Shown here: positions 1 to 64,000 of the stretch, one piece after another | Layout of the letters: the number at the start of each line of letters is the position of its first letter | How positions within the stretch are numbered: position 1 is the stretch's first letter | NCBI GenBank assembly: GCA_000002445.1 | Contig: CH464491.1 | Span: 288,001 to 352,000, forward strand | Direction: 5' to 3' | Source of the DNA: Trypanosoma brucei | Taxonomy: Eukaryota | Length of the DNA: 64,000 nucleotides | Notes under the pieces: model-generated | Database searches by the model: none | What the model was told of the DNA's origin: nothing | The model's input: the letters and a program-made list of their open reading frames with translations, nothing else | Translations under genes and position numbers: made by a program

Positions 1-3000
1 AAGCAGCAATGAACGAGCATTCACATGAGCTTGCTAAACTGAAAGCATCCGATAGCCGCAGCTTCCTTGATCCTATGCCAGAAGGAGTGCCGTTGAGTGA
101 GCTTGAATTGGATAAGGATGAGAAGTTCAGCACCATGGAAGAGGAGCGTCGTAAGCTTATTGCTGAGGATCGTGAAGGTAATGCTGCACGCATTGCTGAA
201 TTAGAAGCAGCAATGAACGAGCATTCACATGAGCTTGCTAAACTGAAAGCATCCGATAGCCGCAGCTTCCTTGATCCTATGCCAGAAGGAGTGCCGTTGA
301 GTGAGCTTGAATTGGATAAGGATGAGAAGTTCAGCACCATGGAAGAGGAGCGTCGTAAGCTTATTGCTGAGGATCGTGAAGGTAATGCTGCACGCATTGC
401 TGAATTAGAAGCAGCAATGAACGAGCATTCACATGAGCTTGCTAAACTGAAAGCATCCGATAGCCGCAGCTTCCTTGATCCTATGCCAGAAGGAGTGCCG
501 TTGAGTGAGCTTGAATTGGATAAGGATGAGAAGTTCAGCACCATGGAAGAGGAGCGTCGTAAGCTTATTGCTGAGGATCGTGAAGGTAATGCTGCACGCG
601 TTGCTGAACTAGAAGCTGCAATGAACGAGCATTCACATGAGCTTGCTAAACTGAAAGCATCCGATAGCCGCAGCTTCCTTGATCCTATGCCAGAAGGAGT
701 GCCGTTGAGTGAGCTAGGATTGGATAAGGATGAGAAGTTCAGCACCATGGAAGAGGAGCGTCGTAAGCTTATTGCTGAGGATCGTGAAGGTAATGCTGCA
801 CGCATTGCTGAACTAGAAGCAGCAATGAACGAGTATTCACATGAGCTTGCTAAACTGAAAGCATCCGATAGCCGCAGCTTCCTTGATCCTATGCCAGAAG
901 GAGTGCCGTTGAGTGAGCTAGGATTGGATAAGGATGAGAAGTTCAGCACCATGGAAGAGGAGCGTCGTAAGCTTATTGCTGAGGATCGTGAAGGTAATGC
1001 TGCACGCATTGCTGAATTAGAAGCAGCAATGAACGAGCATTCACATGAGCTTGCTAAACTGAAAGCATCCGATAGCCGCAGCTTCCTTGATCCTATGCCA
1101 GAAGGAGTGCCGTTGAGTGAGCTTGAATTGGATAAGGATGAGAAGTTCAGCACCATGGAAGAGGAGCGTCGTAAGCTTATTGCTGAGGATCGTGAAGGTA
1201 ATGCTGCACGCATTGCTGAATTAGAAGTTGCAATGAACGAGCATTCACATGAGCTTGCTAAACTGAAAGCATCCGATAGCCGCAGCTTCCTTGATCCTAT
1301 GCCAGAAGGAGTGCCGTTGAGTGAGCTTGAATTGGATAAGGATGAGAAGTTCAGCACCATGGAAGAGGAGCGTCGTAAGCTTATTGCTGAGGATCGTGAA
1401 GGTAATGCTGCACGCATTGCTGAACTAGAAGCAGCAATGAACGAGCATTCACATGAGCTTGCTAAACTGAAAGCATCCGATAGCCGCAGCTTCCTTGATC
1501 CTATGCCAGAAGGAGTGCCGTTGAGTGAGCTTGAATTGGATAAGGATGAGAAGTTCAGCACCATGGAAGAGGAGCGTCGTAAGCTTATTGCTGAGGATCG
1601 TGAAGGTAATGCTGCACGCATTGCTGAACTAGAAGCTGCAATGAACGAGCATTCACATGAGCTTGCTAAACTGAAAGCATCCGATAGCCGCAGCTTCCTT
1701 GATCCTATGCCAGAAGGAGTGCCGTTGAGTGAGCTAGGATTGGATAAGGATGAGAAGTTCAGCACCATGGAAGAGGAGCGTCGTAAGCTTATTGCTGAGG
1801 ATCGTGAAGGTAATGCTGCACGCATTGCTGAATTAGAAGCAGCGATGAACGAGTATTCACATGAGCTTGCTAAACTGAAAGCATCCGATAGCCGCAGCTT
1901 CCTTGATCCTATGCCAGAAGGAGTGCCACTAAATGAGCTTGAATTGGACAAGGATGAGAAGTTCAGCACCATGGAAGAGGAGCGTCGTAAGCTTATTGCT
2001 GAGGATCGTGAAGGTAATGCTGCACGCATTGCTGAACTAGAAGCAGCAATGAACGAGTATTCACATGAGCTTGCTAAACTGAAAGCATCCGATAGCCGCA
2101 GCTTCCTTGATCCTATGCCAGAAGGAGTGCCACTAAATGAGCTTGAATTGGACAAGGATGAGAAGTTCAGCACCATGGAAGAGGAGCGTCGTAAGCTTAT
2201 TGCCGAGGATCGTGAAGGTAATGCTGCACGCATTGCTGAACTAGAAGCTGCAATGAACGAGCATTCACATGAGCTTGCTAAACTGAAAGCATCCGATAGC
2301 CGCAGCTTCCTTGATCCTATGCCAGAAGGAGTGCCGTTGAGTGAGCTTGAATTGGACAAGGATGAGAAGTTCAGCACCATGGAAGAGGAGCGTCGTAAGC
2401 TTATTGCTGAGGATCGTGAAGGTAATGCTGCACGCATTGCTGAATTAGAAGCAGCAATGAACGAGCATTCACATGAGCTTGCTAAACTGAAAGCATCCGA
2501 TAGCCGCAGCTTCCTTGATCCTATGCCAGAAGGAGTGCCGCTAAGTGAGCTTGAATTGGATAAGGATGAGAAGTTCAGCACCATGGAAGAGGAGCGTCGT
2601 AAGCTTATTGCTGAGGATCGTGAAGGTAATGCTGCACGCATTGCTGAACTAGAAGCAGCAATGAACGAGCATTCACATGAGCTTGCTAAACTGAAAGCAT
2701 CCGATAGCCGCAGCTTCCTTGATCCTATGCCAGAAGGAGTGCCGTTGAGTGAGCTAGGATTGGATAAGGATGAGAAGTTCAGCACCATGGAAGAGGAGCG
2801 TCGTAAGCTTATTGCTGAGGATCGTGAAGGTAATGCTGCACGCATTGCTGAATTAGAAGCAGCAATGAACGAGCATTCACATGAGCTTGCTAAACTGAAA
2901 GCATCCGATAGCCGCAGCTTCCTTGATCCTATGCCAGAAGGAGTGCCGTTGAGTGAGCTAGGATTGGATAAGGATGAGAAGTTCAGCACCATGGAAGAGG

Positions 3001-6000
3001 AGCGTCGTAAGCTTATTGCTGAGGATCGTGAAGGTAATGCTGCACGCATTGCTGAATTAGAAGCAGCAATGAACGAGCATTCACATGAGCTTGCTAAACT
3101 GAAAGCATCCGATAGCCGCAGCTTCCTTGATCCTATGCCAGAAGGAGTGCCGTTGAGTGAGCTTGAATTGGATAAGGATGAGAAGTTCAGCACCATGGAA
3201 GAGGAGCGTCGTAAGCTTATTGCTGAGGATCGTGAAGGTAATGCTGCACGCATTGCTGAATTAGAAGCAGCAATGAACGAGCATTCACATGAGCTTGCTA
3301 AACTGAAAGCATCCGATAGCCGCAGCTTCCTTGATCCTATGCCAGAAGGAGTGCCGTTGAGTGAGCTTGAATTGGATAAGGATGAGAAGTTCAGCACCAT
3401 GGAAGAGGAGCGTCGTAAGCTTATTGCTGAGGATCGTGAAGGTAATGCTGCACGCATTGCTGAACTAGAAGCAGCAATGAACGAGTATTCACATGAGCTT
3501 GCTAAACTGAAAGCATCCGATAGCCGCAGCTTCCTTGATCCTATGCCAGAAGGAGTGCCGTTGAGTGAGCTTGAATTGGATAAGGATGAGAAGTTCAGCA
3601 CCATGGAAGAGGAGCGTCGTAAGCTTATTGCTGAGGATCGTGAAGGTAATGCTGCACGCATTGCTGAATTAGAAGCAGCAATGAACGAGCATTCACATGA
3701 GCTTGCTAAACTGAAAGCATCCGATAGCCGCAGCTTCCTTGATCCTATGCCAGAAGGAGTGCCGTTGAGTGAGCTTGAATTGGACAAGGATGAGAAGTTC
3801 AGCACCATGGAAGAGGAGCGTCGTAAGCTTATTGCTGAGGATCGTGAAGGTAATGCTGCACGCATTGCTGAATTAGAAGCAGCAATGAACGAGCATTCAC
3901 ATGAGCTTGCTAAACTGAAAGCATCCGATAGCCGCAGCTTCCTTGATCCTATGCCAGAAGGAGTGCCGTTGAGTGAGCTTGAATTGGATAAGGATGAGAA
4001 GTTCAGCACCATGGAAGAGGAGCGTCGTAAGCTTATTGCTGAGGATCGTGAAGGTAATGCTGCACGCATTGCTGAACTAGAAGCAGCAATGAACGAGTAT
4101 TCACATGAGCTTGCTAAACTGAAAGCATCCGATAGCCGCAGCTTCCTTGATCCTATGCCAGAAGGAGTGCCGTTGAGTGAGCTTGAATTGGATAAGGATG
4201 AGAAGTTCAGCACCATGGAAGAGGAGCGTCGTAAGCTTATTGCTGAGGATCGTGAAGGTAATGCTGCACGCATTGCTGAATTAGAAGCAGCAATGAACGA
4301 GCATTCACATGAGCTTGCTAAACTGAAAGCATCCGATAGCCGCAGCTTCCTTGATCCTATGCCAGAAGGAGTGCCGTTGAGTGAGCTTGAATTGGATAAG
4401 GATGAGAAGTTCAGCACCATGGAAGAGGAGCGTCGTAAGCTTATTGCTGAGGATCGTGAAGGTAATGCTGCACGCATTGCTGAACTAGAAGCTGCAATGA
4501 ACGAGCATTCACATGAGCTTGCTAAACTGAAAGCATCCGATAGCCGCAGCTTCCTTGATCCTATGCCAGAAGGAGTGCCGTTGAGTGAGCTTGAATTGGA
4601 CAAGGATGAGAAGTTCAGCACCATGGAAGAGGAGCGTCGTAAGCTTATTGCTGAGGATCGTGAAGGTAATGCTGCACGCATTGCTGAACTAGAAGCTGCA
4701 ATGAACGAGCATTCACATGAGCTTGCTAAACTGAAAGCATCCGATAGCCGCAGCTTCCTTGATCCTATGCCAGAAGGAGTGCCGTTGAGTGAGCTAGGAT
4801 TGGATAAGGATGAGAAGTTCAGCACCATGGAAGAGGAGCGTCGTAAGCTTATTGCTGAGGATCGTGAAGGTAATGCTGCACGCATTGCTGAATTAGAAGC
4901 AGCGATGAACGAGTATTCACATGAGCTTGCTAAACTGAAAGCATCCGATAGCCGCAGCTTCCTTGATCCTATGCCAGAAGGAGTGCCGTTGAGTGAGCTT
5001 GAATTGGACAAGGATGAGAAGTTCAGCACCATGGAAGAGGAGCGTCGTAAGCTTATTGCCGAGGATCGTGAAGGTAATGCTGCACGCATTGCTGAACTAG
5101 AAGCTGCAATGAACGAGCATTCACATGAGCTTGCTAAACTGAAAGCATCCGATAGCCGCAGCTTCCTTGATCCTATGCCAGAAGGAGTGCCGTTGAGTGA
5201 GCTTGGATTGGATAAGGATGAGAAGTTCAGCACCATGGAAGAGGAGCGTCGTAAGCTTATTGCTGAGGATCGTGAAGGTAATGCTGCACGCATTGCTGAA
5301 CTAGAAGCAGCGATGAACGAGCATTCACATGAGCTTGCTAAACTGAAAGCATCCGATAGCCGCAGCTTCCTTGATCCTATGCCAGAAGGAGTGCCACTAA
5401 GTGAGCTAGGATTGGATAAGGATGAGAAGTTCAGCACCATGGAAGAGGAGCGTCGTAAGCTTATTGCTGAGGATCGTGAAGGTAATGCTGCACGCATTGC
5501 TGAACTAGAAGCAGCGATGAACGAGCATTCACATGAGCTTGCTAAACTGAAAGCGTCATATAGCCGCAGCTTCCTTGATCCTATGCCAGAAGGAGTGCCG
5601 TTGAGTGAGCTTGAATTGGATAAGGATGAGAAGTTCAGCACCATGGAAGAGGAGCGTCGTAAGCTTATTGCTGAGGATCGTGAAGGTAATGCAACACGCA
5701 TTGCTGAATTAGAAGCAGCAATGAACGAGCATTCACATGAGCTTGCTAAACTGAAAGCATCCGATAGCCGCAGCTTCCTTGATCCTATGCCAGAAGGAGT
5801 GCCGTTGAGTGAGCTTGAATTGGATAAGGATGAGAAGTTCAGCACCATGGAAGAGGAGCGTCGTAAGCTTATTGCTGAGGATCGTGAAGGTAATGCTGCA
5901 CGCATTGCTGAACTAGAAGCAGCGATGAACGAGCATTCACATGAGCTTGCTAAACTGAAAGCATCCGATAGCCGCAGCTTCCTTGATCCTATGCCAGAAG

Positions 6001-9000
6001 GAGTGCCGTTGAGTGAGCTTGAATTGGATAAGGATGAGAAGTTCAGCACCATGGAAGAGGAGCGTCGTAAGCTTATTGCTGAGGATCGTGAAGGTAATGC
6101 TGCACGCATTGCTGAACTAGAAGCAGCAATGAACGAGCATTCACATGAGCTTGCTAAACTGAAAGCATCCGATAGCCGCAGCTTCCTTGATCCTATGCCA
6201 GAAGGAGTGCCGTTGAGTGAGCTAGGATTGGATAAGGATGAGAAGTTCAGCACCATGGAAGAGGAGCGTCGTAAGCTTATTGCTGAGGATCGTGAAGGTA
6301 ATGCAACACGCATTGCTGAACTAGAAGCAGCAATGAACGAGCATTCACATGAGCTTGCTAAACTGAAAGCGTCATATAGCCGCAGCTTCCTTGATCCTAT
6401 GCCAGAAGGAGTGCCGTTGAGTGAGCTTGAATTGGACAAGGATGAGAAGTTCAGCACCATGGAAGAGGAGCGTCGTAAGCTTATTGCTGAGGATCGTGAA
6501 GGTAATGCAACACGTATCGCTGAATTAGAAGTTGCAATGAACGAGCATTCACATGAGCTTGCTAAACTGAAAGCATCCGATAGCCGCAGCTTCCTTGATC
6601 CTATGCCAGAAGGAGTGCCACTAAGTGAGCTTGAATTGGATAAGGATGAGAAGTTCAGCACCATGGAAGAGGAGCGTCGTAAGCTTATTGCCGATGATCG
6701 TGAAGGTAATGCTGCACGCATTGCTAGACTTGAGGAGAGGATGAACGAACTTTCCCGTGAACTCGCAAGAATGAAGTTGAAGGATCGCAGCTTCCTCGAT
6801 CCTATGCCAGAAGGAGTGCCGTTGAGTGAGCTTGAATTGGATAAGGATGAGAAGTTCAGCACCATGGAAGAGGAGCGTCGTAAGCTTATTGCTGAGGATC
6901 GTGAAGGTAATGCAACACGCATTGCTGAATTAGAAGCAGCAATGAACGAGCATTCACATGAGCTTGCTAAACTGAAAGCATCCGATAGCCGCAGCTTCCT
7001 TGATCCTATGCCAGAAGGAGTGCCACTAAGTGAGCTTGAATTGGATAAGGATGAGAAGTTCAGCACCATGGAAGAGGAGCGTCGTAAGCTTATTGCCGAT
7101 GATCGTGAAGGTAATGCTGCACGCATTGCTAGACTCGAGGAGAGGATGAACGAACTTTCCCGTGAACTCGCAAGAATGAAGTTGAAGGATCGCAGCTTCC
7201 TCGATCCTATGCCAGAAGGAGTGCCACTAAGTGAGCTTGAATTGGATAAGGATGAGAAGTTCAGCACCATGGAAGAGGAGCGTCGTAAGCTTATTGCTGA
7301 GGATCGTGAAGGTAATGCAACACGCATTGCTGAATTAGAAGTTGCAATGAACGAGCATTCACATGAGCTTGCTAAACTGAAAGCATCCGATAGCCGCAGC
7401 TTCCTTGATCCTATGCCAGAAGGAGTGCCGTTGAGTGAGCTTGAATTGGATAAGGATGAGAAGTTCAGCACCATGGAAGAGGAGCGTCGTAAGCTTATTG
7501 CTGAGGATCGTGAAGGTAATGCAACACGCATTGCTGAATTAGAAGTTGCAATGAACGAGCATTCACATGAGCTTGCTAAACTGAAAGCATCCGATAGCCG
7601 CAGCTTCCTTGATCCTATGCCAGAAGGAGTGCCGTTGAGTGAGCTTGAATTGGACAAGGATGAGAAGTTCAGCACCATGGAAGAGGAGCGTCGTAAGCTT
7701 ATTGCTGAGGATCGTGAAGGTAATGCAACACGCATTGCTGAATTAGAAGCAGCAATGAACGAGCATTCACATGAGCTTGCTAAACTGAAAGCATCCGATA
7801 GCCGCAGCTTCCTTGATCCTATGCCAGAAGGAGTGCCGTTGAGTGAGCTTGAATTGGATAAGGATGAGAAGTTCAGCACCATGGAAGAGGAGCGTCGTAA
7901 GCTTATTGCTGAGGATCGTGAAGGTAATGCAACACGCATTGCTGAATTAGAAGCAGCAATGAACGAGCATTCACATGAGCTTGCTAAACTGAAAGCATCC
8001 GATAGCCGCAGCTTCCTTGATCCTATGCCAGAAGGAGTGCCGTTGAGTGAGCTAGGATTGGATAAGGATGAGAAGTTCAGCACCATGGAAGAGGAGCGTC
8101 GTAAGCTTATTGCTGAGGATCGTGAAGGTAATGCAACACGCATTGCTGAACTAGAAGCAGCAATGAACGAGCATTCACATGAGCTTGCTAAACTGAAAGC
8201 ATCCGATAGCCGCAGCTTCCTTGATCCTATGCCAGAAGGAGTGCCGTTGAGTGAGCTTGAATTGGATAAGGATGAGAAGTTCAGCACCATGGAAGAGGAG
8301 CGTCGTAAGCTTATTGCTGAGGATCGTGAAGGTAATGCTGCACGCATTGCTGAACTAGAAGCTGCAATGAACGAGCATTCACATGAGCTTGCTAAACTGA
8401 AAGCATCCGATAGCCGCAGCTTCCTTGATCCTATGCCAGAAGGAGTGCCGTTGAGTGAGCTTGAATTGGATAAGGATGAGAAGTTCAGCACCATGGAAGA
8501 GGAGCGTCGTAAGCTTATTGCTGAGGATCGTGAAGGTAATGCTGCACGCATTGCTGAATTAGAAGCAGCAATGAAGGAGAATTNNNNNNNNNNNNNNNNN
8601 NNNNNNNNNNNNNNNNNNNNNNNNNNNNNNNNNNNNNNNNNNNNNNNNNNNNNNNNNNNNNNNNNNNNNNNNNNNNNNNNNNNTAAGCTTATTGCTGAGG
8701 ATCGTGAAGGTAATGCTGCACGCATTGCTGAATTAGAAGCAGCAATGAACGAGCATTCACATGAGCTTGCTAAACTGAAAGCATCCGATAGCCGCAGCTT
8801 CCTTGATCCTATGCCAGAAGGAGTGCCACTAAGTGAGCTTGAATTGGACAAGGATGAGAAGTTCAGCACCATGGAAGAGGAGCGTCGTAAGCTTATTGCT
8901 GAGGATCGTGAAGGTAATGCAACACGCATTGCTGAATTAGAAGCAGCAATGAACGAGCATTCACATGAGCTTGCTAAACTGAAAGCATCCGATAGCCGCA

Positions 9001-12000
9001 GCTTCCTTGATCCTATGCCAGAAGGAGTGCCGTTGAGTGAGCTTGAATTGGATAAGGATGAGAAGTTCAGCACCATGGAAGAGGAGCGTCGTAAGCTTAT
9101 TGCTGAGGATCGTGAAGGTAATGCTGCACGCATTGCTGAATTAGAAGTTGCAATGAACGAGCATTCACATGAGCTTGCTAAACTGAAAGCATCCGATAGC
9201 CGCAGCTTCCTTGATCCTATGCCAGAAGGAGTGCCGTTGAGTGAGCTTGAATTGGATAAGGATGAGAAGTTCAGCACCATGGAAGAGGAGCGCCGTAAGC
9301 TTATTGCTGAGGATCGTGAAGGTAATGCAACACGCATTGCTGAATTAGAAGTTGCAATGAACGAGCATTCACATGAGCTTGCTAAACTGAAAGCATCCGA
9401 TAGCCGCAGCTTCCTTGATCCTATGCCAGAAGGAGTGCCACTAAGTGAGCTAGGATTGGACAAGGATGAGAAGTTCAGCACCATGGAAGAGGAGCGCCGT
9501 AAGCTCATTGCTGAGGATCGTGAAGGTAATGCAACACGCATCGCTGAATTAGAAGTTGCAATGAACGAGTATTCACATGAGCTTGCTAAACTGAAAGCAT
9601 CCGATAGCCGCAGCTTCCTTGATCCTATGCCAGAAGGAGTGCCACTAAGTGAGCTTGAATTGGACAAGGATGAGAAGTTCAGCACCATGGAAGAGGAGCG
9701 TCGTAAGCTCATTGCTGAGGATCGTGAAGGTAATGCAACACGCATTTGTCGCTTGGAAAGGAAAATGGGGAGGCGTGTTGATAAGCTGGCTAAACTGAAA
9801 GCGTCATATAGCCGCAGCTTCCTTGATCCTATGCCAGAAGGAGTGCCACTAAATGAGCTTGAATTGGATAAGGATGAGAAGTTCAGCACCATGGAAGAGG
9901 AGCGTCGTAAGCTCATTGCTGAGGATCGTGAAGGTAATGCAACACGCATTGCTGAATTAGAAGTTGCAATGAACGAGCATTCACATGAGCTTGCTAAACT
10001 GAAAGCATCCGATAGCCGCAGCTTCCTTGATCCTATGCCAGAAGGAGTGCCACTAAGTGAGCTTGAATTGGATAAGGATGAGAAGTTCAGCACCATGGAA
10101 GAGGAGCGTCGTAAGCTTATTGCTGAGGATCGTGAAGGTAATGCAACACGCATTGCTGAATTAGAAGAGTGTATGAGTGCTCGAGTTCGGAATTTGGCTA
10201 TTTGTAAGTCTACTTTAGGTGGAGTGATTGTTGATGAGAGAATTGGTCTTGTTCCTTTGTATTTGTTACCGTTGGGGGAGGATTCGGTTTTGAGTTCGTT
10301 GACTTCTAAATTGGAATCTATGCGATGTGGTGGGTGTTTACCCGATAGTGTTGCTGTGCGTGATATCCAAGAACAAATTATATGTCGAGTAGAGAAATTG
10401 GCAGAAGTGTATTTAGAACATGAACTTGATTTTCTGGAAACTGTTGACGGAATTTCTGTTTCTCAGATCGCACTTTCTGATGACAAGGTGTTTTGTGAAA
10501 TGCAGCGGTCGTTGCGCCAGTTGAGAAAAAGTCCGGTAAGAAATGCAGAAGCCATACGGGATATTGAGTATGCGATGAATAATATCGTTCGTGAACTGTC
10601 GTCAAAACTATTACTGGAGGATTGTAGTTACCTGAATCAGTGTCCTCACGGCGTACCTCTTGCTGACTTACCGCTGGATAATCGGTTATTTCGCGAGATT
10701 GAATTGAAGAGAAGAAGATTAAAAGAGGATGACCCGTTAAAAAATGCGACGAGGATTAGAGAGTTGGAGATGAAATTGAATGATCATGCCGAGCGTTTGG
10801 CCGCGCTTATGTTAAGTGAGGAACGTGCTTTTCTTGAGCCATGCTCGCACGGTCTTCCCCTTAGTCGCCTTCAGTTGGGAGAGGATTCTTCCTTTCTTGC
10901 AATGGAAAGGGAAAGAAGGAAGTTATTGCGTGAAGGGGGTAAAGACAAAAACCGTATCAGGTATCTCGAAGAATGCATGAGGGAACATGTCAGCAATGTC
11001 GCCCTCTCTCTAATTTCCTGGCAGGATGTTCAATTTCATGAAGCTAACCATTCTGTAGCGGAGATGTGGCCGCGAATCGGTGAGTTGTACCCTGAAGGAA
11101 TCCGAAACTCTGTGTTTCCGGAAATAACACAGCCGGGCGATACTTCATCTGCGCCTGGTGAACTTGGCTATTTAGCACCTTTCATTGCCGCTCTCAGTCA
11201 ACACCCGCCTCTAATTCATCGGCTTCTGGAAACGAAAACACATCCCGTTAATGGTCCATATTCTTTCATCTTTTTTGATCCGAACAGCAACCCTGTTCGT
11301 GTTGACATTGATGACCGTGTGCCAGTGGATGCGAAGTGTGAGCCCAAGTTTACACGCGTGCCACACCGGTCTTGGTACCCGCTGCTGCTGGAGAAGGCAT
11401 ATGCGAAGTTTGTTGGTGGGTACGCAAAGCTCGACCAGTGCACACCACACGAAACCCTCCATGACCTAACGGGCCGTCCAGTGACACATATCCCTTTTGA
11501 TGAGAAGCGAGCAGATGGAATCAAAATTGGGGACTTCCGATCTGTGAAATTCTGGAAGGGGATTAAAAGGGATCTTGCGGCTGGAGATGTTATTATGGCA
11601 ATGACGAACGGTAGTGTTCCCGACGGCCTTCACTCTCAATGTAGTTACGCTCTCCTTAGTGTAATCGAAACTGTGCATGAATCGAATGATGTCTCTGACA
11701 TCGTGATCAAATTACACAACTGCTACTACGATAGCCCGACATACGACGGCCCACTGTGTAACGATGATGATAACTGGACCGATGGTTTGAAGAGACTTTG
11801 CCATTATAATCCTGAGGAGGATGCACTTTACATACCTGTTCCTGTGTTTCTGCGTAACTTCTCGAGCATGCAGCGCTGTCACATAAACTGTGGCGACCGT
11901 CTGACTGCGCCTGGTGAGTGGACTGGGGTAAGCTGTGGAGGAAACCCGAAGTTCACAACTTTCCGGAACAACCCCATCTATCTTGTGGAAAACAAAACCT

Positions 12001-12914
12001 CCCGTCCCGTTACCATTCTTGCTGAGCTGCGGCATCAAGCCCCTGTGTTTTTTGATGCCGATGGGGTAAATCACTATCATCAGTCTGGGCTGGCGCTCTT
12101 ACAGCAGCATCATGTTTCTGAAATTATTACGTGGCTCCTTACTAGTACGACGCACCGCTTTTTGCAAAAAGGTATTTTAATGGATACACGCGAGATTTGC
12201 TCAAGGATGGAAATACCTCCGAATACCACGTGCTATCTCGTCCCATATACGTTGAAGCGAGGTAGCTACGGCAAGTTCAATGTGTCGCTGTATCCTGCAT
12301 CTTCTGACATTACTTTGGTCCCTTTGGCTGCTTTGTGTAATTCGCACGTGGTAATTAACGTTGATGTTTTGCTGAAACCGGGGAGCCGGGAGGGGAGAAG
12401 AGTCGACTTTTCGGTGCACGAAGCTTGTGATGTACACTTGCTGCTGCATCAGAATAAAATTACTGACCCTGCTAGTGTCAAAAGGGGTAACCTCCTTGCG
12501 GAGGACGAGGTTTCTATGTCTGTTAATGACGAGCGGATGTCAGTCCTGGCGACCACTCGTGACACCTCCAATGCGCGTGAGCAGTCCTTGGCTTTGGAGC
12601 TTCCAACCGCTGGTCGGTATTCCGTTTTTATTGAGTGCCGAAGCCGACTCAGAACTGGTGAATGTCCTTGTACTTTGTCTATATATTCGCCGAGCCGCGC
12701 CAAAACCAGGTTGGCTCCCCTTCCGCCTAGTGGGACGCAATCGGTACTTCCAGCAATTGCACCTCGTCAGCCTCCCCGGCAGCCCGCACTTTATGGGAGA
12801 AGGTTGGATCAGCCTCCTCTCAGTGCAGGCACGGTGAGGGCCGCCGCTGCTACGCTTCCTGTAGGCTTAGTTCCAGCACCTCCAAAGTCCGGCACGACAC
12901 CGCAGCGTAGATGA
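1..12914 (+). CDS. ClpGM6: Giant calpain-like cytoskeletal protein with 68-aa GM6-type tandem repeats (5' partial; reading phase begins at nt 3, first in-window Met codon at 9). At least 50 near-identical 68-aa units, then 4 degenerate units (10173-10990) and a C-terminal calpain-like module (10990-12914).
   Basis: Single 4301-codon ORF in the supplied track. 204-bp period read directly (MNEH Met codons at 9, 213, 417 ... 8571, then 8745 ... 9969). The C-terminal part has calpain domain II/III-like sequence (WYPLLLEKAYAKF, KLHNCYYDSPTYDGPL, GGNPKFTTFRNNPIYLV). A 68-aa repeat plus calpain-like ends matches the published description of T. brucei ClpGM6/GM6 antigen. The symbol is assigned from memory, not from a search. 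Confidence 0.8.
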   Translation, partial: AAMNEHSHELAKLKASDSRSFLDPMPEGVPLSELELDKDEKFSTMEEERRKLIAEDREGNAARIAELEAAMNEHSHELAKLKASDSRSFLDPMPEGVPLSELELDKDEKFSTMEEERRKLIAEDREGNAARIAELEAAMNEHSHELAKLKASDSRSFLDPMPEGVPLSELELDKDEKFSTMEEERRKLIAEDREGNAARVAELEAAMNEHSHELAKLKASDSRSFLDPMPEGVPLSELGLDKDEKFSTMEEERRKLIAEDREGNAARIAELEAAMNEYSHELAKLKASDSRSFLDPMPEGVPLSELGLDKDEKFSTMEEERRKLIAEDREGNAARIAELEAAMNEHSHELAKLKASDSRSFLDPMPEGVPLSELELDKDEKFSTMEEERRKLIAEDREGNAARIAELEVAMNEHSHELAKLKASDSRSFLDPMPEGVPLSELELDKDEKFSTMEEERRKLIAEDREGNAARIAELEAAMNEHSHELAKLKASDSRSFLDPMPEGVPLSELELDKDEKFSTMEEERRKLIAEDREGNAARIAELEAAMNEHSHELAKLKASDSRSFLDPMPEGVPLSELGLDKDEKFSTMEEERRKLIAEDREGNAARIAELEAAMNEYSHELAKLKASDSRSFLDPMPEGVPLNELELDKDEKFSTMEEERRKLIAEDREGNAARIAELEAAMNEYSHELAKLKASDSRSFLDPMPEGVPLNELELDKDEKFSTMEEERRKLIAEDREGNAARIAELEAAMNEHSHELAKLKASDSRSFLDPMPEGVPLSELELDKDEKFSTMEEERRKLIAEDREGNAARIAELEAAMNEHSHELAKLKASDSRSFLDPMPEGVPLSELELDKDEKFSTMEEERRKLIAEDREGNAARIAELEAAMNEHSHELAKLKASDSRSFLDPMPEGVPLSELGLDKDEKFSTMEEERRKLIAEDREGNAARIAELEAAMNEHSHELAKLKASDSRSFLDPMPEGVPLSELGLDKDEKFSTMEEERRKLIAEDREGNAARIAELEAAMNEHSHELAKLKASDSRSFLDPMPEGVPLSELELDKDEKFSTMEEERRKLIAEDREGNAARIAELEAAMNEHSHELAKLKASDSRSFLDPMPEGVPLSELELDKDEKFSTMEEERRKLIAEDREGNAARIAELEAAMNEYSHELAKLKASDSRSFLDPMPEGVPLSELELDKDEKFSTMEEERRKLIAEDREGNAARIAELEAAMNEHSHELAKLKASDSRSFLDPMPEGVPLSELELDKDEKFSTMEEERRKLIAEDREGNAARIAELEAAMNEHSHELAKLKASDSRSFLDPMPEGVPLSELELDKDEKFSTMEEERRKLIAEDREGNAARIAELEAAMNEYSHELAKLKASDSRSFLDPMPEGVPLSELELDKDEKFSTMEEERRKLIAEDREGNAARIAELEAAMNEHSHELAKLKASDSRSFLDPMPEGVPLSELELDKDEKFSTMEEERRKLIAEDREGNAARIAELEAAMNEHSHELAKLKASDSRSFLDPMPEGVPLSELELDKDEKFSTMEEERRKLIAEDREGNAARIAELEAAMNEHSHELAKLKASDSRSFLDPMPEGVPLSELGLDKDEKFSTMEEERRKLIAEDREGNAARIAELEAAMNEYSHELAKLKASDSRSFLDPMPEGVPLSELELDKDEKFSTMEEERRKLIAEDREGNAARIAELEAAMNEHSHELAKLKASDSRSFLDPMPEGVPLSELGLDKDEKFSTMEEERRKLIAEDREGNAARIAELEAAMNEHSHELAKLKASDSRSFLDPMPEGVPLSELGLDKDEKFSTMEEERRKLIAEDREGNAARIAELEAAMNEHSHELAKLKASYSRSFLDPMPEGVPLSELELDKDEKFSTMEEERRKLIAEDREGNATRIAELEAAMNEHSHELAKLKASDSRSFLDPMPEGVPLSELELDKDEKFSTMEEERRKLIAEDREGNAARIAELEAAMNEHSHELAKLKASDSRSFLDPMPEGVPLSELELDKDEKFSTMEEERRKLIAEDREGNAARIAELEAAMNEHSHELAKLKASDSRSFLDPMPEGVPLSELGLDKDEKFSTMEEERRKLIAEDREGNATRIAELEAAMNEHSHELAKLKASYSRSFLDPMPEGVPLSELELDKDEKFSTMEEERRKLIAEDREGNATRIAELEVAMNEHSHELAKLKASDSRSFLDPMPEGVPLSELELDKDEKFSTMEEERRKLIADDREGNAARIARLEERMNELSRELARMKLKDRSFLDPMPEGVPLSELELDKDEKFSTMEEERRKLIAEDREGNATRIAELEAAMNEHSHELAKLKASDSRSFLDPMPEGVPLSELELDKDEKFSTMEEERRKLIADDREGNAARIARLEERMNELSRELARMKLKDRSFLDPMPEGVPLSELELDKDEKFSTMEEERRKLIAEDREGNATRIAELEVAMNEHSHELAKLKASDSRSFLDPMPEGVPLSELELDKDEKFSTMEEERRKLIAEDREGNATRIAELEVAMNEHSHELAKLKASDSRSFLDPMPEGVPLSELELDKDEKFSTMEEERRKLIAEDREGNATRIAELEAAMNEHSHELAKLKASDSRSFLDPMPEGVPLSELELDKDEKFSTMEEERRKLIAEDREGNATRIAELEAAMNEHSHELAKLKASDSRSFLDPMPEGVPLSELGLDKDEKFSTMEEERRKLIAEDREGNATRIAELEAAMNEHSHELAKLKASDSRSFLDPMPEGVPLSELELDKDEKFSTMEEERRKLIAEDREGNAARIAELEAAMNEHSHELAKLKASDSRSFLDPMPEGVPLSELELDKDEKFSTMEEERRKLIAEDREGNAARIAELEAAMKENXXXXXXXXXXXXXXXXXXXXXXXXXXXXXXXXXXKLIAEDREGNAARIAELEAAMNEHSHELAKLKASDSRSFLDPMPEGVPLSELELDKDEKFSTMEEERRKLIAEDREGNATRIAELEAAMNEHSHELAKLKASDSRSFLDPMPEGVPLSELELDKDEKFSTMEEERRKLIAEDREGNAARIAELEVAMNEHSHELAKLKASDSRSFLDPMPEGVPLSELELDKDEKFSTMEEERRKLIAEDREGNATRIAELEVAMNEHSHELAKLKASDSRSFLDPMPEGVPLSELGLDKDEKFSTMEEERRKLIAEDREGNATRIAELEVAMNEYSHELAKLKASDSRSFLDPMPEGVPLSELELDKDEKFSTMEEERRKLIAEDREGNATRICRLERKMGRRVDKLAKLKASYSRSFLDPMPEGVPLNELELDKDEKFSTMEEERRKLIAEDREGNATRIAELEVAMNEHSHELAKLKASDSRSFLDPMPEGVPLSELELDKDEKFSTMEEERRKLIAEDREGNATRIAELEECMSARVRNLAICKSTLGGVIVDERIGLVPLYLLPLGEDSVLSSLTSKLESMRCGGCLPDSVAVRDIQEQIICRVEKLAEVYLEHELDFLETVDGISVSQIALSDDKVFCEMQRSLRQLRKSPVRNAEAIRDIEYAMNNIVRELSSKLLLEDCSYLNQCPHGVPLADLPLDNRLFREIELKRRRLKEDDPLKNATRIRELEMKLNDHAERLAALMLSEERAFLEPCSHGLPLSRLQLGEDSSFLAMERERRKLLREGGKDKNRIRYLEECMREHVSNVALSLISWQDVQFHEANHSVAEMWPRIGELYPEGIRNSVFPEITQPGDTSSAPGELGYLAPFIAALSQHPPLIHRLLETKTHPVNGPYSFIFFDPNSNPVRVDIDDRVPVDAKCEPKFTRVPHRSWYPLLLEKAYAKFVGGYAKLDQCTPHETLHDLTGRPVTHIPFDEKRADGIKIGDFRSVKFWKGIKRDLAAGDVIMAMTNGSVPDGLHSQCSYALLSVIETVHESNDVSDIVIKLHNCYYDSPTYDGPLCNDDDNWTDGLKRLCHYNPEEDALYIPVPVFLRNFSSMQRCHINCGDRLTAPGEWTGVSCGGNPKFTTFRNNPIYLVENKTSRPVTILAELRHQAPVFFDADGVNHYHQSGLALLQQHHVSEIITWLLTSTTHRFLQKGILMDTREICSRMEIPPNTTCYLVPYTLKRGSYGKFNVSLYPASSDITLVPLAALCNSHVVINVDVLLKPGSREGRRVDFSVHEACDVHLLLHQNKITDPASVKRGNLLAEDEVSMSVNDERMSVLATTRDTSNAREQSLALELPTAGRYSVFIECRSRLRTGECPCTLSIYSPSRAKTRLAPLPPSGTQSVLPAIAPRQPPRQPALYGRRLDQPPLSAGTVRAAAATLPVGLVPAPPKSGTTPQRR
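9..10172 (+). repeat. In-frame tandem array of a 204-bp unit (two 201-bp variant units), about 50 copies, interrupted by a 100-N gap
   Basis: Unit boundaries phase exactly at 204-bp steps from 9 to 8571. After the gap, phase restarts at 8745. Units are more than 97% identical even at synonymous sites. Confidence 0.95.
8584..8683. other. Assembly gap (100 N) inside the repeat array. The true copy number is unknown.
   Basis: Run of n. Repeat phase is discontinuous across it. The last unit before the gap reads MKEN instead of MNEH, which suggests a low-quality contig end. Confidence 0.95.
11021..11875 (+). repeat. Dispersed near-identical coding block shared by the three calpain-like genes. Copy A of three, with copies at 32005-32859 and in part at 36318-36960.
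   Basis: Direct nucleotide comparison, e.g. caggatgttcaatttcatgaagctaacc at 11021 and at 32005. catcccgttaatggtccatattctttc at 11233, 32217 and 36318. Identical antisense ORFs in the track (11216..11524, 32199..32591, 36250..36690). Confidence 0.9.
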
Positions 12915-15415
12915 AGAAATGATGTTATTGTGGAGGAAATGAAAATGATGGCCCGTAAATTTCCACCGAAGGGTGACACATTATTTATTTATTAACGTGA
13001 TTTTGATACTGTATATACCCTATGGAGGGGTTATTGGGTGTCGAAAGTGACGGTAAAAGTCAGAAGGGTGGAACGCCTTCGTAGGTCATGAGCGGTTTTT
13101 GCGTTTGCAGTGTCGTTCTTTATTGCATTATTCTTACACGTGTGTATGCTTTTCGTGTGGGCAACAATTTCGGTATTGTTAATGGTGGACAATTGGTGCT
13201 GGTGGGCGTTAGGTAGGGCAGCTCAGGGCGTATATTATTAAATAAGTGTCTCACAAACAACGGACCATATACCGTGTGGAAGCGGGGGCGGGAAGTGAAC
13301 AAAAATTAGGGAGGAGGAAGTGGAGTAAAGGTGCAGGTGGTCAGAGAGTTTTGTGAAGTATGCCACGTGTCTTAAGTCTCTGGGATGCACTTTTATGGTG
13401 CTTTAGGGATTGACGCCTTTTTTTTTGGCGACTGTCTTGCGCCGTACTCCGTTTACTTGTTCACAAAGTGTGGTCTAACTCTTCGCCATTGTTTCTTATC
13501 TTATTTATGCGTAGATGAGTTAACTGTTCCGTTAGTTTTTTCTGACCTCTCGTGTTTGCTACAGTTTTGACGAGTGGTTGATTGTTTTTTTTTAATTTTA
13601 TCTTTCCATTTTTTTCCCTTTTGGAAACTGTTTTCGTGTTCCTTGTTTTCTGTTCATGTGATGCCATGTTTTTTTTTCTATTCGTCGCATAGGGGGTGTG
13701 CTGACGCATGGTATAAAAATATGCTCATCTGCGTGGTGTTACGTTTTCCCCTTTTTCACACGTCGCGTTGTTATTATCGTTTTGTGGTTTGTACCCTTTG
13801 TCGTGGGAGCATATTAAAGAATTGAAGAGGTTATGAAACAGCTTAAAAACATAATAACAAAGAGCGGTTCAAGTGCGGGTTGCATCAAAGAGGAAGGGGC
13901 AAGGGGAAGATCCCTTAACAAAAATACAAAGGAGGGAATACACACGAAATGACACATTATTTCCATGTAAGCGATGTTTCGATAAATTTTATTCTACAGA
14001 CTAATTTTTTCTTCTTTTTTTATTTCTCTCTCTTTGAGGGCTGTGCCTGTTTGCGTCACATCTCGTGGTGCATGGGGGAGCAGGCATTTGTTATTACTTG
14101 AAAGAGTGAAAGGAGGAGGGAAGAAAAATTTGGTCTGAAGATCAGTTGGGATGGATAGTGGTTATGTGTGAGGAAAGAAAAAGAATGAGTATTATCTTCC
14201 CTTGATTACCTTGTCCAAACACTTTAGTTTGTTAAAGCTGCTGTTTCGCATGTAAAAAAAAAGAAGTAAATGAAAGAATATTGAAGCGGTGTGTGTGTGT
14301 ATATGGCTGCCCTAAAATGGAGGAAGTGCTGGCGGGCCGAAGGTTTATGTATCGCTCTGTAGATAGTTGTGTGACGCTGAGTAGCGTTCCAAAAAAAATG
14401 ATATGATGGAGGAGGCAGCATGGGATTACTCCTGTGGAATGTTACGTTACACAAGGAGCGGTTAGAGGGGGATATACGCACACACATATGCATGCTTTCG
14501 TTCGGTAGCAGCTGCAGTAGGAAAAGTGAATAGAAGAGATAATGTCAAATAGATAAACAGCGAAATAAACGCTGGGAAAATTTTTTGTTGGGGAGTGGTA
14601 TAGAAGGTGGAGCGTGGAGTAATAAGTGGGGAGAAGAAGAAGGGGAGGGAGAGAAAAAGAAGGCGACCCCGCGCCTAGACTGTGAAGTAGCGAAGAAGAA
14701 AAAGAAAACTACGTTGGGCTTCTGACAGCTGACGCACATGGATAAAAGTGAAACATTCGTTGTTACAAAGACCTTATAACGTTGGCCAAAAGGGGGGAAG
14801 GAGCACTTAGAACTAGTAGGTCCCATACATTTCACATTTGTGCTGATCTCGGATCAGTACAGCAATGGGCCGCTCTTTTAACCATTTGGTTTTTTTTACT
14901 TTTCGCAACAGTGACGATCAATTCGAAAGAGCAACAAGTAAAACTGTTTTCCAACGTCCACTGGAGGTGATGTTTGTTGAGAGAAAGTACATTGAGATAA
15001 AGAGGTTTCCTAGTGCTATACTGTTCTCTTTTTCTTTCCTTTACCTGTGTAATTGCAACTTCCCTTGTAACAGACAAACGACGAAGAAATTGACAAAGAA
15101 AAACGACTTTGAACGCACAAAAAAAGTGTTTCATCATCAAAAACAAAACTCGAGGTAGAAACAGCATTTAAACCACAACAAAAAAACACAAATAGGGACA
15201 CAGAAGGCAATAAACCGCGATATTATAACGACATTGTAACGTAAAGTCTTTCATCCGAGGAAAAGCGAGGGTAAATCGTTCCTCATCAGGAGGCTCATTG
15301 TTGCAACAAGATTTGCGAAGAACTATCAGTCTACATATATTTATCAAAAAAGCAGTAAAAAAAACAAAATATAAAAAGAACAGAAACACTAGCGCCGTTA
15401 TCTACAGGAAAAGAG

Positions 15416-15435
15416 TGTTTTTTTTTCTTGCATAG
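15416..15435 (+). promoter_or_regulatory. Poly-pyrimidine tract plus AG: putative spliced-leader trans-splice acceptor for gene 2
   Basis: gtttttttttcttgcatag sits 28 nt upstream of ATG 15463. Trypanosomatid mRNAs are trans-spliced at an AG downstream of a poly-Y tract. Confidence 0.35.
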
Positions 15436-15462
15436 TTACCGAAGAACAATACTGACAGAATT

Positions 15463-18400
15463 ATGAATTACCAAGCAATTACCGAAATTCCAGATAGCAA
15501 TACGATATTCCATGACACCATTTTTATGAGAAACAACAAACACGTCTCGGAGCAATGGATTCGTATTGGCGAATTGTACCCCAATGGTGCGAAGGAATCA
15601 TTGCTCCCGGAGACGTTTGCACGCGAACAGTTCGGACAAGGAAGTCACTATGAGTGCTTCATGCTTTCTGCCCTCGCCACTTTAGTAAAATTCCCCGACA
15701 TCATTCGGAACTGCTTCGTGTCGAGGAATGTGCGGCGTGACGGGAGGTACACTTTTCAGTTCTTTCGTGACAAGGAATGGGTGAAGGTTGAAATTGATGA
15801 CTCTGTTATGCTTGAGGATGATGAAGTTTTGTTCATCCGATCACCCACTAGTCATTGGTGGCCGCTACTGTTTGAGAAGGCTTATGCGAAATTCTACACC
15901 AGCTACGACAATTTGGAGGGTTGTACCTTACAGGAGGCGTACCATGACTTAACTGGCAACCCCGTGCTCAACATCCCCATGGACGCGAGGCTTGCCAAGG
16001 CTGCAGGTGTGGATGTGACTGGAGGTCAGTATTGGCTTGACCTCGCACAGAAGCTGCAATCCGGCCAGTTTGTTGGTTCGCTGCTGACGAGGGAAACGGA
16101 CCTTGAGTCGATGGGCTTGCAGAGTGAGCAACAATACGGGATACTAGAGATTTTTTCGCTAACTGGGACATCATCTGTAAGCGACATTGTGATTCACCTA
16201 TACAACCCATTCGAGGACGAGGAATTCACGTACAAAGGCCCGCTGAACAGTAAGGACACGGAGTGGACCCCCAAACTCCGTGAAAAGTATAACGTGGATG
16301 ATACGCACTCCATATTTCTTCCGCTACACGTTGCCCTGAAGATCGTAAATTCGGTGCAACTTTGCTACATATCCCCTATTGATGGTGACGCGACGTATTT
16401 TGATGATGAGTGGAAGGGTGAAACTGCGGGAGGGAACCCCACGAGTGTAACATGGCGCAAGAACCCCCTATACTGCGTCAGGAACGCTGGGATCAACCCC
16501 GTGGAACTGGTTGTCGTGATTAAGCAGAAGGATCAACGACGTTACATGTCTTCTGAGGAGCGAACCATGTACCTTCAATGTGGCATTGTTGTTGTTCAGA
16601 GTACCACAGTCACACAAATACCGACATATTTTGTAACAGGGAACAATCACAAAGCAATACACAAGAGTTTGTTCCTAAACTCTCGTGAAGTGTCCAGTTT
16701 CGTTCGGATACCACCTAATTCCTTGTGCTACCTTGTACCTTCTTGCATGAAGAAGGGAGCGGAGAGTGCATTTACGCTCGCACTGTACCGAGTGAAACTT
16801 CAAGACTACAGCAATATTCTGATTAAGAAACTTGAGGTCCCCTCTATGGATTGGGGACATTGTGCCATTGGAAAGGTTACGTTGGAAACAAAAGTGAAGG
16901 AACGGGTTGATTTTTTTGTTGACTGCCCTACTGACATTCACATTTTGATGCATCAAGAAAAACCGTTTGTGAACAAAGTTGGTGGTGATATTACAACTCG
17001 GGATTACGTTGGTGTCTACCTTTATGATGACACGGACCGTAAGATTGGAGGTGTGCACGCTGCGACGAATTTCAGGGAAACAAGTGTCTTGCATCGCCTT
17101 CCTCGTAGTGGTCGTTATGCTATTTCAATTACGTGTCCCCGGGCAAGTGGTGAAGTACCCATTGCTCTCACAATTGTTGGTTCTCCTGATGCTAATGTTC
17201 GTATTGTTGAGGCTCCTGATGATGCCTCCATGTTTGATGATGAGGATGATATTGCAGAGGGTGATGAGGATGCTACTGTTTCTAATCCCATTGACTACAT
17301 TCCTGTTGCTGGTGGAGGGCAGGTGTTCACTGAGGTACCCGATAGTACGGTCCCATTTGAAGATAAACGTTTCATGGTTGATAATAAGATTATGACGAAT
17401 GAACCGTGGATCCACATTGGTGACCTTTATCCTGAGGGAAAGACGCGCTCACTTTTGCCGGAGCGTCTGAGTCGTGAGCAGTTTGAGCAGGGTGAACACT
17501 TCGAGTGCTGTTGTCTGACCGCTTTTGCAGCGCTGGTGGAGCACCACCCCAACGTAATTCGTGACGCGTTTGTGACGAAGGCTGTACGACGTGACGGACG
17601 GTACACGTTCCGGTTCCACCGCTACGGTCAGTGGGTGAAGGTGGAGATTGATGATCGTATTCCCCTTCTTGGTGGGAAAACTTTATTCTGTCGATCATCT
17701 GATGGTTATTGGTGGCCACTACTACTAGAGAAGGCGTATGCTAAGTTCTACACACTATACCAAAATATTGAGGGATGTACGCTGCGGGAACTGTTTTACG
17801 ACCTAACAGGGCTTCCTGTGCTTAGCATTCCGATGGAGTTGAAACTCGCGAAGGCTGTACTGTGTGATGTTGATGATGTGAGTTTTTGGGTTGAGCTCAG
17901 TGAGGGTCTGAAGGATTGTGCGTGTGCTGCCGTTGCACGCCCCGGTTTCGATGACACCCTTGGTTTGTCCAATGGGCAAGAGTACGCTGTCCTTGATGTG
18001 GTATCGTTAACGGATGGTGAGGCCTCTTCCATATCTGATCTTGTTGTAAAACTTCATAATCCGTTTCTGGAGACTGAGTACAAAGGCCCTATGAATGCAA
18101 GCGATGCTGCGTGGTCGTCTGAGCTGCGTACCCGTCTATGTCCGGAGCGACGGGATACTATCTACATTCCCGTGGAAGTTTTCTGCAATGCATTTCTCAC
18201 TGTGGAGAAAGTTATGGTGCGTGGTCTTATTGTTCCCGGGTGGCAATTCAACAGTGAATGGGGTGAGGGCACGAACGGTGGCAATCCAACACTTGTGACG
18301 TGGCGTGAGAACCCCATTTACGTTGTGCAGAACACTGCGGATACCCCGTTACAGATTATTGCAATGATTGGGCAACCTGATCAGCGTCGCGTGCTACACC

Positions 18401-21400
18401 TTCTCCCCGAGCAAGAGGTAAACTATGTTCAATGTGGGTTGGTTCTTTCTCAGTGTACATGTAGCAATCCTGTACCAACATATTTGGTGACGAGTAACAA
18501 CCATCGTGTTGTGCACAAGGGTCTGTTCGTGAACTTTCGTGAGTCGGCGAATATTGTTACCATTCCAGCTAACTCTATGTCGTACCTAATTCCAAGCGCG
18601 ATGTTTCGTGACAAAACGAAGTTTCTTCTCTCATACTGGTTTCAAAAATTGCCTGACATGAAATTTATCAAAATCAGTCGTATCAATGTGAGTGTTGCGC
18701 GGTCACTACCTGCAATTGAGCACCTTGAGCTGCATAACCATGAAAAGAAACGCGTGGATTTTCTGGTTGATGTTCCCACTGATATTCACATTCTGCTTCG
18801 TCAGGAGAAACCTTGTGTGACGGTCCGTACGCACGATGCTATGGCTGATGACTTCCTAGGGATATATCTGTACAACGAGGATGAAAAGCGTATTGATGGT
18901 GTGACCGCTGCGACGAACTACAGGGAAATGGGGCTTGTTCACCGGCTTGCCACTGCGGGGAGATACGCTCTGTCGATCACGTGTCCTCGGGGAACCGGTG
19001 TTGTGCCGTGCCGTGTGGAGATCGTTGGCGTGGAAGATGCGAAGGTGCGTATCACCGACCCACCTGAGGATGCTGGTAATCTGTGTGAGGTTGACCTTCG
19101 CTTTCTGGGTTCTGAAGCTGAGGGTGTGCCTCTTGAAGACCTTCCGCTCGATAGTGACGCCGATTTGCAAGCTATATTGGAAGAACTGAGACGCCTGCAC
19201 GGAGACATTGATGCGAATGCTGAGCCAATTGCAAAACATGAGAGGATGATGAGTGACCGAGTTCATAAGATGGCGAGGCAGCTTCTTGCTAAGGATCGTT
19301 CGAAGTACTTACCAGGATACGATCTTCAAACGGTTAATTCCATACTTGACGCGGAGCCACATTTTGTCGTTTTAGAGCGCGATCGGTACCACCTAAAGGG
19401 TGATCCCAGGAATGCCACGAAGGTTCGGAATGTAGAGAGAAGCCTTCTTACTCTCGCTAATGAAATTCTGGAAAAACACGATGACCCTGACTTATCTTTC
19501 CTTGGAGCCGAGGTGGAAGGAATTCCCACCCTGGATCTCACTCTGATGAGCGACTCTTCATTTTCTGAGATGGCACGTGAGCGCATGCAATTAAAGCGGG
19601 ATCCCATTGCTAATGCGAGTCGTTTGGCTGAGGTTGAAGATAGTATGGTGGCACGTGCGAATGCTATTGCCAAGGAGATGCATTTGAGAGAGCGGCGATA
19701 TCTGAACCCTGAGCCTGAGGGTGTCCCCCTTGAGTTGCTTCCTTTAAACGAGGACGAAGTTGTGAGTGAGAAGGAGGACCGCCTCCGTGCGCTGAATCGT
19801 AAGGAGCGAAAAGACGAGAAACTGTTACGGAGTCTTGAGGACGTGATAGCGGACCGTGTACACGAGATCGCGAGGGAGCTGAAGCTGAGTGAACGTGATC
19901 TGTTCCTTGATCCCACTCCAGGAGGTTTCCCTGTAGCGCAGCTTCCGCTGGACGAAGACGATGTGTTTCATTCACTCGAAGTGGAGCGACTGCAACTGCG
20001 ACTGCGTCAGGATTCCCTTGCGAATAAGACATCAGAGATCAAAGAACTTGAAAGTTGGTTGAACCGTCGAGCGTGTGAACTTGCGCGTGTGAAGGTAGAG
20101 GAGGGTCGAGCGTTTCTAGACCCTGAACCTCTGGGGTTCCCACTTACCGACCTTAACCTTGACGGAGATAGTGAGTTTGTCAAGCTGGAATCGGAACTTC
20201 GTAAGTTGCGTTGGGAGCCGCGTGTGAACAGCACTGCTATGAGGACTGTGGAGGAGGATATTGCTCGCGTTGTATACCGCATAGCACTGAGGAAAACGTG
20301 TCTCGATCGTGACTATCTTGACGCGGAATATGAGGGTCGACCTGTGCAGGGGTTGCCTCTGAATGATAGTAAGGAGGTGCTTGCGATGGAGACGAGGCGC
20401 CGGGTGTTAATTAACGCGAAGGCTGACCGTGACGAAATCGGTGTTGCAGAGAATATGATACGTGATGCTGTGCGTGAGATCGCTCGCGCTCTGAATGTGG
20501 GCGAGCGCTTGGACTACTTGGAGCCATGCCCAAGAGGTGTCCCTGTAGAAGACCTCCCCCTTGACATGGATACGGAATTCCACGAGCTTGAGGTGCATCG
20601 GCAACGTCTCAAGTGTGATGCGAAGAAACAGGACACAGTAATAATGGATGTGGAGCGTGCACTGAATGATCGTGCGGAAGCCCTTGCGAGGGAGCACTTG
20701 TCGAGTGACCGTGGTTACTTGGACCCAGCATCTGTTGGTGTGCCGCTTCGTTTGCTACCACTTGATAGCGATAGTGTGTTCCAGGAGCTTGAAATTAAAC
20801 GTGCGCTACTGAAGAAGAACCCTCAGAGGAACGGACGTGCCATCTCGGCTTTGGAGGGTGGCCTGAACGAGCGTGCACACGTTCTTGCTACGGAAATGAA
20901 GCACGCGGAGCGATCGAAATTTATGGACCCTAACCCTGGTGGTATTGCCATTGAGGATGTTCCTATTGATAACGACGAGGTTTTTTGTGATCTTGAAATT
21001 CGTCGGTTTGGTTTGTGCGAGGACCCGCATGCTAATATAGCAGCGATACGAAATCTTGAAGATGCGATGAATGAGAGGGTGATCGAACTGGCTGATAAGA
21101 TGCGTTGTGAGATCCGCATGTTTCTGGACCCGATGCCATTGGGGGTGTCCTTAGATGAGCTGCCCCTTGACAATAACGAGAGCTTTGTTGCGAAAGAAGC
21201 TGAACTGCACAAGCTTCGGAAGGACCTGCGGGCAAATGGTGCCGATGTTGCTTTGCTGAAGTCTGACTTGAACGAGTTAGCCAAGCAGATGGCGGCGGAG
21301 ATGATTTCTAAAGATCGTGCTTTTCTCTTCCCTGAGCCTGAGGGTCGTCTACTGGAGGAATTGCCTCTAGATAGCGATAAGGAGTTTCGTTCTCTTGAAA

Positions 21401-24400
21401 AGCAACTACGGCTTCTTTGTAAGGAGTCTCCTCCTGAGGCACAGAAAATTGCTGCCATTGAGGAGTTGCTGGATGGTCGTGCGCATCAGCTTGCTAAAAT
21501 GAAGAACTGTGCGGAGCGGAAGGATTACCTGATTTCTCACCCTTGTGGTGTACCTTTGGATGATGTGCCACTGGACAATGACGATGAATTTTCGATGCTT
21601 GAAGTGAAACGAGCTGCGCTAATGCGTGACGTGGTGGGTAACAAGGACTCAATTGCCAGTGTGGAGAAGGCCCTGAATGGGCGAGCGGAAAAGCTTGCGT
21701 TGTTAAAGTTGCGTAGTGAGAGGTCGTTTCTCGATCCTGAGCCTCATGGCATCCCATTGCATTGTGTACCTCTTGATGATGATGATAACTTTCATTTGCT
21801 AGAGGTGGAGCGCTTGACATTGAAGGGTCTGAACATTCGCGAGAATGATCGTAAGTTGGTGGGTGTGGAAAATGCCATGAGGGACTACGTGAATGATTTA
21901 GCCCTTGAGGTGAAGCGAAAAATGAGAGAGGATGTTCTTGACACCTCACCTGATGGTCTTCCGTTGTCGGTGCTTCCTCTTGACAATGACTTACCGTTTA
22001 TTGAGTTGGAGAATGGATACATTAAAGCTGTTTTTGATGCTAAGGATACTTTGAAAATCCAGGACCTTGCAGGGGCGATGCGAAGACGTTCTGAGGACAT
22101 AGCACGTAAGCTGCGAAGTGATGTGAGGTTATCTCTCGAGCAACACCCACTCGGCTTTACTCTAGACGAGCTTCCCGTTGACGATAGTGAATTATTCTTG
22201 GGAAAAGAAAGGGAACTTCTAGAGTTGAAGCAAGATGGAAGATACAATTCCCCAACTGCTATTGAAATCATGGAGGAGCTTAACAGTATCATTTTGGACA
22301 TTGCCAAAGAACAAGCAATTAGAGAGCGCGAATTCCTTGACCAAGAACCGGAAGGTCGACATATCACTGAGTTGAATCTCGATAGCGATACGACATTCCT
22401 CGGGTTAGAAAGGCAGAGGAGATTACTCAAGAAGGATCCGTTTGCTGATCGCAGTAGGATTGTAGACTTGGAACAAATGCTTAACGATCGTTCGCACGAA
22501 CTGGCGAAAAAGCTCAACTCCCTAGATCGACCTAAATTCCTTCCCGTCGCCATACGTGGTGTGTTACTGTCTGAACTTCCCCTTGACAGCGATGCTGAAT
22601 TTACCCGACTTGAAGTTGAGCGCAGCTCTCTCTATCGCGATCCCGTACGAAACGCATCAACAATAAACCATGTGGAGGAAGCCTTGAATATCCGAGTAGC
22701 GGCTATGGCCGACGAAGTTGTCCGCCAGGATCGAATGTTCTTGGGCGAGGATGTTGAAGGTGTTTGTGTGCGTCACTTACCTCTTGATGATGACGCAGAG
22801 TTTCGTGCCCTAGAAACCAAGAGGGCGACATATAAAAGTTGTGGTTCTCGCATGGGCACGAAGGCTATCAAAGACCTTGAGGATCAGCTGGGAGATCGTG
22901 CAGCTGAGCTCGCCCGCACTGCAAAGAAGGAACTTCGCAACCTTCTCGGTACAGAACCCCTTGGTGTCCCACTCAGTGATCTACCAATTGATGTGGATGG
23001 TCGGTTTCGTGCGCTTGAAGACAATTATCGTGATCTTTCTCGTAACTCTGCGAACGGAGGGAAGCTTTGTGAGATTATTCTACAGTTGAACGAACGTGCG
23101 CTTGAACTGGCGGCGGAGTTGCACACCAAAGAGCGAGTTGTGCTAAGTCAATGTCCTGGAGGTATTCCACTGTCTGCACTTGCGCTGAATGAAGATGAAA
23201 TGTTCAAAGCTCTCGAAACGGAAGCTCGGAAGCTTAGGCATAGTACTGCTGGTCGAGGTCGCAACGCCGCTCGTATTTCTGAACTTGAGAGCGCGATGAA
23301 TGAGCGGGCGATGGAACTGGCGAACCAGTTGCGTAGGACATACTGCGACGCCGCTCCTGAGGGGATTCCACTGGAGCTACTTGGCTTGGGAGGGGTGGAG
23401 GAGTTTACGAAACTTGAAGATGCCTTGCGTGATGCGACGAAGGACCCCGTGAAGAATCGTGAGATAATAAGTGACATTGAGTTTGAACTGAACAGCCGTG
23501 CACACGTTGCTGCGATGGGACTTCTGGAAGGCGACCGCGATTACCTTGAATGTGAAACCATGGAAGTACCACTTTCTGATTTGCCTCTGAATACGGACAG
23601 TGTTTTTCGTGCGCTTGAGGTGGAGCGAGCGGTGCTGAAGTTGAGAGAACCTCACCGTGGCGCTCGTAGAGTCCGGGAGTTGGAGTTGAAACTCGTCGAG
23701 CGTGCTCACAGGCTTGCGGAAGAACTGAAAGAGGAGGATCTGAGTGGTCTTGATGGTGAGCCTGAGGGTGTATCATTACGTGCACTGAAACCACACAACG
23801 ACTCTTTGTTCAGTGAGTTTGTTGGAGCGATGCGAAAACTGAAAAGGGGACCGAAGAGAAACACTGTTGCTATTGAGGAATTGCGGGAGCGTATGAACGA
23901 GCGTGCGCACGAGTTGGCACAGGAAAAATTGAAGGATGACCGGGAGTTTCTGGATCAGTGTCCGGAGGGTGTTCCGCTTAGTGACCTTCCCTTGGGTACA
24001 GATCCTCTTTTCCACAAGCTGGAGACGGAACGCGCGAGGTTGAAGGAGCGTGACGCTGCTCGGAACATAACCCACATCCACGAACTTGAGAGTCGTCTGA
24101 AGGAGCGCGCAGTTGAGCTGGCAAATGAACAGAAAGGTCGTGATTTGAGCGAACTGGAGCAGTCGCCGTGCGGCGTGCCTATATATATCCTGCAGTTACA
24201 CGATGATCCCGTGTTGCAGAAGATGCTGAACAAAATGCGTGGATTGAGGAACCGCGGCGTCACTGGTCCCGAGTTTGTCGCACTCATTGATGAAATAAAC
24301 AACTGTGCGAGGGACGCTGCCGAGGAGCTACTGCTGCGGGACCGTGAGTACCTTGAACCTGAACCTCTCGGTGTACCACTGAGCCTTCTATCACTCACAA

Positions 24401-27400
24401 CGGACACTGTGTTTCATGGTCTGGAAGTGCAGCGTGCGGTGCTCAAGGCGCAAAATGCACGTCGGAACGCAGCGAAGATTTCTGATTTTGAGATGCGTTT
24501 AAATGAACGTGCTGTGCAACTGGCAGAAGTGCAACGGCAGCGGGAGCTGGAGGGGCTTGATCCCGAACCTGAGGGTATTCCTATATCTGTGCTTAATCCT
24601 CACGGAGATGTGGAATTTATTAAGCTTGTAACTGAGTTGCGTCAATTGTGTAGTGAGGGCAATAATGAGGGCATGTGTGATGTGCTGAAGACCACGATGA
24701 ACGACGTTGTGCATGCTCTGGCGAAGCGATTGAAGGAGGGAGATCGTGGCTACCTCGACCCTGAGCCCGAGGGTGTTCCGCTGTGTGTGCTGCCGTTGGA
24801 CACTGATGTGTTGTTTTTTAGGCTAGAGTGTGAACGTGTGACTCTGAAGGCACGTAATGCGCACTTAAACGCGAGGAGAATATGTGAGTTGGAGGACGCA
24901 CTCAATAACCGTGCAGTGGAACTTGCTCGCGAGCAACTGCGGCAGGACGTTAATGGTGTGGACGAGGCGCCGTGCGGTATTCCTCTGCAGCTGCTACGAC
25001 TTCACGAGGACAGTACCTTTCTTGTGATGGTGGATGATATTCGCACCCTAAGGAAGAATCCGGATGCTAACAGCGAGGCGATTGACGCCGTTGTCATGTC
25101 CATGAATGATCGCGCCTATGACGTTGCGATAGCTCAATTTGACCGTGGTTTCCTTGATCCTGAACCCGAGGGCGTTCCATTATGTATTTTGCCACTGGAT
25201 GACGATGAGTTGTTCCATGGTATGGAGGTGGAGCGGATTAAACTGAAGCTTACTGATGCGCGTCGCAATGCGCAGACGATTGGCACACTGGAGGAAGAAA
25301 TGAATGGCCGCGCACACGAACTCGCATTGCAGCAGTTGCGTGAGGAGCTTTCCGGTATTGATGCGGCACCTGAAGGCATTCCCTTGTCATTGTTGAGGGT
25401 GATGGAAGACCCTGCCTTTGCACTGATGGTGCTGGAGTTGCGTGACCTCAAGAAGGGCACCCAGGGTAATGCGGAACGGATTCGGGAGGTGGAGGACGCT
25501 ATGAACAACCGCGCTTACGAACTCGCGGATGGGCTGCTGGAGGGTGATCGCAGCTATCTAGACCCTATTCCCCTCGGCGTACCCGTCTCGGAACTTCCCT
25601 TGTGTTCCGACGAACCGTTTGCCACTATGGAGGTTGAACGAGCGAGGTTGAAGGCCGAAGACGCACGACGGAATGCAGCAGGGATTGGAGAACTTGAGTT
25701 GAAACTTAACAACCGCGCGAAGGAACTTGCGTCTGAACAACTATTACGTGATTTGGAAGGATTCCACGACGAGTATGAAGGGATTGACCTTGCGCACCTG
25801 AGGCCACACGACGACAAAGAATTTGTCTCCCTTGTACCGGAATTACGGAGGTTGAAAAGAGATGGTGACAAGGAAGCTGTTGAGCAACATATGCGCAGCA
25901 TGGATAGGCGCTTACGTGAGCTTGCGAAAGAGCTTGTTGGTGGTGATCTTTGGTTTCTTGACAAGGAACCGGAGGGTGTTCCCTTGACGTACTTACCTTT
26001 GGATGGGGACGAGATTCTCGACAAATTGCGCCATGAACGAGCTCAACTAAAGATACAAGATCCGCGGGGGAATGCTGACAGAATTGCGGAACTTGAGAGG
26101 AAAATGAATGAACGTATTCATGATCTAGCGAGGTGTATAGGAGATGAGGATTTTGATGGTGTTGAGGGAGAGCCTTGTGGCATTCCGTTGAGTTTACTCT
26201 CTCCTAGAGATGATGAGGTTGTTGCAAAACTTATCAATGACATTCGTAAAGTGAAATATTCTACAGGGGAGAAAAGCTCGAATGGTGCGCTGAATAACTT
26301 GCAGGTTGAACTTAGCAAACGTGTACACCAACTAGCAGAGGATGTTTTAATAAGAGACAGGGTGAAGTACCTAAACCAGTGCCCAGAAAGTGTTGATATA
26401 TCTTTTCTTCCCCTTAGTACTGACGAACAGTTTCGTGCCTTGGAGTTGGAGCGGGTCATTATTAATATCCAATCGAACGGTGACGACAAACGTTTGGACG
26501 GCTTAGAAGATATGCTTAACAAGAGAGCGCATGAGCTTGCAAAGGAACAGCTGCAGGAGGACCTAAGAGGACTGGAACAGGCTCCCCATGGTGTTCCACT
26601 TGACGTTCTTAAACCCCACAGCGACTTACGATTCATTAAAGAGGCGGAACAGCTACGGAACTTAAAAAGAGACCCGCTTCGTAATAAGAGGGAGATAGAT
26701 GACCTTGTGGAGCAAATGAATAATACTGTTGGTGAACTTGCCCTGAACTTACTACGTAGCGATCGTGACTACTTGCATTTGGCTCCTGAGGGAGTACCGA
26801 TTGAAGAGCTTCCACTGGAGGTCGATGCAAAGTTTTGTGCTTTGGAGGCGGAGCGTGCAATGTTAAAAGGCGAGAACAACCCGAAGAATGCGAGTATGAT
26901 ATTATCTTTGGAAGAGAAATTAAATGAGCGTGCTCGCCAGCTGGCTCAAGAGCAACTACTGGAAGACCTGAAGGAATTGAGTTCTTTTCAGCATTGTGTT
27001 CCTCTCTCACTTTTATCGCCTCATACTGACGTTCAGTTTGCTGCTGATGTTGCTGAATTTCGACGACTGAAAAAAGAAGGGGAGCAAAACACCCCTGCCA
27101 TTCAGGGCGTTGTCGGGAGACTTAACGCACGTGCGAATGAGCTCGCGGAAGAGTATTTGCGTACCGATCGCGCATCGTATCTTAACCCTGAACAACTTGG
27201 TGTGCCACTTGACTTGCTATCTTTGGACACAGACTCTGAGTTCGTGTCACTGGAAGCTGAGAGGCTAAAATTGTTGTCCTATCCGGCGGTTAACAATGAG
27301 CAAATAACTCGTTTGGAAGCTGAGTTGAATGCATGTGCCAAAAAATTGCTTGTTAAAAGATTGTATAAAGAAAGGAATTATCTGGATAGGGATCCACTTG

Positions 27401-30400
27401 GCGTGTCTCTGAATGCTTTACCTCTTGATACGGATTCGCAGTTTCATTTCATGGAGCTGAAGCGGTTGGCTTTGAAGGCAGGAGATCCCTGTTGTAATGA
27501 AGTCGCAATCAATACTTTGGAGGAGAGATTGAGTGACCGTGCATACGAGTTAGCAAGGGGGCAAATTGCGGAAGACTTGAGTGATCTGATAAGTGCTCCC
27601 AGGGGTATCCCGGTGAGTCTCCTTCATCCCCATAATGATCCAGAGTTTCATGAGATGGTTGTTAGTGTTCGACTGTTAAAGAGGGATTCTCAACCTGATC
27701 TATCGAAACTTATGAGGCTGGTCGATGACCTGAACAGGAGGGTAAAGGAGCTTGCAGACTGTGCTGTAGGTACATGCCGGAGAAAACTCAACCCACTCCC
27801 GGATGGTATACCCCTGCAGTCGCTTCCCCTAGATGAAGATCCATTATTCAGTCAGATGGAGCGTGATCTCGTTTCATTGTTCCTTGAAGATGAGAAAAAG
27901 AATGCCACTCGGATAACTAAGCTGGAGGACCGCCTCAATGAACGTGCGGCGAACATTGCTGTCTCTGTAAAGGCGAAGGATTTGGAGCAGTTGGAACAGA
28001 CGCCTTGCGGCATACCTATTGAGCTTTTAAGGCCCCATGAGGATTCAACTTTCGCCTCACTGGCAAATCAATATCGCATTTCCAAGCACCTGGGGGGGAG
28101 TGATTCACACGGCGTGAATGTTGGAACCCTGAACAAAAGGGCTACGGAAATAGCCATAGAGCTTCTGAGGGGCGATCAGAGTTACATTGATCGTCAACCT
28201 TGTGGGGTTCCTTTTTCCGCTTTGGAATTGGAGAAGGATCCCCAATTCCGCGACTTGCAAGTTCAGCGGATGAGGATGGTACTTTCAAATCCGAAACGCA
28301 ATCTCAACAGAATAACTGAACTTGAGGTACAACTTAACTCGTACGTTCAGAGGTGTGCGCAGGCGTTCTTGGCTGCTGATCGTGGATTTGTTGACAAAGA
28401 ACCTGGGGGTGTACCGCTCGCGGAGCTAGACCTTGACAATGATCCTCTCTTTCATCGAATGGAGGTAGAACGAGCAAAGTTGAAAATAAGAGAGCCAGTC
28501 ATCAACGCCTATCGGATACGTAATCTGGAGGAAAAATTGAACGATCGCGCTCATGAGTTGGCAGAGGAATTGTTGGCCACTGACCTTGAGGGAATTGCGC
28601 CCGAACCCGAGGGAGTTTTGTTGGCTTCCTTGCACCCGCACGACGATGCCGAATGTGCCTCCCTCATCGCCGCAAAACGGCGGTTGCTAAAGGAACCGTC
28701 CCAAAACATGGAAAAGATTAGGGACGTTCAGGAAAAGTTGAACAACCGCGTGTTTCAGTTGGCAAGGGAGGTAATTTCCAAGCTCCGTAAACAGTTGGTT
28801 CAAGAGCCGGAGGGGATTCCGCTGGAATTCTTACCGCTTGACGCAGATAATACATTTCGCAGCATGGAGAGAGATCTCCTTGCCTTGCAAGCTACTCCTC
28901 GACGTAATGATATTAAAGTGGAGACCTTGAGGGGGAGTCTGAACGAACGCGCGTGCGAGTTAGCAAGGGGTCAAATACAATGTGGCCGTGGATTCCTTAA
29001 CCCACAACCGGAGGGTGTTGATCTCGAGCACCTTCCCCTTGATGAAAATGTGGTGTTTCGAAGCAAGGAGGTAGAAAGGACCAAACTCAAAAGGTGCCCT
29101 CACGAAAATGCAGCCGCTATTACGCAGCTAGAAAGTGATCTGAATGCCCTCGTACACAGCATCGCAAAAGACATAAAATTATCAGACCGTGCATTTCTGA
29201 ACCTAACGTCACACGGTATCCCGAGGGAATTGCTACCACTTGATGAGGATCGGAGCTTCACGACGATGGAACGTCGGCGAAGGAGACTGAAACGTGACGG
29301 CAACCGTAGGGCCACTGCAATGATGAATCTGGAGGAAATGATGCAGGATCGTGTAGATGACTTGGCTTTTCGCATTTTGCGAGGGGATCGGGGTAACTAT
29401 GTCACTCTTCCTGATGGGATTGACGCAGCAGACATTCCTATAGATACTGATGAACGTTTCGGAACCTTGGAGTTGAGGCGCGCAGTCGTAATGTTACAGG
29501 GTTCGGATGATTGCAAGGAACAAGTGGGGAAGTTGGAGCACCAGATGAGCGAGCGACTACAAGAATTAGTCAGGAAGCGGGTAAAAGAAGACAGAGATTT
29601 CCTTGATCCGGAACCTGAGGGCATTCCATTGAAGGATATTCCACTTGACTCCGATGCCGAGTTTAGGCATCTTGAGGCGCGAAGAAGAAAAATCCGTCGC
29701 GAATCGCGTCGTCGAGTAACTAATGTCGCCGATCTGGAGGAGGCTATGAATGATCGCGCACATGTACTTGCAAGGTGTATCGTCGCTGAAGATGTCGGGC
29801 ACCTTCGGCCTGATTACCGAAGGATTCCAACCAACGAGCTGCATCTTCATAACGATGACACGTTTAGGTCACTCGCTAGCAAACGTCGGGAGCTGCTACA
29901 GGTGGGCGCAGTCACCGTTGATATTGCTGCCATCGAAGACGATATGGACATCCGGGCGCTGCAGGTTGCTGATGATGTAGTAGCGGAGGAACGGGCCTTT
30001 TTAGACCCACAACCCGGGGGCATGTTTATTGTTGACTTGCAGCTCGATGAAGATGAAACATTCTTTGCACTTGAGCGTGAGCGGCGGAGGATGAGAAAGG
30101 ATTTCCGTTTCGCTAAGCGGAACAAGGAGGCCATTAACGACCTTGAAGTCAGTCTTAATGAACGTGCTTGTGAATTGGCAAGGGAGGCGTTTTCAAAACA
30201 ACGCGATTTCATGGATCAGGAGCCCGAAGGTATTCCTCTAAAGGAGCTGCCTCTTGATAATGACTTGATTTTTAAAGATGCTGAAATTTCTCGATACGTG
30301 TTGTTGAAGGATCCAAAACATGCAGCGAATGAATTAATTGCCTTCGAAAACGTCATGAATTGTCGGGCGCATGAGCTAGCGAAGGAGATCATTGCAAAAG

Positions 30401-32859
30401 ATCGTGACTTCCTTGACCTTGAACCTGATGGCGTCCCTCGAGAAGAGTTGCCGCTTGATACAGATGAGAGGTTTCAGGTATTGGCACAAGAACATTTTCG
30501 ATTAAAAAGGCTGAATGGAAATCTGAAGTCCACTGAGGTAAGAGTTTTAGAGGAAAAAATGAATGAACGTCTGCACGAACTTGCCAAAGAATTCCTTCAA
30601 GAAAATCGTTCATTTCTTGATTCAGAACCAGAAGGCGTTCCGATAGCCGATGTTCCCTTTAGATGTGACCCTACTTTCGTCGAAATTGAACGAGAGTTAC
30701 TAAAGTTGAGCAGGAATCCGGTGGTGCCCGATAGCGCGAAGCAAATCGTTCGTGATCTTCTAAACAAGAGGTTGCATGAGATCGCTGCGGCTTTTTTGAA
30801 GAAAGAACGAATATTCCTCGACCCTGAACCCTTTGGTCTTCCATTGGCGTGTTTACCACTTAATTATGACCACATCTTGAATTTACTTGAACGAAAGCGG
30901 CGTGCTCTCAAAAAGAACGGGAGGGGAGAGATCAAAACAATTCGCTCCCTGGAGGAAGAGATCCAAGATCGTGTTAACGTTATTGCAGTGGAGTACTTGG
31001 AGATGGAACGGAGTTTTCTTGACCCCCGACCCCGGGGAGTGCCTTTGACCTTACTTCCTCTCAATGGTGATTGGCGTTTTCGTAGCATGGAGGTTGAGCT
31101 ACGGGCACTACGGAAGAACCAAACGAAAAACCGAAAGGATATTGAAAAAATAGAGGGAGACCTTAATCTTAGGGCGACGGAACTGGCAGGAGCCTTTCTA
31201 CAAAAACATCGTGTTTTTATCGATCCTGAGCCCCTTGGTGTGCCCATTGAAGAATTACCTCTTGACTCCGATTCCATCTTTCACAATATGGAGAGTATGT
31301 ATCTTCAAATGGGACGAGATATCCCGAGAGCAGCAGAACTTCGAAGAATGGAAGAGGAAATGAATGACCGAGTACGTGAACTCGCTACCGAGCATCTTCA
31401 GGGAGAACGCGCTTTTTTGAACCAAAAACCTCAAGGTATACCACTGTGTGACCTATCGCTTAACAACGATAGGCCGTTTCGTGACATGGAAAAGCGACTC
31501 CGTGCCCTTCGCAAGCACCCTCGTAGCAACACCGAAGGTATCAAAACTATTCAAGACGAAATGAACCAACGAGTAAATGCATTGGCTCGTCGCAAAATAT
31601 CTGATGATCGAAGCTATCTTCCGCTTGAGCTTCATGGCGTTCCCGTATATGACATTCCACTTGATGATGATAGGGAGTTCAGGGACCTTGAGATCAAACG
31701 GCACAGAGACAAAAACCTATCACCCGAGGACGCTGTGTTAGTTCAACGGGTTGAAGAAGAACTGGTCAGCCGCGCTCTGGATATCGCAAAAGATTTTGTG
31801 TCGAGAGAGCGCTCTTTTCTAGACTCTAACCCACAAGGAGTTCCAATAATCCGTCTTCCGTTGAGTACCGATGAGCAGTTCCGAGAATTAGAGACGAGGC
31901 GCCGCCACCTCAAAAAAGATCCGAGGAATGCGGGCATAGTCGCACTGCTAGAGCAGCAGCTCAGAGCGCGAGCACACGAGCTAGCAGAGGGACTATTAGG
32001 TTGGCAGGATGTTCAATTTCATGAAGCTAACCATTCCGTAGCGGAGATGTGGCCGCGAATCGGTGAGTTGTACCCTGAAGGAATCCGAAACTCTGTGTTT
32101 CCGGAAATAACACAGCCGGGCGATACTTCATCTGCGCCTGGTGAACTTGGCTATTTAGCACCTTTCATTGCCGCTCTCAGTCAACACCCGCCTCTAATTC
32201 ATCGGCTTCTGGAAACGAAAACACATCCCGTTAATGGTCCATATTCTTTCATCTTTTTTGATCCGAACAGCAACCCTGTTCGTGTTGACATTGATGACCG
32301 TGTGCCAGTGGATGCGAAGTGTGAGCCCAAGTTTACACGCGTGCCACACCGGTCTTGGTACCCGCTGCTGCTGGAGAAGGCATATGCGAAGTTTGTTGGT
32401 GGGTACGCAAAGCTCGACCAGTGCACACCACACGAAACCCTCCGTGATCTAACGGGCCGTCCAGTGCTACATATCCCTTTTGATGATCGACTCGCAGATG
32501 CAGCGAATACGGGTGACTTCCGATCTGTGAAATTCTGGAAGGGGATTAAAAGGAACCTCGCGGCTGGAGATGTGATCACATGCATAAGCAACCACGAAAG
32601 TGTGGACGGCCTTCACTCTCAATGCAGTTACGCTCTCCTTAGTGTAATCGAAACTGTGCATGAATCGAATGATGTCTCTGACATCGTGATCAAATTACAC
32701 AACTGCTACTACGATAGCCCGACATACGACGGCCCACTGTGTAACGATGATGATAACTGGACCGATGGTTTGAAGAGACTTTGCCATTATAATCCTGAGG
32801 AGGATGCACTTTACATACCTGTTCCTGTGTTTCTGCGTAACTTCTCGAGCATGCAGCGC
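15463..32859 (+). CDS. Giant calpain-like protein with four parts: two tandem N-terminal calpain-like modules (15463-17215 and 17340-19060), about 60 degenerate 68-70-aa GM6/FRA-type repeats (19080-31990), and a C-terminal calpain-like module (31990-32859). The 3' end is truncated by an N-gap.
   Basis: 5834-codon ORF beginning at the first ATG after a poly-T/AG signal (15416-15435). Module 1 has ...GSHYECFMLSALATL...WWPLLFEKAYAKFY... and module 2 has ...GEHFECCCLTAFAAL...WWPLLLEKAYAKFY...; each is followed by a domain-III-like GGNPT..TWR.NP.Y motif. The repeat core is FLDPEPEGVPL..LPLD.D..F..LE.ER..LK....N...I..LE..MN.RA.ELA. The ORF's apparent stop at 32965-32967 is a gap-edge artefact. Confidence 0.8.
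19080..31990 (+). repeat. Degenerate coding tandem repeats of about 204-210 bp (68-70 aa). They are the same family as the 1-10172 array but strongly diverged.
   Basis: The motif FLDPEPEG[VI]PL recurs roughly every 68-70 residues across about 4300 aa of the translated ORF. Confidence 0.8.
26634..27278 (+). repeat. 645-bp segment duplicated at 32960-33604 (immediately after the N-gap)
   Basis: gaggcggaacagctacggaacttaaaaagagacccgcttcgt ... gaggctaaaattgttg is identical in both places, apart from one 1-nt indel at the gap edge, one n, and one gag/gaa difference. Confidence 0.9.
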
Positions 32860-32959
32860 NNNNNNNNNNNNNNNNNNNNNNNNNNNNNNNNNNNNNNNNN
32901 NNNNNNNNNNNNNNNNNNNNNNNNNNNNNNNNNNNNNNNNNNNNNNNNNNNNNNNNNNN
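32860..32959. other. Assembly gap (100 N)
   Basis: Run of n. The flanking sequence has an ambiguous base (n at 33011) and a 1-nt indel relative to its duplicate. Confidence 0.95.
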
Positions 32960-35900
32960 ATTCATAAAGAGGCGGAACAGCTACGGAACTTAAAAAGAGA
33001 CCCGCTTCGTNATAAGAGGGAGATAGATGACCTTGTGGAGCAAATGAATAATACTGTTGGTGAACTTGCCCTGAACTTACTACGTAGCGATCGTGACTAC
33101 TTGCATTTGGCTCCTGAGGGAGTACCGATTGAAGAGCTTCCACTGGAGGTCGATGCAAAGTTTTGTGCTTTGGAGGCGGAGCGTGCAATGTTAAAAGGCG
33201 AGAACAACCCGAAGAATGCGAGTATGATATTATCTTTGGAAGAGAAATTAAATGAGCGTGCTCGCCAGCTGGCTCAAGAGCAACTACTGGAAGACCTGAA
33301 GGAATTGAGTTCTTTTCAGCATTGTGTTCCTCTCTCACTTTTATCGCCTCATACTGACGTTCAGTTTGCTGCTGATGTTGCTGAATTTCGACGACTGAAA
33401 AAAGAAGGGGAGCAAAACACCCCTGCCATTCAGGGCGTTGTCGGGAGACTTAACGCACGTGCGAATGAGCTCGCGGAAGAGTATTTGCGTACCGATCGCG
33501 CATCGTATCTTAACCCTGAACAACTTGGTGTGCCACTTGACTTGCTATCTTTGGACACAGACTCTGAGTTCGTGTCACTGGAAGCTGAAAGGCTAAAATT
33601 GTTGTTGGACAGAGATGGTTATGTGTCTTATATTAATGTGTTGGAAACTCGTTTGAATGATAGGGTGCGGGAGCTGTGTCGTCTGAGTCTACTTGATTTT
33701 CCCGAATTTTTGTTGGATGTGTCGAACTTTGGGGTTCCTTTGGAGGAACTGTGCCTCTTCGAGGATGATGGTTATCGGCGTCACATTTGTTCGTGGTACA
33801 AGCTTCGTAGGACCCCGGAGGTTGATAACGAACGCATTTCTTGTGAAGCTTGTATTGTTGAAATAGTTCGGGAAAAAGCAAAATTGTATACTGAGGAGAT
33901 ACTTCGATCTCTTCCTCTCGTATATCGTGGTATACCGCTACGTGATGCCGATTTGTTTCGGAACGATGGTTTTATTAATAGTGTTAAACGTTTTCGGCGC
34001 GCCGTTCGTGAAAAGCGGGATGAGAGTGAGATTGTGGAGGCCGAAGATAATATGAAAAATATAGCATTTGATATAATTGATGGTTTGATTTTAAAGGAAC
34101 GTGGCAGTCTTGACCAAGAGCCGGAAGGAATATCTATCAATAACGTTCCACTTGATTACGACAACGCCTATCTTGAGATGGAAGCAGAACTCCATAGTCT
34201 TTTAAAGCAACAATCCATGTGTGAAGCGGCTTCCATATTGCAACTCCGAAAAGCAATGAACGACAGGGTACACCATCTTGCCCTTATTGAGCTGGCGAAG
34301 ATGAGGACTTTCTTGGACCCTGAGATATTCGGCATACCCATTAAAGATCTTCGTCTTGAAGGTGACATGGACTTCCGGAACGCGGAAATTAGTCGATATA
34401 AAAAATTAAAAAATGAGGCAAATGCTGATGTGAAAGACCTTGAAGTTTTAATGACAGCACGTGCACTTGAGGTAGCGAAGGCTTTTGTTGCGCGAGAGAG
34501 AGCTTTTTTAGAGCCAGAACCACATGGGTTGTTGTTAGAGGAATTGCTTCTAGATACGCATAAGGTGTTTACGGATTTGGAGAGGGAGCGCCGAGTGCTC
34601 CTCAAGGAGCCAGGGTTGTGTGAAAACACTGTGAAAATCAAATCACTGCAGGACAAAATGAGAGCTGTGGTCAACGAGTTGGCGGTAGCGTACGTTGCAG
34701 AGTCCCGTAAGTTCCTAGATCCTGCGCCAGAGGGTGTTCCGCTTGAGGAATTGTCTTTAGACTCGAACGAGCTATTTATTGAATTGGAGAAAAGGCGGTT
34801 TGGGCTCCTGCGGGAGGGGAAGGGAGATGAGGGTAATCTTAAAGATGTCGAGAAAAGTATGCAGGACTGCATTCGTGAGTTGGCTAAGGGGCTTTTGAAG
34901 GAAAATCGTGCCTATCTCAACCAAAAGCCATTAGGTATACCACTTGATTATCTACCCCTCAACAACGACAAGAAGCTCCGTGAATTAGAGAGGAAACGAC
35001 GGGAACTTCTGAATACCTACGATAATGATTCTCCCCAAGTGAAGTCTATAGAGGGGGTGATTATTAAGCGAATTGACAAAATTGCTGCTCGTTACCTTGA
35101 AGGAGAGCGCTCCTTTCTGGATCCTTGTCCACAAACTGTTCCCCTGCGTTACTTGCCTCTTAACGCAGACACCAATTTTTGTTCCCTGGAACAGAGGCGG
35201 AGGGAGCTGCGCAGGGGAGGAGACACTGCCGAAGATGATGCAATGATAAAGGAACTGGAAATTCGTATAAATGATCGCGCTCATGAACTGGCTAAAGAGG
35301 TACTACACAATGGTCGGCTTTTTCTTCATCCTGAAATTCTCGGTGTCGCAGTTTCTGATATTCCTTTGAGTGATCACGAACCGTTTGTTCAACTTGAAGA
35401 AGCTCTGAGAAGAATCAAGGTCGACAACCCAATAAACAGCTTTATGGAGGTTGACCTAAGGGAGAAATTAAAGCAGTGTGCGAGACAGGTAACTGAAAAG
35501 ATGCTCGATGAAGAACGGAGTTTCTTGGATCAAAATCCTTTGGGTATTCCACTGAACAGTTTGATGCTGAATTATGACCCGAAAATGCAAGAACTCGAGC
35601 GAGTGAGAAGGAAGAAACTGCGGGATAAAGTGGACGCTAACGAGGAGGAGAGGGAGATGGTGAGGCGCGTCAACGAGATGGCGGAGGAGGAATTACGCCG
35701 TCAACGTATGTACCTTCCGGCCACACCATTGGGAATCCCATTCCAGTACTTGGGTCTTGACAGCGATGGGAAATTTGGCCAAATGGAAAATTTTCTACGC
35801 ACATTGAAAAGGGATCCTCTGTCGAAAGAAAAAGCGATTCGTGATCAGGAGAACGCAAATAGGCAGTACGTATTTAGAACGGCAGCGGAATACAAACGAA

Positions 35901-37993
35901 GGGAGCGCGCGTATCTTAACCCCGAGCCTAATGGAGTTTCCCTTAAGCGGCTATCCCTAGATACTGATCCCAAGTTTCAGAAGTTAGAACAAATGAGAAG
36001 AATGCTGATGCATAGCTCTGATTCAAATGATGCCCAAATTGGTCATTTGGAACATTTGGCTAACGAATATGTGCTTCAACTCGCTTTGCAACAGCTCGGG
36101 TGGCAAGACGCAGAATTCCATGACAGAAATAGGCACCTCGCAGACGATTGGGTGCGCATTAGCGAACTATACCCTGAAGGTAAATACGTACCCTTTGAAC
36201 CCACAAAAGCTAACGGTTGCTCGGTTGTCTCCGCGCCCAACGACGCAAGTTACCTGGCACCTTTTATCGCCGCTTTGAGCCGCTGTCCAGATATGCTAAG
36301 GCAATTATGTGATACAACATCACATCCCGTTAATGGTCCATATTCTTTCATCTTTTTTGATCCGAACAGCAACCCTGTTCGTGTTGACATTGATGACCGT
36401 GTGCCAGTGGATGCGAAGTGTGAGCCCAAGTTTACACGCGTGCCACACCGGTCTTGGTACCCGCTGCTGCTGGAGAAGGCATATGCGAAGTTTGTTGGTG
36501 GGTACGCAAAGCTCGACCAGTGCACACCACACGAAACCCTCCGTGATCTAACGGGCCGTCCAGTGCTACATATCCCTTTTGATGATCGACTCGCAGATGC
36601 AGCGAATACGGGTGACTTCCGATCTGTGAAATTCTGGAAGGGGATTAAAAGGAACCTCGCGGCTGGAGATGTGATCACATGCATAAGCAACCACGAAAGT
36701 GTGGACGGCCTTCACTCTCAATGCAGTTACGCTCTCCTTAGTGTAATCGAAACTGTGCATGAATCGAATGATGTCTCTGACATCGTGATCAAATTACACA
36801 ACTGCTACTACGATAGCCCGACATACGACGGCCCACTGTGTAACGATGATGATAACTGGACCGATGGTTTGAAGAGACTTTGCCATTATAATCCTGAGGA
36901 GGATGCACTTTACATACCTGTTCCTGTGTTTCTGCGTAACTTCTCGAGCATGCAGCGCTGTCACATAAACTGTGGCGACCGTCTGACTGCGCCTGGTGAG
37001 TGGACTGGGGTAAGCTGTGGAGGAAACCCGAAGTTCACAACTTTCCGGAACAACCCCATCTATCTTGTGGAAAACAAAACCTCCCGTCCCGTTACCATTC
37101 TTGCTGAGCTGCGGCATCATGCGCCAGCATACCGTGACCCTGACGATGTAAATCACTATCACCAGTCTGGGCTTGCACTGCTAAAGGCGATAAACACGCG
37201 TATGCCTGTGAGTCCGATCTTGACAAGTGTGACACACCGCTTTTTGCATAGGGGCATGATGTTGGATGCACGGGAGGTGTGTGCTCAAATGGAGTTGCCT
37301 CCGAGTACCACGTGCTATCTCGTCCCATATACGTTGGGTCGTGAGAACTATGGAAAGTTTCACATATCTGTGTACCCCGGTCTTGCAAAGGTGAATCTTG
37401 CCCCTCTTCGAACTGCGGCTCTCTTTGCCTCTCCTGTTGTTATTTCTATGTCGTTGAAAACGGAACTGCGGAACGGTGTGAAGGTTGAGTTTGTTGTGAG
37501 CAGAGCATGTGATGCTCATGTTTTGCTTTGTCAGAGACGACCAAAGGTTATTGATGTATGTAAAAGTGATTTACTCGGTGATTTCAGTGTTAACATGGCA
37601 GTTTATGATGAAAATGGAATCCTGTTGATGAACACAGGGGAGCCTAGGAATGCGCGGGAGGTTGCGGTTTCCTTCCGAGTTCCCCAGCAAGGTTTGTATT
37701 CTGCTGTAATTATGGCTCTTGGCGTGGATCGCCGAGGAAATCATAGAGGATGTCCCTGCCACCTAACGATATTTACGTCGAAAAAAGCGAAAGTGAGACT
37801 CCTTGGTACGGTCCCTAATTTTCCCAGGCGTGCAACACCAAGAACCTCTATCCGAAGTCAGTCAGCGGAAATCATGACACCAGTTAGTTTAACACCAAGA
37901 GACGGTCCCAAAACTGCAGGTTCGTTTCATTTGCCGTATATTTCCGGTGGACAGTCAACGACAGACTCTCCTTTTGTAATGGGCATAAAATGA
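32960..37993 (+). CDS. Third calpain-like repeat protein (5' end missing in the gap). It has degenerate repeats (32960-36100) and a C-terminal calpain-like module with a distinct tail (36100-37993).
   Basis: ORF of the track (32804..37993); the real sequence starts at 32960 in the same frame. The first 645 bp are identical to 26634-27278 of gene 2. The C-terminal module 36318-37115 is near-identical to 11233-12030 of gene 1. The tail after TILAELRH diverges from gene 1. Confidence 0.65.
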   Translation: MHKEAEQLRNLKRDPLRXKREIDDLVEQMNNTVGELALNLLRSDRDYLHLAPEGVPIEELPLEVDAKFCALEAERAMLKGENNPKNASMILSLEEKLNERARQLAQEQLLEDLKELSSFQHCVPLSLLSPHTDVQFAADVAEFRRLKKEGEQNTPAIQGVVGRLNARANELAEEYLRTDRASYLNPEQLGVPLDLLSLDTDSEFVSLEAERLKLLLDRDGYVSYINVLETRLNDRVRELCRLSLLDFPEFLLDVSNFGVPLEELCLFEDDGYRRHICSWYKLRRTPEVDNERISCEACIVEIVREKAKLYTEEILRSLPLVYRGIPLRDADLFRNDGFINSVKRFRRAVREKRDESEIVEAEDNMKNIAFDIIDGLILKERGSLDQEPEGISINNVPLDYDNAYLEMEAELHSLLKQQSMCEAASILQLRKAMNDRVHHLALIELAKMRTFLDPEIFGIPIKDLRLEGDMDFRNAEISRYKKLKNEANADVKDLEVLMTARALEVAKAFVARERAFLEPEPHGLLLEELLLDTHKVFTDLERERRVLLKEPGLCENTVKIKSLQDKMRAVVNELAVAYVAESRKFLDPAPEGVPLEELSLDSNELFIELEKRRFGLLREGKGDEGNLKDVEKSMQDCIRELAKGLLKENRAYLNQKPLGIPLDYLPLNNDKKLRELERKRRELLNTYDNDSPQVKSIEGVIIKRIDKIAARYLEGERSFLDPCPQTVPLRYLPLNADTNFCSLEQRRRELRRGGDTAEDDAMIKELEIRINDRAHELAKEVLHNGRLFLHPEILGVAVSDIPLSDHEPFVQLEEALRRIKVDNPINSFMEVDLREKLKQCARQVTEKMLDEERSFLDQNPLGIPLNSLMLNYDPKMQELERVRRKKLRDKVDANEEEREMVRRVNEMAEEELRRQRMYLPATPLGIPFQYLGLDSDGKFGQMENFLRTLKRDPLSKEKAIRDQENANRQYVFRTAAEYKRRERAYLNPEPNGVSLKRLSLDTDPKFQKLEQMRRMLMHSSDSNDAQIGHLEHLANEYVLQLALQQLGWQDAEFHDRNRHLADDWVRISELYPEGKYVPFEPTKANGCSVVSAPNDASYLAPFIAALSRCPDMLRQLCDTTSHPVNGPYSFIFFDPNSNPVRVDIDDRVPVDAKCEPKFTRVPHRSWYPLLLEKAYAKFVGGYAKLDQCTPHETLRDLTGRPVLHIPFDDRLADAANTGDFRSVKFWKGIKRNLAAGDVITCISNHESVDGLHSQCSYALLSVIETVHESNDVSDIVIKLHNCYYDSPTYDGPLCNDDDNWTDGLKRLCHYNPEEDALYIPVPVFLRNFSSMQRCHINCGDRLTAPGEWTGVSCGGNPKFTTFRNNPIYLVENKTSRPVTILAELRHHAPAYRDPDDVNHYHQSGLALLKAINTRMPVSPILTSVTHRFLHRGMMLDAREVCAQMELPPSTTCYLVPYTLGRENYGKFHISVYPGLAKVNLAPLRTAALFASPVVISMSLKTELRNGVKVEFVVSRACDAHVLLCQRRPKVIDVCKSDLLGDFSVNMAVYDENGILLMNTGEPRNAREVAVSFRVPQQGLYSAVIMALGVDRRGNHRGCPCHLTIFTSKKAKVRLLGTVPNFPRRATPRTSIRSQSAEIMTPVSLTPRDGPKTAGSFHLPYISGGQSTTDSPFVMGIK

Positions 37994-40167
37994 TTTTTTT
38001 TTCCAGCCTCCAGGCAAGTGAAACCATCGTTATCGTTTTTTTTGTTTTTGTGATCGTTTTTTTTTTGTTCTGTCGTCTCTTTCGTCATTTTGTGTGGGAT
38101 CCTCAAAGTATAAGTGCTTTTTTTCCTTTCTTTCGACGGCCTTGTCACGCGGTCGACATCGTATTATCGTAGCGCAAATGCGCGATTAATGTTTTCATTC
38201 TTTGTATTGATGCACCCAACGGCGACAAGTATAGTAATATTCTACCACTATTCTTCGCAAACGCACTTTCCCCCCTTTTTTATTTGTAGTGTGTTAAAAT
38301 GGTAGCAGTTTGCTGACTTGCGTGTGTATGAGGTATATACCTTCATTCTATTTGTTATACTCGCTTTTTTGCTATATTCGTTATATTCTCTGCCATTTTA
38401 CCTCCTTTACTCTTAGCAAGTGTCCACTTTTCCGTATACTTACTCATTTTTTTACACGTGTTCCTCTCTTTTTTTTTTCTTGAGTGTAATATCTTGCCCT
38501 TACATGTTTGTATTTATTTAACCTTTATCACCGCACGCTTCGTTGGCCAGATGATTGTAGTTTGCGCCCTATGATTTTTAGCTTTTTTGTGTGTGCTTTG
38601 CGTTCACACTTTTATGCGACGCATTTATTCCGTTGTATCGATCATTTTGTATCGTGTCACTGTAACATCAACAACGGACAATTAAAATGAATTTGTTCAC
38701 ATATTTATCACTCGTCCGGCGCTTTCAAGAATTTTTTTGAAAAGACAATTTTTACTGCTAGTTTGCATAATTTAATTCTTCCTAAAGGTGGTTCGGCAAC
38801 TGTAACGGGTCTGATGGGACATAAAATACTTTTTTTTAAAAAAAAGAAAAGGAAGGAAGAAAAAAAAAGACAAAAAGAAATGAGGAATGACGCTGCAATA
38901 ACTGACAGCCTCTCATTTATTTCGTCATTCCTTTTACATGCGCTTGTGTTTATTATTTTCGTATCTTTCTGAAGGGGGAAGAGAGAGAAGGATAATTCGG
39001 CATTGGGCATTTGAAGGAAATGACAGGAAGGGTGGTGAAGGGAATTGTTTCGTTTTCATTTTGAAGTAGAGACAATAATCGCAAATAAACGGAATTATTA
39101 TTATTATTATTTAGTGCTTTGTTTCAAAAATACGGACCTCTTTTTTTTTTGTATGTGTGCTTTCTTATTTTGATTTTCCTATTTTTTCTCCTCCTTTTTT
39201 TTAAAAAAAAAGAAACTTTATCTGCCCTGTTTTTTTTAATTCCACAGGAACAGATGCACGTTTTGTTGATGCAACGGCAATTGATGCGGATTTTAAGCAT
39301 ATCAGCACGCTGCCATAGTCCAAAGAGGGAGTAAAACATCATCTAATGTTTTTATTTTGAGTATTTATTTGGTATTCCCTTACACACTATTTTTTTTCGG
39401 GTCTATTTCCCTGTCGCCGACCGTTTTTTTTTCCCCCTCTTTCATTCTATTTTTTCCATTTTCATTGTTAGTGAACCAATGATATCAAGATTATTTATAC
39501 TTTTTGTTGTTATTGAACAAGTGCGAATTGTTTTACTCCAAATCCAATTCCTTCAAGGTGCTTTTTTTAAAAAAATATTATTACTCTTCATGTTAACATT
39601 AGAGTTAAATATTTTATTGTTCCCTCTTCTTTTCCCTTGCTGTTTTTTCTTCCTTCTCGTTGGGGAACCAAAACGTGCTGAACAAAAAAAAACAATCAAC
39701 AAAAGGGAAGGTGTAGGACAATAGGAAAGATTAGAAAGACCAGAGAAAGAAGCCGAATCAGTACGAAGGCCAAGCAGAGAGATTGCAGTAGTTAAATAAG
39801 AGAGGAATAAGCAAGAAGAAGGATAACGCGGTTTCATACGTTTATTTTTTGTGTGGTCCTGACAACACCGGGCTCTCTGTGTTTAAAACAAATTTACTGG
39901 TACTTGTGTGACCAAGTGTGTCGAGCCATTAAAACGCACAGGACATTAGACAGCTAAGAGAACAAGGAAGAGGTTTAAGTTGAATAAAGAGGGTTATTGT
40001 GAGCAGAAAATATCATCACTGTACCGCCGAGATAAATCTAAAAAGAAAAAAAAAAGAGAAATTAACAACCCTTTCCTCCAGAGAAAAAAAAAAAGAGGAA
40101 AAGAAGAGGGCGAAAGAAGAGTCAAAATAAACAATCAAGATATTGGTGGTAGAAAGTGTTTTGAATC

Positions 40168-41166
40168 ATGCAAGGGCAAAACCAAGCAGCAGTGGATGGC
40201 ACTATGGCCTACACCTTTCAGCACCCACCACAGGGGTTCTTACACGCACAATACAGGGATCCTCACAGCAGTGTAGGCCGTAAGCAATATGCCAATATTA
40301 TGCATGACCGTCGTGTGTATCGCGGGAATACGTACGCCGCCGTGCCCATGTCAACATATGCGCGAGACGAGGAAGAGCGAGTGGTTCGCGAGGCAAACAG
40401 ACGTCGCAAGGAACTTCAGCAGCGGGCCACTTCTATAAAGCGTCGTAAAGAACTTGACGCAGCCCAACGGAAACTTGCGACTCCGCCCCCCGTTGTTGGA
40501 CGGCAGCACATAGAAGTACAAACGGAGGAATTCCTCGAGGAACTGAAGGATGAGGTGGAAGTGGTTCAGCAGGAAACACAAACTGATCCCCTTCTCGACC
40601 GCCCTGCGACACCACCGTATGTTCCTGTAAAGTCTGGTCGTGATGCGGAGTCGCAAATTAATGAAGGAGATTTGTTTCACTTCGACGACGCCGTTGACCC
40701 GATTCTCGATGTTATGGTTGGAAAGACACTTGAACAAGCGATGTTGGAGGTATTGCAGGAGGAAGAACTGGAACTTCTGCGGCAGCAGCAACTGGAGTTT
40801 GAGCAACGACGCAAGGAGGAGTTACTGGAGGCACAGCGACTTGAAGCTCGTGAGAAACGCCTCTTTGAGGAGAAGGAGCGGCGGAAAAAGCAGGAAATCG
40901 AGCGCATCAAGCGCGAGAAGGCTACACGTGAGAAGCTCCAGGCCCGTCAGTTTGCCAAGATGTATTTAATGAACCTCGAAAACCGTGTCTTTGCAAGGCT
41001 TCAGGATGAGGGCTGGTTTCGTGATCGCGTATTACACGAGGTGGAGTTTGACTTCTTCCCGTGGCTCATGGATCAGGTCGCGGTGGAACTTGAAAAGAAG
41101 CAGCGGGCGCGTGTGTTGGTAGACGATCTCATTCGCCAAGTAGTTGCCATACAGTTGAATAGCTGA
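40168..41166 (+). CDS. RSP3: Radial spoke protein 3 homolog (axonemal)
   Basis: 332-aa ORF. ANIMHDRRVYRGNTYA near the N-terminus, and the segment TQTDPLLDRPATPPYVPVKSGRDAESQINEGDLFHFDDAVDPILDVMVGKTLEQAMLEV followed by an E/R/K-rich coiled coil, match my recollection of the conserved RSP3 core. My recollection that trypanosome RSP3 lies next to calpain-like genes also supports this. Confidence 0.65.
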   Translation: MQGQNQAAVDGTMAYTFQHPPQGFLHAQYRDPHSSVGRKQYANIMHDRRVYRGNTYAAVPMSTYARDEEERVVREANRRRKELQQRATSIKRRKELDAAQRKLATPPPVVGRQHIEVQTEEFLEELKDEVEVVQQETQTDPLLDRPATPPYVPVKSGRDAESQINEGDLFHFDDAVDPILDVMVGKTLEQAMLEVLQEEELELLRQQQLEFEQRRKEELLEAQRLEAREKRLFEEKERRKKQEIERIKREKATREKLQARQFAKMYLMNLENRVFARLQDEGWFRDRVLHEVEFDFFPWLMDQVAVELEKKQRARVLVDDLIRQVVAIQLNS

Positions 41167-41185
41167 GATATAAATAAATAAATAA

Positions 41186-41220
<35 letters not shown>
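41167..41220. repeat. (AAAT)n then (TA)n microsatellite that starts directly after the RSP3 stop codon
   Basis: gatataaataaataaataaataaatatatatatatatatatatatatatata read directly. Confidence 0.9.
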
Positions 41221-42292
41221 CATATGCATAAATAAAATATGTGTATTTACATGTATTTATTCACTTTTTCTACTGTTGGAGAGGTAAAAGGAGAGTATGC
41301 ACTGACCAACGGCTAGTGCTGTGGTTAAGCGGCACGATACAATGAAGGGAAGCGAAGGAGGAGCGGGATATCGTCGGCCCGCAACCGGTTAGAGCAGAAA
41401 TAATGAATGAAAGACACGTGAGAAGGAAAGAGGATGTTAGATGTTAATCTTTTCCTTTAAGCGATTCCATCCTCTCTTCTGCTGCACTCTCTACTTGTAC
41501 GATGTCAATTTCTCACTCCTTCAACTTTTTAGGCTTGTGAATTTGCTCGCTATTTTTATCATCCTTTTTGTTTTTTTGTGTGTGTTTGTGGTTGTCGCCT
41601 TTCTTCCTACAGTCACCGCCCCCCTATTCGCTTCTCTTTCGGATCACGCTCTCCTTCTCGTCATTTGAGCATATGTCACCGCCAGTGTTATTGGCATGTT
41701 TCAGAGAGTTAAACCATTTCAAACTTTCTTTTTACTGCAGACGCTGTGTAGAACGGTTAGAGACAAGTTTATGGTTGGAAATGGCGAGAAACTTATTGTT
41801 GATCTTCTTACGGTGCTGCTGCTTCCGCAAATAGTTGTTTTACTCGCCGTTTTCACATGAGACTGTTTTGTTTCGTTTTTTGCAATTTTCTCACCAACAG
41901 TCGCTGTTGTCGTTGCGTGTGCGAAGTCATTTTTTTTTTTTTTTGATTCGTGCCGTGTCGTGTTCGGTCATATTTTCTTTGTGTGTGCTTGTGACGTCTT
42001 TTCTTCGTTCCGTCTCATGTAGTTGAAGCTATTGAGGGAACAAGCGAATACGTAAAGCACTCGTGCACAAAGAAATCTTTAAAGGAAAAACGAAAGAGAG
42101 AAAAAACACGTGTCAGCTCTTGAGGTAATTCAGAGAGGCTACATGTATATTTATAGCAGTTCTGTCACTACCAAGATTGCCATGCACGTGAAGAAGAAAA
42201 AAAAAGGAAACTGAGGGGTACTTGTATATTGAGGGATGATAATTAGGAGGGGGTGAAACATGAGGCAGCACCTTCATGTTTAATATAAGAAT

Positions 42293-42295
<3 letters not shown>

Positions 42296-42322
<27 letters not shown>
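42296..42322. repeat. (TA)n microsatellite
   Basis: atatatatatatatatatatatata in the intergenic region. Confidence 0.9.
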
Positions 42323-42326
<4 letters not shown>

Positions 42327-42930
42327 CTTATTTAAAAAAAAACTCTTAGCCTCTTCTATTGTGCTCCTCTCACATCTACTCTCCTTCGGTACCTTTACCT
42401 TACCCTCGCTTTCTTTTTTCTTTTTTTTTTCTTTTTTTGTTTGATTTGTTTGATTTGTTTGACTGAGTGTTTTCTATTGGTGGTGTTGTTGTGGCGGTTG
42501 TTGTTGTTTGGCACTCTACTGTCGTGCACCGGATGTGTCTCATTCTAGAAAAGAAATCAGTTTTTTTTATTCAATATACATATATGTATATATCTTTTAT
42601 TTGTCCATTTTATTGTTATTATTATTTTTGGGGGGAGTGTGGGGGGAGAAATGTCATTGTAGAAGCCATCGCTTGTGGTTGCTGGTTTCTTCTTCCTCCA
42701 CCCCCAGTGCACGATATGTTGATGGTGCTATGAAATTCTCTGTTAGCCGGTTAACGTAATTTTACATCCCCTTCTTCTTCTTTCCCCCTCGGTCGTTTCC
42801 GCTACTCGCATTTCATTCCAGTTATATACGCTACGGTTTGAGATACTCAACCGCTTCCTGCATCGCGAACCTGCAAGCGGAAGAAGCAAGCTCGAAAAAG
42901 GGAGGTACAAAAGGGTTTGCTTCAAGAACT

Positions 42931-42953
42931 GTTGTTTTTTTTTTTGCTACAAG
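42931..42953 (+). promoter_or_regulatory. Poly-pyrimidine tract plus AG: putative SL acceptor for the Vps-like gene
   Basis: gttgtttttttttttgctacaag sits about 95 nt upstream of ATG 43050. Confidence 0.3.
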
Positions 42954-43049
42954 TTGTTGACCGACACCAGGACACAAAAAAACCGGAGAATCACCGTCTT
43001 AGCCGTTCCGAGTTTCAAAAAAGGAAATCAAAAAAAAAAAGGCGGTAGT

Positions 43050-46000
43050 ATGAAGGCGCTTAGTGACGATTCTCTACCTTCTTTCCGATTGGGATCACAG
43101 GGGAACTTAGCCGCGGTTCCCACGAAGGGACCATCACCGCGGTTTGAACTTGCACCTATTGTGAATGAACTTCAGCAGCAGATCATATCAGCGGACTGTC
43201 AAAGTGATGTCATTGCCATGCTTGGCGCATCCGGACGACTGGTGTTACGTGACACAATGCAAGATGGTCCACCACTAGTGACCTCTGTGCGTAACCCTTA
43301 CCGCGTGTTTATGAGCCCAGACGGCAACCACACTCTTGTCTCCACCACCGATGGGGAGTTGTGTTACTTTTCTGTACGGAATCGTAAATCAACAGGGCAT
43401 TTCACTCTCCACAATCGTGGTGCCAGTGGGAATGAGGCTGCGCGAAATAATGTGGCTTCGTGTGTTTGTTGGCTTTCATCTGATGCTGGGTTTATTGGAA
43501 GTCCACGCACTTCTATCAGTGGGGCAGAAGGAGTAAGCGGCAGTGGCAGTGGTTGGCAGTTGGGATCAGGAACCGTTTACTGCCTTGTGGGCACAAAGTT
43601 GGGTGGTCTTGTGTTTTTAGTGAAAGTGGAGGTACATGGAGACGGGGGTAGTGTGAAGTTAACGTGCTTCCGTTCTCTGCAACTTCCCGACGCCAACCCC
43701 CAACAACAAGTTGGGTCTGTTGAGGTCGAACATATAAACTCCTTATGGGTTTTGTTCGTGTCAACTCCTACAGTTCTCTATCGAGTGGAGGGGCTCATGG
43801 ATTCTCCAGCAGATTTCTTTGATAGTATCACTGCTTCAACAGGTATGTGGAATATTCGTAGGGTGTCTACTGCGGGGAATGCTTCAGCGTCGGGTGCTGT
43901 CGTGTTGTACCGTCCAGGTATTGGGATGCCGGCACAATCGTATGCATGGGCAAGTGTAGCTGGTGTGGTACATGGTTTGCTAAATAGCCGTTCAGATGGA
44001 AGTTCTGCTAATAGTGGTGAAGCAGCTCTTGTTGAATTAACCGACGGAGGTTCTGTTGTGAATGAACAGCTTCTTGACTTGGAGCACGTAGTGGTACCCA
44101 AAAGTAGTTCCAACGAAAGTGCCGCGATTACGGCGGCGGTGCCTGATCACTCCTTCAGAGGCGAGTCACAATTGCCGGTTGGTGCAACGTTGGTGGACGT
44201 TGGACTAACTGCTTTCCATATGTTGTTACTGTATAGGGATAGGTTCATTGTGCTCAACCACCCAGCCGGTCTTTCGTGGCGGGGAGCCTCCTCCACACTG
44301 CAGGGGGATTGGCCATACCTTTGTGAAATTGAGGAGCGTATTCGGTTCGATCCATTTCGTTATTCAAAGCGGGAGTCACCCCTACGCGGAATCGTTCGAG
44401 ACACTGCAGCACGGAAGGTGTACGTCTTTGATGCGAACACTTTCTGGGAGCTTCAGGTAGAACAGGAGCACCGACAGCAGTCGGAACTCTTCCTTGACCG
44501 AGCGGTCAACACAAGGGAGAGCTCTCATCTGCGAAACCGCTACTTCAGGGCCGCGTATCAACTATGCAAATACGATAAGACAATGAGAAATAAGGTTCAA
44601 TTTCTTCGTGGAAGGTTTCTCCTTCAAATAGGTGCTATTCGTCGGGCGATGGATGTTCTTGCGGAATGTGACTTCTTCGAGGACGTTTACCACCTCCTTA
44701 TGTCCTTTCGGAACAGTAAGGTGTTGCAACTGTACGTAGAGAAACGGTACAAGAACTTGGTCAGGCGTGTCACTGAGGGGAAAGGTGTGCAAATGCAGTT
44801 GGCGTGTTTGTTGGCGCTCATTGTAGTGTTGCGGTTGGACACCATTGCACGTAGTGAAAACATAACTGATGCACCTTCCGCAACTGCGGTAGCAGAGACT
44901 TTAACATCGGGGTTGACAGCTTTCATTGAAGAGACGTTGGAAGAGCGATTGCCCATGTTTAGTTGTGTTGGTTACGTTAATCTCATCGCACAGCTGTTGG
45001 AAGAGCAGTCTCGACCAGAATTAGTACTGAGGTTCGCTGAAAGGATGAACAAGATGCGCTACGTTATCACTTACCATGTATCGCGCGCCAACTATGTAGA
45101 GGCAGCAAATGTGCTTGGGGCTCATGCGCGGCGGATCGATATGCGGAGTACCTGGTACAGTCTTGCCCCCATCCTCATGAAGAAGTGTCCTATACAGTTT
45201 ACCAAAGCGATGCTGCGTGCGGTTAGCCGAGATGCCTATGACATGCCCTATTTGCTTTTGAATGCTGAAAAACTCATCCCAGTTTTCACCCAATATGAAC
45301 CGCACATGAACGAGGATCCTGACAATCAGGAGCATCAAGTTGTTTTATTTCTCGACAATTGCATCACGAAATTGGGTTGTGATTCTCCTGCCGTCCACAA
45401 TTACTACCTAAGCCTTGTGGTCAAACACGACACGAAGCGCCTAGATGAATTTCTCCAGTCTTCGCTTTACTATGATATAAGATTTGCCCTGCGGCAGTGC
45501 CTCGAGTCGCGCAGATATCGGCAGTGCGTGAGATTGTACAGCCAACTTCACCTTTATGAGGATGCATTGCGAGCAGCATTGGATTGTGCGGAGTTGACAC
45601 AGGACGAGACGCCAGGTGGCGCCAGCAGTGCCATCGTCGGTAGTGGTGTGAACGAATGTGCTGCGACATCTCTCGTAAGCGGAGCGGATTTGGGATGTAA
45701 TGAAGGTGAGGAAAGGGATGCATGGTCGAGGTTGAGCGTAGCGCAGGAATTACTTCTATCGCTTCCGGATGATATGCCGTTACCTCGGCGCAAGGCCTTA
45801 TGGCTCATTGTGGCTCAACATGTTATTCAGAAGAATGACAACCGTGCAGCACTCCGTATTTTAGCTGACTCCTGTGGAGTTTTGAAACTGGAGGATATTC
45901 TCGAGGAAATGAACGACGTTAGCGTCATGGAAAACTTCAAAGGGGCTATATGCAAGAGTCTTGAGGTTTATGCATCGTTGACTAAGCAGCTTCGGGAGAA

Positions 46001-46373
46001 GCAGTTGGAGGCGGGTCGCATGTCCGAGGAACTGAAACGGGAGATTGAACAGCCTCGCAACAGCTTTGGTTACGTAACAGCGAATCAGCGATGTATAATT
46101 TGCCGCTCAACTTTGCTTCAGGGGGATGCCCCGTTCTTCATTTACCCCCGCTGTTGCCATGCAGTACACGAGTCTTGCGCGGTGGCAAAATTAGAGAGCA
46201 TTGGGGGGTTGGAGGCTTTTGTTGTGGACGAAGGACTTCCAAAAAACTTCTTGGACGGCATTAACTCGACACGTGATTTGGCCCAGATGGATTGCGTGAT
46301 TTGCGGCGAAACTGCAATATTGGAGATTGACATGCCATTATTTACAGAGGACGATTCTTGGTTAGTGTTGTAG
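43050..46373 (+). CDS. Vps11/Vps18-family HOPS/CORVET tethering-complex subunit with a C-terminal RING-H2 finger
   Basis: 1108 aa counted from the first ATG (the track ORF starts at an upstream TTG, 42954). The N-terminal region is beta-propeller-like. The C-terminus reads CIICRSTLLQGDAPFFIYPRCCHAVHESCAV ... CVICGE, typical of Vps11/18/41 RING-H2. A poly-pyrimidine/AG signal lies at 42931-42953. Confidence 0.5.
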   Translation: MKALSDDSLPSFRLGSQGNLAAVPTKGPSPRFELAPIVNELQQQIISADCQSDVIAMLGASGRLVLRDTMQDGPPLVTSVRNPYRVFMSPDGNHTLVSTTDGELCYFSVRNRKSTGHFTLHNRGASGNEAARNNVASCVCWLSSDAGFIGSPRTSISGAEGVSGSGSGWQLGSGTVYCLVGTKLGGLVFLVKVEVHGDGGSVKLTCFRSLQLPDANPQQQVGSVEVEHINSLWVLFVSTPTVLYRVEGLMDSPADFFDSITASTGMWNIRRVSTAGNASASGAVVLYRPGIGMPAQSYAWASVAGVVHGLLNSRSDGSSANSGEAALVELTDGGSVVNEQLLDLEHVVVPKSSSNESAAITAAVPDHSFRGESQLPVGATLVDVGLTAFHMLLLYRDRFIVLNHPAGLSWRGASSTLQGDWPYLCEIEERIRFDPFRYSKRESPLRGIVRDTAARKVYVFDANTFWELQVEQEHRQQSELFLDRAVNTRESSHLRNRYFRAAYQLCKYDKTMRNKVQFLRGRFLLQIGAIRRAMDVLAECDFFEDVYHLLMSFRNSKVLQLYVEKRYKNLVRRVTEGKGVQMQLACLLALIVVLRLDTIARSENITDAPSATAVAETLTSGLTAFIEETLEERLPMFSCVGYVNLIAQLLEEQSRPELVLRFAERMNKMRYVITYHVSRANYVEAANVLGAHARRIDMRSTWYSLAPILMKKCPIQFTKAMLRAVSRDAYDMPYLLLNAEKLIPVFTQYEPHMNEDPDNQEHQVVLFLDNCITKLGCDSPAVHNYYLSLVVKHDTKRLDEFLQSSLYYDIRFALRQCLESRRYRQCVRLYSQLHLYEDALRAALDCAELTQDETPGGASSAIVGSGVNECAATSLVSGADLGCNEGEERDAWSRLSVAQELLLSLPDDMPLPRRKALWLIVAQHVIQKNDNRAALRILADSCGVLKLEDILEEMNDVSVMENFKGAICKSLEVYASLTKQLREKQLEAGRMSEELKREIEQPRNSFGYVTANQRCIICRSTLLQGDAPFFIYPRCCHAVHESCAVAKLESIGGLEAFVVDEGLPKNFLDGINSTRDLAQMDCVICGETAILEIDMPLFTEDDSWLVL

Positions 46374-46976
46374 CGGCTGACTGTCGCTAAGGCGGTCGCA
46401 GCACGCCGTGTTCCACGTTCTCATTATTTTTTACTCATTCCGTTACCTTGCCGTGTGCTGTGGTGCCCGACGTTCACCCGGAAAACTGCAGGTATGCACG
46501 CTAGTGAGGGAGTCTACAGTACAAAACAAAAGGAAATTTACCGTTGCTATATAGTAATTAATTCACGACCCCTCTTTGTGTGTGTGTGTGTGTTATTTTT
46601 TTTTTTAATGTTATTCTGTGCTACTCGTATAACCTCCGCTATGCCATTTGTTTTCCATATTTGATTCTTGCGTCGATGACGTGAATAAATGTACATTAAT
46701 TCGCGAGATATATATTCATAGAAGTTGTTGGAATCTTTGAAAAAAAAAAACGACCGCCACGTGGCGTGGGGTGGACTAAAGATATTTCCAACCGACCGGT
46801 GCTGCAGTTCATCCGTTTCGCCGAAACGCTTGTCATCTGCTGTGGGTATTACTCACTTGTGATCAAAGAGTAACTGGGAGGAGGCTCACCACGCTGCCGG
46901 CACTCTCCTTGTTTTTCGTTTAGCGGTATCTTTATTTATTTTAGATCAACGTTACGGAACTAACAGCGTGTGTGCA

Positions 46977-49133
46977 ATGAAGTTTTGGGTGAAGGCAATA
47001 ACGGATAAAAACGTGCAAGAGCAACTTCTTGTTGACGCTGAGAGTTTAGATGAGCTCACGAAGGAGCTCAGCAGCTTACTCAACACGTGTGTGACTTCAA
47101 TATCCGTTTCCGACTTCCAGTCACAAGTAGTGGACAAGATCAACAGTGGTACCGATATTGTGACTGTCAACGTCGGCACATCAACCACCTGTAGTGATAA
47201 CAATTCAAAGGCGAATACTAACACCAGTCATTTTGAGACAAGTGTAACGAGCACAGGGCATTGGTTATGTAACGATGCAGCCTTGTCGTTGACTGAAGAT
47301 GACGAGTGGTTGTGTTCAACCGCCAGCACAGCTATTGCGGAAGGAACACCCGTAAGACGTACATTAGTAGCAAATCAGTTGCTCCTGGATGCTACACCGC
47401 AAATAGACCGTATTTGCCTTCGCCGTGACCAGTTGGAGTTACTACTTCGGCCGTCCCATAGGGGTGCCTACCACAGTGTTATCACGGGTTGTTTTGCACG
47501 CATGCGATGGCGACAGGGATACAGTCTGTACCAAATCGTTCGCCCTGCAAGTGATCAGATGCTCGTATTCGACATGATTCACTATGAGGAAACGCATGGA
47601 ATGGAGGTAGTTAGCAACGCTCCACCTGTTGCCCAGGAACTTACCACGTGGGGGAAGCGGATGCGTGCTGCCTCTCGTCCCTTCGTGACTGCAGGTTTTA
47701 TTGAGGCAAAGGTGGGAGATGTAAATTCTGCCCTGCGAACTGCAAGGGGATCCTCTGTGGAGCGCCCGTCGCTACAACCACAAATAATGGTCCCTTCAAC
47801 TCCCCCTGCTTCCAGCACAGATTCTTACCCAAGACGAGCGCGAAAAACGCTTAATGCGTATAGTCCCTCCCTAGCCTTCTTCAGCTTTGACCGCTTACTG
47901 ATAAAAACGAACGATACACTCAAACACTCGCAGTTTTGTATTGTGAATGAACCGGAAATGGATTCTTTCAGCGTCGTCATTTTCGCGTCACGGTTTTCCA
48001 ACACTTATGCGAAGAAACCAAGACGGTCAGACTTTGCGGGGTGTATGATTACCTTAGATAAGAATGCTCGAACCCCCGGAATAGCAAGTGAAAGAGATAT
48101 TACAGAGAAGGGTTACGAAATGCTTTGCTCTCCGCAGTGGTGGGGGTGCCGTTATATCGCACTGGTTAGACCCCAACCAACCGGAAGTAGTGAACCCTAC
48201 ATTGATAGTAGAGGAATTTGTATGCAGGACTTCACGGTGTTGTCCGGTCGCTTCTTGTCGAGTCTCTTTAATCCACCAACGACAACGTCCCTACCGGTTC
48301 CTACTTGGGCAACAGGCGAGGGTCTCTCTGCTAACATTTTGCGTCCCCAACTTGTTGTGCACCACAAAAAGCTTCATGTATTCTACCTTATTAGCATTGT
48401 GACATCGTCTCCGGTTCGACGTCCGTGCAGCGTTCGCTTAGGAGCTTGTGAGCCGTTAAATGTTGGTGCTGTGTCAAGCAATGCCAATGCAGACAGCCAA
48501 GCTGCTGAAGGTGGTGCTTCTTTGGATGGCTCGTTCGCGAACAGTGGTGCACTACCGCACAGGAACAGATCGAATAGTCCCGCACTTGTGGGTATATGCC
48601 AGTATAGTCTAGCACACGCGGTTTGTGAAGGGGATGCGTTTGGACAGTGGCATATTGTGTCAGATGAGGAACCGCTGCTGTCTTGTCAAACTAATATGCC
48701 CGTATTTACTGCTGCCTCAGTCCCTGCAGTCGATGCTAAGCGTGAGAAAAGTATTGTTAGCGACAATTCACCAGAAAGTGATCCATTGAACGTGCTGCAA
48801 TTACTGTGGTATGAAGGGGACGCTTCCGACAGTCAGTCCTCGGCCCCATCCAACCAATCCACATTGTCCTCCGCATCTCGAAGTAATAGCGTGAGTAACC
48901 GCCCTCTACTACCGTTTGAGCGATGGGTAAACACGCATGAGGATGCATCACCAGATGCTTGGGAACAGGAACCAAGTTATTCCGCTGTACGCATAAATAC
49001 GGAACTAATGAAATCCGGCGTTTGTTCCCTGTCATTATGTGAGCACGAGGGGATGGTACTTGCTGCCTCCGTCAACCGAGACGCTCAGCAGCGCACTGTT
49101 GTGATAGTGGCACCACTAACGACAGAACCGTGA
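46977..49133 (+). CDS. Plus3-domain protein (Rtf1-like, putative PAF1-complex component), otherwise hypothetical
   Basis: 718 aa counted from the first ATG (the track ORF starts at GTG 46968). The segment LRRDQLELLLRPSHRGAYHSVITGCFARMRWRQGYSLYQIV resembles the Plus3 core (..GCFVRI...YR.a.I). The C-terminal half is Ser/Asn-rich and low complexity. Confidence 0.4.
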   Translation: MKFWVKAITDKNVQEQLLVDAESLDELTKELSSLLNTCVTSISVSDFQSQVVDKINSGTDIVTVNVGTSTTCSDNNSKANTNTSHFETSVTSTGHWLCNDAALSLTEDDEWLCSTASTAIAEGTPVRRTLVANQLLLDATPQIDRICLRRDQLELLLRPSHRGAYHSVITGCFARMRWRQGYSLYQIVRPASDQMLVFDMIHYEETHGMEVVSNAPPVAQELTTWGKRMRAASRPFVTAGFIEAKVGDVNSALRTARGSSVERPSLQPQIMVPSTPPASSTDSYPRRARKTLNAYSPSLAFFSFDRLLIKTNDTLKHSQFCIVNEPEMDSFSVVIFASRFSNTYAKKPRRSDFAGCMITLDKNARTPGIASERDITEKGYEMLCSPQWWGCRYIALVRPQPTGSSEPYIDSRGICMQDFTVLSGRFLSSLFNPPTTTSLPVPTWATGEGLSANILRPQLVVHHKKLHVFYLISIVTSSPVRRPCSVRLGACEPLNVGAVSSNANADSQAAEGGASLDGSFANSGALPHRNRSNSPALVGICQYSLAHAVCEGDAFGQWHIVSDEEPLLSCQTNMPVFTAASVPAVDAKREKSIVSDNSPESDPLNVLQLLWYEGDASDSQSSAPSNQSTLSSASRSNSVSNRPLLPFERWVNTHEDASPDAWEQEPSYSAVRINTELMKSGVCSLSLCEHEGMVLAASVNRDAQQRTVVIVAPLTTEP

Positions 49134-50721
49134 ATACAACGAGAAAAAACCGGAAAGAAAAAAACATAACATATTGAACAAATCGAAGAAGGGTGTACTT
49201 TGTTCTGCGAGTAAGAAGAGGGTGGAGGAATCGTATTTTTCCGATTTCTTGATGAACGTTCGCCTTTTTTTTTTATATATTTTAAGAGGACTATTGTGGT
49301 TGCATGTGGGTACAAAAGAAGGAAATAAATGAAATGATAATAAAGTGTGCATTTATGTCTTTTTCGTTATCATTTTACTTTTCGTTCATTCATTTTATAT
49401 TCTTTTTTTCCAGCTTCAATAATTCCGTTGTACCTTATTGTTCTAAATAATGTATAATCGTGTTACAATCCCCGTGTCCCATGTTTTCTTCACCTACGAC
49501 TTTTCCCTCTCCTTCTAAAAAAAGAGAAGAATGAAAAATATAATATTAATGAGCTTTCTTTAATTGTGGTTACTGTTATCTGTACTATATTTTTCAATGT
49601 TTTTTTGTTTTTGTATTTTTCGCTTTAGCATATTTATGTCAATAAGATGCGGGAGCGTTCACGAGAATTATTAGTTGTGTGGTTGTCGTCTTTGTTATCT
49701 CCGGCACAACACCTTATGTGCTTATTGTGTGGACACAAGAGAAACAGAAATGGGAGAAGGGGGATTTTTTTTTTTTAAAAAAGAAGAACCTTTTTTCGTT
49801 TTATTTTCGTATTCGGTCGTATAATCCCACTTTTCGTTACTTTTATCTCTATTACCTCTTTTCATTTTGCTTCCCGCTTTCTTCTTTTAACTTTTCCCCC
49901 ATCTTCCTCTTCCCAAGTTTCTTTTTTGTATAGTGTGCTGAAGTTTGCGAGACTGAGCGAGACTGTTACACGTTACAACAGTCGTAATGGTATTATTATT
50001 ATTATTATTAAACAATGATAATAATAATGATAATAACTTTTGCTAGTGTTATTATTACTATTTTGATTTCCGTCTACGTTCTATTTATTTTGATTTTGCC
50101 TTCTGTTACTTTCTTTATTACTTTAGTTGTTTTAGTTCCAGTTTCACTTTTTTGTTGTTTTGTGTGTATGTGTGCATTTTGCGTGTTTGTAGTAGTTATT
50201 CAGTGCCCACTCCTCCCTTCTCCCATACGCTCAGATTTCCTTTATTACGCTAGAAGGAAGCAGAGCGAACACGCATACACAAAACGAATAAAGAAAATTT
50301 AAAATGAAAAAAGAGAAAGAAAAGAAAAGTACTCTCCATCATTCCTCTTTATTTTTCCATATGAGATCCTGTTGGCTCCCATCTCATCTCATCACTTCTC
50401 CCGTTATCTGTCTCCTCACAGTGTCAGTGGCATCGGCGCCAGATGATTATTTGCATGTTCATTGCTTGCGGTTCTTTCCAGTCTAAACTAAAAAACAACA
50501 AAAACTTCGCTTTTCCCCCTATTTCATCTGATTATTCCCTTTTGTAATCGATTTTTTAAAAAAAATGTTTATATGCGTACAACGTGCGTAGATACATTTT
50601 CTCTAATATATATATATATATATATTGATACGCAAGTAATTATAAGAGAATCAAGGCGGAGGGGTTCAGTACGTTACTTTAGGCGTAAGGGGTGGCGGGA
50701 AACTGAAACGGGTTGGATATC

Positions 50722-51699
50722 ATGTCTGATACATTAAGTAGCAAACTAGACGATGTCGATGCGGATGTTTTGCGCGGCGCGTATGAGCCCGTAGCGATTA
50801 TCGGAGAGGGAACTTATGGTGTTGTCTTCCGTGCACGTGGGGTTGCGAGCGGGGCCGAGTTTGCGATAAAGAAACTAAGAAGTGACAAGCTGAAGGAAGG
50901 CGTTCCTGCAACAACACTTCGAGAAGTGACGCTGCTGCACGAAATGAGTGACAATCCAAATGTGGTGCGACTGCTCGATGTTCTGTGCTCCAAGCGTCGT
51001 GTTTATTTGGTGTTTGAGTTGCTTAACGAAGATCTGAGGTCTTTTATTCGCCGCAACTATCCGCAACCACCCGCTACTGCCAGTAGCTCTGTTGTACCTT
51101 TGAGACTCGTGAAAAATTTTACCTGTCAAATGCTTCACGCCTTGTGGAGGTGCCACCAGAATCGAATCATTCACAGGGACCTTAAACCTGCAAATGTGCT
51201 TCTCGGGGTAAAGAAGTCAACGAGGAATGACGGCGAGGATTCGTACATTTTGAAACTGGCGGACTTTGGGCTTGCGCGTACTTATGAGATGACATTGTTG
51301 ACGTATACGAAAGAAGTAATGACGTTGTGGTATCGTGCACCAGAGATTTTGCTTGGGGAGCGGCACTACACGCCAGCCGCAGATGTGTGGTCGGTTGGTT
51401 GCATTGTGTTGGAGATGATTGTTGGTTGTCCTGTTTTTAGAGGTGAGTCCAACCGGGACCAGTTAGATAGGATCTTCTACACTGTGGGAACACCGACGGA
51501 AGAGACATGGGCTGGCGTAGCAATGATGCCAGGATATGACAAGGCAACGAAAATATATAAGGTGGCGCCTCTCCATGAGCGATTGCCGACATTCGATAAG
51601 GAGGCAGTACAGTTTGTTGCATTTCTTTTGCAAGTCAATCCAAAAAGCCGTCCCACTATTCCTACAATTCTTCAACATCCTTTTCTGCAAGGTGACTAG
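50722..51699 (+). CDS. CDC2-related protein kinase (CDK/CRK family)
   Basis: Gly loop IGEGTYGVVF. AIKK. PSTAIRE-like GVPATTLREVTLL. HRDLKPANVLL. DFGLAR. T-loop YTKEVMTLWYRAPEILLG, which is CDK-type (THEVVTLWYRAPE). 325 aa counted from the first ATG (the track ORF starts at TTG 50713). It may correspond to one of the T. brucei CRKs; which one is not determined. Confidence 0.8.
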   Translation: MSDTLSSKLDDVDADVLRGAYEPVAIIGEGTYGVVFRARGVASGAEFAIKKLRSDKLKEGVPATTLREVTLLHEMSDNPNVVRLLDVLCSKRRVYLVFELLNEDLRSFIRRNYPQPPATASSSVVPLRLVKNFTCQMLHALWRCHQNRIIHRDLKPANVLLGVKKSTRNDGEDSYILKLADFGLARTYEMTLLTYTKEVMTLWYRAPEILLGERHYTPAADVWSVGCIVLEMIVGCPVFRGESNRDQLDRIFYTVGTPTEETWAGVAMMPGYDKATKIYKVAPLHERLPTFDKEAVQFVAFLLQVNPKSRPTIPTILQHPFLQGD

Positions 51700-52897
51700 C
51701 TCCTTCCCCTCCTTCCACCCCCAACACGTTCGTTGCTTTGCTGTTGCTTTGTTTTATATCATGATTAATTTATCGGTGAAGATGTGGTAATCAGTTTTGA
51801 TTGAATAAAATCTCCGGGGTCTCGATCATTTGGTGAGGCGTTACGATTTAACAATGCGTATTTTTGTGCGTGTTTTGCAATCAACCATTGTAGTCGAATA
51901 GATATGAGAGGAATCAACATCCCGTAGAATTTCCAAAGGCTCAGACGTAATGAAATCACCTGAGTCGCGTAAATCATTTCTTAATTTTTTAATTTTTCGC
52001 CGTCGTTGTTTTTTTTTCTTTCTTTGTATTCTTGGAGGTTTCTTCGTAGCGGCTTTCTTGGCGCGGATCATACACATAATTAGTGCGGGGTGAGGGTCAT
52101 TGATTGAGGGAATGGGGAACCAACTTCAGTAACCGCTTTTGTATGAGGGGATGGGGCATGAGTTGTGTACTCAAAATAAGAAAAATAACGCAAAGAGAGT
52201 GAAAATCAGTACACACGGTCTGTACGCATAGCCGGTGTTCGCGACTGGGGAAACAACACAATGCTATTAGTTATTAAGTTGTTAGTGGAGGTGGTGTTTT
52301 TGATTATTTATGCACTTCACCTGTGGTAATGTCTCTGAGGTATCGTGGGGTACCTCGTTTTGTAAATCTATTGAAAATGTTTTTTAAATCTCCCACGTCT
52401 CTTGCTTCGTTTTCGTTTTGTTTAATAGTTGCTGAAGTGTTATTGGCATATTCTTCATTTCTCTTTTTATTTCCGTTTCATTTGTTTCTTCCTCCACCCC
52501 TTATCACCCTTTTCTTCTTTCGCTGTTTGGAGTATGAAAATGATTGATCACCACTCGCCATGTGCAGGGGTATGTTTCTTCTTGATATGAAATGCCGATC
52601 AAGGTTGCGGTTATTCCCTCCCTGAAATGCTAAAGCGAAAATATATATATGTCAGCGGTTTCTTCGTTAACACTTTTCTCGGCCGGTTTATATCGTGTGT
52701 AATTGCTTTTAAGGCTTGTGAAAGCTATGGTCGCCTCTGTAATTAGTTGAATGATTTTTTTAAAAAAAGCTTTCATTGTAATATTCTGGTCATCTCTTGG
52801 TTTCCCTTTTTTTCCCATCAAACATGTCCTTCTAACACTTCATTAAACTAACAAAATATAAAGAAAACAAGCAAGTATAGTGAGTCATATTTGTTGC

Positions 52898-54247
52898 ATG
52901 AGCACCTCAATTGAGGGAGACAATTGTGGTATATGTTTCACTTCGATTCATCCTCAGTGTAACCCACGTGGAAAACTGAATAGTTGTGGACACATATTTT
53001 GTGCATATTGTATTAAGAAGTGGGCGGAAAGCACAAATGTCTGCCCTCATTGCAAGGCAAGATTTACAACCATTACGGTGTCAAATACCAAAGGTAAAAA
53101 TGAAGTAAAGAAGGTTCGAAAGCGAAACTACAAACTATGGGAATTAAGTGATTCGGAAAGTGAGGGTGAGGGCGGTGAAGCCCTGGCACTGCCACGCGGT
53201 TCGGTGCGATGTGGCGTTTGCGGTGAAGGCGACAACGCCATTCGTATGATTTTTTGCGACCGCTCCCAATGTGACTATACCGTTCATTTGGATTGTGTTG
53301 GGATGTCCGACAGGCCATCTGAGTTCTTTTGTTCCGAGTGTCGTGCGATGTTCGGGGAAGGGGAAACTTCAACATGTCCGCCACCCAACGTCGGAAAGGA
53401 TCGCAGTTGTAACCCAACAGAATATAACGGCAGTAGCTCCTCGCCCAGTTCTAATGTTTGTGCGCCTGCTCCTTCACCTTGCACAACTACAGCGAGGAAA
53501 ATTAGTGTCCCACCGCCGGCATTTCTCCGAGAGGCAATGGAGCGATCCGCTGGGAAGAGGCTAAGAGACGCTAATGTGGAGAACCGCAGTGAAACGCCGG
53601 TCATGCCGCGCCGAAACGCAAATGACTGGAGTCCTGAAGGCGGATATGTAAATGTCGACAACGGCACCATCAACCACGCAGCACAAACCGCGATGCAGCA
53701 ATATCTTCAACGTATGGAGCAACGCGCGCATAGGGAGAAACTTCAATGCGCACACCGCCCCGCGCAACGGCAAGGAGGGGGAGACTGTTTGCGTCAAAAT
53801 ACCCAACTGCGTCTCGATAGAAGGTGCGCTCAGGTCAGGTCTGCTGCAAATGCTGCTGAAATGGAAGCGCTTCTCAATCCGATAACACGGCAGCGTGAAG
53901 AGGAGAGACTTGCAAGGCAACTGGCTAAGGACCTGATGCCCGTGCTTCGCCGCAATCAGTACCTTAAAGACAACCGATTAGTGTTGGACAGTGACGGGTG
54001 TGTGGTTATGAATCCGCCACCGTCGGAACTGGAGGCTTCTGGACGTGAAGCTGAATTGTACAGTCAAGCCATGGTGGAAGGGCGGCGCATGGCTCAGCAA
54101 CGCATTAGTGCAAAGGTGGCAAGTGCACGCCTTCGGAAGGAACAATTACTCATGATTCAGGCAGAAAGGGAGGCTCTTGCGCTTAACCAGCTGGCGATGA
54201 TGATTGCCTCACGTCGCACCGGGGGGGGGGATCCGAAGGTTGACTGA
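52898..54247 (+). CDS. RING (C3HC4) plus PHD zinc-finger protein
   Basis: RING motif CGICFTS...CGHIFCAYCIKKW...CPHC. PHD motif CGVCGEGDNAIRMIFCDRSQCDYTVHLDCVG...FFCSEC. The first ATG is at 52898 (the track ORF starts at GTG 52880). Confidence 0.7.
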   Translation: MSTSIEGDNCGICFTSIHPQCNPRGKLNSCGHIFCAYCIKKWAESTNVCPHCKARFTTITVSNTKGKNEVKKVRKRNYKLWELSDSESEGEGGEALALPRGSVRCGVCGEGDNAIRMIFCDRSQCDYTVHLDCVGMSDRPSEFFCSECRAMFGEGETSTCPPPNVGKDRSCNPTEYNGSSSSPSSNVCAPAPSPCTTTARKISVPPPAFLREAMERSAGKRLRDANVENRSETPVMPRRNANDWSPEGGYVNVDNGTINHAAQTAMQQYLQRMEQRAHREKLQCAHRPAQRQGGGDCLRQNTQLRLDRRCAQVRSAANAAEMEALLNPITRQREEERLARQLAKDLMPVLRRNQYLKDNRLVLDSDGCVVMNPPPSELEASGREAELYSQAMVEGRRMAQQRISAKVASARLRKEQLLMIQAEREALALNQLAMMIASRRTGGGDPKVD

Positions 54248-54782
54248 TTTTGTGATATCCTATCCGAAATTTTATTATTTTTGGTGAGTGTGTGGAGCTG
54301 GAGTAAGGACTCCATGATTTTTGTCTTTTTTTTTCTTGGTGGATGCTGCTGTTACTTCTCTACCGCAGTTGTTTCGGTTTTTTTTGTTTTTTGAAAAGTC
54401 AGTTCGTTGATACGACAAATTACTTTGAGGTTTTTTTTTTTAAAAAATGGAAGCAGACACAACAATTATTAAGCGAGGTTATTGCGAGAGAGCCTATACA
54501 TTACATGTATACGTTTGTGCGTGTTTAATTGATTAAGTTGCAGTTGGTTGTGTTGCGTCACTTAGATTATTATGTTGTTTTGTTGATGTCTGAATAGTCA
54601 TTACCATATTGCGTTCTACTCTTGCACTGCTGTCCGCTACTTTCACTCCGCTTCGTGATCAACTTTGCTATTTGCTCCATTTACAATATCAAATATGTAC
54701 CAATATTGAAGAACTGCTAGGTTTGTATCACTAAAGAACAGATAGTGAGATCAAACAGAAGGGCAGTAATCCATCACCCTTC

Positions 54783-56627
54783 ATGGGAGACAGTGTGATA
54801 CCCCATCACACGGTGGTGCAGTGTATTTACTCATTTTTAAAGGCACATGGGTACAAAAACTCACTTCTCGCCCTGCAGAGCGAGTCCCGTGTGCCGTATA
54901 ATACCATTGATGTTGTTGAGATTGATGAAGCAAGCAAAGACACACCGTGTGTGAACCCGAAGTCACTGGAGCGCGCAGTTCTAGGAGGCAAATGGGACGT
55001 TGTACTCCACAATTATGTGGATACTTTGTTACTCCCTGAGGAGATTGTTTTTGCTCTCTATGAGCTCATATTTGAGGAGCTGCTGGCGTTGGGAGGGTTT
55101 GTTCATGCGGCGCGTGCTTTGTTTACATCTTCGCCGGTGTTTGCCAACATGAAGCGCTCTTCCGGCGCCCGATACGCTCGGTTGGAGCGAATGCTCGCTT
55201 CTTTCAAAAACGAAAACATTAACGACGTAGGAACTGGAGGAACTGAAGTGGTTCCTCGCCATCTTATGGAGAAGCGTGAGGCATTGTTGAAAACCTTACA
55301 GGAAGCTATCACTTGGAATGAAGAACCATACGATGGTGCTCTCCCCGCAGCGTTATGCCGGATGTTCAGTAATGATGGACGTATTGGTGGGCCCCCTTCA
55401 CAGCAATCGACCATGGCGAAAGGGAATGATGCTGTAAGCGTTGGTGATGCCTCAGCAGTTTGTGCTCCTACCACCTTTTTGCGCTATCCGCTTTGCTGCC
55501 CAAAGAAACTCAAAAGCCAAACGCTACCTGGGGGCGGAAGACCATCCGCTTGCATCGTCACACCTCTGTCCAGGAGTGGAGGGGAACAAAGGAAGTTTAC
55601 TGCCCTCGTTGTTGGCACGACTGACGGTGTAGTTAATATTCTTGATGCTGAATCTGCGGGTCCTGTGGAAGGTTCTGTCAAACACACCGATGAGGTTTTG
55701 AGTGTAACCGTGGACGCAGGAGCGGACGGCGGCGTTGCATGGGTTGCGGTTGGGTATCGGGATGGTTGGGTGAAGATTTATAACACAGAGACTAGGAAGT
55801 TGGTGCGCCGTTTCACACAAGTCCACAGTGGGGGCGTAACGTCTGTTGTTTTTACTGGGTCAAGGGCGCCTGAGCTTTTTGGGCACCGGACGCACCTTGT
55901 TTCGGGATCATACGATGGCAGCGTGCAGCTCCTTAACATTCTTAGTGGGGTTTCGCTTCAGCGTATCGGTGATGCACATCATTCCAAGTATGTGTTGTCC
56001 TTGTGTGGGATTTGTTCGGAATCTAGCGAGGATTACCACGTCGTGTCGGCTGGGAATGACGGCGTTCTTTGCTTCTGGAGCTTCTCCGAAGAAAAAATCC
56101 AGCGAGTGGGACATCCGCGAGCGTTGACGACAATTCATGCCGCCTTGAGGGATGACATTCCAACCCGGTTGCTGCCTATAGATGACAGTGGGACAACGAA
56201 GGAAATCTTGGTTCTTACCCGCGGGCAGTGGGCGCTGGTGCTGAGTACCTGTTTTACAAATAACTCAGCGGAACCGCTTGTACTAACACTCCACTGCACC
56301 ATTTACACTCCTCGACCGATGTTTGGCGGTTGCTTGAGGGTTGTGAATACTCCGGCGCAACCGGAGCCTATGTTGACCGTCTTTCTAACTGATAGAAGTG
56401 GTACCATTATACTTTACAATATTGAAATGAGGTGGCGCGGGTCTACTACTGTTGGTACAACCAAGGAATTTCGTCCTGTCGATGAGAGCTCTATTGTGGT
56501 GATAGAACACGGAAAGACTGTAGAAACTCTTAACGTAGCATACGTTCCGGGGAAGCTCGACAATCTTTTGGCTTATTCCCCTTCGATTCCTGCCATGTAT
56601 CTTCTTTCGTGGGAAGCAGAGGCGTGA
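54783..56627 (+). CDS. LisH-CTLH-WD40 repeat protein (SMU1/WDR26-like)
   Basis: N-terminal LisH-like segment TVVQCIYSFLKAHGYKNSLLALQSE. CTLH-like helix region. C-terminal WD repeats (GSYDGSVQLLNI, SAGNDGVLCFWSF). Confidence 0.6.
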   Translation: MGDSVIPHHTVVQCIYSFLKAHGYKNSLLALQSESRVPYNTIDVVEIDEASKDTPCVNPKSLERAVLGGKWDVVLHNYVDTLLLPEEIVFALYELIFEELLALGGFVHAARALFTSSPVFANMKRSSGARYARLERMLASFKNENINDVGTGGTEVVPRHLMEKREALLKTLQEAITWNEEPYDGALPAALCRMFSNDGRIGGPPSQQSTMAKGNDAVSVGDASAVCAPTTFLRYPLCCPKKLKSQTLPGGGRPSACIVTPLSRSGGEQRKFTALVVGTTDGVVNILDAESAGPVEGSVKHTDEVLSVTVDAGADGGVAWVAVGYRDGWVKIYNTETRKLVRRFTQVHSGGVTSVVFTGSRAPELFGHRTHLVSGSYDGSVQLLNILSGVSLQRIGDAHHSKYVLSLCGICSESSEDYHVVSAGNDGVLCFWSFSEEKIQRVGHPRALTTIHAALRDDIPTRLLPIDDSGTTKEILVLTRGQWALVLSTCFTNNSAEPLVLTLHCTIYTPRPMFGGCLRVVNTPAQPEPMLTVFLTDRSGTIILYNIEMRWRGSTTVGTTKEFRPVDESSIVVIEHGKTVETLNVAYVPGKLDNLLAYSPSIPAMYLLSWEAEA

Positions 56628-56932
56628 AGTTGACTTGAAATGTTCGCACTGATGGTTTTGCGCAGTGATTTTACAAACTTTTGTGCATTTCTGGAATAGC
56701 TGCCAACTATCTGGATGCGGCATCGGTGTCTTCTCTCTCTCTCTATATATATATACGTTTTTTTTAAAAAGTCATGAATGTCCTTACCCACGAAATTCCC
56801 TTGACGTTACGTGGTCATCTGGGTTTGGCTTATTGGGGGAGTTGGGTGTGATCAAAAGTCCCCTTAATAGTTTTCACGCGAATTCATTGCATCGGTTTAA
56901 AATATTATTATTATTATTATTACCGTTATATA

Positions 56933-56956
56933 TGTTCCTTTTTTTTTTGTCGTCAG
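56933..56956 (+). promoter_or_regulatory. Poly-pyrimidine tract plus AG: putative SL acceptor for the DNAAF3-like gene
   Basis: tgttccttttttttttgtcgtcag sits about 130 nt upstream of ATG 57087. Confidence 0.3.
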
Positions 56957-57086
56957 CAAGTGCGTAAGTTGAGCACTTCCCATTCCCCTTCCCCTCATCT
57001 TTTTTTCTTTTGACCACCGTAGCTCTTCTCTGGTTTTTCTTCTATAATGATAAGTTTTAGTACAGTAAGTGGAAATAACTGACTCC

Positions 57087-58778
57087 ATGAGCAACAAATA
57101 CCTTTTGGATGAGAAGCAACAGTTTATTAATGGGATTGGCACCGAGTTGGCATGGGGATGGTCTCCAGCGATAGATTTTACCGAATTTTTGAATACAAGG
57201 AAGAGGGAACAAACTCTTGGAAAGGGGCCTGAGGGCACCTCAGAAGTGGTGAATCCAACTGTATCCGATGACAAAAAGTCCAGCCAAGAATCAAGTTGCC
57301 TTACCAAAGAAGAAAAGGATATTGAGTCGATGATTGCGACTATCAAACAGCGCTCAGTGGAAGATAAGGAAAGAAATGGATCTGATGAGCCCGGTGACGT
57401 GCGTGTGCTTCTTTGCGGAGCATGTGATATACGCCATGTTTTCCGCACCCTTTCCAGTTTACGGGTGAAGGGATCACTCACATCATCGGGGGAGTCAGTT
57501 GATCCTACGTGGCACTTCTATTTTTATGAGCCCAATCTGCGCGTGCATGCTCGTCACCTATTTTTCCTCAAGTGGCTGTTAGACAGTACTTTTTCTCTCG
57601 ATGAGCTTGAAGAGAGGGTGCTAATGTTCCTTGATGTTTTTGGTAATGCCATGACACGTGACACAACGGCTGCGCAGGTGCGAAATGTCGCCCAACAGCT
57701 ACTCAATGCGTTGCGCTCTGAGGGTGGAGGAGATCTCGCTGAGTTGGTGTCCTTTGCAGAAATGAAGGAAAAGGAACGCGACTTTGTGGAGCAGCAGATT
57801 GTGCACTGGACGCGTGATCGCTCGGTAGCTCACGTGGAAGAGACCCGCTCCAAACGCCTGAGGCAAGAGATGGCGGAGCGTTTCGATAACCGGGACAATA
57901 TCATTGACTGGGACTTCCACTTTCATCTGAATGACTACACAAACCTAATCAAATTTACAGAATATCGCACATGGCGCAACAATGGTGTTGCTTTCGATGC
58001 GACACACATCAACCCACGCCGTGAGTTCACGTATACTTACTCGGTTCCTAACAAAACGCTCTGCCACTTTAACAATAAAGGGGATGGTGTTTTCTTGGGT
58101 GATGTGAAGAATGGGCCGTTCTTTGCCTTGGGGGCACAAACTGCGAATACACACATTCGTTCCAGAACTTTCGATGGCACGTGTAAATATGGCAATGGTG
58201 TTGTCTCGATGCATAATATTCGTGCGTGGTTATATGGTCTCATGACAGGGTTGCGGTGGCCGTGGAGTGACCACTTATTTGCGTGGGATGATGCCTCTAA
58301 CTACAATTGGCTTCCAGAAGGTACCCCCAAAGACGTTACGCACCAAACCACATTACCTAAGGTGAAGTTTCATTTCATTGGTTTGGACTTGGACCGCTTC
58401 CTAAAGCGGATGCGGGATAAGGGAAGACAGAAGTTTGATGCAGCCTTTGTTGGGACAGGATGCACGCAGTTTATGACTCCCTCCTTTTTTGAGATTGCAA
58501 TGATGGAGGACGCTGTCGTGGTTGCGGAAACTGCAAAGTTTGTTATAGATATGAGAGATGAGGGCAAAAAAGCTTTTGTTAACAAAATATGCGAACTGGC
58601 TCGTGCGGCTAACTGGAACCGAAACGAAGACATAACCAAATCTCTTCACAAGGACCAGCCAGATCCTCAGAAAGTTGACGAGAACTCATCAAATAACAAG
58701 GCAGCGCTAATGGCGAAGGAGCGGTACGAAATGCCCTACCAAATAGCCCTTACGCGTTGCTGCTCTGTGGTGGCGTGA
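57087..58778 (+). CDS. Dynein axonemal assembly factor 3 (DNAAF3/PF22)-like protein
   Basis: N-terminal ELAWGWSPAIDF and VRVLLCGACDIRHVFRTLSSL resemble the DUF4470 signature of DNAAF3 (WGFSPALD ... LLvGsGD.RH.LkT). The first ATG is at 57087 (the track ORF starts at GTG 57069). A poly-Y/AG signal lies at 56933-56956. Confidence 0.45.
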   Translation: MSNKYLLDEKQQFINGIGTELAWGWSPAIDFTEFLNTRKREQTLGKGPEGTSEVVNPTVSDDKKSSQESSCLTKEEKDIESMIATIKQRSVEDKERNGSDEPGDVRVLLCGACDIRHVFRTLSSLRVKGSLTSSGESVDPTWHFYFYEPNLRVHARHLFFLKWLLDSTFSLDELEERVLMFLDVFGNAMTRDTTAAQVRNVAQQLLNALRSEGGGDLAELVSFAEMKEKERDFVEQQIVHWTRDRSVAHVEETRSKRLRQEMAERFDNRDNIIDWDFHFHLNDYTNLIKFTEYRTWRNNGVAFDATHINPRREFTYTYSVPNKTLCHFNNKGDGVFLGDVKNGPFFALGAQTANTHIRSRTFDGTCKYGNGVVSMHNIRAWLYGLMTGLRWPWSDHLFAWDDASNYNWLPEGTPKDVTHQTTLPKVKFHFIGLDLDRFLKRMRDKGRQKFDAAFVGTGCTQFMTPSFFEIAMMEDAVVVAETAKFVIDMRDEGKKAFVNKICELARAANWNRNEDITKSLHKDQPDPQKVDENSSNNKAALMAKERYEMPYQIALTRCCSVVA

Positions 58779-59043
58779 TGTGCTTTATTTTAACTTGGCC
58801 GTTACTTTTCTAAATACCTTCCCGTGTCACTTTCCATGTGCTATTCTCATTACTGAGCGTAACTCACGTTTCTGACGTTACCGCTAGCTTTTCATGGATG
58901 AATGTGACGGAAACTGAAATCTTACGTGACTTATCTTCTGCTGCGTCTTCGTTGAACTACCGTTGTCGCTATCATACATTGTGCCTTTACCCTCACTTTA
59001 TGTGTTTTGTTAAGTTTCGGCTTCGTATGCGCCCCTATTAAAC

Positions 59044-59153
59044 CTTTACCCTCCGCTTTCTGTCTTCTTGTTACGCACTGTTTTTTCCCCCTCTCGTTTT
59101 TTTCTTTGCTTTCTCATCGTTGTTATATTGCCTTTGCAATTTTTTTTAAAAAG
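59044..59153 (+). promoter_or_regulatory. Long poly-pyrimidine tract ending in AG: putative SL acceptor / upstream polyadenylation determinant
   Basis: About 110 nt, more than 80% C/T, ending ...ttttttttaaaaag just before ATG 59167. Confidence 0.3.
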
Positions 59154-59166
59154 AAGGTACCTCATT

Positions 59167-61509
59167 ATGTCGGATTTCGTCGATATTAATGTGAATACGC
59201 AGCCGGCCAGGGCGAATACCATCAGTTGGTTTGACGCAATTAGCCCTGGACGTGCCTCCCGGGTTGTAACACCTGCCACTTGTCCTCCACCCAGCAGCAC
59301 AAACATGTCCACAAAGGAAATACGCCAGAGTGACCTTGCGGTTACACAACGTCATCAGGAAAATGACCTCACCGTTTCGACAATATGTTACGACGACGAA
59401 AGTAACAGCTCACTGTTAAGGCGCTTAAACTCCACAGTAACGCCACCTCGTCCGCATACTAATTTAACCGATGGCGAAATGGGCACTTCTGTGGTCCTGG
59501 GTGAATATTCTACCGCTGCTGCCGCATCGCCACAACGACGGATGGTGAGTTCAGGAGCCGTTCCTCGTTCGCGTAGGCGGTGTGATGACATGTATGAGGA
59601 AGCTGTTCGAGGGAAATTGGCTAAAAGGCAGTGGGCTGCCGCCGAGCAAATTCGGCAATCGATTCTCGAGAGAGCGCGTATTGAGCGGGATTGCACGTTC
59701 CAACCTCAACTCTCCCCATATGCAAAAAAATTACACCGCCCTTCTCACCTTGCACCGGAAAACCGCATTTATGAAGAGCTTATGCGAAAGAGTGAATGGC
59801 GTGCACAGAAGCAAAAGGAGCACATTGAGGATGAGTTGAAGGGTTGCACTTTTCGACCGCTGACTGTGCAAGCAGCTAAGCTGAAATCATCGGCTCATGT
59901 ACGTGACTCTCATATCTTTAGCGAGCTCTATAATCACCATGAAGAGCAGCAATACTTTCGCGACGAACTTCGCCCGCGCGTGGTACAGCATTTGGAACAG
60001 CAAATACTGTACAAAAACCCATCCAATAAAATAGTCTCGGAGAACAAGATGAGTGAGGTTGTGGAGCGACTTATTTCCCGGGGCGCCATTGTACAGGCCG
60101 ATCGGCAAAGGGCGAAAAGCGCTGCTATTAGTTCTGAGACATTCAAACCAGCTATCAGCACCAAGTCGGAGCGTATTGTCTCACGACAACAGGATGCCGG
60201 TTTACTGTCGGAGGATGTGTTGGAACGGTTAATGAATCCGCCAAAGACGATGTCGCAGGATCGGTGTCAGCGCCGTGAACGTGAAGAAAAGTTATTTGAT
60301 GAGGATTTCAAGGAGATATGCTCCGAGTATTTGAAAGGTGTTCGCGTTTCGTTGCGGAAGGAATTAGAAAAGAACTTTATCTCCGCCAAATTCGATGCAT
60401 TGGCAGATTACATTCATAGAGAAGAACCCGATTACAAGGGATGTGACAGTCGTGTTGACAAGTACCCCATCAAACAACTGTTGAAGGCTGCTGTTTCTAT
60501 TCTCTCAGCAGAAGAGGGAGATGAGTTGGTGCACATACTAACACACAGTAGGTCTCCCGCTCTCAACCGAAAGGGATTTGTTACTCTGTGTCTGAAGGCT
60601 TTAGCAGTGGTTGAAGACCCACGCAGTAGTGCTCTGGCATCACTACCACCACCCCCTTCTAATTCAGGAAATGGAAACCGCACCGGATTTGTCGATAACA
60701 CCGACAAGAATCGTAGGGATCATTTGAACCGCTTGCGCCACAACATGTCACCCGAGGAAGTTGCGGCCATAAAGGCAAGCGCATTGGAGCGGCAGCAACG
60801 GCGCACTGAGGAGGAACTGCAACGGCAACGTGCAAAAGAAGAGGAAGAGATGAGGGAATGTACCTTCCGACCTCAGACAACCAGAAAAATACCACGTGAA
60901 TGTCGTTCTGGTCGGTACACAAACGTGAGGATCACCAAGGGGGAGATGCTCCGCCGAGCGCATATTCGAAAATCAAGGACTGAAAGCGTGGAAACCCCTA
61001 GTTTAGACCTACCAATTCCTCTGGTGAGGGATATATTTAAAAAACTAAAGATTCCAACAGCGTTTCCTTCACCGCAACGCAGAGCGCATAGCGCCGGTGC
61101 ACACCCTGGCGTTTGTGGGAAGCACCGCCAGATACGTACAACGGCCGTGTTGAAGTCACCCAAACAGCGGGTGAAATCCACGAGCAGACGAAGCAGAGCA
61201 GAAGGGGACCAACAGGGCGTTGCTACGCGTGCCGCTTCTGCCGTCGATAAAAAGAGTCATTTCCCAGCAAAGTCAAAGGGTAAAGAAGAGGCCGCATGTG
61301 CAGCAGTTCCGTCTGAACAAAGTTCGGAGGATGCTGCTGAAACTTATACCGGCCGCTCGTTTGATGGCAACCCTTGGCCAAATGCAGGAGCCCTGTTTCG
61401 TGATGCGGCTTCTGAGCATGGCGTTTTTGGTGGTGAGGGAGCGCTCACTGATCTTGGAAGGCAGCTGATTTTACAGCAACTGCGCGAATACAGAAGTAGG
61501 CAACGGTAA
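59167..61509 (+). CDS. Hypothetical basic/coiled-coil protein with three copies of a [DE]CTF[RQ]P motif
   Basis: ORF in track (59068..61509). The first ATG, at 59167, follows a 110-nt poly-pyrimidine tract ending in AG (59044-59153). The motifs are ERDCTFQPQ, LKGCTFRPL and MRECTFRPQ, each preceded by an E/R/K-rich helix. Confidence 0.6.
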   Translation: MSDFVDINVNTQPARANTISWFDAISPGRASRVVTPATCPPPSSTNMSTKEIRQSDLAVTQRHQENDLTVSTICYDDESNSSLLRRLNSTVTPPRPHTNLTDGEMGTSVVLGEYSTAAAASPQRRMVSSGAVPRSRRRCDDMYEEAVRGKLAKRQWAAAEQIRQSILERARIERDCTFQPQLSPYAKKLHRPSHLAPENRIYEELMRKSEWRAQKQKEHIEDELKGCTFRPLTVQAAKLKSSAHVRDSHIFSELYNHHEEQQYFRDELRPRVVQHLEQQILYKNPSNKIVSENKMSEVVERLISRGAIVQADRQRAKSAAISSETFKPAISTKSERIVSRQQDAGLLSEDVLERLMNPPKTMSQDRCQRREREEKLFDEDFKEICSEYLKGVRVSLRKELEKNFISAKFDALADYIHREEPDYKGCDSRVDKYPIKQLLKAAVSILSAEEGDELVHILTHSRSPALNRKGFVTLCLKALAVVEDPRSSALASLPPPPSNSGNGNRTGFVDNTDKNRRDHLNRLRHNMSPEEVAAIKASALERQQRRTEEELQRQRAKEEEEMRECTFRPQTTRKIPRECRSGRYTNVRITKGEMLRRAHIRKSRTESVETPSLDLPIPLVRDIFKKLKIPTAFPSPQRRAHSAGAHPGVCGKHRQIRTTAVLKSPKQRVKSTSRRSRAEGDQQGVATRAASAVDKKSHFPAKSKGKEEAACAAVPSEQSSEDAAETYTGRSFDGNPWPNAGALFRDAASEHGVFGGEGALTDLGRQLILQQLREYRSRQR

Positions 61510-62885
61510 GCCGTGTGGTACTCTCAACCACTGACGAGGGATGCGATGAGTTGAAAAGGTGGGGACTTTATTGCCCATAAGGGAGAATACATATGTTTGC
61601 CAATTCATTTCTCATCTTAGATGGGTTTACCCATAGATGCACCCTGATGTGTGCGTACGGACTTGTATTTGTGTGTCTGTATTGATGAGTACAGCTGTAG
61701 CATGTTTTGCAGCATCACGGGTGAAGCGCAGGCCGATGGGGGGAAAAAATCTATCTTTATTTTTTGCCATTCGTTTAACTTTTTTTTTTCGGATCCCCAA
61801 TCTACCTTCTCTCTCTTTTTTTGCTTTGTATGCATTTTCTTGTACGATTTTTACTAGTATTATTACTACCATAGAGATTTCGGTATTTTCCGCGGGTTTA
61901 ATTTACACTGTATTCGCACACTGTATACGAATTCGGAGGAGGGGATGCCATAGTAACCATAAAGATATCCATACATGAATGTATAAAAATATATACACTT
62001 ACGTATTTTATTTGTTTCCGCCTTCGTTCCTCGAATTTCTTTTGTTCTCATTTTTTGTGCAGAAGTGTCCTTCGGCATCTACATGAGCGAATGCAACATT
62101 GCATGTATTGTCGCTTGTCTCCCATCAGTTCCTCCTTCGTTTTTTTTTACCTGCGACCATTGAATGTAACGGGCATTGATAGCAGGTGCCGCATAAAGCG
62201 AATAATGTGGCAAAAAAAAAAAAAGAAGGTTAATGAGTGGATACGGGAAAATAAATGAGGGAATAGAGGGTTCATACTGCGATTGTAAACTGATGGGAAA
62301 GTTCGAAAGTAGTTTCGATGACACAACATATCGGGATTGGGAGGTAAAGTACTGCAGTGGACCATTTTGTTAGTTATAAGTGTGAATATGGAGGCTTTTG
62401 AAGCGTTTCACGATATTAAAAGTGTGTGAGGATTTCACGCACTCGGACATTATGATTTTTTTCAAAATGGCCCATATAATTCTTTCTTGATCTTAAATAG
62501 AATAGGAGAGGGGAAGATGAGAGTGCGTTGAAACCGCTGAGTCTCCTGCTTCCTGTGTGGCGGTTTCTCTCCTTTTTTTTCCTTTTTTTTCTTTTTTCTT
62601 TGTGAGGAATGATCAAATACATTAATAATTAATTTATTTTTGCATGTTCGCCTGAGAAGGTCTGCTTCTGTCTTCGATCGGTGGTTATCAACATAAACCC
62701 CCTTCACACTCATACACGCATCATAGCAGCTCTCTTCTACCTTTCTGTTAAATTCGTCGATCACCTTCCTTTAATATTAAGCATTAGGCAGGTCAGATTG
62801 ATTTTGCTTTTTGCTGTTCGGTTGCCGTATTGCGGTGTAGCTTGCGGTACTTGAGTAGGCGGGATTCTTTAGGTTCACTGATACA

Positions 62886-64000
62886 ATGGTGACCACACAA
62901 CCTAACCAGAGGCGGAAGCAGGGGCGTGCGCATTCTTTGGGTATGGCGTCAGAGCAACGTGAGTATGAAGCCATAATGGCACAAATAAAGAATATCATGC
63001 TACTGGCCAATGAGGAACCACCACAAGGTGAAGATGAGGCCTCCATTGCGAAGCGCATTGACTTGCTTCAACAGGCCCTTGGAGCATTGGAGCAGAGGGC
63101 GAAGGACAACCAACTGATGGTGGAAGTGATGCGGACAAATTTACTGAACAAACGGCAGGAGCGGCTCGTGGAAACGGCTCAGCAGAGACAGGAAAAGTTG
63201 TCCAAGAAGCTAGAGGAAAGAGAAAAGTTTATCCACCTTTTGCAAGAGGACCGTAAGTATATGCTAAGTCAAAAACATGAGGTAGCGGACTCACGAATGG
63301 GTTTGGTGCAAGAGAACGCGTACAACTTGTTCACAACAGCACATGCAAAGGCTGAGGCCGAAAGGCAGCGCAGGGAGAAGGCCGTAGAAAGGATTTATGA
63401 GGAACGGGCGCGTGCGGTAAAGGAACACAGGGACAGAACACAACAGCGCGAAGACCAGAATCGTGAAGCTCTGCTGAGGCAAAAGAAACAGGAGAAGCTC
63501 CAGCGCCGGCAGAGGGAGTTGGAAATTCAAGAGCACGATAAGTACGTGGCGAAACGGCAATACGAAGCGGACAGAAAGCAACAAGAGGCAATGAGGGAGC
63601 AGTGGCAACCGTATTTGCGTAACGGCGCTTCAAGCGCGAATGCCCTGCAACGTTGCGGATCTGGTATGACTGCACATGAGGCTGCGCGTCAGAACCTTAT
63701 GGATGAGTTGAAGGAAAAGGAAAAGCAACACCAGGAACGATACGAAGAAGAGCAGATAACTAGACGTTACGAAATAGAGAGACGGGCCTACAAACATAAG
63801 GAGCGGCAAGAGAGGCAACGCCAGCGATACAGTCAACAGCTGGACGAGAGAATAAAGCGTGGTGACGAAATAATTGCGAAAGCGCAAGAAAAAAAGCGAC
63901 GTGCTGAAAAGGCTCAGGAAAATCGTCAGAAGCAAGAATCAGACGCGGGCGCTGCATTTGCTCGGGACGTAGAGGAACACCGAAAGCGGGCTGAGGCCAT
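62886..64000 (+). CDS. Charged coiled-coil (E/R/K/Q-rich) protein, 3' partial (continues past the window end)
   Basis: Manual translation from ATG 62886 (MVTTQPNQRRKQGRAHSLGMASEQREYEAIMAQIKNIML...) is open to nt 64000 with no stop. It is not in the ORF track because it has no in-window stop. A poly-Y/AG signal lies at 62545-62604. Three listed minus-strand ORFs (63291-63935) are antisense artefacts of it. Confidence 0.6.
   Translation, partial: MVTTQPNQRRKQGRAHSLGMASEQREYEAIMAQIKNIMLLANEEPPQGEDEASIAKRIDLLQQALGALEQRAKDNQLMVEVMRTNLLNKRQERLVETAQQRQEKLSKKLEEREKFIHLLQEDRKYMLSQKHEVADSRMGLVQENAYNLFTTAHAKAEAERQRREKAVERIYEERARAVKEHRDRTQQREDQNREALLRQKKQEKLQRRQRELEIQEHDKYVAKRQYEADRKQQEAMREQWQPYLRNGASSANALQRCGSGMTAHEAARQNLMDELKEKEKQHQERYEEEQITRRYEIERRAYKHKERQERQRQRYSQQLDERIKRGDEIIAKAQEKKRRAEKAQENRQKQESDAGAAFARDVEEHRKRAEA

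Follow-up and report, generated by a model that had tools for sequence, protein, structure and literature searches.

The array of 204-bp units that opens the 64,000-nucleotide stretch of DNA analysed here (the window) belongs to a known structure, the central repeat core of ClpGM6, which is also known as the GM6 diagnostic antigen. Taken together, our results make it very probable that the window holds the 3' two-thirds of the ClpGM6 DUF7623 repeat core, that its units evolve in concert, and that the variants they carry form a mosaic. The window derives from chromosome 11 of Trypanosoma brucei brucei (T. b. brucei) TREU927. Translation of the array ahead of the 100-N gap reproduces the tail of XP_828202.1 exactly, with the array start falling at residue 2938 of that protein, and XP_828203.1 is an exact match to the translation of positions 8685–12911. 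These two entries are annotated fragments of ClpGM6 (Tb927.11.1090), whose former identifiers Tb11.57.0008 and Tb11.47.0036 have been described as one gene in two fragments that end and begin inside the repeat (PMC4121973). A single open frame runs across the array to the stop codon, the protein shares 99% identity in its C-terminal region with the orthologue of T. b. gambiense DAL972, and the published anti-ClpGM6 peptides KASDSRSFLDPMPE and ERRKLIAEDREGN (PMC4121973) are present verbatim in the unit consensus. Because the matches are exact, the GM6 identity proposed in the first-pass annotation is not realistically refutable; the use of GM6 repeats in serodiagnosis, which it also mentioned, is documented mainly for animal trypanosomosis (PMC3808341, PMC4363025).

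ClpGM6 is a flagellum attachment zone (FAZ) protein as well as a serodiagnostic antigen (PMC4121973), and PMC4827413 lists it at >660 kDa among proteins of the FAZ flagellum domain. A minimum of 55 repeats was indicated by Southern blotting (PMC4121973), and 60 copies have been reported for T. b. brucei GM6, versus 9 assembled copies in T. congolense and 11 in T. vivax (Pillay et al. 2013, PMC3808341). According to Hayes et al. (2014), the annotation has probably collapsed the ClpGM6 repeats (PMC4121973).

The layout of the locus is given in Table 1. Tandem Repeats Finder (TRF) reported a head-to-tail 204-bp array at 1–8583 (score 15880) and 8684–10167 (score 2602), interrupted by the gap as had been described. 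Positions 1–10172 contain 49 complete in-frame units, 42 before the gap and 7 after it, rather than the 50 or more first estimated, together with three partial units. The translated consensus equals the 68-aa unit proposed earlier exactly, and 47 of the complete units have the full 204 bp; the other two (6741–6941 and 7146–7346) have 201 bp and encode 67 aa, so the unit length is not constant. As expected, the 5' end of the array lies outside the window: XP_828202.1 contains 61 FLDPMPEGVPL anchors, 19 of them before residue 2938, which places 19 further units upstream and brings the whole TREU927 assembly to 68 complete units. The helix variant of the 405-bp block occurs a third time in this upstream part, in units 11–12 of XP_828202.1. 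The 13-nt fragment abutting the gap is probably a low-quality contig end. A hidden gene in another frame or strand of the array was rejected, there being no open reading frame of at least 60 aa on either strand, as was a higher-order periodicity as the main organiser, since we found only two exact matches of at least 420 bp and the one pair of 405-bp blocks. Unit order, number and internal composition rest on a gapped Sanger-era assembly of a diploid genome, and the reference map of the array should not be trusted unit by unit.

Table 1. Features of the ClpGM6 locus in the window (positions counted from its first nucleotide)
Feature	Position	Strand	Evidence or remark
Final 8 nt of a GM6 unit starting upstream of the window	1–8	+	XP_828202.1 anchor count
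Most uniform stretch: 27 GM6 units of 204 bp / 68 aa, NAARIA throughout	9–5516	+	Mean pairwise identity 98.1%
15 more complete units; NATRIA becomes frequent, identity lower	5517–8570	+	Unit alignment
405-bp block of two units (204 + 201 bp), present twice in tandem	6537–7346	+	Variant second helix, ...ARIARLEER MNELSRELARMKLKD...
First 13 nt of a unit, ATGAAGGAGAATT, abutting the gap	8571–8583	+	2 bases off consensus
100-N assembly gap	8584–8683	.	Border between Tb11.57.0008 / XP_828202.1 and Tb11.47.0036 / XP_828203.1
Array resumes after the gap with the final 61 nt of a unit	8684–8744	+	
7 terminal units of rising divergence	8745–10172	+	96.6% down to 88% identity to consensus
4 degenerate DUF7623 repeats after the uniform array, same protein	10233–11003	+	Pfam PF24610, 4 stretches; HMM parse, C-terminal residues 21–277
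C-terminal calpain-like (Peptidase_C2) domain lacking a working catalytic triad	11157–11882	+	Pfam E=9e-21
ClpGM6 stop codon	12912–12914	+	
Downstream paralogous giant calpain-like gene(s)	15463–37993		XP_828204.1

The units are less alike than had been claimed. Pairwise nucleotide identity among the 49 complete units has a mean of 95.6%, a median of 97.1% and a minimum of 82.6%, and only 37 of them reach at least 97% identity to the consensus, where more than 97% had been put forward for at least 50. The uniformity is graded, the mean falling from 98.1% over units 1–27 to 93.5% over the remaining 22, and there are 35 distinct unit sequences. Nor are silent sites held identical, and the near-identity claimed for them was an overstatement: pS is 0.12 and pN 0.023 over all units, or 0.068 and 0.008 over the 39 core units, so that silent sites are 5–8 times more variable than replacement sites, and of the 20 columns that vary among the core units, 11 are third codon positions. 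Since pN/pS lies between 0.12 and 0.19, purifying selection is visible on top of homogenisation. Silent diversity of 0.07–0.12 among the units is not small, and turnover is therefore not fast.

The variants listed in the first-pass annotation (H/Y, E/G, S/N, A/V, AAR/ATR and ccgttg/ccacta) all exist in the units, but they are not uniformly binary. Columns 42, 43, 200, 201 and 204 have three or four states, and D/Y, E/D and two helix variants that span unit borders (marked by the slash), ...ARIARLEER/MNELSRELARMKLKD... and ...ICRLERK/MGRRVDK..., had been missed; the latter lies at 9561–9968 among the terminal units, the last of which ends in ...LEEC. The described succession of an AAR and an ATR block stands, with AAR in all of the first 27 units and ATR in 15 of the 22 from 5517 on. 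The reading of these blocks as a record of the order of expansion does not. At 138 of 231 pairs of common sites every one of the four possible allele combinations is present, identity within the first 27 units shows no decay with distance (Mantel r=0.005, P=0.49), and the ATR form is back at the 5' edge of the array, outside the window, in XP_828202.1. Within 9–5516 neither the H/Y, E/G and S/N states nor the silent changes follow any spatial order. Clustering along the array does not hold for the variants as a whole: only columns 84–87, 150, 177/178 and 200 are clustered, whereas H/Y, E/G and columns 105 and 193 show apparently random placement. The variants are thus mosaic and not tree-like, and so hold no record of expansion order. 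Some of this mosaicism could come from consensus calling over collapsed repeats or two alleles. Overall, the first-pass annotation was right about the array, its consensus and its variants and about GM6, is supported on homogenisation, and went too far on homogeneity and on the expansion record.

Several observations argue that protein selection alone does not keep the units alike. The downstream paralogue carries about 78–80 DUF7623 repeats with a period of about 67 aa whose mean identity is only 30% at the amino acid and 42% at the nucleotide level, so the DUF7623 fold does not demand identity. The similarity of the GM6 units reaches silent sites (pS 0.07–0.12) beyond what the protein needs, as these same-fold repeats demonstrate. 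Units are 95–99% identical in amino acid sequence within species and 39–63% between species, the latter close to the figures for the unique flank (66% and 59%). The uniform core is flanked by divergent or degenerate repeats on both sides, the last units fall in identity, and the edges are more divergent than the centre. Finally, DAL972, in whose assembly the array is collapsed to about 9 units with a gap, shows 26 differences from TREU927 over the 816 sites of the last four anchored units, compared with 10 of 2742 sites (0.36%) in the adjoining unique coding sequence, a 9-fold lower level (Fisher P=4e-10). All 26 differences fall at array-variable sites and have the alternative state in other units, although the DAL972 array is clearly collapsed and part of this between-subspecies conversion signal could therefore be artefact. 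We infer that the units are kept alike by exchange between repeats, less perfectly than first claimed. The ClpGM6 units would then evolve in concert, with unequal sister-chromatid or homologue exchange and short-tract gene conversion between misaligned repeats spreading and shuffling variants. Such exchange would be most effective at the array centre and least at the edges, purifying selection on the protein would remove most replacement changes, and the outcome would be a limited number of variant states shared among units in mosaic fashion, with no readable duplication history.

A single recent amplification burst, in which the units are alike through recent copying with no continuing exchange, appears improbable. 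It draws on the few exact matches that extend over several units (611 bp at 3174/3786 and 493 bp at 107/2963), on the adjacent 405-bp blocks as a recent block duplication, and on the lineage-specific expansion discussed for the T. cruzi homologue (Galetovic et al., PMC3214072). However, five lineages each have their own uniform unit, and between-species unit divergence is about that of the unique flank, so a burst model needs independent recent bursts everywhere. It is also at odds with the mosaic of variants at common site pairs, with the apparent exchange of array-wide variant states in the anchored terminal units after the TREU927/DAL972 split (as read against the collapsed DAL972 assembly), and with silent diversity among units that far exceeds the 0.36% subspecies divergence, from which it follows that the copies are not very young. 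That codon use, RNA structure or regulator binding, not DNA exchange, keeps the units identical is hardly credible. ClpGM6 is the transcript most reduced by ALBA3/4 knock-down and is under strong post-transcriptional regulation (cited in PMC4827413), but silent sites, third positions foremost, are the most variable class in the array, repeats of the cotranscribed paralogue are free to diverge from one another by 58% at the nucleotide level, and the array has no other reading frame of at least 60 aa on either strand.

A more serious concern, though still rather unlikely, is that the pattern is mostly an assembly artefact, with unit number, order and chimerism arising from collapse, expansion or read mixing of a shorter or different array and of two alleles. 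The gap within the array, the two mismatches in the 13 nt before it, the roughly 9 units in the DAL972 assembly and the statement of Hayes et al. on collapsed repeats (PMC4121973) would fit such an origin, as would the window's second N gap, which is bordered by 99.5–100% duplicates of other segments. Against it, the Southern estimate and the very high protein mass (PMC4121973, PMC4827413) agree with 68 assembled units, and the 35 distinct unit sequences are real landmarks for read assembly. The array itself is beyond doubt, and the uncertainty is confined to its fine map.

In the encoded protein, one 204-bp unit corresponds to one DUF7623 (PF24610) repeat; three units score 191.3 bits (E=2.5e-57) against a Pfam cut-off of 27. 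The AlphaFold2 model of three units (pLDDT 95.3, pTM 0.76) predicts for each unit an extended strap of about 20 residues (FLDPMPEGVPLSELELDKDEKF), a 17-residue helix, a 4-residue turn and a 26-residue helix. Aligned to human calpain 9, the C-terminal calpain-like domain has the triad Cys deleted (GELGDCWLL in calpain 9, GELG--YLA in ClpGM6) and the His replaced by Cys (KGHAYS and SQCSYA), while the Asn is kept. Two N-terminal calpain-like modules lie outside the window and are present in XP_828202.1 and at the DAL972 locus, and the repeat core is thus bordered by calpain-like domains at both ends. At least 68 units between the two N-terminal modules and one triad-less C-terminal domain make up a protein of >660 kDa. 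A Foldseek search of the predicted repeat structure against the PDB returned no match better than E=2, and phmmer against PDB sequences nothing better than E=0.07. It is a long shot that the DUF7623 unit, an extended strap followed by a helical hairpin, represents a repeat fold of which no relative has been solved, and that the units stack as a long rod whose length, set by their number, affects attachment-zone architecture. If true, unequal exchange in the uniform core would produce heritable ClpGM6 length variants between strains or alleles, and these would provide a simple genetic dial on attachment-zone geometry and cell shape, besides the effect of expression level that is already known.

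Trypanosome cell shape depends critically on ClpGM6, whose repeat also serves as a practical antigen for serodiagnosis. The variant mix had been suggested to matter for the assay; as most variants of the unit change 1–2 of 68 residues, it is, judged from the sequence, unlikely to do so for polyclonal assays of one to four repeats. Muller et al. (1992) is reportedly a source for the T. brucei GM6 antigen beside Hayes et al. (2014). The biology of the array is already known: published work covers its existence, roughly how many copies it has, how nearly identical they are and, for the T. cruzi homologue, the likely homogenising mechanism, so the finding itself adds little. The contribution of the analysis is the graded uniformity (98% in the centre, 93% towards the 3' end), the purifying selection over homogenisation, the mosaic map and the caution needed with the gapped reference map.

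Among related systems, the paralogue XP_828204.1 shares the domain plan of ClpGM6 and is about 70% identical to it in the N-terminal region, but its repeats are not uniform, and TRF did not detect them in the window. A homologue search with the DAL972 N-terminal region led to this downstream paralogue cluster and not to the TREU927 ClpGM6 fragment. The GM6 genes of T. congolense (TcIL3000.11.1030) and T. vivax (TvY486_1101010) are syntenic orthologues with unique C-terminal regions 66% and 59% identical; each has its own uniform repeat, with a unit consensus 63% and 54% identical to the T. brucei unit, and the T. vivax unit as parsed has 65 aa. The T. cruzi protein H49/JL7/FRA follows the same plan, with calpain-like modules around a uniform 68-aa DUF7623 core, and is likewise an attachment-zone protein and serodiagnostic antigen, whereas its repeat sequence is lineage-specific; unequal crossing-over or gene conversion has already been proposed for its uniformity (Galetovic et al. 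2011, PMC3214072). Parsing of the partial T. cruzi marinkellei protein yielded no uniform unit for T. cruzi. With ClpGM6 of T. brucei as published the window gene is identical, having the same near-perfect 68-aa repeats, epitopes and C-terminal calpain-like domain lacking the triad, and our additions are the per-unit statistics, the paralogue control, the subspecies comparison and the predicted structure. Concerted evolution is familiar from other coding tandem arrays, including those of further repetitive antigens in trypanosomatids, and from rDNA. The GM6 array shares with such systems a greater similarity within than between species, divergent edges and mosaic variant states, but its turnover is slow enough to leave 7–12% silent-site diversity.

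Tandem Repeats Finder placed a 204-bp tandem array at 1–8583 (42.1 copies, 96% matches, score 15880) and a second stretch of the array at 8684–10167 (7.3 copies, 93% matches), with exactly 100 N (8584–8683) between the two. In the ATG phase used by the first-pass annotation, and with units anchored on one conserved 32-mer (n = 49 anchors), complete units number 42 on the 5' side of the gap and seven on the 3' side. The anchors are spaced at 204 bp throughout except for two 201-bp intervals and the jump across the gap; 47 units are 204 bp (68 residues) and two are 201 bp (67 residues) long. The 68-residue unit reported in that annotation is identical to the translation of the array consensus. 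The array forms one open frame running on to a stop at 12912–12914, and no ORF of at least 60 residues was found in any other frame on either strand of the array.

The array is a correctly recognised and well-described locus, ClpGM6. XP_828203.1 of T. b. brucei TREU927 (formerly Tb11.47.0036) is the exact translation of 8685–12911, and the array before the gap matches the end of the 5795-residue XP_828202.1 (formerly Tb11.57.0008) exactly. These two entries were described as the two ends of a single gene, ClpGM6, with at least 55 repeats of 90–100% identity by Southern blot (Hayes et al., PMC4121973). Because the annotated fragments end and begin at the gap (8584–8683), this gap is the published break in ClpGM6. 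The antibody peptides of PMC4121973 occur verbatim in the unit consensus. The whole array spans at least 14 kb. Of the 61 GM6 units in XP_828202.1, 19 lie upstream of the window; adding the seven post-gap units, the TREU927 assembly holds 68 complete units, which fits both the "60 copies" given for T. b. brucei (Pillay et al., PMC3808341) and the listed mass of more than 660 kDa (PMC4827413). The unique region that follows the array (10173–12911) encodes a sequence sharing 99% identity with a T. b. gambiense DAL972 "calpain-like protein", and the calpain-like domain of ClpGM6 lacks the catalytic Cys and His, in agreement with the published description.

Every unit variant listed in the first-pass annotation is present, as is the switch it placed near 5690 from the NAARIA (AAR) to the NATRIA (ATR) form: all of the first 27 units are AAR, and ATR is then found in 15 of 22. 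Absent from its list were D/Y (ASYS), E/D, and two long-helix variants lying across the ATG-phased unit boundary (slash), namely ...ARIARLEER/MNELSRELARMKLKD..., which yields the 67-residue units, and ...ICRLERK/MGRRVDK.... The claim of more than 97% identity overstated the uniformity of the array, as 37 of the 49 units reach at least 97% identity to the consensus. Pairwise nucleotide identity averages 95.6% (median 97.1%, minimum 82.6%) and falls into two regimes, with means of 98.1% in the first 27 units (9–5516) and 93.5% in the last 22. The 49 units comprise 35 distinct DNA and 19 distinct protein sequences, and 61 columns of their alignment are variable, several with three or four states. 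The near-identity had been said to include silent sites, where the data disagree: Nei-Gojobori proportions were pS 0.120 and pN 0.023 for all units (pN/pS 0.19) and pS 0.068 and pN 0.008 for 39 core units (pN/pS 0.12). With silent sites 5–8 times more variable than replacement sites, purifying selection on the GM6 repeat protein is clearly visible.

Five lines of evidence support the proposal that the units are homogenised by exchange rather than held alike by selection on the protein alone. The paralogous calpain-like ORFs downstream (15463–37993) encode about 80 DUF7623 repeats (PF24610) with the same period as the GM6 unit; the 78 that could be parsed have mean identities of 30% in protein and 42% in DNA, and these repeats were not detected as a tandem array by TRF. 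Since repeats so diverged imply a fold that tolerates wide change, protein selection alone cannot give 95.6% DNA identity. Across T. brucei, T. congolense, T. vivax, T. theileri and Leishmania tarentolae, units are 95–99% identical within a species and 39–63% identical between species, and the unique C-terminal flank, 66% identical to T. brucei in T. congolense and 59% in T. vivax, has diverged about as far as the units have between species. Degenerate repeats border the uniform core on both sides, and identity drops to 88–95% in the last units of the array. Among 22 columns with a minor state seen at least three times, all four combinations occur in 138 of 231 column pairs. Finally, the last four units can be placed by their position against the unique flank and recognised by the ICRLERK/MGRRVDK and ...LEEC variants. 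Between TREU927 and the collapsed DAL972 array they differ at 26 of 816 sites, against 10 of 2742 in the unique coding sequence next to them (Fisher P = 4e-10); each of the 26 differences falls at an array-variable site, the other state being found in further units.

The variant map had also been read as a record of the order of expansion, and here the evidence is contrary. The mosaicism rules out a tree-like history of the units, and separation shows no relation to identity in the first 27 units (Mantel r = 0.005, P = 0.49); the weak signal over the whole array (r = -0.14, P = 0.02) reflects only the contrast of the two identity regimes. Spatial clustering is confined to columns 84–87, 150, 177/178 and 200. 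Beyond the window, towards the 5' end of the array, the ATR form appears again in units 1, 3, 5, 12 and 13 of XP_828202.1 and the 67-residue helix variant in its units 11–12; the pattern contrasts edge with centre and does not run in one direction. Only three cases of recent block copying were found, a 405-bp pair and exact matches of 611 and 493 bp.

The unit map rests on an assembly that contains gaps and represents a diploid genome, and two mismatches lie within the 13 nt directly before the gap (8571–8583). The GM6 array is clearly collapsed in the DAL972 reference, where the ClpGM6 locus (chromosome 11; L001, 9021–10954) holds only about nine units around a 100-N gap (9679–9778) and the gene annotation is split in two, with fragments of 1870 and 1231 residues. 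Where repeats are collapsed, a mixed consensus could exaggerate the mosaicism as well as the subspecies signal. What is secure is that the array exists, with its period, its consensus and its approximate size; the unit-by-unit order is insecure.

An AlphaFold2 model of three GM6 units, built from an alignment (A1) of 75 natural three-repeat segments all drawn from the window, had a pLDDT of 95.3 and a pTM of 0.76. Each modelled unit consists of an extended segment of about 20 residues that makes three short turns (FLDPMPEGVPLSELELDKDEKF), followed by two helices, of 17 and then 26 residues, joined by a 4-residue turn. The helix positions in the model would offset the structural unit from the ATG phase, and the "junction" variants are accordingly placed by the prediction within the long helix. 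Foldseek found no solved structure resembling the three-unit model (best E = 2), and phmmer against PDB sequences gave no match better than E = 0.07. Recombinant 3–4-repeat constructs are already available for use in ELISA.

All large ORFs of the window lie on the + strand, a layout that fits a kinetoplastid polycistronic unit. The giant calpain-like paralogue directly downstream of ClpGM6 (15463–37993, + strand) carries two calpain modules near its N-terminus, and over the N-terminal region it shares about 70% identity with ClpGM6. XP_828204.1 corresponds exactly to 15463–32859. A second 100-N gap (32860–32959) is bordered by duplicates from the same region, 32222–32859 on its left being 100% identical to 36321–36958 and 32960–33605 on its right 99.5% identical to 26631–27277; the ORF listed as one across this gap probably reflects either two separate genes or a contig that is misjoined or redundant. 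The 3' part of ClpGM6 at 11019–11876, from its last degenerate repeat into the beginning of the calpain-like domain, shares 95.1% identity over 865 bp with paralogue sequence just before the second gap (32002–32859). As the remainder of both genes is far more divergent, this sequence comparison suggests that the two adjacent paralogues have undergone gene conversion. In the paralogue repeats at 24349–26151 (residues ~2829–3556), high and low HMM scores alternate along a run of about ten repeats, which hints at an older two-repeat super-unit of ~134 residues. The intergenic stretch 38001–40000 has a low GC content (35.5%).

Features of the ClpGM6 array and of the remainder of the window
Feature	Position	Strand	Detail
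Partial units	1–8, 8571–8583, 8684–8744		
67-aa units	6741–6941 and 7146–7346		201 bp each
Block-copy pair	6537–7346		405 bp each
Exact match	3174/3786		611 bp
Exact match	107/2963		493 bp
Unique region	10173–12911		four degenerate DUF7623 repeats and Peptidase_C2 domain
Radial spoke protein 3 homologue	40168–41166	+	
Simple repeat (ATAT)n	41168–41218		
Simple repeat (TA)n	42293–42324		
T-rich runs	42409–42462		
Vps18/Pep3-like protein	42954–46373	+	
Protein with weak Plus-3 domain match	46968–49133	+	below curated Pfam cut-off

Homogenisation of the ClpGM6 units is supported, and the exchange mechanism favoured here had earlier been proposed for the homologous repeats of T. cruzi H49 (Galetovic et al., PMC3214072).

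Follow-up and report, generated by a model that had tools for sequence, protein, structure and literature searches.

The GM6 repeats of Trypanosoma brucei ClpGM6 are those of Tb11.57.0008 and Tb11.47.0036 (Muller et al. 1992; Hayes et al. 2014). In published work these repeats are 90-100% identical among themselves (PMC4121973). The protein that carries them is a giant flagellar protein of the flagellum attachment zone. Two further repeat systems are close enough to be compared. The calpain-like H49/FRA repeat of T. cruzi (MNARAQELAREKKLADRAFLDQKPEG...) is a member of an orthologous family with the same motif skeleton, and the two paralogues that follow ClpGM6 on the chromosome (gene 2, and gene 3 at 32960-37993) are built from DUF7623 repeats of the same family, with the same helical-hairpin unit. 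Units of these neighbouring paralogues are 30-40% identical to one another. Gene 2 and gene 3 also have flanking domains in common with ClpGM6, via conversion or recent duplication. The features described below, i.e. a 67-aa variant unit, its mosaic make-up, its 405-bp duplication and its occurrence in T. b. equiperdum, are absent from the accounts of ClpGM6 in PMC4121973 and PMC3808341.

The window, a stretch of 64,000 nucleotides, comes from chromosome 11 of T. b. brucei TREU927 and contains as gene 1 the ClpGM6 gene with its GM6 array (Table 1). The assignment rests on near-perfect 68-aa repeats, on the presence of both published antibody peptides (KASDSRSFLDPMPE and ERRKLIAEDREGN; PMC4121973) in canonical units, and on a calpain-like domain in the C-terminus (Peptidase_C2, 75.5 bits). 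Moreover, the open reading frames before and after an assembly gap match the TREU927 proteins XP_828202.1 (P0078) and XP_828203.1 (P0083), with identical protein sequences. Tandem Repeats Finder (TRF) gave a period of 204 with 42.1 + 7.3 copies and 93-96% matches, and the array scored 137-139 bits against Pfam DUF7623. Since the array is gapped and was reported to be probably collapsed in the TREU927 assembly (PMC4121973), unit order and copy number in this strain should not be read as exact.

Table 1. Coordinates of the features discussed in the text, counted from the first letter of the window.
Feature	Position	Strand	Remarks
ClpGM6 GM6 array (gene 1, ORF to 12914)	1..10235	+	204-bp / 68-aa units; passes the left window edge; broken by the gap at 8584-8683
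Best-fitting duplicated two-unit block	6534..7343	+	6534-6938 and copy 6939-7343; junctions near a polymorphic CA/TT site, unit positions 137-138
Variant unit 1	6600..6800	+	201 bp, 67 aa; register from PMPEG; 201-bp anchor spacing and consensus alignment
Private substitutions gcT>gcC and gaG>gaT (E>D, 'ADD'), unit 1	6692..6695	+	same pair at 7097/7100 in unit 2
Diverged core tract, unit 1	6726..6797	+	27 substitutions over 72 aligned sites and a 3-bp deletion; encodes RLEERMNELSRELARMKLKDRSFL, helix 2 and linker start
Variant unit 2	7005..7205	+	201 bp; one base apart from unit 1 (7136 C vs 6731 T)
Diverged core tract, unit 2	7131..7202	+	alignment to consensus
100-N assembly gap within the ClpGM6 array	8584..8683	.	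joins two annotated ClpGM6 fragments; P0078 terminates there with ...AAMKEN, P0083 is the post-gap ORF
Second mosaic variant type (…NATRICRLERKMGRRVDKLAKLKASYS…)	9624..9827	+	third unit from the array 3' end; 33 differences from consensus, clustered at unit positions 122-183
Gene 2, calpain-like paralogue, proposed donor	15463..32859	+	64 degenerate DUF7623 units of 62-68 aa; no unit near the variant core

Across the array the anchor CCTATGCCAGAAGG recurs every 204 bp, with two exceptions of 201 bp that begin at 6600 and 7005. These are the two variant units. Window-wide, the decamer ccgatgatcg was found at 6691 and 7096 only; the 405-bp recurrence pointed out in the initial annotation is thus real, and its translation of the variant (...IADDREGNAARIARLEERMNELSRELARMKLKDRSFLDPMPEG...) is correct. 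The variant is still a regular member of its domain family, a dimer of variant and canonical unit reaching 136.9 bits against the DUF7623 profile (PF24610) compared to 138.6 for a canonical dimer, far above the curated cut-off of 27. The published peptide KASDSRSFLDPMPE is absent from the variant unit, where it is replaced by KLKDRSFLDPMPE. We regard the feature as micro-heterogeneity in a near-perfect 68-aa GM6 array, for which an old variant unit with a relic core, a local two-unit duplication and ordinary array turnover are the probable explanation.

Compared to all other units, the variant shows 29 private substitutions and the 3-bp deletion, all of them within unit positions 93-201. None of the private changes falls in positions 1-92, and 27 lie in 127-201. 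Non-variant units of gene 1 deviate from the consensus at 0-14 sites. This pattern is not due to chance: the variant unit is a mosaic, in which the leftmost 90-126 nt are canonical and the right part contains a strongly diverged core. According to a structure model, helix 2 occupies residues 36-58. Between variant and canonical core, Nei-Gojobori estimates are 1.06 for dS and 0.20 for dN (dN/dS about 0.19), calculated from only ~24 synonymous sites, and synonymous changes make up 13.5 of 29 changes, compared to an expected share of 21.5% (binomial P about 0.001-0.004). Both the dS/dN values and the synonymous excess thus indicate an old, coding-constrained divergence from the canonical unit. 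Since synonymous changes exceed the expectation (dS about 1, dN about 0.2), the core represents an old coding lineage and not the product of mutation in place.

An accumulation of point mutations within a single unit, the alternative that had been named in case an import failed, is accordingly hardly credible. It would agree with the unit comparison, for which nearest-neighbour counts were used as the result and which placed the variant next to units of the gene-1 array in 489 of 500 bootstrap replicates for the full unit and in 476 of 500 for the variant patch. However, the 27 substitutions and the indel are crowded into 75 of 204 positions and leave the remainder canonical (P about 1e-12 per window position), random mutation predicts only about half as many synonymous changes, and the adjacent units have departed from the consensus by no more than the 0-14 nt given above. 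A tract that is so sharply bounded and so rich in synonymous changes does not fit local point divergence.

The variant had initially been described as closer to the degenerate consensus of gene 2 than to the homogenised unit, and gene conversion from this neighbour had been proposed as one possible source. Neither idea withstood the comparison. In the variant patch, 25 of 37 residues agree with the canonical unit, and no unit of gene 2 agrees at more than 18 of 37. The canonical unit of gene 1 is still the nearest relative of the variant. By the test set beforehand, in which a long-branched position among gene-1 units speaks against an import, the import is refuted. Ectopic exchange does occur at this locus, given that gene 1 and gene 2 share an 865-nt tract of 95% identity in their C-terminal domains and that the ends of gene 2 and gene 3 are 100% identical over 638 nt. 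Further, when the 27-aa core alone is considered, the best unit of gene 2 (IEELRERMNERAHELAQEKLKDDREFLD, start 23761) scores 74 compared to 73 between the variant and the canonical unit. A recent conversion from gene 2 (or gene 3) nevertheless seems very improbable, as neither gene contains a donor: among the 64 units of gene 2, the highest nucleotide identity to the core was 57.7% and the mean 43.9% (42.1% for the canonical core), the best blastn match reached 67.7% over 65 nt, gene 3 yielded a best score of just 49, and gene-2 fragments of T. b. equiperdum were no nearer (score 74). An HMM built from gene 2 only showed no preference for the variant either, with 30.7 bits for its patch and 31.0 bits for the canonical one. 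Judging from these sequences, neither gene 2 nor gene 3 was a recent source of the core. The edge units of ClpGM6 itself, both N-terminal (P0078 aa 1250-1670) and C-terminal, are likewise unlike the core.

The resemblance to T. cruzi mentioned in the initial annotation is real insofar as the string MNARAQELAREKKLADRAFLDQKPEG exists in T. cruzi proteins, and LEE, ELAR, L and the D-R adjacency are common to this repeat and the variant. The overall similarity is only modest, with local scores of 72 (variant core) and 61 (canonical core). Other outgroups prefer the canonical core (P0010: variant 66, canonical 89; P0005 of Phytomonas: variant 73, canonical 83), and from the column frequencies of gene 2, about 5 of the 12 differing positions favour the variant and about 4 the canonical state. 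No consistent ancestral signal was found across the outgroup scores, and the variant core is about as distant from the outgroups as the canonical one. From T. congolense, only a gene-2-like fragment (P0034) was found.

The duplication of a whole two-unit block (201 + 204 bp) was upheld by private substitutions that both variant units have in common. Two of these substitutions (Table 1) occur in this pair alone, so the two units are sister copies. The corresponding string GCCGATGATCGTGAAGG was found in the window at 6690 and 7095 only and is lacking in the T. b. equiperdum gene. Neither the T. b. equiperdum copy nor a third TREU927 copy has the C and T of 6692/6695 and 7097/7100; both read AED, and the E-to-D change (ADD) is confined to the 405-bp pair. 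The extent of the block had been given as 6537-7346. Its two halves (6537-6941 and 6942-7346) differ at only 6 of 405 sites, namely 6731, 6821, 6822, 6824, 6937 and 6938; the coordinates of the best-fitting block are given in Table 1. When 6534-7024 is compared at a lag of 405, 6 mismatches appear, 5 of which form two clusters and are ordinary polymorphisms of the array. The 405-bp period comprises two copies only and is lost after about 7097. No such period was found over at least three repeats or array-wide, the mean mismatch being flat for lags 1-20. We also considered the variant/canonical pair as an echo of the two-unit periodicity of gene 2 and rejected this idea; both units end in the ...RSFLD subtype and their left halves are identical.

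Duplications of several units are frequent in this array. Another one is an exact match of 611 bp at a lag of 612 (3174-3784 with 3786-4396). The second, subterminal mosaic type was seen in T. b. gambiense as well (P0018), and T. b. equiperdum has three copies of it, with spacings of 5 and 4 units.

Outside the window, the same core was found about 1.6 kb upstream of it in TREU927 (the third copy, P0078 aa 2381-2447) and once among the 78 units of the ungapped PacBio array of T. b. equiperdum OVI (L001 11377-11481), where it is 98% identical, reads AED and lies about 21 units before the array 3' end. Only unit positions 127-201 (6726-6797 and 7131-7202 in the window) are shared with this independent genome. 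Copy number and spacing of the core thus vary from genome to genome, with three copies in TREU927, including the 405-bp pair, and one in OVI. Since the core is present in an independent assembly, the variant unit is real and predates the duplication. The 405-bp pair was not found in the 78-unit array of OVI. Because T. b. equiperdum carries the core singly and without the pair, the latter can be considered, as far as these sequences go, the product of a strain-level duplication of two units, in an array with further multi-unit duplications. This cross-genome comparison is based on one further array, that of T. b. equiperdum; the variant was not seen in the T. b. gambiense DAL972 proteins P0074 and P0018, but the array is collapsed to few units in that assembly.

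These counts also bear on the question whether the pair is an assembly artefact, with one real unit written twice, be it as two alleles placed in series or by mis-joined reads in a collapsed Sanger-era array. The gap within the same array, the likely collapse of the repeat region (PMC4121973) and the single copy in T. b. equiperdum would all be compatible with such an error. On the other hand, the copies are not identical, with 1 nt differing in the variant units and 5 nt in the canonical units paired with them, and the ungapped array of T. b. equiperdum contains multi-unit duplications of other variants as well. Moreover, both tracts together span 511 bp and fit into one Sanger read, so that the assembler would have needed reads with both tracts. 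We thus consider an artefact rather unlikely and a genuine local duplication probable.

The following course of events probably accounts for the feature. A rare 67-aa unit type with a canonical left part would have pre-existed in the array of Trypanozoon, its right 72 nt (helix 2 and linker start) representing a lineage of the same repeat that has diverged deeply but still encodes protein. In the lineage of TREU927, one variant and its adjoining canonical unit, together 405 bp, would have been tandemly duplicated, likely by out-of-register (unequal) exchange or by replication slippage, in either case offset by two units. A single point change and a short patch resembling a conversion would have come later. 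The old core itself is most likely an incompletely homogenised relic, and the unequal exchange and conversion that homogenise the array would also spread it and overwrite it in part. Such a relic has to evade homogenisation over a time equivalent to a dS of about 1, during which the neighbouring units reach 97-100% identity. This is a weak point of the reading and leaves room for an unsampled donor, and an origin of the core outside the window, long ago or recently, is a minor possibility to be weighed. The source might have been a paralogue since lost, or else an allele or population variant of ClpGM6 that is divergent and has its array homogenised to this unit type. A dS of about 1 under purifying selection implies a long independent coding existence, which is easier to picture outside a homogenising array, and three copies with differing left boundaries (ADD vs AED) would fit repeated conversion tracts. 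Against this, when 1.84 billion representative proteins were scanned in full with HMMER, none outside T. brucei ClpGM6 matched the core with a score above 77 (self-score 129). The missing donor is weak evidence, given that close relatives are merged in the representative library and that few Trypanozoon assemblies resolve the array. An incompletely homogenised relic remains the explanation that we prefer for the core.

The pair is ordinary repeat-array turnover and matters little beyond bookkeeping. Regarding concerted evolution, the ClpGM6 array changes by the usual local multi-unit duplications and short conversion tracts, and an array described as near-perfect contains a few old mosaic units common to T. 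b. brucei and T. b. equiperdum. For strain typing and assembly checks, the 72-nt core is a landmark found nowhere else in an array that otherwise defies assembly. In GM6 serology and antibody work, the variant lacks the KASDSRSFLDPMPE epitope; as the odd units are just 2-3 of about 70, any serological or functional effect should be negligible. For annotation, the suggestion that ClpGM6 and the degenerate-repeat gene next to it have exchanged repeat units is removed. A more far-reaching interpretation, to which we give little credence, is that the rare mosaic units (the RLEERMNELSRELARMKLKD type and the subterminal RLERKMGRRVDK type) are selected 'punctuation' units conserved in position across Trypanozoon, or else traces of a second, deeply diverged class of ClpGM6 alleles in T. 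brucei populations. If they were punctuation units, the array would not be functionally uniform. Helix 2 of the variant is more basic by 4 charge units (net charge +2 vs -2) and has lost both histidines, and could for that reason create a separate site for binding or registration along the flagellum attachment zone.

Among known systems, gene 1 is the same gene as T. brucei ClpGM6, and the H49/FRA repeat of T. cruzi and the neighbouring paralogues are relatives of its units, none of the paralogue units being the donor of the core. With regard to the arrangement of units, the closest likeness is found in higher-order repeats that arise by unequal crossing-over in tandem arrays, e.g. in alpha-satellites or in the concerted evolution of coding minisatellites, where a variant-marked multi-unit block likewise recurs at an exact multi-unit period. 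The ClpGM6 array shares with them a homogenised interior and diverged edges. In contrast to an established higher-order repeat, it displays two periods only, corresponding to a single local duplication.

The 204-bp tandem array that fills the window's first 10.2 kb (42.1 + 7.3 copies, 93-96% matches) lies in an ORF that is open at the left window edge and stops at 12914. Its 68-aa unit matches Pfam DUF7623 with about 137 bits and contains both peptides, KASDSRSFLDPMPE and ERRKLIAEDREGN, that were used for raising the ClpGM6 antibody (PMC4121973), and the C-terminus of the gene has a Peptidase_C2 match. The translation before the first assembly gap ends in ...AAMKEN, the end of TREU927 protein XP_828202.1 (5795 aa), and the ORF behind the gap is XP_828203.1 (1409 aa). 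Protein identities, peptides and domains therefore identify this gene (gene 1) as ClpGM6 (Tb11.57.0008 + Tb11.47.0036) and place the window on chromosome 11 of T. b. brucei TREU927. At least 55-60 units, 90-100% identical, are given for the array in the literature, and it is probably collapsed in the TREU927 assembly (PMC4121973). The last 8 bases ahead of the gap (aaggagaatt) no longer fit the repeat.

Coordinates of features in the window and of related variant copies
Feature	Location	Remarks
Assembly gap, 100 Ns	8584-8683	splits GM6 array; join of the two annotated ClpGM6 fragments
Second mosaic variant, subterminal RLERKMGRRVDK type (RIC/GRLERKMGRRVDKLAKLKASYS)	9624-9827	third from array 3' end; single in window
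Gene 2, calpain-like paralogue	15463-32859	64 degenerate units
Second assembly gap, 100 Ns	32860-32959	
Single N	33011	
Third TREU927 variant copy	XP_828202.1 aa 2381-2447	about 1.6 kb upstream of window base 1; reads AED
Variant core, T. b. equiperdum OVI	L001 11377-11481	2 mismatches; about 21 units from array 3' end

Two variant units of 201 bp within a duplicated two-unit block had been described in the initial annotation, and this description was fully recovered: ccgatgatcg occurs at 6691 and 7096 only, anchor spacing is 201 bp at 6600 and 7005 and 204 bp elsewhere in the array, and the 405-bp blocks 6537-6941 and 6942-7346 mismatch at 6 of 405 sites. The two variant units are one base apart. 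Duplication of two units as a whole is further supported by the shared ADD substitutions (residues at a private E>D site). The block that fits best is 6534-6938, copied to 6939-7343. Mismatches in this pair comprise a point change at 6731, a 3-nt patch at 6821-6824 exchanging one common array haplotype for another, and a CA/TT site at 6937-6938, directly at the block junction. This pattern is the one expected of a single out-of-register exchange or slippage with a two-unit offset and minor conversion afterwards, which is the likely route to the pair. The main caveat is the assembly quality of this gapped, Sanger-era array.

Multi-unit duplications are common in the ClpGM6 array. A recent event with a three-unit (612-bp) lag left a 611-bp exact match (3174-3784 and 3786-4396), and long exact matches at 14- and 15-unit lags are also found close to the left window edge (107-599 and 1-404). 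An array-wide higher-order period was sought in the GM6 array and none was found. The 405-bp pair reflects ordinary concerted-evolution dynamics within a known gene. The subterminal RLERKMGRRVDK variant (RIC/GRLERKMGRRVDKLAKLKASYS) is present three times in T. b. equiperdum (L001 13321, 14341, 15154; spacings of 5 and 4 units), and T. b. gambiense DAL972 has conserved it as well.

Changes are distributed unevenly along the variant unit. Positions 1-92 hold no private change against the array consensus, as the three differences there constitute the ACTA haplotype common to many canonical units; changes at the two positions 93 and 96 cause the E>D replacement, and positions 127-201 contain 27 substitutions and a 3-bp deletion. 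The unit is therefore a sharply bounded mosaic. Point divergence in place is excluded by an excess of synonymous changes (13.5 of 29 vs 21.5% expected under random mutation, P about 0.001-0.004), with dS 1.06 and dN 0.20 between variant and canonical codons 30-67 (Nei-Gojobori), and the variant tract has long evolved on its own as coding sequence. An AlphaFold2 model of a variant + canonical dimer, with gene-2 dimers as alignment, reached a mean pLDDT of 88.8 with a helical hairpin per unit. In this model, the variant tract takes the place of all of helix 2 and of the beginning of the linker, and the deleted residue sits at the end of that helix. The segment has a net charge of -2 (2 His) in the canonical and of +2 (no His) in the variant unit.

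For T. b. equiperdum OVI, the complete ClpGM6 gene was rebuilt from two loci (L001 + L002) of a PacBio assembly (GCA_003543875.1) that is ungapped at ClpGM6 and contains indel errors. Its 78 units include exactly one variant core, which reads AED, not ADD; near the core, units change from the 'NAA' to the 'NAT/ASYS/V' haplotype, likewise in TREU927. The third TREU927 copy, roughly unit 11 of its array, has no counterpart among the 78 equiperdum units. Its presence in equiperdum and as a third TREU927 copy shows that the variant unit is real and older than the split of these lineages. By their shared ADD substitutions, the two members of the 405-bp pair are sister copies that arose later, in the lineage of TREU927. 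The equiperdum array is annotated as >15 short separate genes (L001, CM010682.1 257210-277602), and many L001 units of 200-203 bp look like PacBio single-base indel errors that break the frame.

The observation was confirmed and the two-unit duplication supported. The proposed closeness to gene 2 was rejected, as was import from that gene. The 37-aa variant patch shares 25 of 37 residues with the canonical unit and at most 18 with any gene-2 unit, and a profile built from gene 2 only had no preference for the variant (canonical patch 31.0 bits, variant patch 30.7 bits). Unit comparison gave a gene-1 array unit as nearest neighbour in 476/500 patch and 489/500 whole-unit bootstraps. With the patch as query, blastn of the whole window found no more in gene 2 than a 65-nt hit at 67.7%. 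In codon alignments, identity of the variant core was 59-62% with the canonical unit and 57.7% with the closest of the 64 units in gene 2; mean identities to all 64 units were 43.9% for the variant and 42.1% for the canonical core.

The calpain-domain C-terminal tract is 95% identical between gene 1 (11019-11876) and gene 2 (32002-32859), beginning exactly at the repeat end (WQDVQFHEANHS...), and the first N-terminal degenerate repeats are nearly identical (aa ~1250-1430 of XP_828202.1, aa ~1330-1520 of gene 2), whereas the central repeats do not correspond in detail. Homogenisation between these paralogues has reached the flanks but not the repeat cores. Gene 2 units 23-48 (~23566-28800) show higher-order periodicity with a period of two units (about 134 aa), with mean unit identities of 37-39% at even and 31-32% at odd lags and an alternation of 'LPLD...DL.G.D'- and 'L.PH.D...DR.YLD'-type units. 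Behind the second gap, 32960-33605 matches 26631-27277 in gene 2 at 99.5% identity, and 36321-36958 is 100% identical to 32222-32859, directly ahead of this gap. The stretch 32960-37993 is either a third paralogue (gene 3; about 17 degenerate units, calpain-like C-terminus) or the product of two overlapping or allelic contigs set in series.

Scores over the 27-aa core were near-equal for variant and canonical (73), variant and best gene-2 unit (74), and canonical and best gene-2 unit (77), which again fits an old lineage of its own rather than a copy from an existing sequence. Gene 3 was no closer, the equiperdum gene-2 fragments were no closer either, and scanning 1.84 billion representative proteins in full gave no better relative outside T. 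brucei ClpGM6. We favour a relic unit over a donor outside the sampled sequences as origin of the old core. The T. cruzi string given in the initial annotation does occur in T. cruzi H49, which is slightly nearer to the variant (72) than to the canonical core (61), while other outgroups lean toward the canonical core.

Follow-up and report, generated by a model that had tools for sequence, protein, structure and literature searches.

Gene arrangement at the ClpGM6 locus

The window, that is, the whole stretch of 64,000 nt analyzed here, is a T. brucei-group chromosomal locus in which ClpGM6 (g1) and, downstream of it, two giant paralogs of calpain-like type (g2 and g3) form one directional gene cluster on the forward strand. 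The gene units are 16–18 kb or larger, share only partial homology, and have their copies 21–25 kb apart in tandem. Exact copies of the g1, g2 and g3 proteins of the window strain were absent from the protein database, and the genes were recognized through a 603-aa fragment from T. b. equiperdum.

The 5′ end of g1 lies outside the window. Positions 1–10170 are occupied by its near-perfect array of 204-bp (68-aa) GM6 repeats, recognizable by a 204-bp periodicity with 93–97% identity. A 100-N scaffold gap at 8584–8683 breaks the array, matching the description of the reference genome and its gene models Tb927.11.1090/1100 in the retrieved passages of PMC9981465. Two published anti-ClpGM6 peptides occur in g1, KASDSRSFLDPMPE 44 times and ERRKLIAEDREGN 47 times. 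This gene therefore shows the combination used to recognize ClpGM6, a 68-aa repeat array with the epitope peptides plus a C-terminal CysPc domain, with the N-terminal part outside the window. Like the T. brucei ClpGM6 described in the retrieved passages of Hayes et al. 2014 (PMC4121973), it has GM6 repeats and both antibody peptides and lacks the catalytic triad. According to the same passages, ClpGM6 is found at the flagellum attachment zone (FAZ) and has a morphogenesis phenotype.

The C-terminal calpain-like module of g1 (11019–12914, with the stop codon at its end) consists of a CysPc pseudo-protease domain and a domain III-like tail. The calpain protease-core profile PF00648 matched the g1 and g3 modules with E=5.5e-21 each (75 bits, cut-off 23.8) and the g2 N-terminus with E=4.3e-71, which places these proteins in the Peptidase_C2/CysPc superfamily of calpain-like proteins (kinetoplastid CALP type). 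For PF01067 (domain III), the g3 module scored 21.8 bits, barely over the cut-off of 21, and the g2 N-terminus 41.8 bits; at E≤0.001, no match to the g1 module was reported. The best PDB sequence match was calpain-9 (1ZIV, E=2e-6), and alignment to it revealed an incomplete catalytic triad: GELGDCW lacks its “DC”, GHAYS has a Cys in place of the His (QCSYAL), and the Asn is kept. Because the triad Cys and His are lost, the modules are pseudo-proteases, as published for ClpGM6 in the retrieved passages of PMC4121973.

Next to g1 follows g2 (15463–32859), for which profile searches delineated two N-terminal CysPc domains with domain III, ~4,000 aa of degenerate DUF7623 repeats and, from 32002, a C-terminal module truncated by a second 100-N scaffold gap (32860–32959). 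The last gene, g3 (32960–37993), is 5′-truncated by this gap and has its C-terminal module at 36101–37993. Position 32859, which the original prediction took as the end of the g2 module, is instead the edge of the gap, and ORF calling through N produced both the spurious “stop” at 32967 and the spurious “ATG” at 32804. A reading of the ORF list in bacterial style was likewise discarded: its g2 “stop” and g3 “start” represent translation through N, and the minus-strand ORFs within g2 are spurious.

The second gap hides ~13.1 kb. In the assembly of T. b. equiperdum IVM-t1 (CM010682.1), a gap-free stretch of 58.7 kb aligns colinearly to the window at 99.0%, the g2 region also at 99.0%, and fills the gap with 13.1 kb containing the rest of the g2 module with its own tail, an intergenic region and ~11.1 kb of the N-terminal part of g3. 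There, g3 starts as a near-copy of g2, the shared region of 11.8 kb corresponding to window positions 15484–27277. In the window itself, the final 647 bp of this shared g2 region (26631–27277) are duplicated near-identically in g3 (32960–33605, 99.5%). The initial view of repeats that are otherwise highly diverged is thus only partly true, as it fails for this duplicate and for the g2-like start of g3. An interpretation of g2 and g3 as two alleles set in tandem was rejected, since 27278–32221 and 33606–36320 lack DNA similarity and have only ~33% repeat-level protein identity, and since a single gap-free equiperdum contig carries the two genes in tandem.

Mosaic structure of the C-terminal modules

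We divided the modules into segments S1–S6, given in g1 coordinates, with the prefixes W for the window copy and E for the T. b. equiperdum copy. In S1 (11019–11238; g2 32002–32221, g3 36101–36320), g1 equals g2 with 0–1 differences in 220 positions, and g3 differs at 105 of 218 and is unrelated at the DNA level. S2 (11239–11460; g2 32222–32443, g3 36321–36542) is the same in all three genes (0/222), also across the four T. brucei-group assemblies examined. In the S3 patch (11461–11642; g2 32444–32625, g3 36543–36724), g2 equals g3, and g1 differs at 43 of 182 positions. S4 (11643–12037; g3 36725–37119) is identical between g1 and g3 over 395 bp, and the truncated g2 (32626–32859) is the same up to the gap (0/234). 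In S5 (12038–12326; g3 37120–37410), g1 and g3 differ at 107 of 289 positions, and the T. b. equiperdum g2 equals g3 (0/289). Past 12326 all three tails are mutually different, diverging by ~55%.

The original prediction had described g1 and g2 as the same at both ends and different in a central patch, with g3 carrying the g2 version of this patch, equal to g1 downstream and different upstream and in its tail. Self-BLAST and the three-way alignment reproduced this pattern at the predicted positions, and the peptides quoted for it are correct. The g1 and g2 modules (11019–11876 and 32002–32859) are 95.1% identical, and all differences except one, at 11054, fall into 11461–11642. The g2 stretch 32222–32859 is 100% identical to 36321–36958 over 638 bp, and the longer g3 tract 36321–37410 shows 1 difference to the g2 module in 1090 bp within equiperdum.

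Within S3 the patch is itself a micro-mosaic, in which diverged islands at 11484–11531 (S3a, 16 of 48 positions) and 11571–11621 (S3b, 24 of 51) surround 39 identical bases (11532–11570), where orthologs differ at 15–18 of 39. The S3a motif reads KRA[ED]G[IL]K[IM]GDF in g1-type genes and [RK]LA[ED]AAN[TI]GDF in g2, g3 and “last”-type genes across Trypanosoma.

The g1/g3 alignment comprises 1877 sites with 566 differences, and its longest stretches free of any difference measure 395 and 222 bp. As the longest identical run in 20,000 permutations was 44 (P<1/20,000), chance is excluded. Purifying selection alone, holding the CysPc core identical among the paralogs, was considered as well, because S2 and S4 are the protein segments most conserved across species. 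These two segments show 0 differences in 617 bp, however, including ~137 synonymous sites, with dS at 1.40 in S5 and 0.48 in S3. Orthologs are 22–34% apart in nucleotides over the same segments, and g1 and g2 are identical in S1 yet diverged by ~31–34% from orthologs. The synonymous sites refute purifying selection alone, to which we assign practically no probability, and identical tracts free of synonymous differences point to recent homogenization.

Reproduction of the mosaic in other assemblies

The original prediction had named chimeric assembly as an alternative, under which the mosaics would be chimeras or a collapsed consensus from merged paralog reads and the genome would hold fewer distinct modules. 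The locus is indeed clearly difficult to assemble. Of the two 100-N gaps in the window, one lies exactly at the end of the visible g2 module, and the contig ends on both of its sides run ~640 bp into repeats. The assemblies of T. b. gambiense DAL972 and T. equiperdum OVI are misjoined here, and those of T. theileri and T. cruzi (PMC3214072) are broken as well. In DAL972, the GM6 repeats are collapsed straight onto g3, and 36788–37617 is duplicated across a gap; in OVI, a g1 fragment is joined to g3 via 10 N. Because both are collapsed or chimeric at this locus, we used them for g3, which both confirm, and for one g1 fragment only, the OVI fragment confirming the S1-S2-S3a linkage of g1.

The gap-free T. 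b. equiperdum assembly, from a strain ~1% divergent and holding 13.1 kb that the window lacks, nevertheless repeats all three S1/S3/S5 combinations with hardly a base changed. W_g1 and E_g1 differ by 1/220, 0/222, 1/182 (at site 11642), 0/395, 0/289 and 1/585 from S1 to S6. For S1–S5, the differences are 1/220, 0/222, 43/182, 1/395 and 107/289 between E_g1 and E_g2, and 104/218, 0/222, 0/182, 1/395 and 0/289 between E_g2 and E_g3. In addition, g2 has its own tail, for which T. congolense has an ortholog, and a comparable mosaic exists in T. conorhini. With all three mosaics carried by an independent gap-free assembly, we reject chimeric assembly, which we regard as very improbable. Judged from assemblies, the mosaic is present on real molecules, being reproduced in one other strain and partly in two more.

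Within the region corresponding to W 22044–27277, the variable sites sort by strain in 35 cases (E_g2 equals E_g3, unlike W_g2) and by gene in 6. In the module, sites 11486, 11894, 12203, 12251 and 12263 are common to g2 and g3 within equiperdum, of which 11486 is the sole one scorable in all four g2/g3 sequences because the window g2 is visible up to the gap only. The 100% identity and this co-variation of g2 and g3 by strain could be inflated in both assemblies if near-identical repeats were given a common consensus or were polished together. Such inflation weighs most over the 11.8-kb region, which is spanned by few reads.

Phylogenetic analysis of the modules across Trypanosoma

The genes g1, g2 and g3 stem from old duplications. 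Each carries a distinct C-terminal tail, and orthologs of g1 and g2 can be recognized in other trypanosomes. The g1 tail is 47–49% identical to proteins of T. theileri, T. conorhini, T. grayi and T. rangeli, versus 25–32% for the g2 and g3 tails, and a T. congolense protein shares 52% identity with the g2 tail. A g3-specific ortholog was not found, no retrieved protein exceeding 33–51% for the g3 S1 or tail. In neighbor-joining (NJ) trees, S6 placed g1 types together (bootstrap 94) and “last” types together (68), and S5 also united the “last” types (84). Since the tails, like S5, cluster with different orthologs elsewhere, the paralogs must be old.

The core segments sort differently. NJ trees of S2 (bootstrap 100) and S4 sort by species; the S4 support is 98–99 in T. 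brucei and in T. conorhini and 66 in T. theileri/T. melophagium. Here, T. melophagium, the sister species, was used for the g2/g3 modules, as the T. theileri locus contains large N runs. Divergence between paralogs in S2 is 0% in T. brucei, 3% in T. conorhini and 10% in T. theileri/T. melophagium, against 22–27% between orthologs. These comparisons support an independent homogenization of the core tract in the T. conorhini and T. theileri/T. melophagium lineages. Together with the strain variants common to g2 and g3, the homogenization of the same core tract in other lineages argues that conversion is recurrent.

For S3 as a whole, the three T. brucei genes cluster together at the nucleotide level (bootstrap 99). 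The unconverted state can demonstrably be assigned to the two ~50-bp islands rather than to the whole of S3, and the orthology of the islands would follow mainly from short protein motifs.

Probable gene conversion and the duplication alternative

The evidence shows a genuine mosaic among old paralogs whose homogenization is recent and recurrent. We explain this, with a probability of roughly 85%, by recent, recurrent interlocus gene conversion between the tandem old paralogs. Non-allelic homologous recombination would repeatedly copy stretches between the tandem genes, probably by a RAD51-type pathway and possibly seeded by the homology of the strongly conserved CysPc core (S2 and S4). At least three tracts would be required: one between g2 and g3 covering ~1090 bp of the module (S2–S5) plus ~11.8 kb of the 5′ part, one between g1 and g2 covering S1 and S2 (442 bp), and one between g1 and both g2 and g3 covering S4 (395 bp) and the 39-bp center of S3. 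S3a and S3b, with their ancient paralog-specific motifs, would not have been overwritten, and the islands may have persisted through selection against their replacement or through restoration instead of conversion of mismatch-dense heteroduplex. The S3 and S5 type of g2 and g3 matches the g2-like ortholog of T. congolense, which suggests a transfer from g2 to g3. Of the “recent, recurrent, short-tract” conversion originally proposed, the first two attributes agree with the old paralogs, zero-difference tracts, strain co-variation and other lineages; “short” does not hold for every tract, given the ~11.8 kb that g2 and g3 also share.

Recent duplication and unequal crossing-over might account for parts of this pattern in a simpler way. 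The g2 module would then be a g1/g3 crossover hybrid and the 5′ identity of g2 and g3 a young segmental duplication, with recurrent non-reciprocal transfer dispensable. Indeed, g2 equals g1 up to S2 and g3 from S2 on, as one crossover in the shared 222-bp tract would yield, and the 11.8-kb identity starts near the start codon and stops abruptly at 27277/33605; instead of conversion, a segmental duplication of recent date could underlie it. A single crossover leaves unexplained, however, why g1 equals g3 in S2, the 39-bp S3 center and S4 with diverged islands between, why g2 has its own tail past 12326, why strain-specific variants are common to g2 and g3, and why S2 was homogenized independently in other species. 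We therefore consider this scenario unlikely as a whole, although unequal crossover may have contributed to some events.

Discussion

The locus is a new, well-documented example of the known concerted evolution in trypanosome tandem arrays. “Mixed dynamics” of this kind have been documented in tandem arrays of T. brucei, with gene conversion and unequal crossing-over as proposed mechanisms (Jackson 2007, PMC1855330). As in those arrays, tandem paralogs share one polycistronic unit, and some gene parts are closer within species than orthologs are between species, whereas other parts keep orthology. In contrast to them, the genes here are giant and only partly homologous, and the mosaic is resolved to ~50-bp islands within one domain; the word “calpain” is absent from the main text of that study.

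The closest counterpart by position is the T. cruzi H49/calpain cluster (Galetovic et al. 2011, PMC3214072), a syntenic locus upstream of RSP3 with two N-terminal CysPc domains, 68-aa-type repeats, a C-terminal CysPc with domain III, and N regions that break contigs. Its CysPc domains group at 100% bootstrap, and conversion or unequal crossover was proposed for the 68-aa repeats (PMC3214072). That work covers the homogenization of the repeats rather than mosaics of the C-terminal module, and contains neither a breakpoint map nor a cross-strain test. The retrieved passages of PMC4121973 and PMC9981465 do not describe g2 and g3, the second gap or an exchange between C-terminal modules. Full-text literature searches returned no description of a mosaic or conversion between these C-terminal modules.

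The VSG genes of T. brucei undergo segmental (mosaic) gene conversion, a partial copying between paralogs based on homologous recombination. VSG mosaics create diversity at subtelomeric and expression sites under immune selection. Here, unlike in VSG mosaics, the outcome is the homogenization of core-chromosome cytoskeletal genes. Mosaic conversion of VSGs is mentioned in PMC4413820.

For work on these proteins, the gene models of the assembly are wrong downstream of ClpGM6: g2 lacks its real C-terminus, and g3 lacks ~11 kb of 5′ sequence that is nearly identical to g2. For FAZ/cytoskeletal calpain-like proteins, this touches tagging and RNAi specificity as well as assignment in proteomics. 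A probe, RNAi fragment or peptide from 11239–12037, outside the two islands, cannot separate ClpGM6 from its neighbors.

The locus also offers a clean, breakpoint-resolved case of concerted evolution in portions of very large genes that are homologous only in part. It is conceivable, if still rather doubtful, that the islands at 11484–11531 and 11571–11621, at the hinge of the two CysPc subdomains, are selection-protected specificity determinants distinguishing ClpGM6 from its neighbors. Conversion would then repeatedly homogenize the sequence around the islands in several Trypanosoma lineages, the 39-bp center in T. brucei included, and the islands would survive because their replacement is deleterious. 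On these pseudo-proteases of the flagellum attachment zone, they would represent a paralog-specific binding surface, and such small conserved islands nominate candidate function-defining residues.

Gene content and scaffold gaps of the locus

Every large ORF of the window lies on the + strand, and three giant ones occupy the first 38 kb. The first, g1 (ClpGM6, ending at 12914), contains ~50 near-identical units of 204 bp and is followed by two giant calpain-like paralogs, g2 and g3. The two peptides against which the published anti-ClpGM6 antibody was raised (PMC4121973) are present 44 and 47 times in the g1 translation. In profile searches the repeats matched DUF7623, and the calpain protease core (CysPc, PF00648) was matched by g1 and g3 in their C-terminal regions and by g2 at its N-terminus. 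When the module was aligned with calpain-9, the catalytic Cys was deleted and the His replaced, which makes these proteins calpain-like pseudo-proteases.

By protein and DNA comparison the window belongs to the Trypanosoma brucei group, sharing 99.0–99.6% identity with T. b. equiperdum IVM-t1, T. equiperdum OVI and T. b. gambiense DAL972. Genes for RSP3 (PF06098), a Pep3/Vps18-like protein, an unannotated 718–721-aa protein and a protein kinase follow at 40168–61509, both conserved and in syntenic order across Trypanosoma; for RSP3, identity reaches 100% in several assemblies of the T. brucei group. In architecture and synteny with RSP3, the locus matches the T. cruzi H49/calpain cluster (PMC3214072). 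The intergenic region between g3 and RSP3 (38001–40000) is AT-rich (35.5% GC vs ~46–48% elsewhere) with long T runs, and resembles the inter-CDS/UTR regions usual in trypanosomes. Downstream of RSP3 lies a short intergenic inverted repeat (41175–41236 vs 42282–42342, ~40–60 bp, 80–88% identical).

Two 100-N scaffold gaps (8584–8683 and 32860–32959) occur in the window, as does a single N at 33011, 52 bp past the second gap within the g3 coding sequence. The first gap interrupts the GM6 repeat array within g1 and corresponds to the published split of ClpGM6 into two models, Tb11.57.0008/Tb11.47.0036 (= Tb927.11.1090/1100), in the T. brucei reference (PMC9981465). Position 32859, originally taken as the end of the g2 module, is instead the contig edge at the second gap. 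An apparent stop at 32967 and ATG at 32804 are artefacts of translating across N. Immediately 3′ of this gap, 32960–33605 is a copy of 26631–27277 (99.5%, self-BLAST); both contig ends therefore enter repeats for ~640 bp, the signature of an assembler halted in unresolved duplicated sequence.

The C-terminal modules form a mosaic

The identities among the three modules stated in the original prediction all hold in self-BLAST and three-way alignment. From the alignment we defined six segments in g1 coordinates. In S1 (11019–11238), g1 equals g2 (0–1/220) and g3 differs at 105/218 positions. All three genes are identical in S2 (11239–11460, 0/222) and S4 (11643–12037, 0/395). In S3 (11461–11642) and S5 (12038–12326), g2 equals g3, with g1 differing at 43/182 and 107/289 positions, respectively. 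The tails (S6, from 12327 onwards) are mutually ~55% different. Across the 1877 sites of the g1/g3 alignment there are 566 differences, and the longest identical stretches measure 395 and 222 bp; these lengths were never reached in 20,000 permutations of the differences, the longest run being 44.

S3, which in the calpain-9 alignment runs from the last part of subdomain IIa into the beginning of IIb, is itself a micro-mosaic, in which two diverged islands, S3a (11484–11531, 16/48) and S3b (11571–11621, 24/51), flank 39 bases identical among the T. brucei paralogs. Orthologs and other species' paralogs differ at 14–18 of these 39. The S3a peptide is kept across Trypanosoma as KRA[ED]G[IL]K[IM]GDF in g1-type genes and as [RK]LA[ED]AAN[TI]GDF in g2, g3 and "last"-type genes (the last, RSP3-adjacent calpain-like gene of a cluster), and the Strigomonas peptide resembles the latter. 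Homogenisation therefore crossed S3 while the islands kept their type. The islands may persist through selection for paralog-specific function; alternatively, mismatch-dense heteroduplex may have been restored rather than converted, leaving a discontinuous tract.

Independent assemblies support the mosaic

The original prediction had allowed for chimeric assembly across paralogs, and joins of that kind do occur here. In DAL972 (FN554974.1:306845–327843) the GM6 repeats run via 100 N straight to g3, a collapsed or chimeric arrangement, and window 36788–37617 is duplicated, one copy on each side of a further gap in DAL972; in OVI (CZPT02001622.1) a g1 fragment is fused to g3 via 10 N. Both illustrate genuine assembly artefacts of this locus. 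For the mosaic itself we reject this explanation, because a gap-free, independent T. b. equiperdum IVM-t1 sequence (CM010682.1:268220–326924; three overlapping loci merged, 58,705 bp, no N) contains all three modules with the window's segment pattern. Its g1 differs from the window's at 1/220, 0/222, 1/182, 0/395, 0/289 and 1/585 positions in S1–S6. Within equiperdum, g1 and g2 differ at 1/220, 0/222, 43/182, 1/395 and 107/289 positions in S1–S5, and g2 and g3 at 104/218, 0/222, 0/182, 1/395 and 0/289. g3 is also confirmed by DAL972 and OVI, and an OVI fragment 100% identical to window 11204–11531 confirms the S1–S2–S3a linkage in g1.

The window's assembly is nevertheless incomplete. The equiperdum stretch is colinear with 8684–32859 (99.0%, 202 mismatches), has 13,103 bp at the gap position that are absent from the window, and realigns with 32960–51220 at 98.2%. 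The hidden sequence comprises the remainder of the g2 module, a g2-specific tail and stop and, after an intergenic region, the beginning of g3. There, g3 opens with a near-copy (99.1–99.8%; merged locus 29353–41144) of the first 11.8 kb of g2 (window 15484–27277), spanning its N-terminal calpain domains and first repeats; the gap conceals nearly all of it, 32960–33605 being the visible part. This identity may reflect either recent segmental duplication or conversion over a very long tract. The equiperdum long-read annotation breaks the giant genes into consecutive ORFs (e.g., g2 into 2333 + 1386 + 1641 + 603 aa), presumably through indel errors or frameshifts; the underlying assembly differs from the window by ~17 gap openings per 24 kb.

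Old paralogs, young and recurrent tracts

The g1 tail shares 47–49% identity with T. theileri, T. conorhini, T. grayi and T. rangeli proteins, and the g2 and g3 tails share only 25–32% with them. For the g2 tail, a T. congolense protein shows 52% identity; among the compared trypanosome proteins, no close counterpart of the g3 tail or g3 S1 was found. Neighbor-joining trees of S6 and S5 cluster by gene type (bootstrap 94 for g1 types, 68–84 for last-gene types). Between g1 and g3, synonymous divergence amounts to 1.40 in S5, 0.48 in S3 and zero over ~137 synonymous sites in S2 and S4; S2 and S4 orthologs differ at 22–34% of nucleotides. Purifying selection cannot explain paralog identity of this kind; recent copying between old paralogs, leaving young shared tracts, can.

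That conversion recurs, as originally proposed, is supported by strain-specific variants common to g2 and g3 and by S2 homogenisation in other Trypanosoma. Where three sequences could be compared (5.2 kb of the g2/g3 shared region), 35 variable sites group by strain (equiperdum g2 equals equiperdum g3, not the window's g2), only 6 by gene and 4 otherwise. In the 647 bp covered by all four sequences, 4 sites split the strains with paralogs concordant. Module sites 11486, 11894, 12203, 12251 and 12263 are common to g2 and g3 within equiperdum, both differing from g1 at 11894, and site 11642 displaces the S3/S4 boundary between the window's g1 and that of equiperdum. In all these comparisons, consensus or polishing of near-identical repeats could inflate identity within an assembly.

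In T. conorhini, the g1-type and RSP3-adjacent modules (the contig of the latter begins just upstream of S2) differ at 6/222 positions in S2 and 56/182 in S3, with short near-identical sub-tracts in S4. The T. theileri g1 type and the last gene of its sister T. melophagium differ by 10% in S2 and by 32–37% in S3 and S5. Both non-brucei pairs are recovered in the S2 tree (bootstrap 100); S4 gives 98–99 for T. brucei and T. conorhini, and 66 for the T. theileri/T. melophagium pair. Together with the low S2 divergence between paralogs, these trees show that the CysPc core has been homogenised repeatedly at this locus, with the most extensive tracts in T. brucei. T. theileri (NBCO01000005.1:362251–385163) shares the gene order, a g1-type C-terminal module preceding a 6146-aa calpain-like gene, with kilobase-sized N runs within repeats. 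Its product has a third Peptidase_C2 match followed by further DUF7623, and may represent a fused g2+g3 gene model.

Proposed mechanism

Non-allelic homologous recombination among tandem paralogs of one transcription unit, with exchange seeded in the conserved core, is the most likely origin of the mosaic. At least three tracts are required: one would have joined g2 and g3 (S2–S5 plus the 5′ 11.8 kb), another g1 and g2 (S1–S2), and a third g1 with g2 and g3 (S4 and the centre of S3). One unequal crossover could have made g2 with its g1-like/g3-like junction; it could explain that junction only, leaving the remaining pattern unaccounted for.

Concerted evolution with partly retained orthology ("mixed dynamics") is well documented in T. 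brucei tandem arrays (PMC1855330; PMC4413820), and the ClpGM6 locus likewise keeps orthology in part (compare PMC1855330). For the H49 repeats of T. cruzi, earlier authors put forward conversion or unequal crossover (PMC3214072). Our literature search found no description of the C-terminal-module mosaic or of the second gap; the locus is therefore a new, well-resolved case of a known process. Its general interest is modest, and its practical bearing is on gene models and reagent specificity at ClpGM6.

Follow-up and report, generated by a model that had tools for sequence, protein, structure and literature searches.

According to two later reviews, group 4 of the kinetoplastid calpain-like proteins was defined by Ersfeld et al. 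(2005), and the H49/calpains with central repeats were placed in it. [quoted passage not shown] In T. brucei, ClpGM6 comprises Tb927.11.1090 and Tb927.11.1100 and has calpain-like domains at both ends, which lack the catalytic triad (Hayes et al., 2014; PMC4121973); in TrypTag, Tb927.11.1100 is the C-terminus of this protein. The role of ClpGM6 in regulating trypanosome morphology is well studied, and the gene described here directly adjoins it.

The window analyzed, a stretch of 64,000 nucleotides, is part of chromosome 11 of T. brucei brucei TREU927, in agreement with the original suggestion of T. brucei chromosome 11, and its downstream open reading frames (ORFs) match TREU927 proteins exactly, including RSP3 (Tb927.11.1150). 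Two long ORFs in this window, gene 1 and gene 2, encode calpain-like proteins with repeats (Table 1). Gene 1 represents the C-terminal part of ClpGM6: a Pfam scan identifies 53 DUF7623 stretches and a Peptidase_C2 domain, and the peptides used for the GM6 antibodies (Hayes et al., 2014), KASDSRSFLDPMPE and ERRKLIAEDREGN, occur 44 and 47 times. A peptide count in gene 2 gave no copies of either epitope; gene 2 is therefore a paralogue with degenerate repeats, directly downstream of ClpGM6, rather than ClpGM6 itself. Judging by gene order and by a calculation from peptide coverage, it probably corresponds to Tb927.11.1110 (Tb11.47.0035), which has been termed a calpain gene in the literature. 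Proteomics has recovered 2 peptides of Tb11.47.0035, representing 0.4% coverage, from which a protein of approximately 6,000 aa follows.

Table 1. Position of calpain-like modules, repeats and assembly gap at the gene 1-gene 2 locus (coordinates refer to the window).
Feature	Position	Strand	Evidence or remark
Gene 1, C-terminal fragment of ClpGM6	9-12914	+	GM6 peptides, Pfam, TrypTag
C-terminal calpain-like module of gene 1	11019-12713	+	
Gene 2 ORF	15463-32967	+	ORF listing; end codon read out of the N gap
Module A (aa 1-584)	15463-17214	+	Pfam, phmmer, AlphaFold2, Foldseek
Module A, CysPc (aa ~1-302)	15463-16368	+	Pfam Peptidase_C2, aa 20-301
Module A, calpain domain III/CBSW (aa ~306-444)	16378-16794	+	Pfam Calpain_III, aa 314-442
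Module A, second β-sandwich (aa ~452-582)	16816-17208	+	no Pfam match
Conserved acidic linker (PDDASMFDDEDDIAEGDEDATVSNPIDYIPV)	17215-17319	+	translation
Module B (aa 620-1199)	17320-19059	+	BLASTP against A; Pfam Peptidase_C2, 116.5 bits
64 degenerate repeats, Pfam DUF7623 (GM6/H49 type)	19102-32001	+	Pfam and iterated HMM
Module C of gene 2, partial CysPc	32002-32859	+	Pfam Peptidase_C2, E=9e-21; ends at gap
100-N assembly gap	32860-32959		N-run listing
Fragment beyond the gap	32960-37993	+	repeats, complete C-terminal module, true stop
Complete C-terminal module of this fragment	36101-37804	+	

Gene 2 is a member of the group 4 (ClpGM6/H49) family, and its architecture of two modules, repeats of about 67 residues and a third module has already been published for proteins of this group; as far as the two reviews describe the Ersfeld classification, we identified no difference from gene 2. 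Of the three copies of domains II and III that define the group, A and B are complete and C is cut by the gap at 32860, and the central array of 65-68-aa DUF7623 repeats is present. A similar protein is T. cruzi XP_809993 (XM_804900). It has two CysPc domains at the N-terminus, then degenerate repeats of 65-68 aa and, at the C-terminus, a CysPc with domain III; its triad is only partly conserved. Like gene 2, it is clustered in tandem with a paralogue whose repeats are homogenised. In contrast to gene 2 (at least 5,798 aa, 64 units) it measures 4,571 aa with 24 annotated repeats. From the architecture and degenerate repeats, the two are probably orthologous.

The immediate neighbour ClpGM6, compared here through its C-terminal fragment (its N-terminus lies outside the window), shares the DUF7623 repeats and the type of C-terminal module with gene 2. 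As the stretch ahead of the ClpGM6 repeats measures at least 4,960 nt (Hayes et al., 2014), ClpGM6 is predicted to carry A and B modules as well. The repeats in gene 1 are near-identical 68-aa GM6 repeats, and those of ClpGM6 are 90-100% identical to one another and carry the GM6 epitopes, whereas the units of gene 2 have a mean pairwise identity of 31.6%. The latter range from 63 to 73 aa (mostly 65-70). Pfam recognizes 63 of them (26 + 37), and an iterated HMM built here places 64 contiguous units from aa 1214 to 5508 without interruption, in line with the original prediction of about 60 repeats. Matches to the Pfam families PKcGMP_CC, XhlA and Vir_act_alpha_C in gene 1 were rejected as repeat or coiled-coil noise, with no stretch passing singly.

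The N-terminal part of gene 2 had been proposed to carry two complete calpain-like modules in tandem within one ORF, about 50% identical to each other, and both the Pfam domain scan and BLASTP agree. A scan of aa 1-1266 yields two Peptidase_C2 (PF00648) stretches, with a total of 240 bits at a family cut-off of 23.8 bits, and one Calpain_III match. End-to-end alignment of A and B by BLASTP shows 46% identity and 65% positives over 580 columns with 12 gaps (521 bits, E=0.0), and both peptides quoted in the original prediction are present in the translation of the ORF. The motif GGNPTxVTWRxNPxY, thought to end both modules, instead lies at aa ~322-337, at the start of domain III, with approximately 250 aa of the module still to follow.

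Module A shows similarity to human m-calpain (1kfu; phmmer, E=2e-20), and its AlphaFold2 model (pLDDT 90.3) aligns with m-calpain 3bow over approximately 500 columns (Foldseek, E=1e-22, probability 1.00). Thus, the CysPc core is recognisable by both sequence and fold, as expected for the calpain superfamily (MEROPS C2). Classical calpains have a C-terminal penta-EF-hand (domain IV). Gene 2 does not belong to this class: EF-hand families are absent from all Pfam scans, and an all-β sandwich lies past domain III. As a whole, each module makes up a complete non-classical calpain unit, in which CysPc is followed by domain III/CBSW and then by another β-sandwich. For module B this three-part layout is suggested by its full-length homology to A, as its domain III was not recognized when module B was scanned by itself with Pfam. 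In the PalB/calpain-7 subfamily, N-terminal MIT domains and CysPc are followed by two tandem C2-like domains. The β-sandwich ending each group 4 module may resemble the distal C2-like domain of calpain-7, which would hint at a PalB-like ancestor.

The catalytic triad of calpains is Cys-His-Asn. In module A, Cys65 and Asn248 are retained and Gln223 occupies the position of the catalytic His. Module B likewise has Cys, Asn and a Gln in place of His, and module C retains only the Asn, with Cys and His both gone. The triad columns of the alignment show Gln at the His position in A and B of the Trypanosoma orthologues as well as in the A modules of L. donovani and Angomonas. As none of the three modules has a full triad, A, B and C are, judged by their residues, calpain-like pseudoproteases and not peptidases in the strict sense. 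Conservation of Cys and Asn in A and B of all species examined, together with a CysPc fold predicted with high confidence, could be read as a sign that A and/or B are active cysteine peptidases using a substitute general base, so that the pair would be tandem enzymes rather than part of a scaffold. We consider this very unlikely: the His has been replaced by Gln in both modules whereas the related single-module protein P0007 has the catalytic His, H49/calpains have been reported to be without proteolytic activity (Galetović et al., 2011; data not shown there), and ClpGM6 is likewise described without a triad (Hayes et al., 2014).

Collinear A-linker-B arrangements occur in T. melophagium, T. 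congolense, L. donovani and Angomonas. The proteins of T. melophagium and L. donovani cover 100% of a 1,200-aa query and each contain two Peptidase_C2 stretches followed by DUF7623. Module A is 63-70% identical to orthologous A modules but 40-47% to any B module, and in a neighbour-joining tree A and B fall into separate clades, each with Trypanosoma and Leishmania, with Angomonas in the A clade. As A and B form separate clades across species, the duplication, as read from these alignments, predates the trypanosomatid radiation and had already taken place when Trypanosoma, Leishmania and Angomonas diverged. Since then, the two copies have been conserved together with the acidic linker. These comparisons also bear on the possibility that sequencing or assembly error fused two adjacent single-module calpain genes. 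The locus is hard to assemble: it contains two gaps of 100 Ns, some of its segments are duplicated at 99.5-100% identity, and collapsed repeats in these genes have been reported in the literature. However, the N runs in the whole window are confined to 8584-8683, 32860-32959 and 33011, and the sequence from 15463 to 32859 is free of Ns, stops and frame changes. Moreover, with 46% identity in protein and no A-B match among the self-BLASTN matches of at least 300 nt, confusion of A with B by the assembler is impossible. With the same order and linker motif recurring in five species whose genomes were sequenced independently, the check for a fusion by sequencing error is negative and such an artefact is scarcely credible. 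Equally hard to sustain is a recent duplication specific to T. brucei. Most kinetoplastid calpain-like proteins (groups 1-2) do have a single CysPc according to reviews, but A and B of T. brucei (46%) are less similar to each other than A modules are across genera (49-70%), their clades are separate, and the architecture, which had been thought unusual for the kinetoplastid calpain family, was published in 2005 and 2011 and is common to Leishmania and Angomonas.

The linker between A and B is acidic, as had been predicted: aa 576-630 (55 residues) contain 16 D/E and a single K/R. The motif PEDAxMFDDEDxIxEGxD…NPIDYxP is common to T. melophagium, T. congolense, L. donovani, Angomonas and the protein P0004. 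Its strictly conserved core, MFDDEDxIxEG…NPIDYxP, could be a docking site instead of a passive spacer.

Taken with the literature on ClpGM6 and H49, our data make it very probable that gene 2 is a ClpGM6 paralogue of group 4 in which an ancient A/B pair and modules lacking a complete triad are combined with a repeat array in a putative giant cytoskeletal scaffold. The modules would act as non-catalytic, protein-binding end-pieces, held apart by the 64 repeats as a long spacer or rod. By analogy with the cytoskeletal and FAZ localisation known for ClpGM6 (Hayes et al., 2014) and H49 (Galetović et al., 2011), the product plausibly functions at the flagellum or FAZ; for Tb927.11.1110 itself, no reports on localisation or phenotype were found in the literature searched. 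As a discovery the gene carries little weight, since publications on a triple-module architecture with a repeat core go back to 2005-2011. A calpain-7-like third domain with PalB-like ancestry, the linker as docking site and a hidden third paralogue (see below) may be undescribed features, a reading that we consider unlikely.

The 3' end of the locus requires a different reading from the one first proposed. The gene had been taken to span 17.5 kb, but the 100-N gap cuts it inside the third module and the apparent stop at 32965-32967 comes directly after the gap, read straight from the Ns. As such, the length of 17.5 kb is not established, and both this length and the stop are assembly artefacts. 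The proposal of three modules in one polypeptide stands in so far as a C-terminal calpain-like module is present; its cut at the gap leaves the remainder resting on T. cruzi XP_809993. Module C is 95% identical in nucleotide sequence to 11019-11876, the first 858 nt of the C-terminal module of gene 1, and 32222-32859 is 100% identical to 36321-36958 in the fragment beyond the gap. The first 647 nt of that fragment match units 38-41 of gene 2 at 99.5% identity, and twelve unique DUF7623 units follow. The fragment stems from a third paralogue, as its 3' part, or else from a mis-joined contig, and the T. brucei locus may hold a third giant paralogue, with its 5' half in the gap at 32860. No full-length giant T. 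brucei or T. cruzi protein was returned from a search of 5.8 billion proteins. The practical value of these observations lies in annotation: because the gap truncates the gene model and the next fragment carries an identical C module, caution is warranted with the 3' end and the number of paralogues in TREU927 models when designing RNAi or tagging constructs or mapping proteomics data. A comparable situation is seen in L. donovani BPK282, where the corresponding gene (locus L001) contains three gaps of 99 Ns.

Gene 2, the long forward-strand ORF that follows the C-terminal part of ClpGM6 (gene 1, 9-12914), opens with two calpain-like modules in tandem, A and B, at the location and of the nature proposed in the original prediction. 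The match between them is real and far beyond chance, with an end-to-end BLASTP alignment of 521 bits (E = 0.0), 46% identity, 65% positives and 12 gaps over 580 columns. The Pfam scan of aa 1-1266 returned Peptidase_C2 (240 bits) in two stretches and one Calpain_III, and module B scanned alone gave Peptidase_C2 at 116.5 bits. The region from A through the linker to B is clean and continuous, as the only Ns in the whole window lie elsewhere (8584-8683, 32860-32959 and a single N at 33011). That A and B are two genes joined by a sequencing error is ruled out, since the orthologues in other species are collinear. The motif GGNPTxVTWRxNPxY, which the original prediction placed at the end of each module, instead opens domain III (aa ~322-337).

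Features of gene 2 and of the sequence downstream of it (window positions)
Feature	Position	Strand	Evidence
Gene 2 ORF	15463-32967	+	ORF scan and translation
Module A	aa 1-584, nt 15463-17214	+	BLASTP self-match with module B, Pfam
Acidic linker A-B	17215-17319	+	Motif conservation
Module B	aa 620-1199, nt 17320-19059	+	BLASTP self-match with module A, Pfam
Module C (C-terminal) of gene 2	32002-32859	+	Cut by the 100-N gap
Assembly gap, 100 N	32860-32959	.	N-run scan
Tail of post-gap fragment past its C module	37805-37993	+	Position 3' of the module

This architecture had been considered unusual, but it matches the published layout. Two modules, repeats and a C-terminal module form the textbook layout of the subfamily, already known and ancient, as is clear from descriptions of the kinetoplastid group 4 calpain-like proteins (the ClpGM6/H49 family): the classification of Ersfeld et al., as summarised by Branquinha et al., the same grouping in Ennes-Vidal et al. 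(2021), and the accounts of Galetović et al. and Hayes et al. (2014), the latter placing calpain-like domains in both terminal regions of ClpGM6. A 2020 survey of T. cruzi likewise lists a 519-kDa chromosome-39 protein with an architecture ending "CysPc, RPT2, CysPc, CBSW".

Searching with aa 1-1200 of gene 2 identified one protein each of T. melophagium and L. donovani aligned over 100% of its length, at 66% and 56% identity respectively, and partial homologues in T. congolense, T. conorhini, Angomonas deanei and others. The full-length homologues carry two Peptidase_C2 stretches followed by repeats of the DUF7623 family. The A modules of T. melophagium, L. donovani and Angomonas share 70, 63 and 49% identity, respectively, with module A of T. 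brucei, whereas B modules of whatever species reach just 40-47% and C modules 30-33%. As A and B form separate clades in a neighbour-joining tree, each with Trypanosoma and Leishmania, the duplication is older than the trypanosomatid radiation, and both copies have been constrained ever since. The linker motif PEDAxMFDDEDxIxEGxD…NPIDYxP, a useful by-product of the analysis, occurs in five of five species, with Trypanosoma, Leishmania and Angomonas all represented, a degree of conservation that exceeds the needs of a passive spacer. A related PPEDAG motif is also found 3' of module B (19060-19100).

Modelled with AlphaFold2 from a 12-sequence module alignment (mean pLDDT 90.3), module A folds into an α/β core (aa ~1-302) followed by two β-sandwiches (aa ~306-444 and aa ~452-582), and Foldseek matched the model to the m-calpain large subunit 3bow (E = 1e-22, about 500 columns). 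Each module is thus a complete non-classical calpain unit, made up of CysPc, CBSW and a second β-sandwich that replaces the penta-EF-hand domain. This third domain, a Pfam orphan, is a further useful by-product. In the phmmer alignment, Cys65 and Asn248 of module A match the catalytic Cys and Asn of human m-calpain, and no His was found in the matching segment; the module alignment has Gln in the His column of A and B, and in the C modules neither Cys nor His is left. From these residues, modules A, B and C are all predicted to be pseudoproteases, in agreement with published accounts of ClpGM6 and H49 (Hayes et al., 2014; Galetović et al.). A metagenomic relative of 1,287 aa (P0007, ENA) has one three-domain module, keeps catalytic C, H and N, with DHGY at the His column, and may represent an active outgroup to the trypanosomatid pseudoprotease modules.

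The 17.5-kb length first assigned to gene 2 does not hold, as its end is an artefact of the 100-N gap: the stop codon (TAA, 32965-32967) lies two codons past the Ns. As the gap cuts module C, this assembly does not prove that three modules reside in one polypeptide; support for that comes from T. cruzi XP_809993, a complete protein (Galetović et al.). The post-gap fragment (32960-37993, forward strand) starts with a copy of units 38-41 of the gene 2 repeat array (32960-33605, 99.5% identical to 26631-27277 over 647 nt), followed by twelve unique units and a complete C module, the first 638 nt of which (36321-36958) are 100% identical to 32222-32859, directly 5' of the gap. Given this duplicated sequence on both sides, contigs may have been mis-joined or the assembly collapsed around the gap; alternatively, the fragment may belong to a third paralogue whose 5' half fell into the gap, the C modules having been homogenised by gene conversion. 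The three C-terminal modules (compared over 11019-12277, 32002-32859 and 36321-37359) show a mosaic relationship: gene 2 (32002-32859) is 95% identical to gene 1 (11019-11876) over 858 nt, and gene 1 is 88.8% identical to the post-gap fragment over 1,050 nt. Since the latter match begins exactly where the 100% identity of gene 2 and the fragment begins, the sequences suggest gene-conversion tracts with a shared breakpoint. The gene-model problem flagged at the gap is another useful by-product. The L. donovani BPK282 orthologue (positions 14569-18781 of its locus on chr 27, FR799614.1) is also broken, by three 99-N gaps just past the first repeats; across reference genomes, assemblies of this gene family are incomplete.

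The two peptides against which Hayes et al. raised the anti-GM6 antibody occur 44 and 47 times in gene 1, identifying it by sequence as the C-terminal fragment of ClpGM6, for which the TrypTag paper gives the C-terminal gene model Tb927.11.1100. Its tail past the C module (12714-12911) is Pro/Ala-rich and of low complexity, about 65 aa (…LAPLPPSGTQSVLPAIAPRQPPRQP…PAPPKSGTTPQRR). A second 100-N gap (8584-8683) inside its GM6 repeat array fits published accounts of collapsed repeats here in the TREU927 assembly. Two downstream ORFs match T. brucei proteins exactly, RSP3 (Tb927.11.1150) and the TREU927-specific EAN79099.1. As the first gene past Tb927.11.1100, gene 2 is probably Tb927.11.1110/Tb11.47.0035, judging from gene order and coverage arithmetic rather than a record match. 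Tb927.11.1110 is named as a calpain gene in one paper; the listed product of Tb11.47.0035 is a calpain-like cysteine peptidase, of which two peptides gave 0.4% coverage, implying about 6,000 aa.

In gene 2, a tandem neighbour of ClpGM6, calpain-like non-catalytic modules flank an array of repeats, about 4,300 aa long, on both sides. By likeness to ClpGM6 and H49 of the flagellum attachment zone region, its protein would be a giant cytoskeletal scaffold, in which the repeats would form an extended spacer and A and B, at one end, two separate binding platforms. Neither localisation nor knock-down data on this paralogue turned up in the literature searched.

An HMM seeded with GM6 units and then iterated resolves the array into 64 back-to-back units (aa 1214-5508; 63 by Pfam) of 63-73 aa, mostly 65-70. 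Whereas the ClpGM6 repeats are near-identical, these are degenerate, with a mean pairwise identity of 31.6%. Units 22-45 (window ~23400-28100) show a weak two-unit super-period (37.9% identity at lag 2 versus 29.8% at lag 1), in which the canonical LDPEPEGVPL…LPLDxD alternates with a variant …PxGIPLxxLxPHxD…. Antisense ORFs of 211-234 aa within the repeat arrays (20823-21458, 21885-22553 and 34168-34872, reverse strand) most likely arise from the compositional bias of the repeats and are not genes.

What the first reader, a model, noticed from the sequence alone, without database searches (positions are those of the whole stretch)
19080..31990. Adjacent paralogs carry the same repeat family in opposite evolutionary states (homogenised vs highly diverged)
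Gene 2 contains about 60 units of 68-70 aa sharing only the skeleton [FY]LDPEPEG[VI]PL..LPLD.D..F..LE.ER..LK....N...I..LE..MN.RA.ELA.E.L, with less than 40% identity between most neighbouring units. Gene 1, 2.5 kb upstream, keeps at least 50 copies of the same family essentially identical. Either homogenisation is suppressed in gene 2, e.g. by selection for unit diversity in a structural ruler or spacer protein of the flagellum attachment zone. Or the gene-1 array is a very recent expansion. Neither state is explained by a simple feature call, and the contrast within one locus is striking.
Basis: partly seen in the sequence, partly recalled or inferred. Interest (0 to 1): 0.7.

Follow-up and report, generated by a model that had tools for sequence, protein, structure and literature searches.

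The report
Frozen versus homogenised repeats, ClpGM6 locus
Two neighbouring giant trypanosome cytoskeleton genes are built from the same 68-amino-acid module: one (the known ClpGM6) keeps its copies almost identical by ongoing recombination, while its neighbour holds 64 copies that have each kept their own identity and position since before trypanosome species diverged. The contrast is real but already described in outline for Trypanosoma cruzi.

Summary
The window is the Trypanosoma brucei-group chromosome 11 ClpGM6 locus. Gene 1 (3-12914) is the 3' part of ClpGM6: 51 near-identical 204-bp units, 4 degenerate units and a calpain-like C-terminus. Gene 2 (15463-32859, cut by a 100-N gap) has two N-terminal calpain-like modules and 64 units of 65-70 aa of the same Pfam family (DUF7623). 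Mean unit identity is 31%.

Orthologues settle the interpretation. Gene-2 units are ancient and position-specific: they are collinear one-to-one with T. vivax (63 units, 53% against 33% off-position), T. congolense and Phytomonas (64 units, z=19), and they are under purifying selection. Gene-1-type arrays are homogenised separately in T. brucei, T. congolense, T. vivax, T. cruzi and Leishmania, which is concerted evolution, not a one-off recent expansion.

Most likely mechanism: gene-2 units share at most 16 identical bases, too few for unit-to-unit recombination, so the array stays frozen and selected. Gene-1 units share 35-204 bases, so exchange continues.

Galetovic et al. (2011) described the same conserved/degenerate pairing in T. 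cruzi and proposed the same explanation. The gap hides about 13 kb: a third paralogue that copies gene 2's first 11.8 kb.

The parts
3..10226 (+). Gene 1 (ClpGM6, 3' part; gene model Tb927.11.1100 by inference): homogenised array of 51 units of 204 bp / 68 aa. It runs off the window start and has a 100-N gap at 8584-8683.
   Evidence: TRF period 204, 93-96% matches. Translation. The antibody peptides KASDSRSFLDPMPE and ERRKLIAEDREGN of Hayes 2014 occur in the unit. Mosaic of 29 recurrent variant sites.
10227..11033 (+). Gene 1: four degenerate terminal units that escape homogenisation. They are positionally conserved in T. congolense ClpGM6.
   Evidence: Identity to the core unit 0.15-0.43. 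60% identity to the same stretch of T. congolense P0019.
11034..12914 (+). Gene 1 C-terminal calpain-like region and stop codon.
   Evidence: Pfam Peptidase_C2, E=9.8e-21. 11019-11876 is 95% identical to 32002-32859 of gene 2.
15463..19101 (+). Gene 2 (probably Tb927.11.1110 / Tb11.47.0035) N-terminal region: two calpain-like modules.
   Evidence: Pfam Peptidase_C2 in two stretches plus Calpain_III. 55-76% identical to N-termini of orthologues in T. congolense, T. melophagium, T. cruzi and Leishmania.
19102..32019 (+). Gene 2 array: 64 diverged DUF7623 units of 65-70 aa, position-specific and collinear with orthologues.
23542..28791 (+). Central block of gene 2 (units 23-48) in which canonical 'LPLDxD' units (A) alternate with 'L.PH.D' units (B). 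B units are 24, 26, 28, 30, 32, 34, 36, 38, 40, 43, 45 and 48; unit 54 is also B-like.
   Evidence: Lag-2 identity 0.37 against 0.30 at lag 1. Motif classification. In T. vivax, units at B positions best-hit B units.
32020..32859 (+). Start of gene 2's C-terminal calpain-like domain, cut by the gap.
   Evidence: Pfam Peptidase_C2, E=2.1e-21. It continues in T. equiperdum L007 to about 21150.
32860..32959 (.). 100-N scaffold gap hiding about 13.1 kb: the rest of gene 2, the spacer, and the 5' 11.2 kb of gene 3, which is a near-identical copy of gene 2's 5' part.
   Evidence: T. equiperdum CM010682.1: window 32859 corresponds to record 295613 and window 32960 to record 308717. A second copy of gene 2's N-terminus lies at L007 22136-24161 (99.7%).
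32960..33605 (+). Gene 3: copy of gene-2 units 38b-41a, 99.5% identical to 26631-27277. This is the end of the 11.8-kb shared tract.
33606..36115 (+). Gene 3: 12 units unique to it, weakly collinear with gene-2 units 53-64.
   Evidence: Best offset 53, mean identity 0.336 against 0.286. Collinear at 36-41% with the last 12 units of arrays in other species.
36116..37993 (+). Gene 3 C-terminal calpain-like region. 36321-36958 is 100% identical to 32222-32859 of gene 2.

Best explanation
The window holds three tandem paralogues of the trypanosomatid calpain-like GM6/H49 (DUF7623) repeat family. All share one plan: two N-terminal calpain-like modules, a rod of about 68-aa helical-hairpin modules, and a C-terminal calpain-like domain.

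Gene 2 keeps the ancestral state. It has a fixed series of 64 modules, each with its own sequence and position, inherited unit-for-unit at least since the common ancestor of Trypanosoma and Phytomonas and kept under purifying selection.

Gene 1 (ClpGM6) keeps diverged modules only at the edges of its array. Its centre is a single module type that is continually re-homogenised, presumably by unequal exchange or gene conversion. Every species therefore has its own consensus and copy number (concerted evolution).

The two states sustain themselves. Recombination between units needs long, nearly identical DNA. Gene-1 units provide it; gene-2 units do not. Gene 2 can therefore no longer be homogenised, and losing or gaining a unit would have to happen by illegitimate events that selection then removes.

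What is shown: the anatomy, positional orthology, selection, concerted evolution, and the difference in DNA identity.

What is inferred: that lack of homology is what blocks homogenisation, and that the product is an elongated FAZ scaffold in which module number and identity matter.
For: Same family: PF24610 hits in both genes.

Gene 2 is frozen:
- 64 units with mean identity 0.31.
- T. vivax P0152 has 63 units equal to T. brucei units 2-64. Positional identity is 0.53 against 0.33 off-position, and 56 of 63 positional partners beat every T. brucei paralogous unit.
- All 19 units of T. congolense P0003 map to units 46-64 in order.
- Phytomonas EM1 P0029 has 64 units. Main-diagonal identity is 0.421 against 0.308, neighbouring diagonals are 0.29-0.33, and the permutation z is 19.

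Selection on gene 2:
- pN/pS is 0.26 against T. equiperdum (47 synonymous, 41 non-synonymous changes).
- Against T. congolense pN is 0.27 with pS 0.80, saturated.
- The 17.4-kb ORF is intact.

DNA substrate for exchange:
- Gene-2 units have 43% nt identity and a longest shared exact run of 16 nt at most.
- Gene-1 units share exact runs of 35-204 nt.
- T. brucei homologous recombination depends strictly on substrate length and is impeded by mismatches (PMC1904282).
- Recombination is active at this locus wherever homology exists. Gene 2 and gene 3 share 11.8 kb at 99.9%, plus a tract of about 1.1 kb in the C-terminal domain.

Gene 1 evolves in concert:
- Consensus units between species are 0.63, 0.51 and 0.50 identical. 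This is about the same as orthologous gene-2 units, and PMC3808341 reports 51-55%.
- Variants form a mosaic, and edge units are diverged.
- Homogenised-type genes of T. cruzi and L. donovani begin with units collinear with gene-2 units 3-13 and 3-4 respectively.

Module structure: AlphaFold2 of units 31-34 gives pLDDT 92; each unit is a loop plus helices of about 17 and 26 residues.

Localisation: Tb927.11.1110 is 'FAZ + anterior tip' and Tb927.11.1090 is 'Whole FAZ' in TrypTag source data.
Against: - The causal step (divergence blocks exchange) is inferred from sequence identity and from general properties of T. brucei recombination. It was not measured for this locus.
- Unit number is not fixed everywhere. 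T. rangeli P0038 (28 units, missing blocks), L. mexicana P0035 (37 units) and L. orientalis P0028 (90 units, with internal duplications) depart from 64. Some of these may be other paralogues or faulty gene models.
- Whether the homogenised arrays of different species descend from one ancestral array or from repeated amplifications of a similar unit cannot be separated with these data.
- The equation gene 2 = Tb927.11.1110 rests on gene order and old identifiers, not on a sequence match. N-terminal tagging would also label gene 3.
- The order of gene-1 units comes from a gapped assembly of a near-perfect repeat and may be unreliable.
Confidence: 0.8

Rival explanations
1. The gene-1 array is a recent, lineage-specific expansion of one unit in T. 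brucei, and gene 2 simply shows the older, unexpanded state. gave for T. cruzi H49.
For: Core gene-1 units differ by only 0-10 nt of 204. Reported copy numbers differ widely between species: about 60, 9 and 11 (PMC3808341). Galetovic et al. proposed that expansion happened only in T. cruzi.
Against: The orthologous gene has a homogenised array in T. congolense, T. vivax, T. cruzi, L. donovani and L. tarentolae. Consensus units are 0.50-0.63 identical between Trypanosoma species and share the F.AM[ED].ER..L signature. That fits one old array evolving in concert better than five independent births. Independent re-expansions of the same unit cannot be strictly excluded.
Confidence: 0.12
2. Gene 2's diversity is neutral decay of a dispensable or pseudogenised array, not a maintained state.
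For: The repeats evolve faster than the calpain domains: 56% against 81% identity to T. congolense, and pN/pS of 0.26 against 0.05. Only G8 and A59 are nearly invariant across units.
Against: The ORF is uninterrupted over 5,799 codons. Synonymous sites are saturated while pN is 0.27. Position-specific identity persists as far as Phytomonas (z=19). The AF2 model is confident. Two peptides were reported for Tb11.47.0035, and there is a TrypTag FAZ signal.
Confidence: 0.03
3. Neighbouring units are kept below about 40% identity by direct selection against misfolding or co-aggregation of adjacent identical domains, as proposed for titin-type multidomain proteins (recalled from Wright et al. 2005, Nature; not checked here). 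Diversity itself would then be the selected trait.
For: 95% of neighbouring pairs are below 40% identity. The A/B alternation places unlike units next to each other.
Against: ClpGM6 works with more than 50 identical neighbouring units of the same fold (PMC4121973), so identical neighbours are tolerated in this family. Non-neighbouring gene-2 units are equally diverged: lags 1-8 all give 0.31-0.34.
Confidence: 0.05
4. The contrast is an assembly artefact: a chimeric gene 2 or a mis-collapsed array.
For: There are two 100-N gaps. The sequence after the second gap repeats an internal part of gene 2. In the T. b. gambiense locus (L001), the GM6 repeats are followed, across a run of N, directly by the gene-3 fragment; no sequence matching gene-2 units 1-37 or 42-64 lies between.
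Against: A gapless T. equiperdum chromosome reproduces window 14300-32859 in one 18.6-kb alignment at 99.3%. T. vivax, T. congolense and Phytomonas proteins show the same unit order. The assembly problem is real, but it concerns gene 3, not the array in the finding.
Confidence: 0.02

Closest known systems
T. brucei ClpGM6 (Tb927.11.1090 + Tb927.11.1100; GM6 antigen; Hayes et al. 2014, PMC4121973)
   Same: Gene 1 is this gene: the published antibody peptides occur in its unit. Gene 2 shares its plan of calpain-like ends and a 68-aa DUF7623 rod, its chromosomal position and, per TrypTag, the FAZ.
   Different: Gene 2's 64 units are all different (31% identity) and fixed in order. ClpGM6's core units are 90-100% identical and vary in number. 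No functional study of gene 2 turned up in the searched library.
T. cruzi H49/calpain cluster on TcChr39, including XP_809993 with only degenerate repeats (Galetovic et al. 2011, PMC3214072)
   Same: It shows the same pairing in one chromosomal cluster: genes with conserved 68-aa repeats flanked by degenerate ones, and a paralogue with degenerate repeats only. The authors proposed that the degenerate gene is a remnant that rarely took part in homogenising recombination.
   Different: They counted repeats by an 80% similarity threshold (24 degenerate units) and did not test unit-by-unit orthology between species. They also concluded that expansion occurred only in T. cruzi; the homogenised arrays in African trypanosomes and Leishmania argue against that.
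Modular ruler or spacer proteins such as nebulin, titin and the spectrin family (comparison from general knowledge, not tested here)
   Same: These are giant rods of many homologous modules in which a module resembles its positional counterpart in another species more than its neighbours. They have higher-order super-repeats in the central part and unique modules at the ends.
Concerted evolution of coding tandem repeats by unequal crossing-over or gene conversion (classical models; other homogenised trypanosomatid repeat antigens)
   Same: Gene 1 shows the hallmarks: within-species homogeneity, between-species divergence, variable copy number, mosaic variants and diverged edge units.
   Different: Here a frozen sister array of the same unit lies 2.5 kb away, which acts as an internal control.

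Membership tests
Trypanosomatid calpain-like GM6/H49 repeat proteins (Pfam DUF7623, PF24610) | Tandem units of about 68 aa matching PF24610 | tested here: met
   Gene 2 sample: 15 stretches, E=6e-244. Gene 1 tail: 4 stretches, E=2.8e-68. Gene 3: 13 stretches, E=8.8e-188.
Trypanosomatid calpain-like GM6/H49 repeat proteins (Pfam DUF7623, PF24610) | Two calpain-like (CysPc) modules at the N-terminus, and CysPc plus domain III at the C-terminus | tested here: met
   Gene 2 N-terminus has Peptidase_C2 in two stretches plus Calpain_III. Its C-terminal start has Peptidase_C2. The rest of the C-terminus lies in the gap but is present in T. equiperdum L007.
Trypanosomatid calpain-like GM6/H49 repeat proteins (Pfam DUF7623, PF24610) | Restricted to kinetoplastids | tested here: met
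   A profile search of 1.84 billion representatives found only 123 proteins at E of 0.001 or less. Every hit for which a source name was retrieved is a trypanosomatid.
Trypanosomatid calpain-like GM6/H49 repeat proteins (Pfam DUF7623, PF24610) | Cytoskeletal or FAZ localisation | not testable with these tools
   Literature only. ClpGM6 is at the FAZ (PMC4121973). Tb927.11.1110 is 'FAZ + anterior tip'. The T. cruzi degenerate-repeat paralogue is on the cytoskeleton and flagellum including the FAZ. The identity of gene 2 with Tb927.11.1110 is inferred from gene order.
Array under concerted evolution (gene 1) | Units more alike within a species than between species at the orthologous gene | tested here: met
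   Within a species, units are about 96-100% identical. Between species, consensus units are 0.63, 0.51 and 0.50 identical.
Array under concerted evolution (gene 1) | Mosaic distribution of shared variants, with diverged units at the array edges | tested here: met
   29 recurrent variant sites occur in shuffled combinations. Units 49 and 51-55 are progressively diverged. Caveat: the assembly is gapped.
Array under concerted evolution (gene 2) | Units more alike within a species than between species | tested here: not met
   The opposite holds: 56 of 63 units are closer to their T. vivax positional partner than to any T. brucei unit.
Fixed-length modular ruler or scaffold (nebulin/titin type), by analogy | Module number and order conserved between distant species | tested here: inconclusive
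   64 units in T. brucei, 63 visible (units 2-64) in T. vivax, and 64 in Phytomonas, all collinear. T. rangeli and several Leishmania proteins deviate, and for these orthology and gene-model quality are unclear.
Fixed-length modular ruler or scaffold (nebulin/titin type), by analogy | The protein is extended along a structure, and its length sets a dimension | not testable with these tools
   This needs microscopy of both protein ends and length-variant alleles.

The most novel reading that the evidence does not exclude
Gene 2's product is a true fixed-length scaffold of the flagellum attachment zone / anterior cell tip. Its 64 non-interchangeable modules, with a central two-module A/B period, would each occupy a defined place or bind a defined partner, so that module number and order encode a cellular dimension or an ordered docking map. 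ClpGM6, by contrast, would be a variable-length version whose copy number can be tuned. The locus would then be a natural paired experiment on how selection for positional identity, as against bulk length, decides whether a coding repeat freezes or homogenises.
Probability: 0.2. Interest if true: 0.6.

Novelty: already known. Interest (0 to 1): 0.35.

Why it matters
The genes, the repeat family and the conserved/degenerate contrast are already in the literature and databases, so this is not a discovery of a new kind of element. The analysis adds four things.

1. The diverged array is not merely degenerate. It is a unit-for-unit conserved series of 64 modules, shared by T. brucei, T. vivax and Phytomonas and under purifying selection.
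2. The homogenised state is also old and is maintained separately in each lineage.
3. It corrects the published view that the expansion is specific to T. cruzi.
4. It warns that the window's gene models here are wrong. A 100-N gap hides about 13 kb, including most of a third paralogue whose first 11.8 kb is 99.9% identical to gene 2. N-terminal tagging, RNAi or CRISPR reagents aimed at Tb927.11.1110 will therefore also hit that paralogue.

For FAZ biology, it marks an unstudied giant protein as a candidate fixed-length scaffold.

Tried and rejected
- Whole-gene and 4,799-aa protein queries failed: too long, then timed out. I switched to queries of about 1,000 aa.
- I first suspected gene 2 was a chimera. 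T. equiperdum locus L002 joins window 27277 directly to 32960, and no T. brucei-group protein matched units 42-56 at high identity. I rejected this after fetching L007, which shows that L002 belongs to a second, downstream copy (gene 3) and that gene 2 is intact.
- Literature searches for Tb927.11.1110 / Tb11.47.0035 / Tb927.11.1120, DUF7623 and the Leishmania chromosome 27 identifiers returned no functional study of gene 2. They gave only a proteomics table entry, TrypTag source data and a repeat-architecture survey. One hit for 'Tb927.11.1110' was actually Tb927.11.11100.
- The mean pS of 0.11 among gene-1 units is inflated by a few edge units. The site table describes the array better.
- Minus-strand ORFs of 211 and 222 aa inside gene 2 were not pursued. 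They lie antisense within a conserved coding array, and nothing further supports them.

Full report
WHAT THE WINDOW IS

The window is the ClpGM6 locus of a Trypanosoma brucei-group genome.
- The two peptides used by Hayes et al. (2014) to raise the anti-ClpGM6 antibody, KASDSRSFLDPMPE and ERRKLIAEDREGN, occur in the gene-1 repeat unit.
- The downstream ORF at 40168-41166 (Radial_spoke_3) is found exactly on chromosome-sized records of T. b. gambiense DAL972 and T. equiperdum.
- According to the TrypTag paper, Tb927.11.1090 is the N-terminal part of ClpGM6 and Tb927.11.1100 the C-terminal part. Gene 1 of the finding (3-12914) is that C-terminal part.
- No ORF of 200 aa or more lies between 12914 and 15463. 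Gene 2 is therefore very probably the next model, Tb927.11.1110 (old identifier Tb11.47.0035, 'calpain-like cysteine peptidase, putative'). This equation is inferred from gene order, not from a sequence match.

CHECKING THE OBSERVATION

Gene 1 in the window holds 51 near-identical units of 204 bp / 68 aa. TRF gives period 204, 42.1 + 7.3 copies at 93-96% matches, interrupted by a 100-N gap at 8584-8683. Four degenerate units (10227-11033) and a calpain-like C-terminus follow.

Gene 2 is an uninterrupted ORF from 15463 until a second 100-N gap at 32860.
- An HMM seeded on gene-1 units and iterated finds 64 units at aa 1214-5519 (nt 19102-32019), each 65-70 aa.
- Both genes match Pfam PF24610 (DUF7623). 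A 1000-aa sample of gene 2 gives 15 stretches at E=6e-244.
- Mean pairwise unit identity in gene 2 is 0.31 (maximum 0.57), and 95% of neighbouring pairs are below 40%.
- At the DNA level, gene-2 units are 43% identical and synonymous sites are saturated (pS 0.78). Core gene-1 units differ from their consensus by 0-10 nt.

Gene 2's array also has internal structure. Units 23-40 strictly alternate between the canonical 'LPLDxD' type (A) and an 'L.PH.D' type (B). Looser alternation continues to unit 48, and unit 54 is also B-like.

IS GENE 2 ONE REAL GENE?

This needed care, for three reasons.
- The sequence after the gap (32960-33605) is 99.5% identical to an internal part of gene 2 (26631-27277).
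- The last 638 bp before the gap are 100% identical to 36321-36958.
- One T. equiperdum locus (L002) joins window 27277 directly to 32960.

A second locus from the same gapless chromosome (L007; GCA_003543875.1, CM010682.1) resolves this.
- L007 1603-20153 aligns with window 14300-32859 in one piece at 99.3%. The N-terminus, all 64 units and the start of the C-terminal domain are therefore contiguous.
- About 1 kb after gene 2's stop, a second copy of gene 2's N-terminus begins: L007 22136-24161 matches window 15508-17535 at 99.7%.

There is thus a third paralogue, gene 3. Its first 11.8 kb (N-terminus plus units 1-41a) is 99.9% identical to gene 2 within T. equiperdum. It then continues with 12 units of its own and a C-terminal domain (window 33606-37993).

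The window's 100-N gap hides about 13.1 kb, calculated from record coordinates 295613 and 308717. This is a collapsed duplicate. The array in the finding is not affected.

Protein searches returned partial or complete orthologues. I cut them into units with the same HMM and compared each unit with all T. brucei units.
- T. congolense P0003: all 19 units map to units 46-64 in order. Identity is 0.46-0.72, against 0.37-0.57 for the second-best unit.
- T. congolense P0002 covers units 38-57.
- T. conorhini fragments cover units 9-30, 30-36 and 45-53.
- T. theileri covers units 56-64, and T. melophagium units 3-9.
- T. vivax P0152, from a long-read assembly, has 63 units corresponding to units 2-64. 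Positional identity is 0.53 against 0.33 off-position. The positional partner is the best hit for 53 of 63 units and beats every T. brucei paralogous unit for 56 of 63.
- Phytomonas EM1 P0029 also has 64 units. A unit-level global alignment runs down the main diagonal. Diagonal identity is 0.421 against 0.308, neighbouring diagonals are 0.29-0.33, and a permutation test gives z=19.

Selection on gene 2:
- Against T. congolense, units 46-64 are 56% identical, with pN 0.27 and pS 0.80 (saturated). The adjacent calpain domain is 81% identical.
- Against T. equiperdum, the repeats show 47 synonymous and 41 non-synonymous changes (pN/pS 0.26). The N-terminal domain gives 0.05.

The array is therefore old, ordered and constrained, though less tightly than the calpain-like domains.

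Not every lineage keeps 64 units. T. rangeli P0038 lacks blocks, L. mexicana P0035 has 37 units, and L. orientalis P0028 has 90 with internal duplications. Some of these may be other paralogues or imperfect gene models.

GENE 1 ACROSS SPECIES

The T. congolense (P0019) and T. vivax (P0020) orthologues carry arrays that are homogeneous within each species but have different consensus units.
- Consensus identity to T. brucei is 0.63 (T. congolense), 0.51 (T. vivax) and 0.50 (T. cruzi H49). This is about the same divergence as between orthologous gene-2 units.
- Pillay et al. report 51-55% identity and copy numbers of about 60, 9 and 11.
- Homogenised arrays also occur in L. donovani CAL27.1, L. 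tarentolae and Porcisia.
- The four terminal degenerate units of T. brucei ClpGM6 are conserved in place in T. congolense.
- Homogenised-type genes of T. cruzi (P0156) and L. donovani (P0144) begin with units collinear with gene-2 units 3-13 and 3-4 respectively.

The simplest reading is an ancient duplication of a gene with a diverged array. One copy stayed frozen. In the other, a central unit type has been amplified and continually re-homogenised, leaving diverged units at the edges. The mosaic of 29 recurrent variant sites among gene-1 units is what unequal exchange would produce, with the caveat that the assembly is gapped.

MECHANISM

Shown:
- Gene-2 units share exact nucleotide runs of 16 nt at most (median 8).
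- Gene-1 units share runs of 35-204 nt.
- Recombination is active at this locus wherever long homology exists: the 11.8-kb gene 2/gene 3 tract at 99.9%, a C-terminal tract of about 1.1 kb, and a 95% tract between genes 1 and 2.
- T. brucei homologous recombination depends strictly on substrate length and is impeded by mismatches (Barnes and McCulloch 2007).

Inferred: gene 2 cannot be homogenised because its units no longer offer recombination substrates, and purifying selection on each unit keeps them apart. Gene 1 stays in the exchange regime because identity begets exchange and exchange restores identity. Each state therefore sustains itself.

STRUCTURE

AlphaFold2 on units 31-34, with 25 in-register four-unit segments as the alignment, gives a confident model: pLDDT 92 and pTM 0.74. 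Each unit is an extended loop (the FLDPEPEGVPL..LPLD.D part) followed by helices of about 17 and 26 residues.

LOCALISATION AND FUNCTION

[quoted passage not shown] TrypTag source data list Tb927.11.1110 as 'FAZ + anterior tip' and Tb927.11.1090 as 'Whole FAZ'. In T. cruzi, antibodies to the degenerate-repeat paralogue label the cytoskeleton and flagellum, including the FAZ.

I therefore take gene 2 to encode a giant calpain-like scaffold associated with the FAZ, about 6,100 aa judged from the gene's span in T. equiperdum. A ruler or ordered docking function is plausible but untested.

COMPARISON WITH WHAT IS KNOWN, AND NOVELTY

- The repeat is the GM6/H49 68-aa unit, now Pfam DUF7623.
- Galetovic et al. 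(2011) described, in the T. cruzi TcChr39 cluster, genes with conserved repeats flanked by degenerate ones, and a paralogue (XP_809993) with degenerate repeats only. They proposed that it is a remnant that rarely took part in homogenising recombination.
- I did not find the following in the searched library: the unit-for-unit orthology of the 64-unit array across Trypanosoma and Phytomonas, the A/B block, the evidence that homogenisation is ancient and parallel rather than specific to T. cruzi, and the hidden third paralogue.

VERDICT

Its first interpretation (ancient, position-specific units) is supported. Its second (recent expansion) is better restated as long-running concerted evolution. 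Interest is moderate to low (0.35) because the phenomenon is published in outline. The ruler/ordered-scaffold reading remains open (probability about 0.2).

Noticed in passing
window 32860-32959 (gap), 32960-37993: The 100-N gap hides about 13 kb. A third paralogue (gene 3; the T. b. gambiense fragment P0013 is annotated 'T. brucei spp-specific protein, fragment') has a 5' 11.8 kb that is 99.9% identical to gene 2 in T. equiperdum, then 12 units of its own. Reagents against gene 2's N-terminus or units 1-41 will also hit it.
   Followed up: yes
window 11019-11876 vs 32002-32859; 32222-32859 vs 36321-36958: The C-terminal calpain-like domains of the three paralogues share tracts at 95% (genes 1 and 2) and 100% (genes 2 and 3), with sharp ends. 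These look like gene-conversion tracts between paralogues, in contrast with the lack of exchange between units.
   Followed up: partly
window 33606-36115: Gene 3's 12 unique units align best, though weakly, with gene-2 units 53-64 (mean identity 0.336 against 0.286 background). They align at 36-41% with the last 12 units of arrays in other species. Gene 3 may be an older paralogue whose 5' part was overwritten by gene 2.
   Followed up: partly
proteins P0034, P0139 (L. braziliensis / L. panamensis), P0039 (Porcisia), P0042/P0046, P0044 (Leishmania 'Tb-292 membrane associated protein-like'): Other family members are homogenised at a higher order. Blocks of 5, 6, 7 or 8 different units are themselves repeated many times, a third array state besides 'frozen' and 'single-unit homogenised'.
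   Followed up: no
L001 (T. b. gambiense DAL972, FN554974.1) 1-6510: In this reference-guided assembly the GM6 repeats are followed, across a run of N, directly by the gene-3 fragment. No sequence matching gene-2 units 1-37 or 42-64 lies between them in this locus, probably an assembly omission.
   Followed up: partly
window 33011: There is a single ambiguous base (N) inside the gene-3 copy of unit 38. It gives an X in the translation and hints at a consensus built from non-identical copies.
   Followed up: no
window 7000-10226: Variant gene-1 units cluster towards the 3' end of the array. Two 67-aa units (34 and 36) carry 'RLEERMNELSRELARMKLKDRS', and units 49 and 51 differ by 33 and 45 nt. 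This is the edge effect expected for arrays homogenised by unequal exchange.
   Followed up: partly
window 20823-21458 and 21885-22553, minus strand: Two antisense ORFs of 211 and 222 aa lie inside gene 2's array. They are probably by-products of the biased composition of the sense strand (GC skew 0.15-0.20).
   Followed up: no
window 38001-40000 and 41168-42462: Intergenic stretches are AT-rich (GC 0.355) with (ATAT)n, (TA)n and T-rich microsatellites flanking the radial-spoke-protein-3 gene at 40168-41166. This is typical of trypanosome intergenic regions.
   Followed up: no
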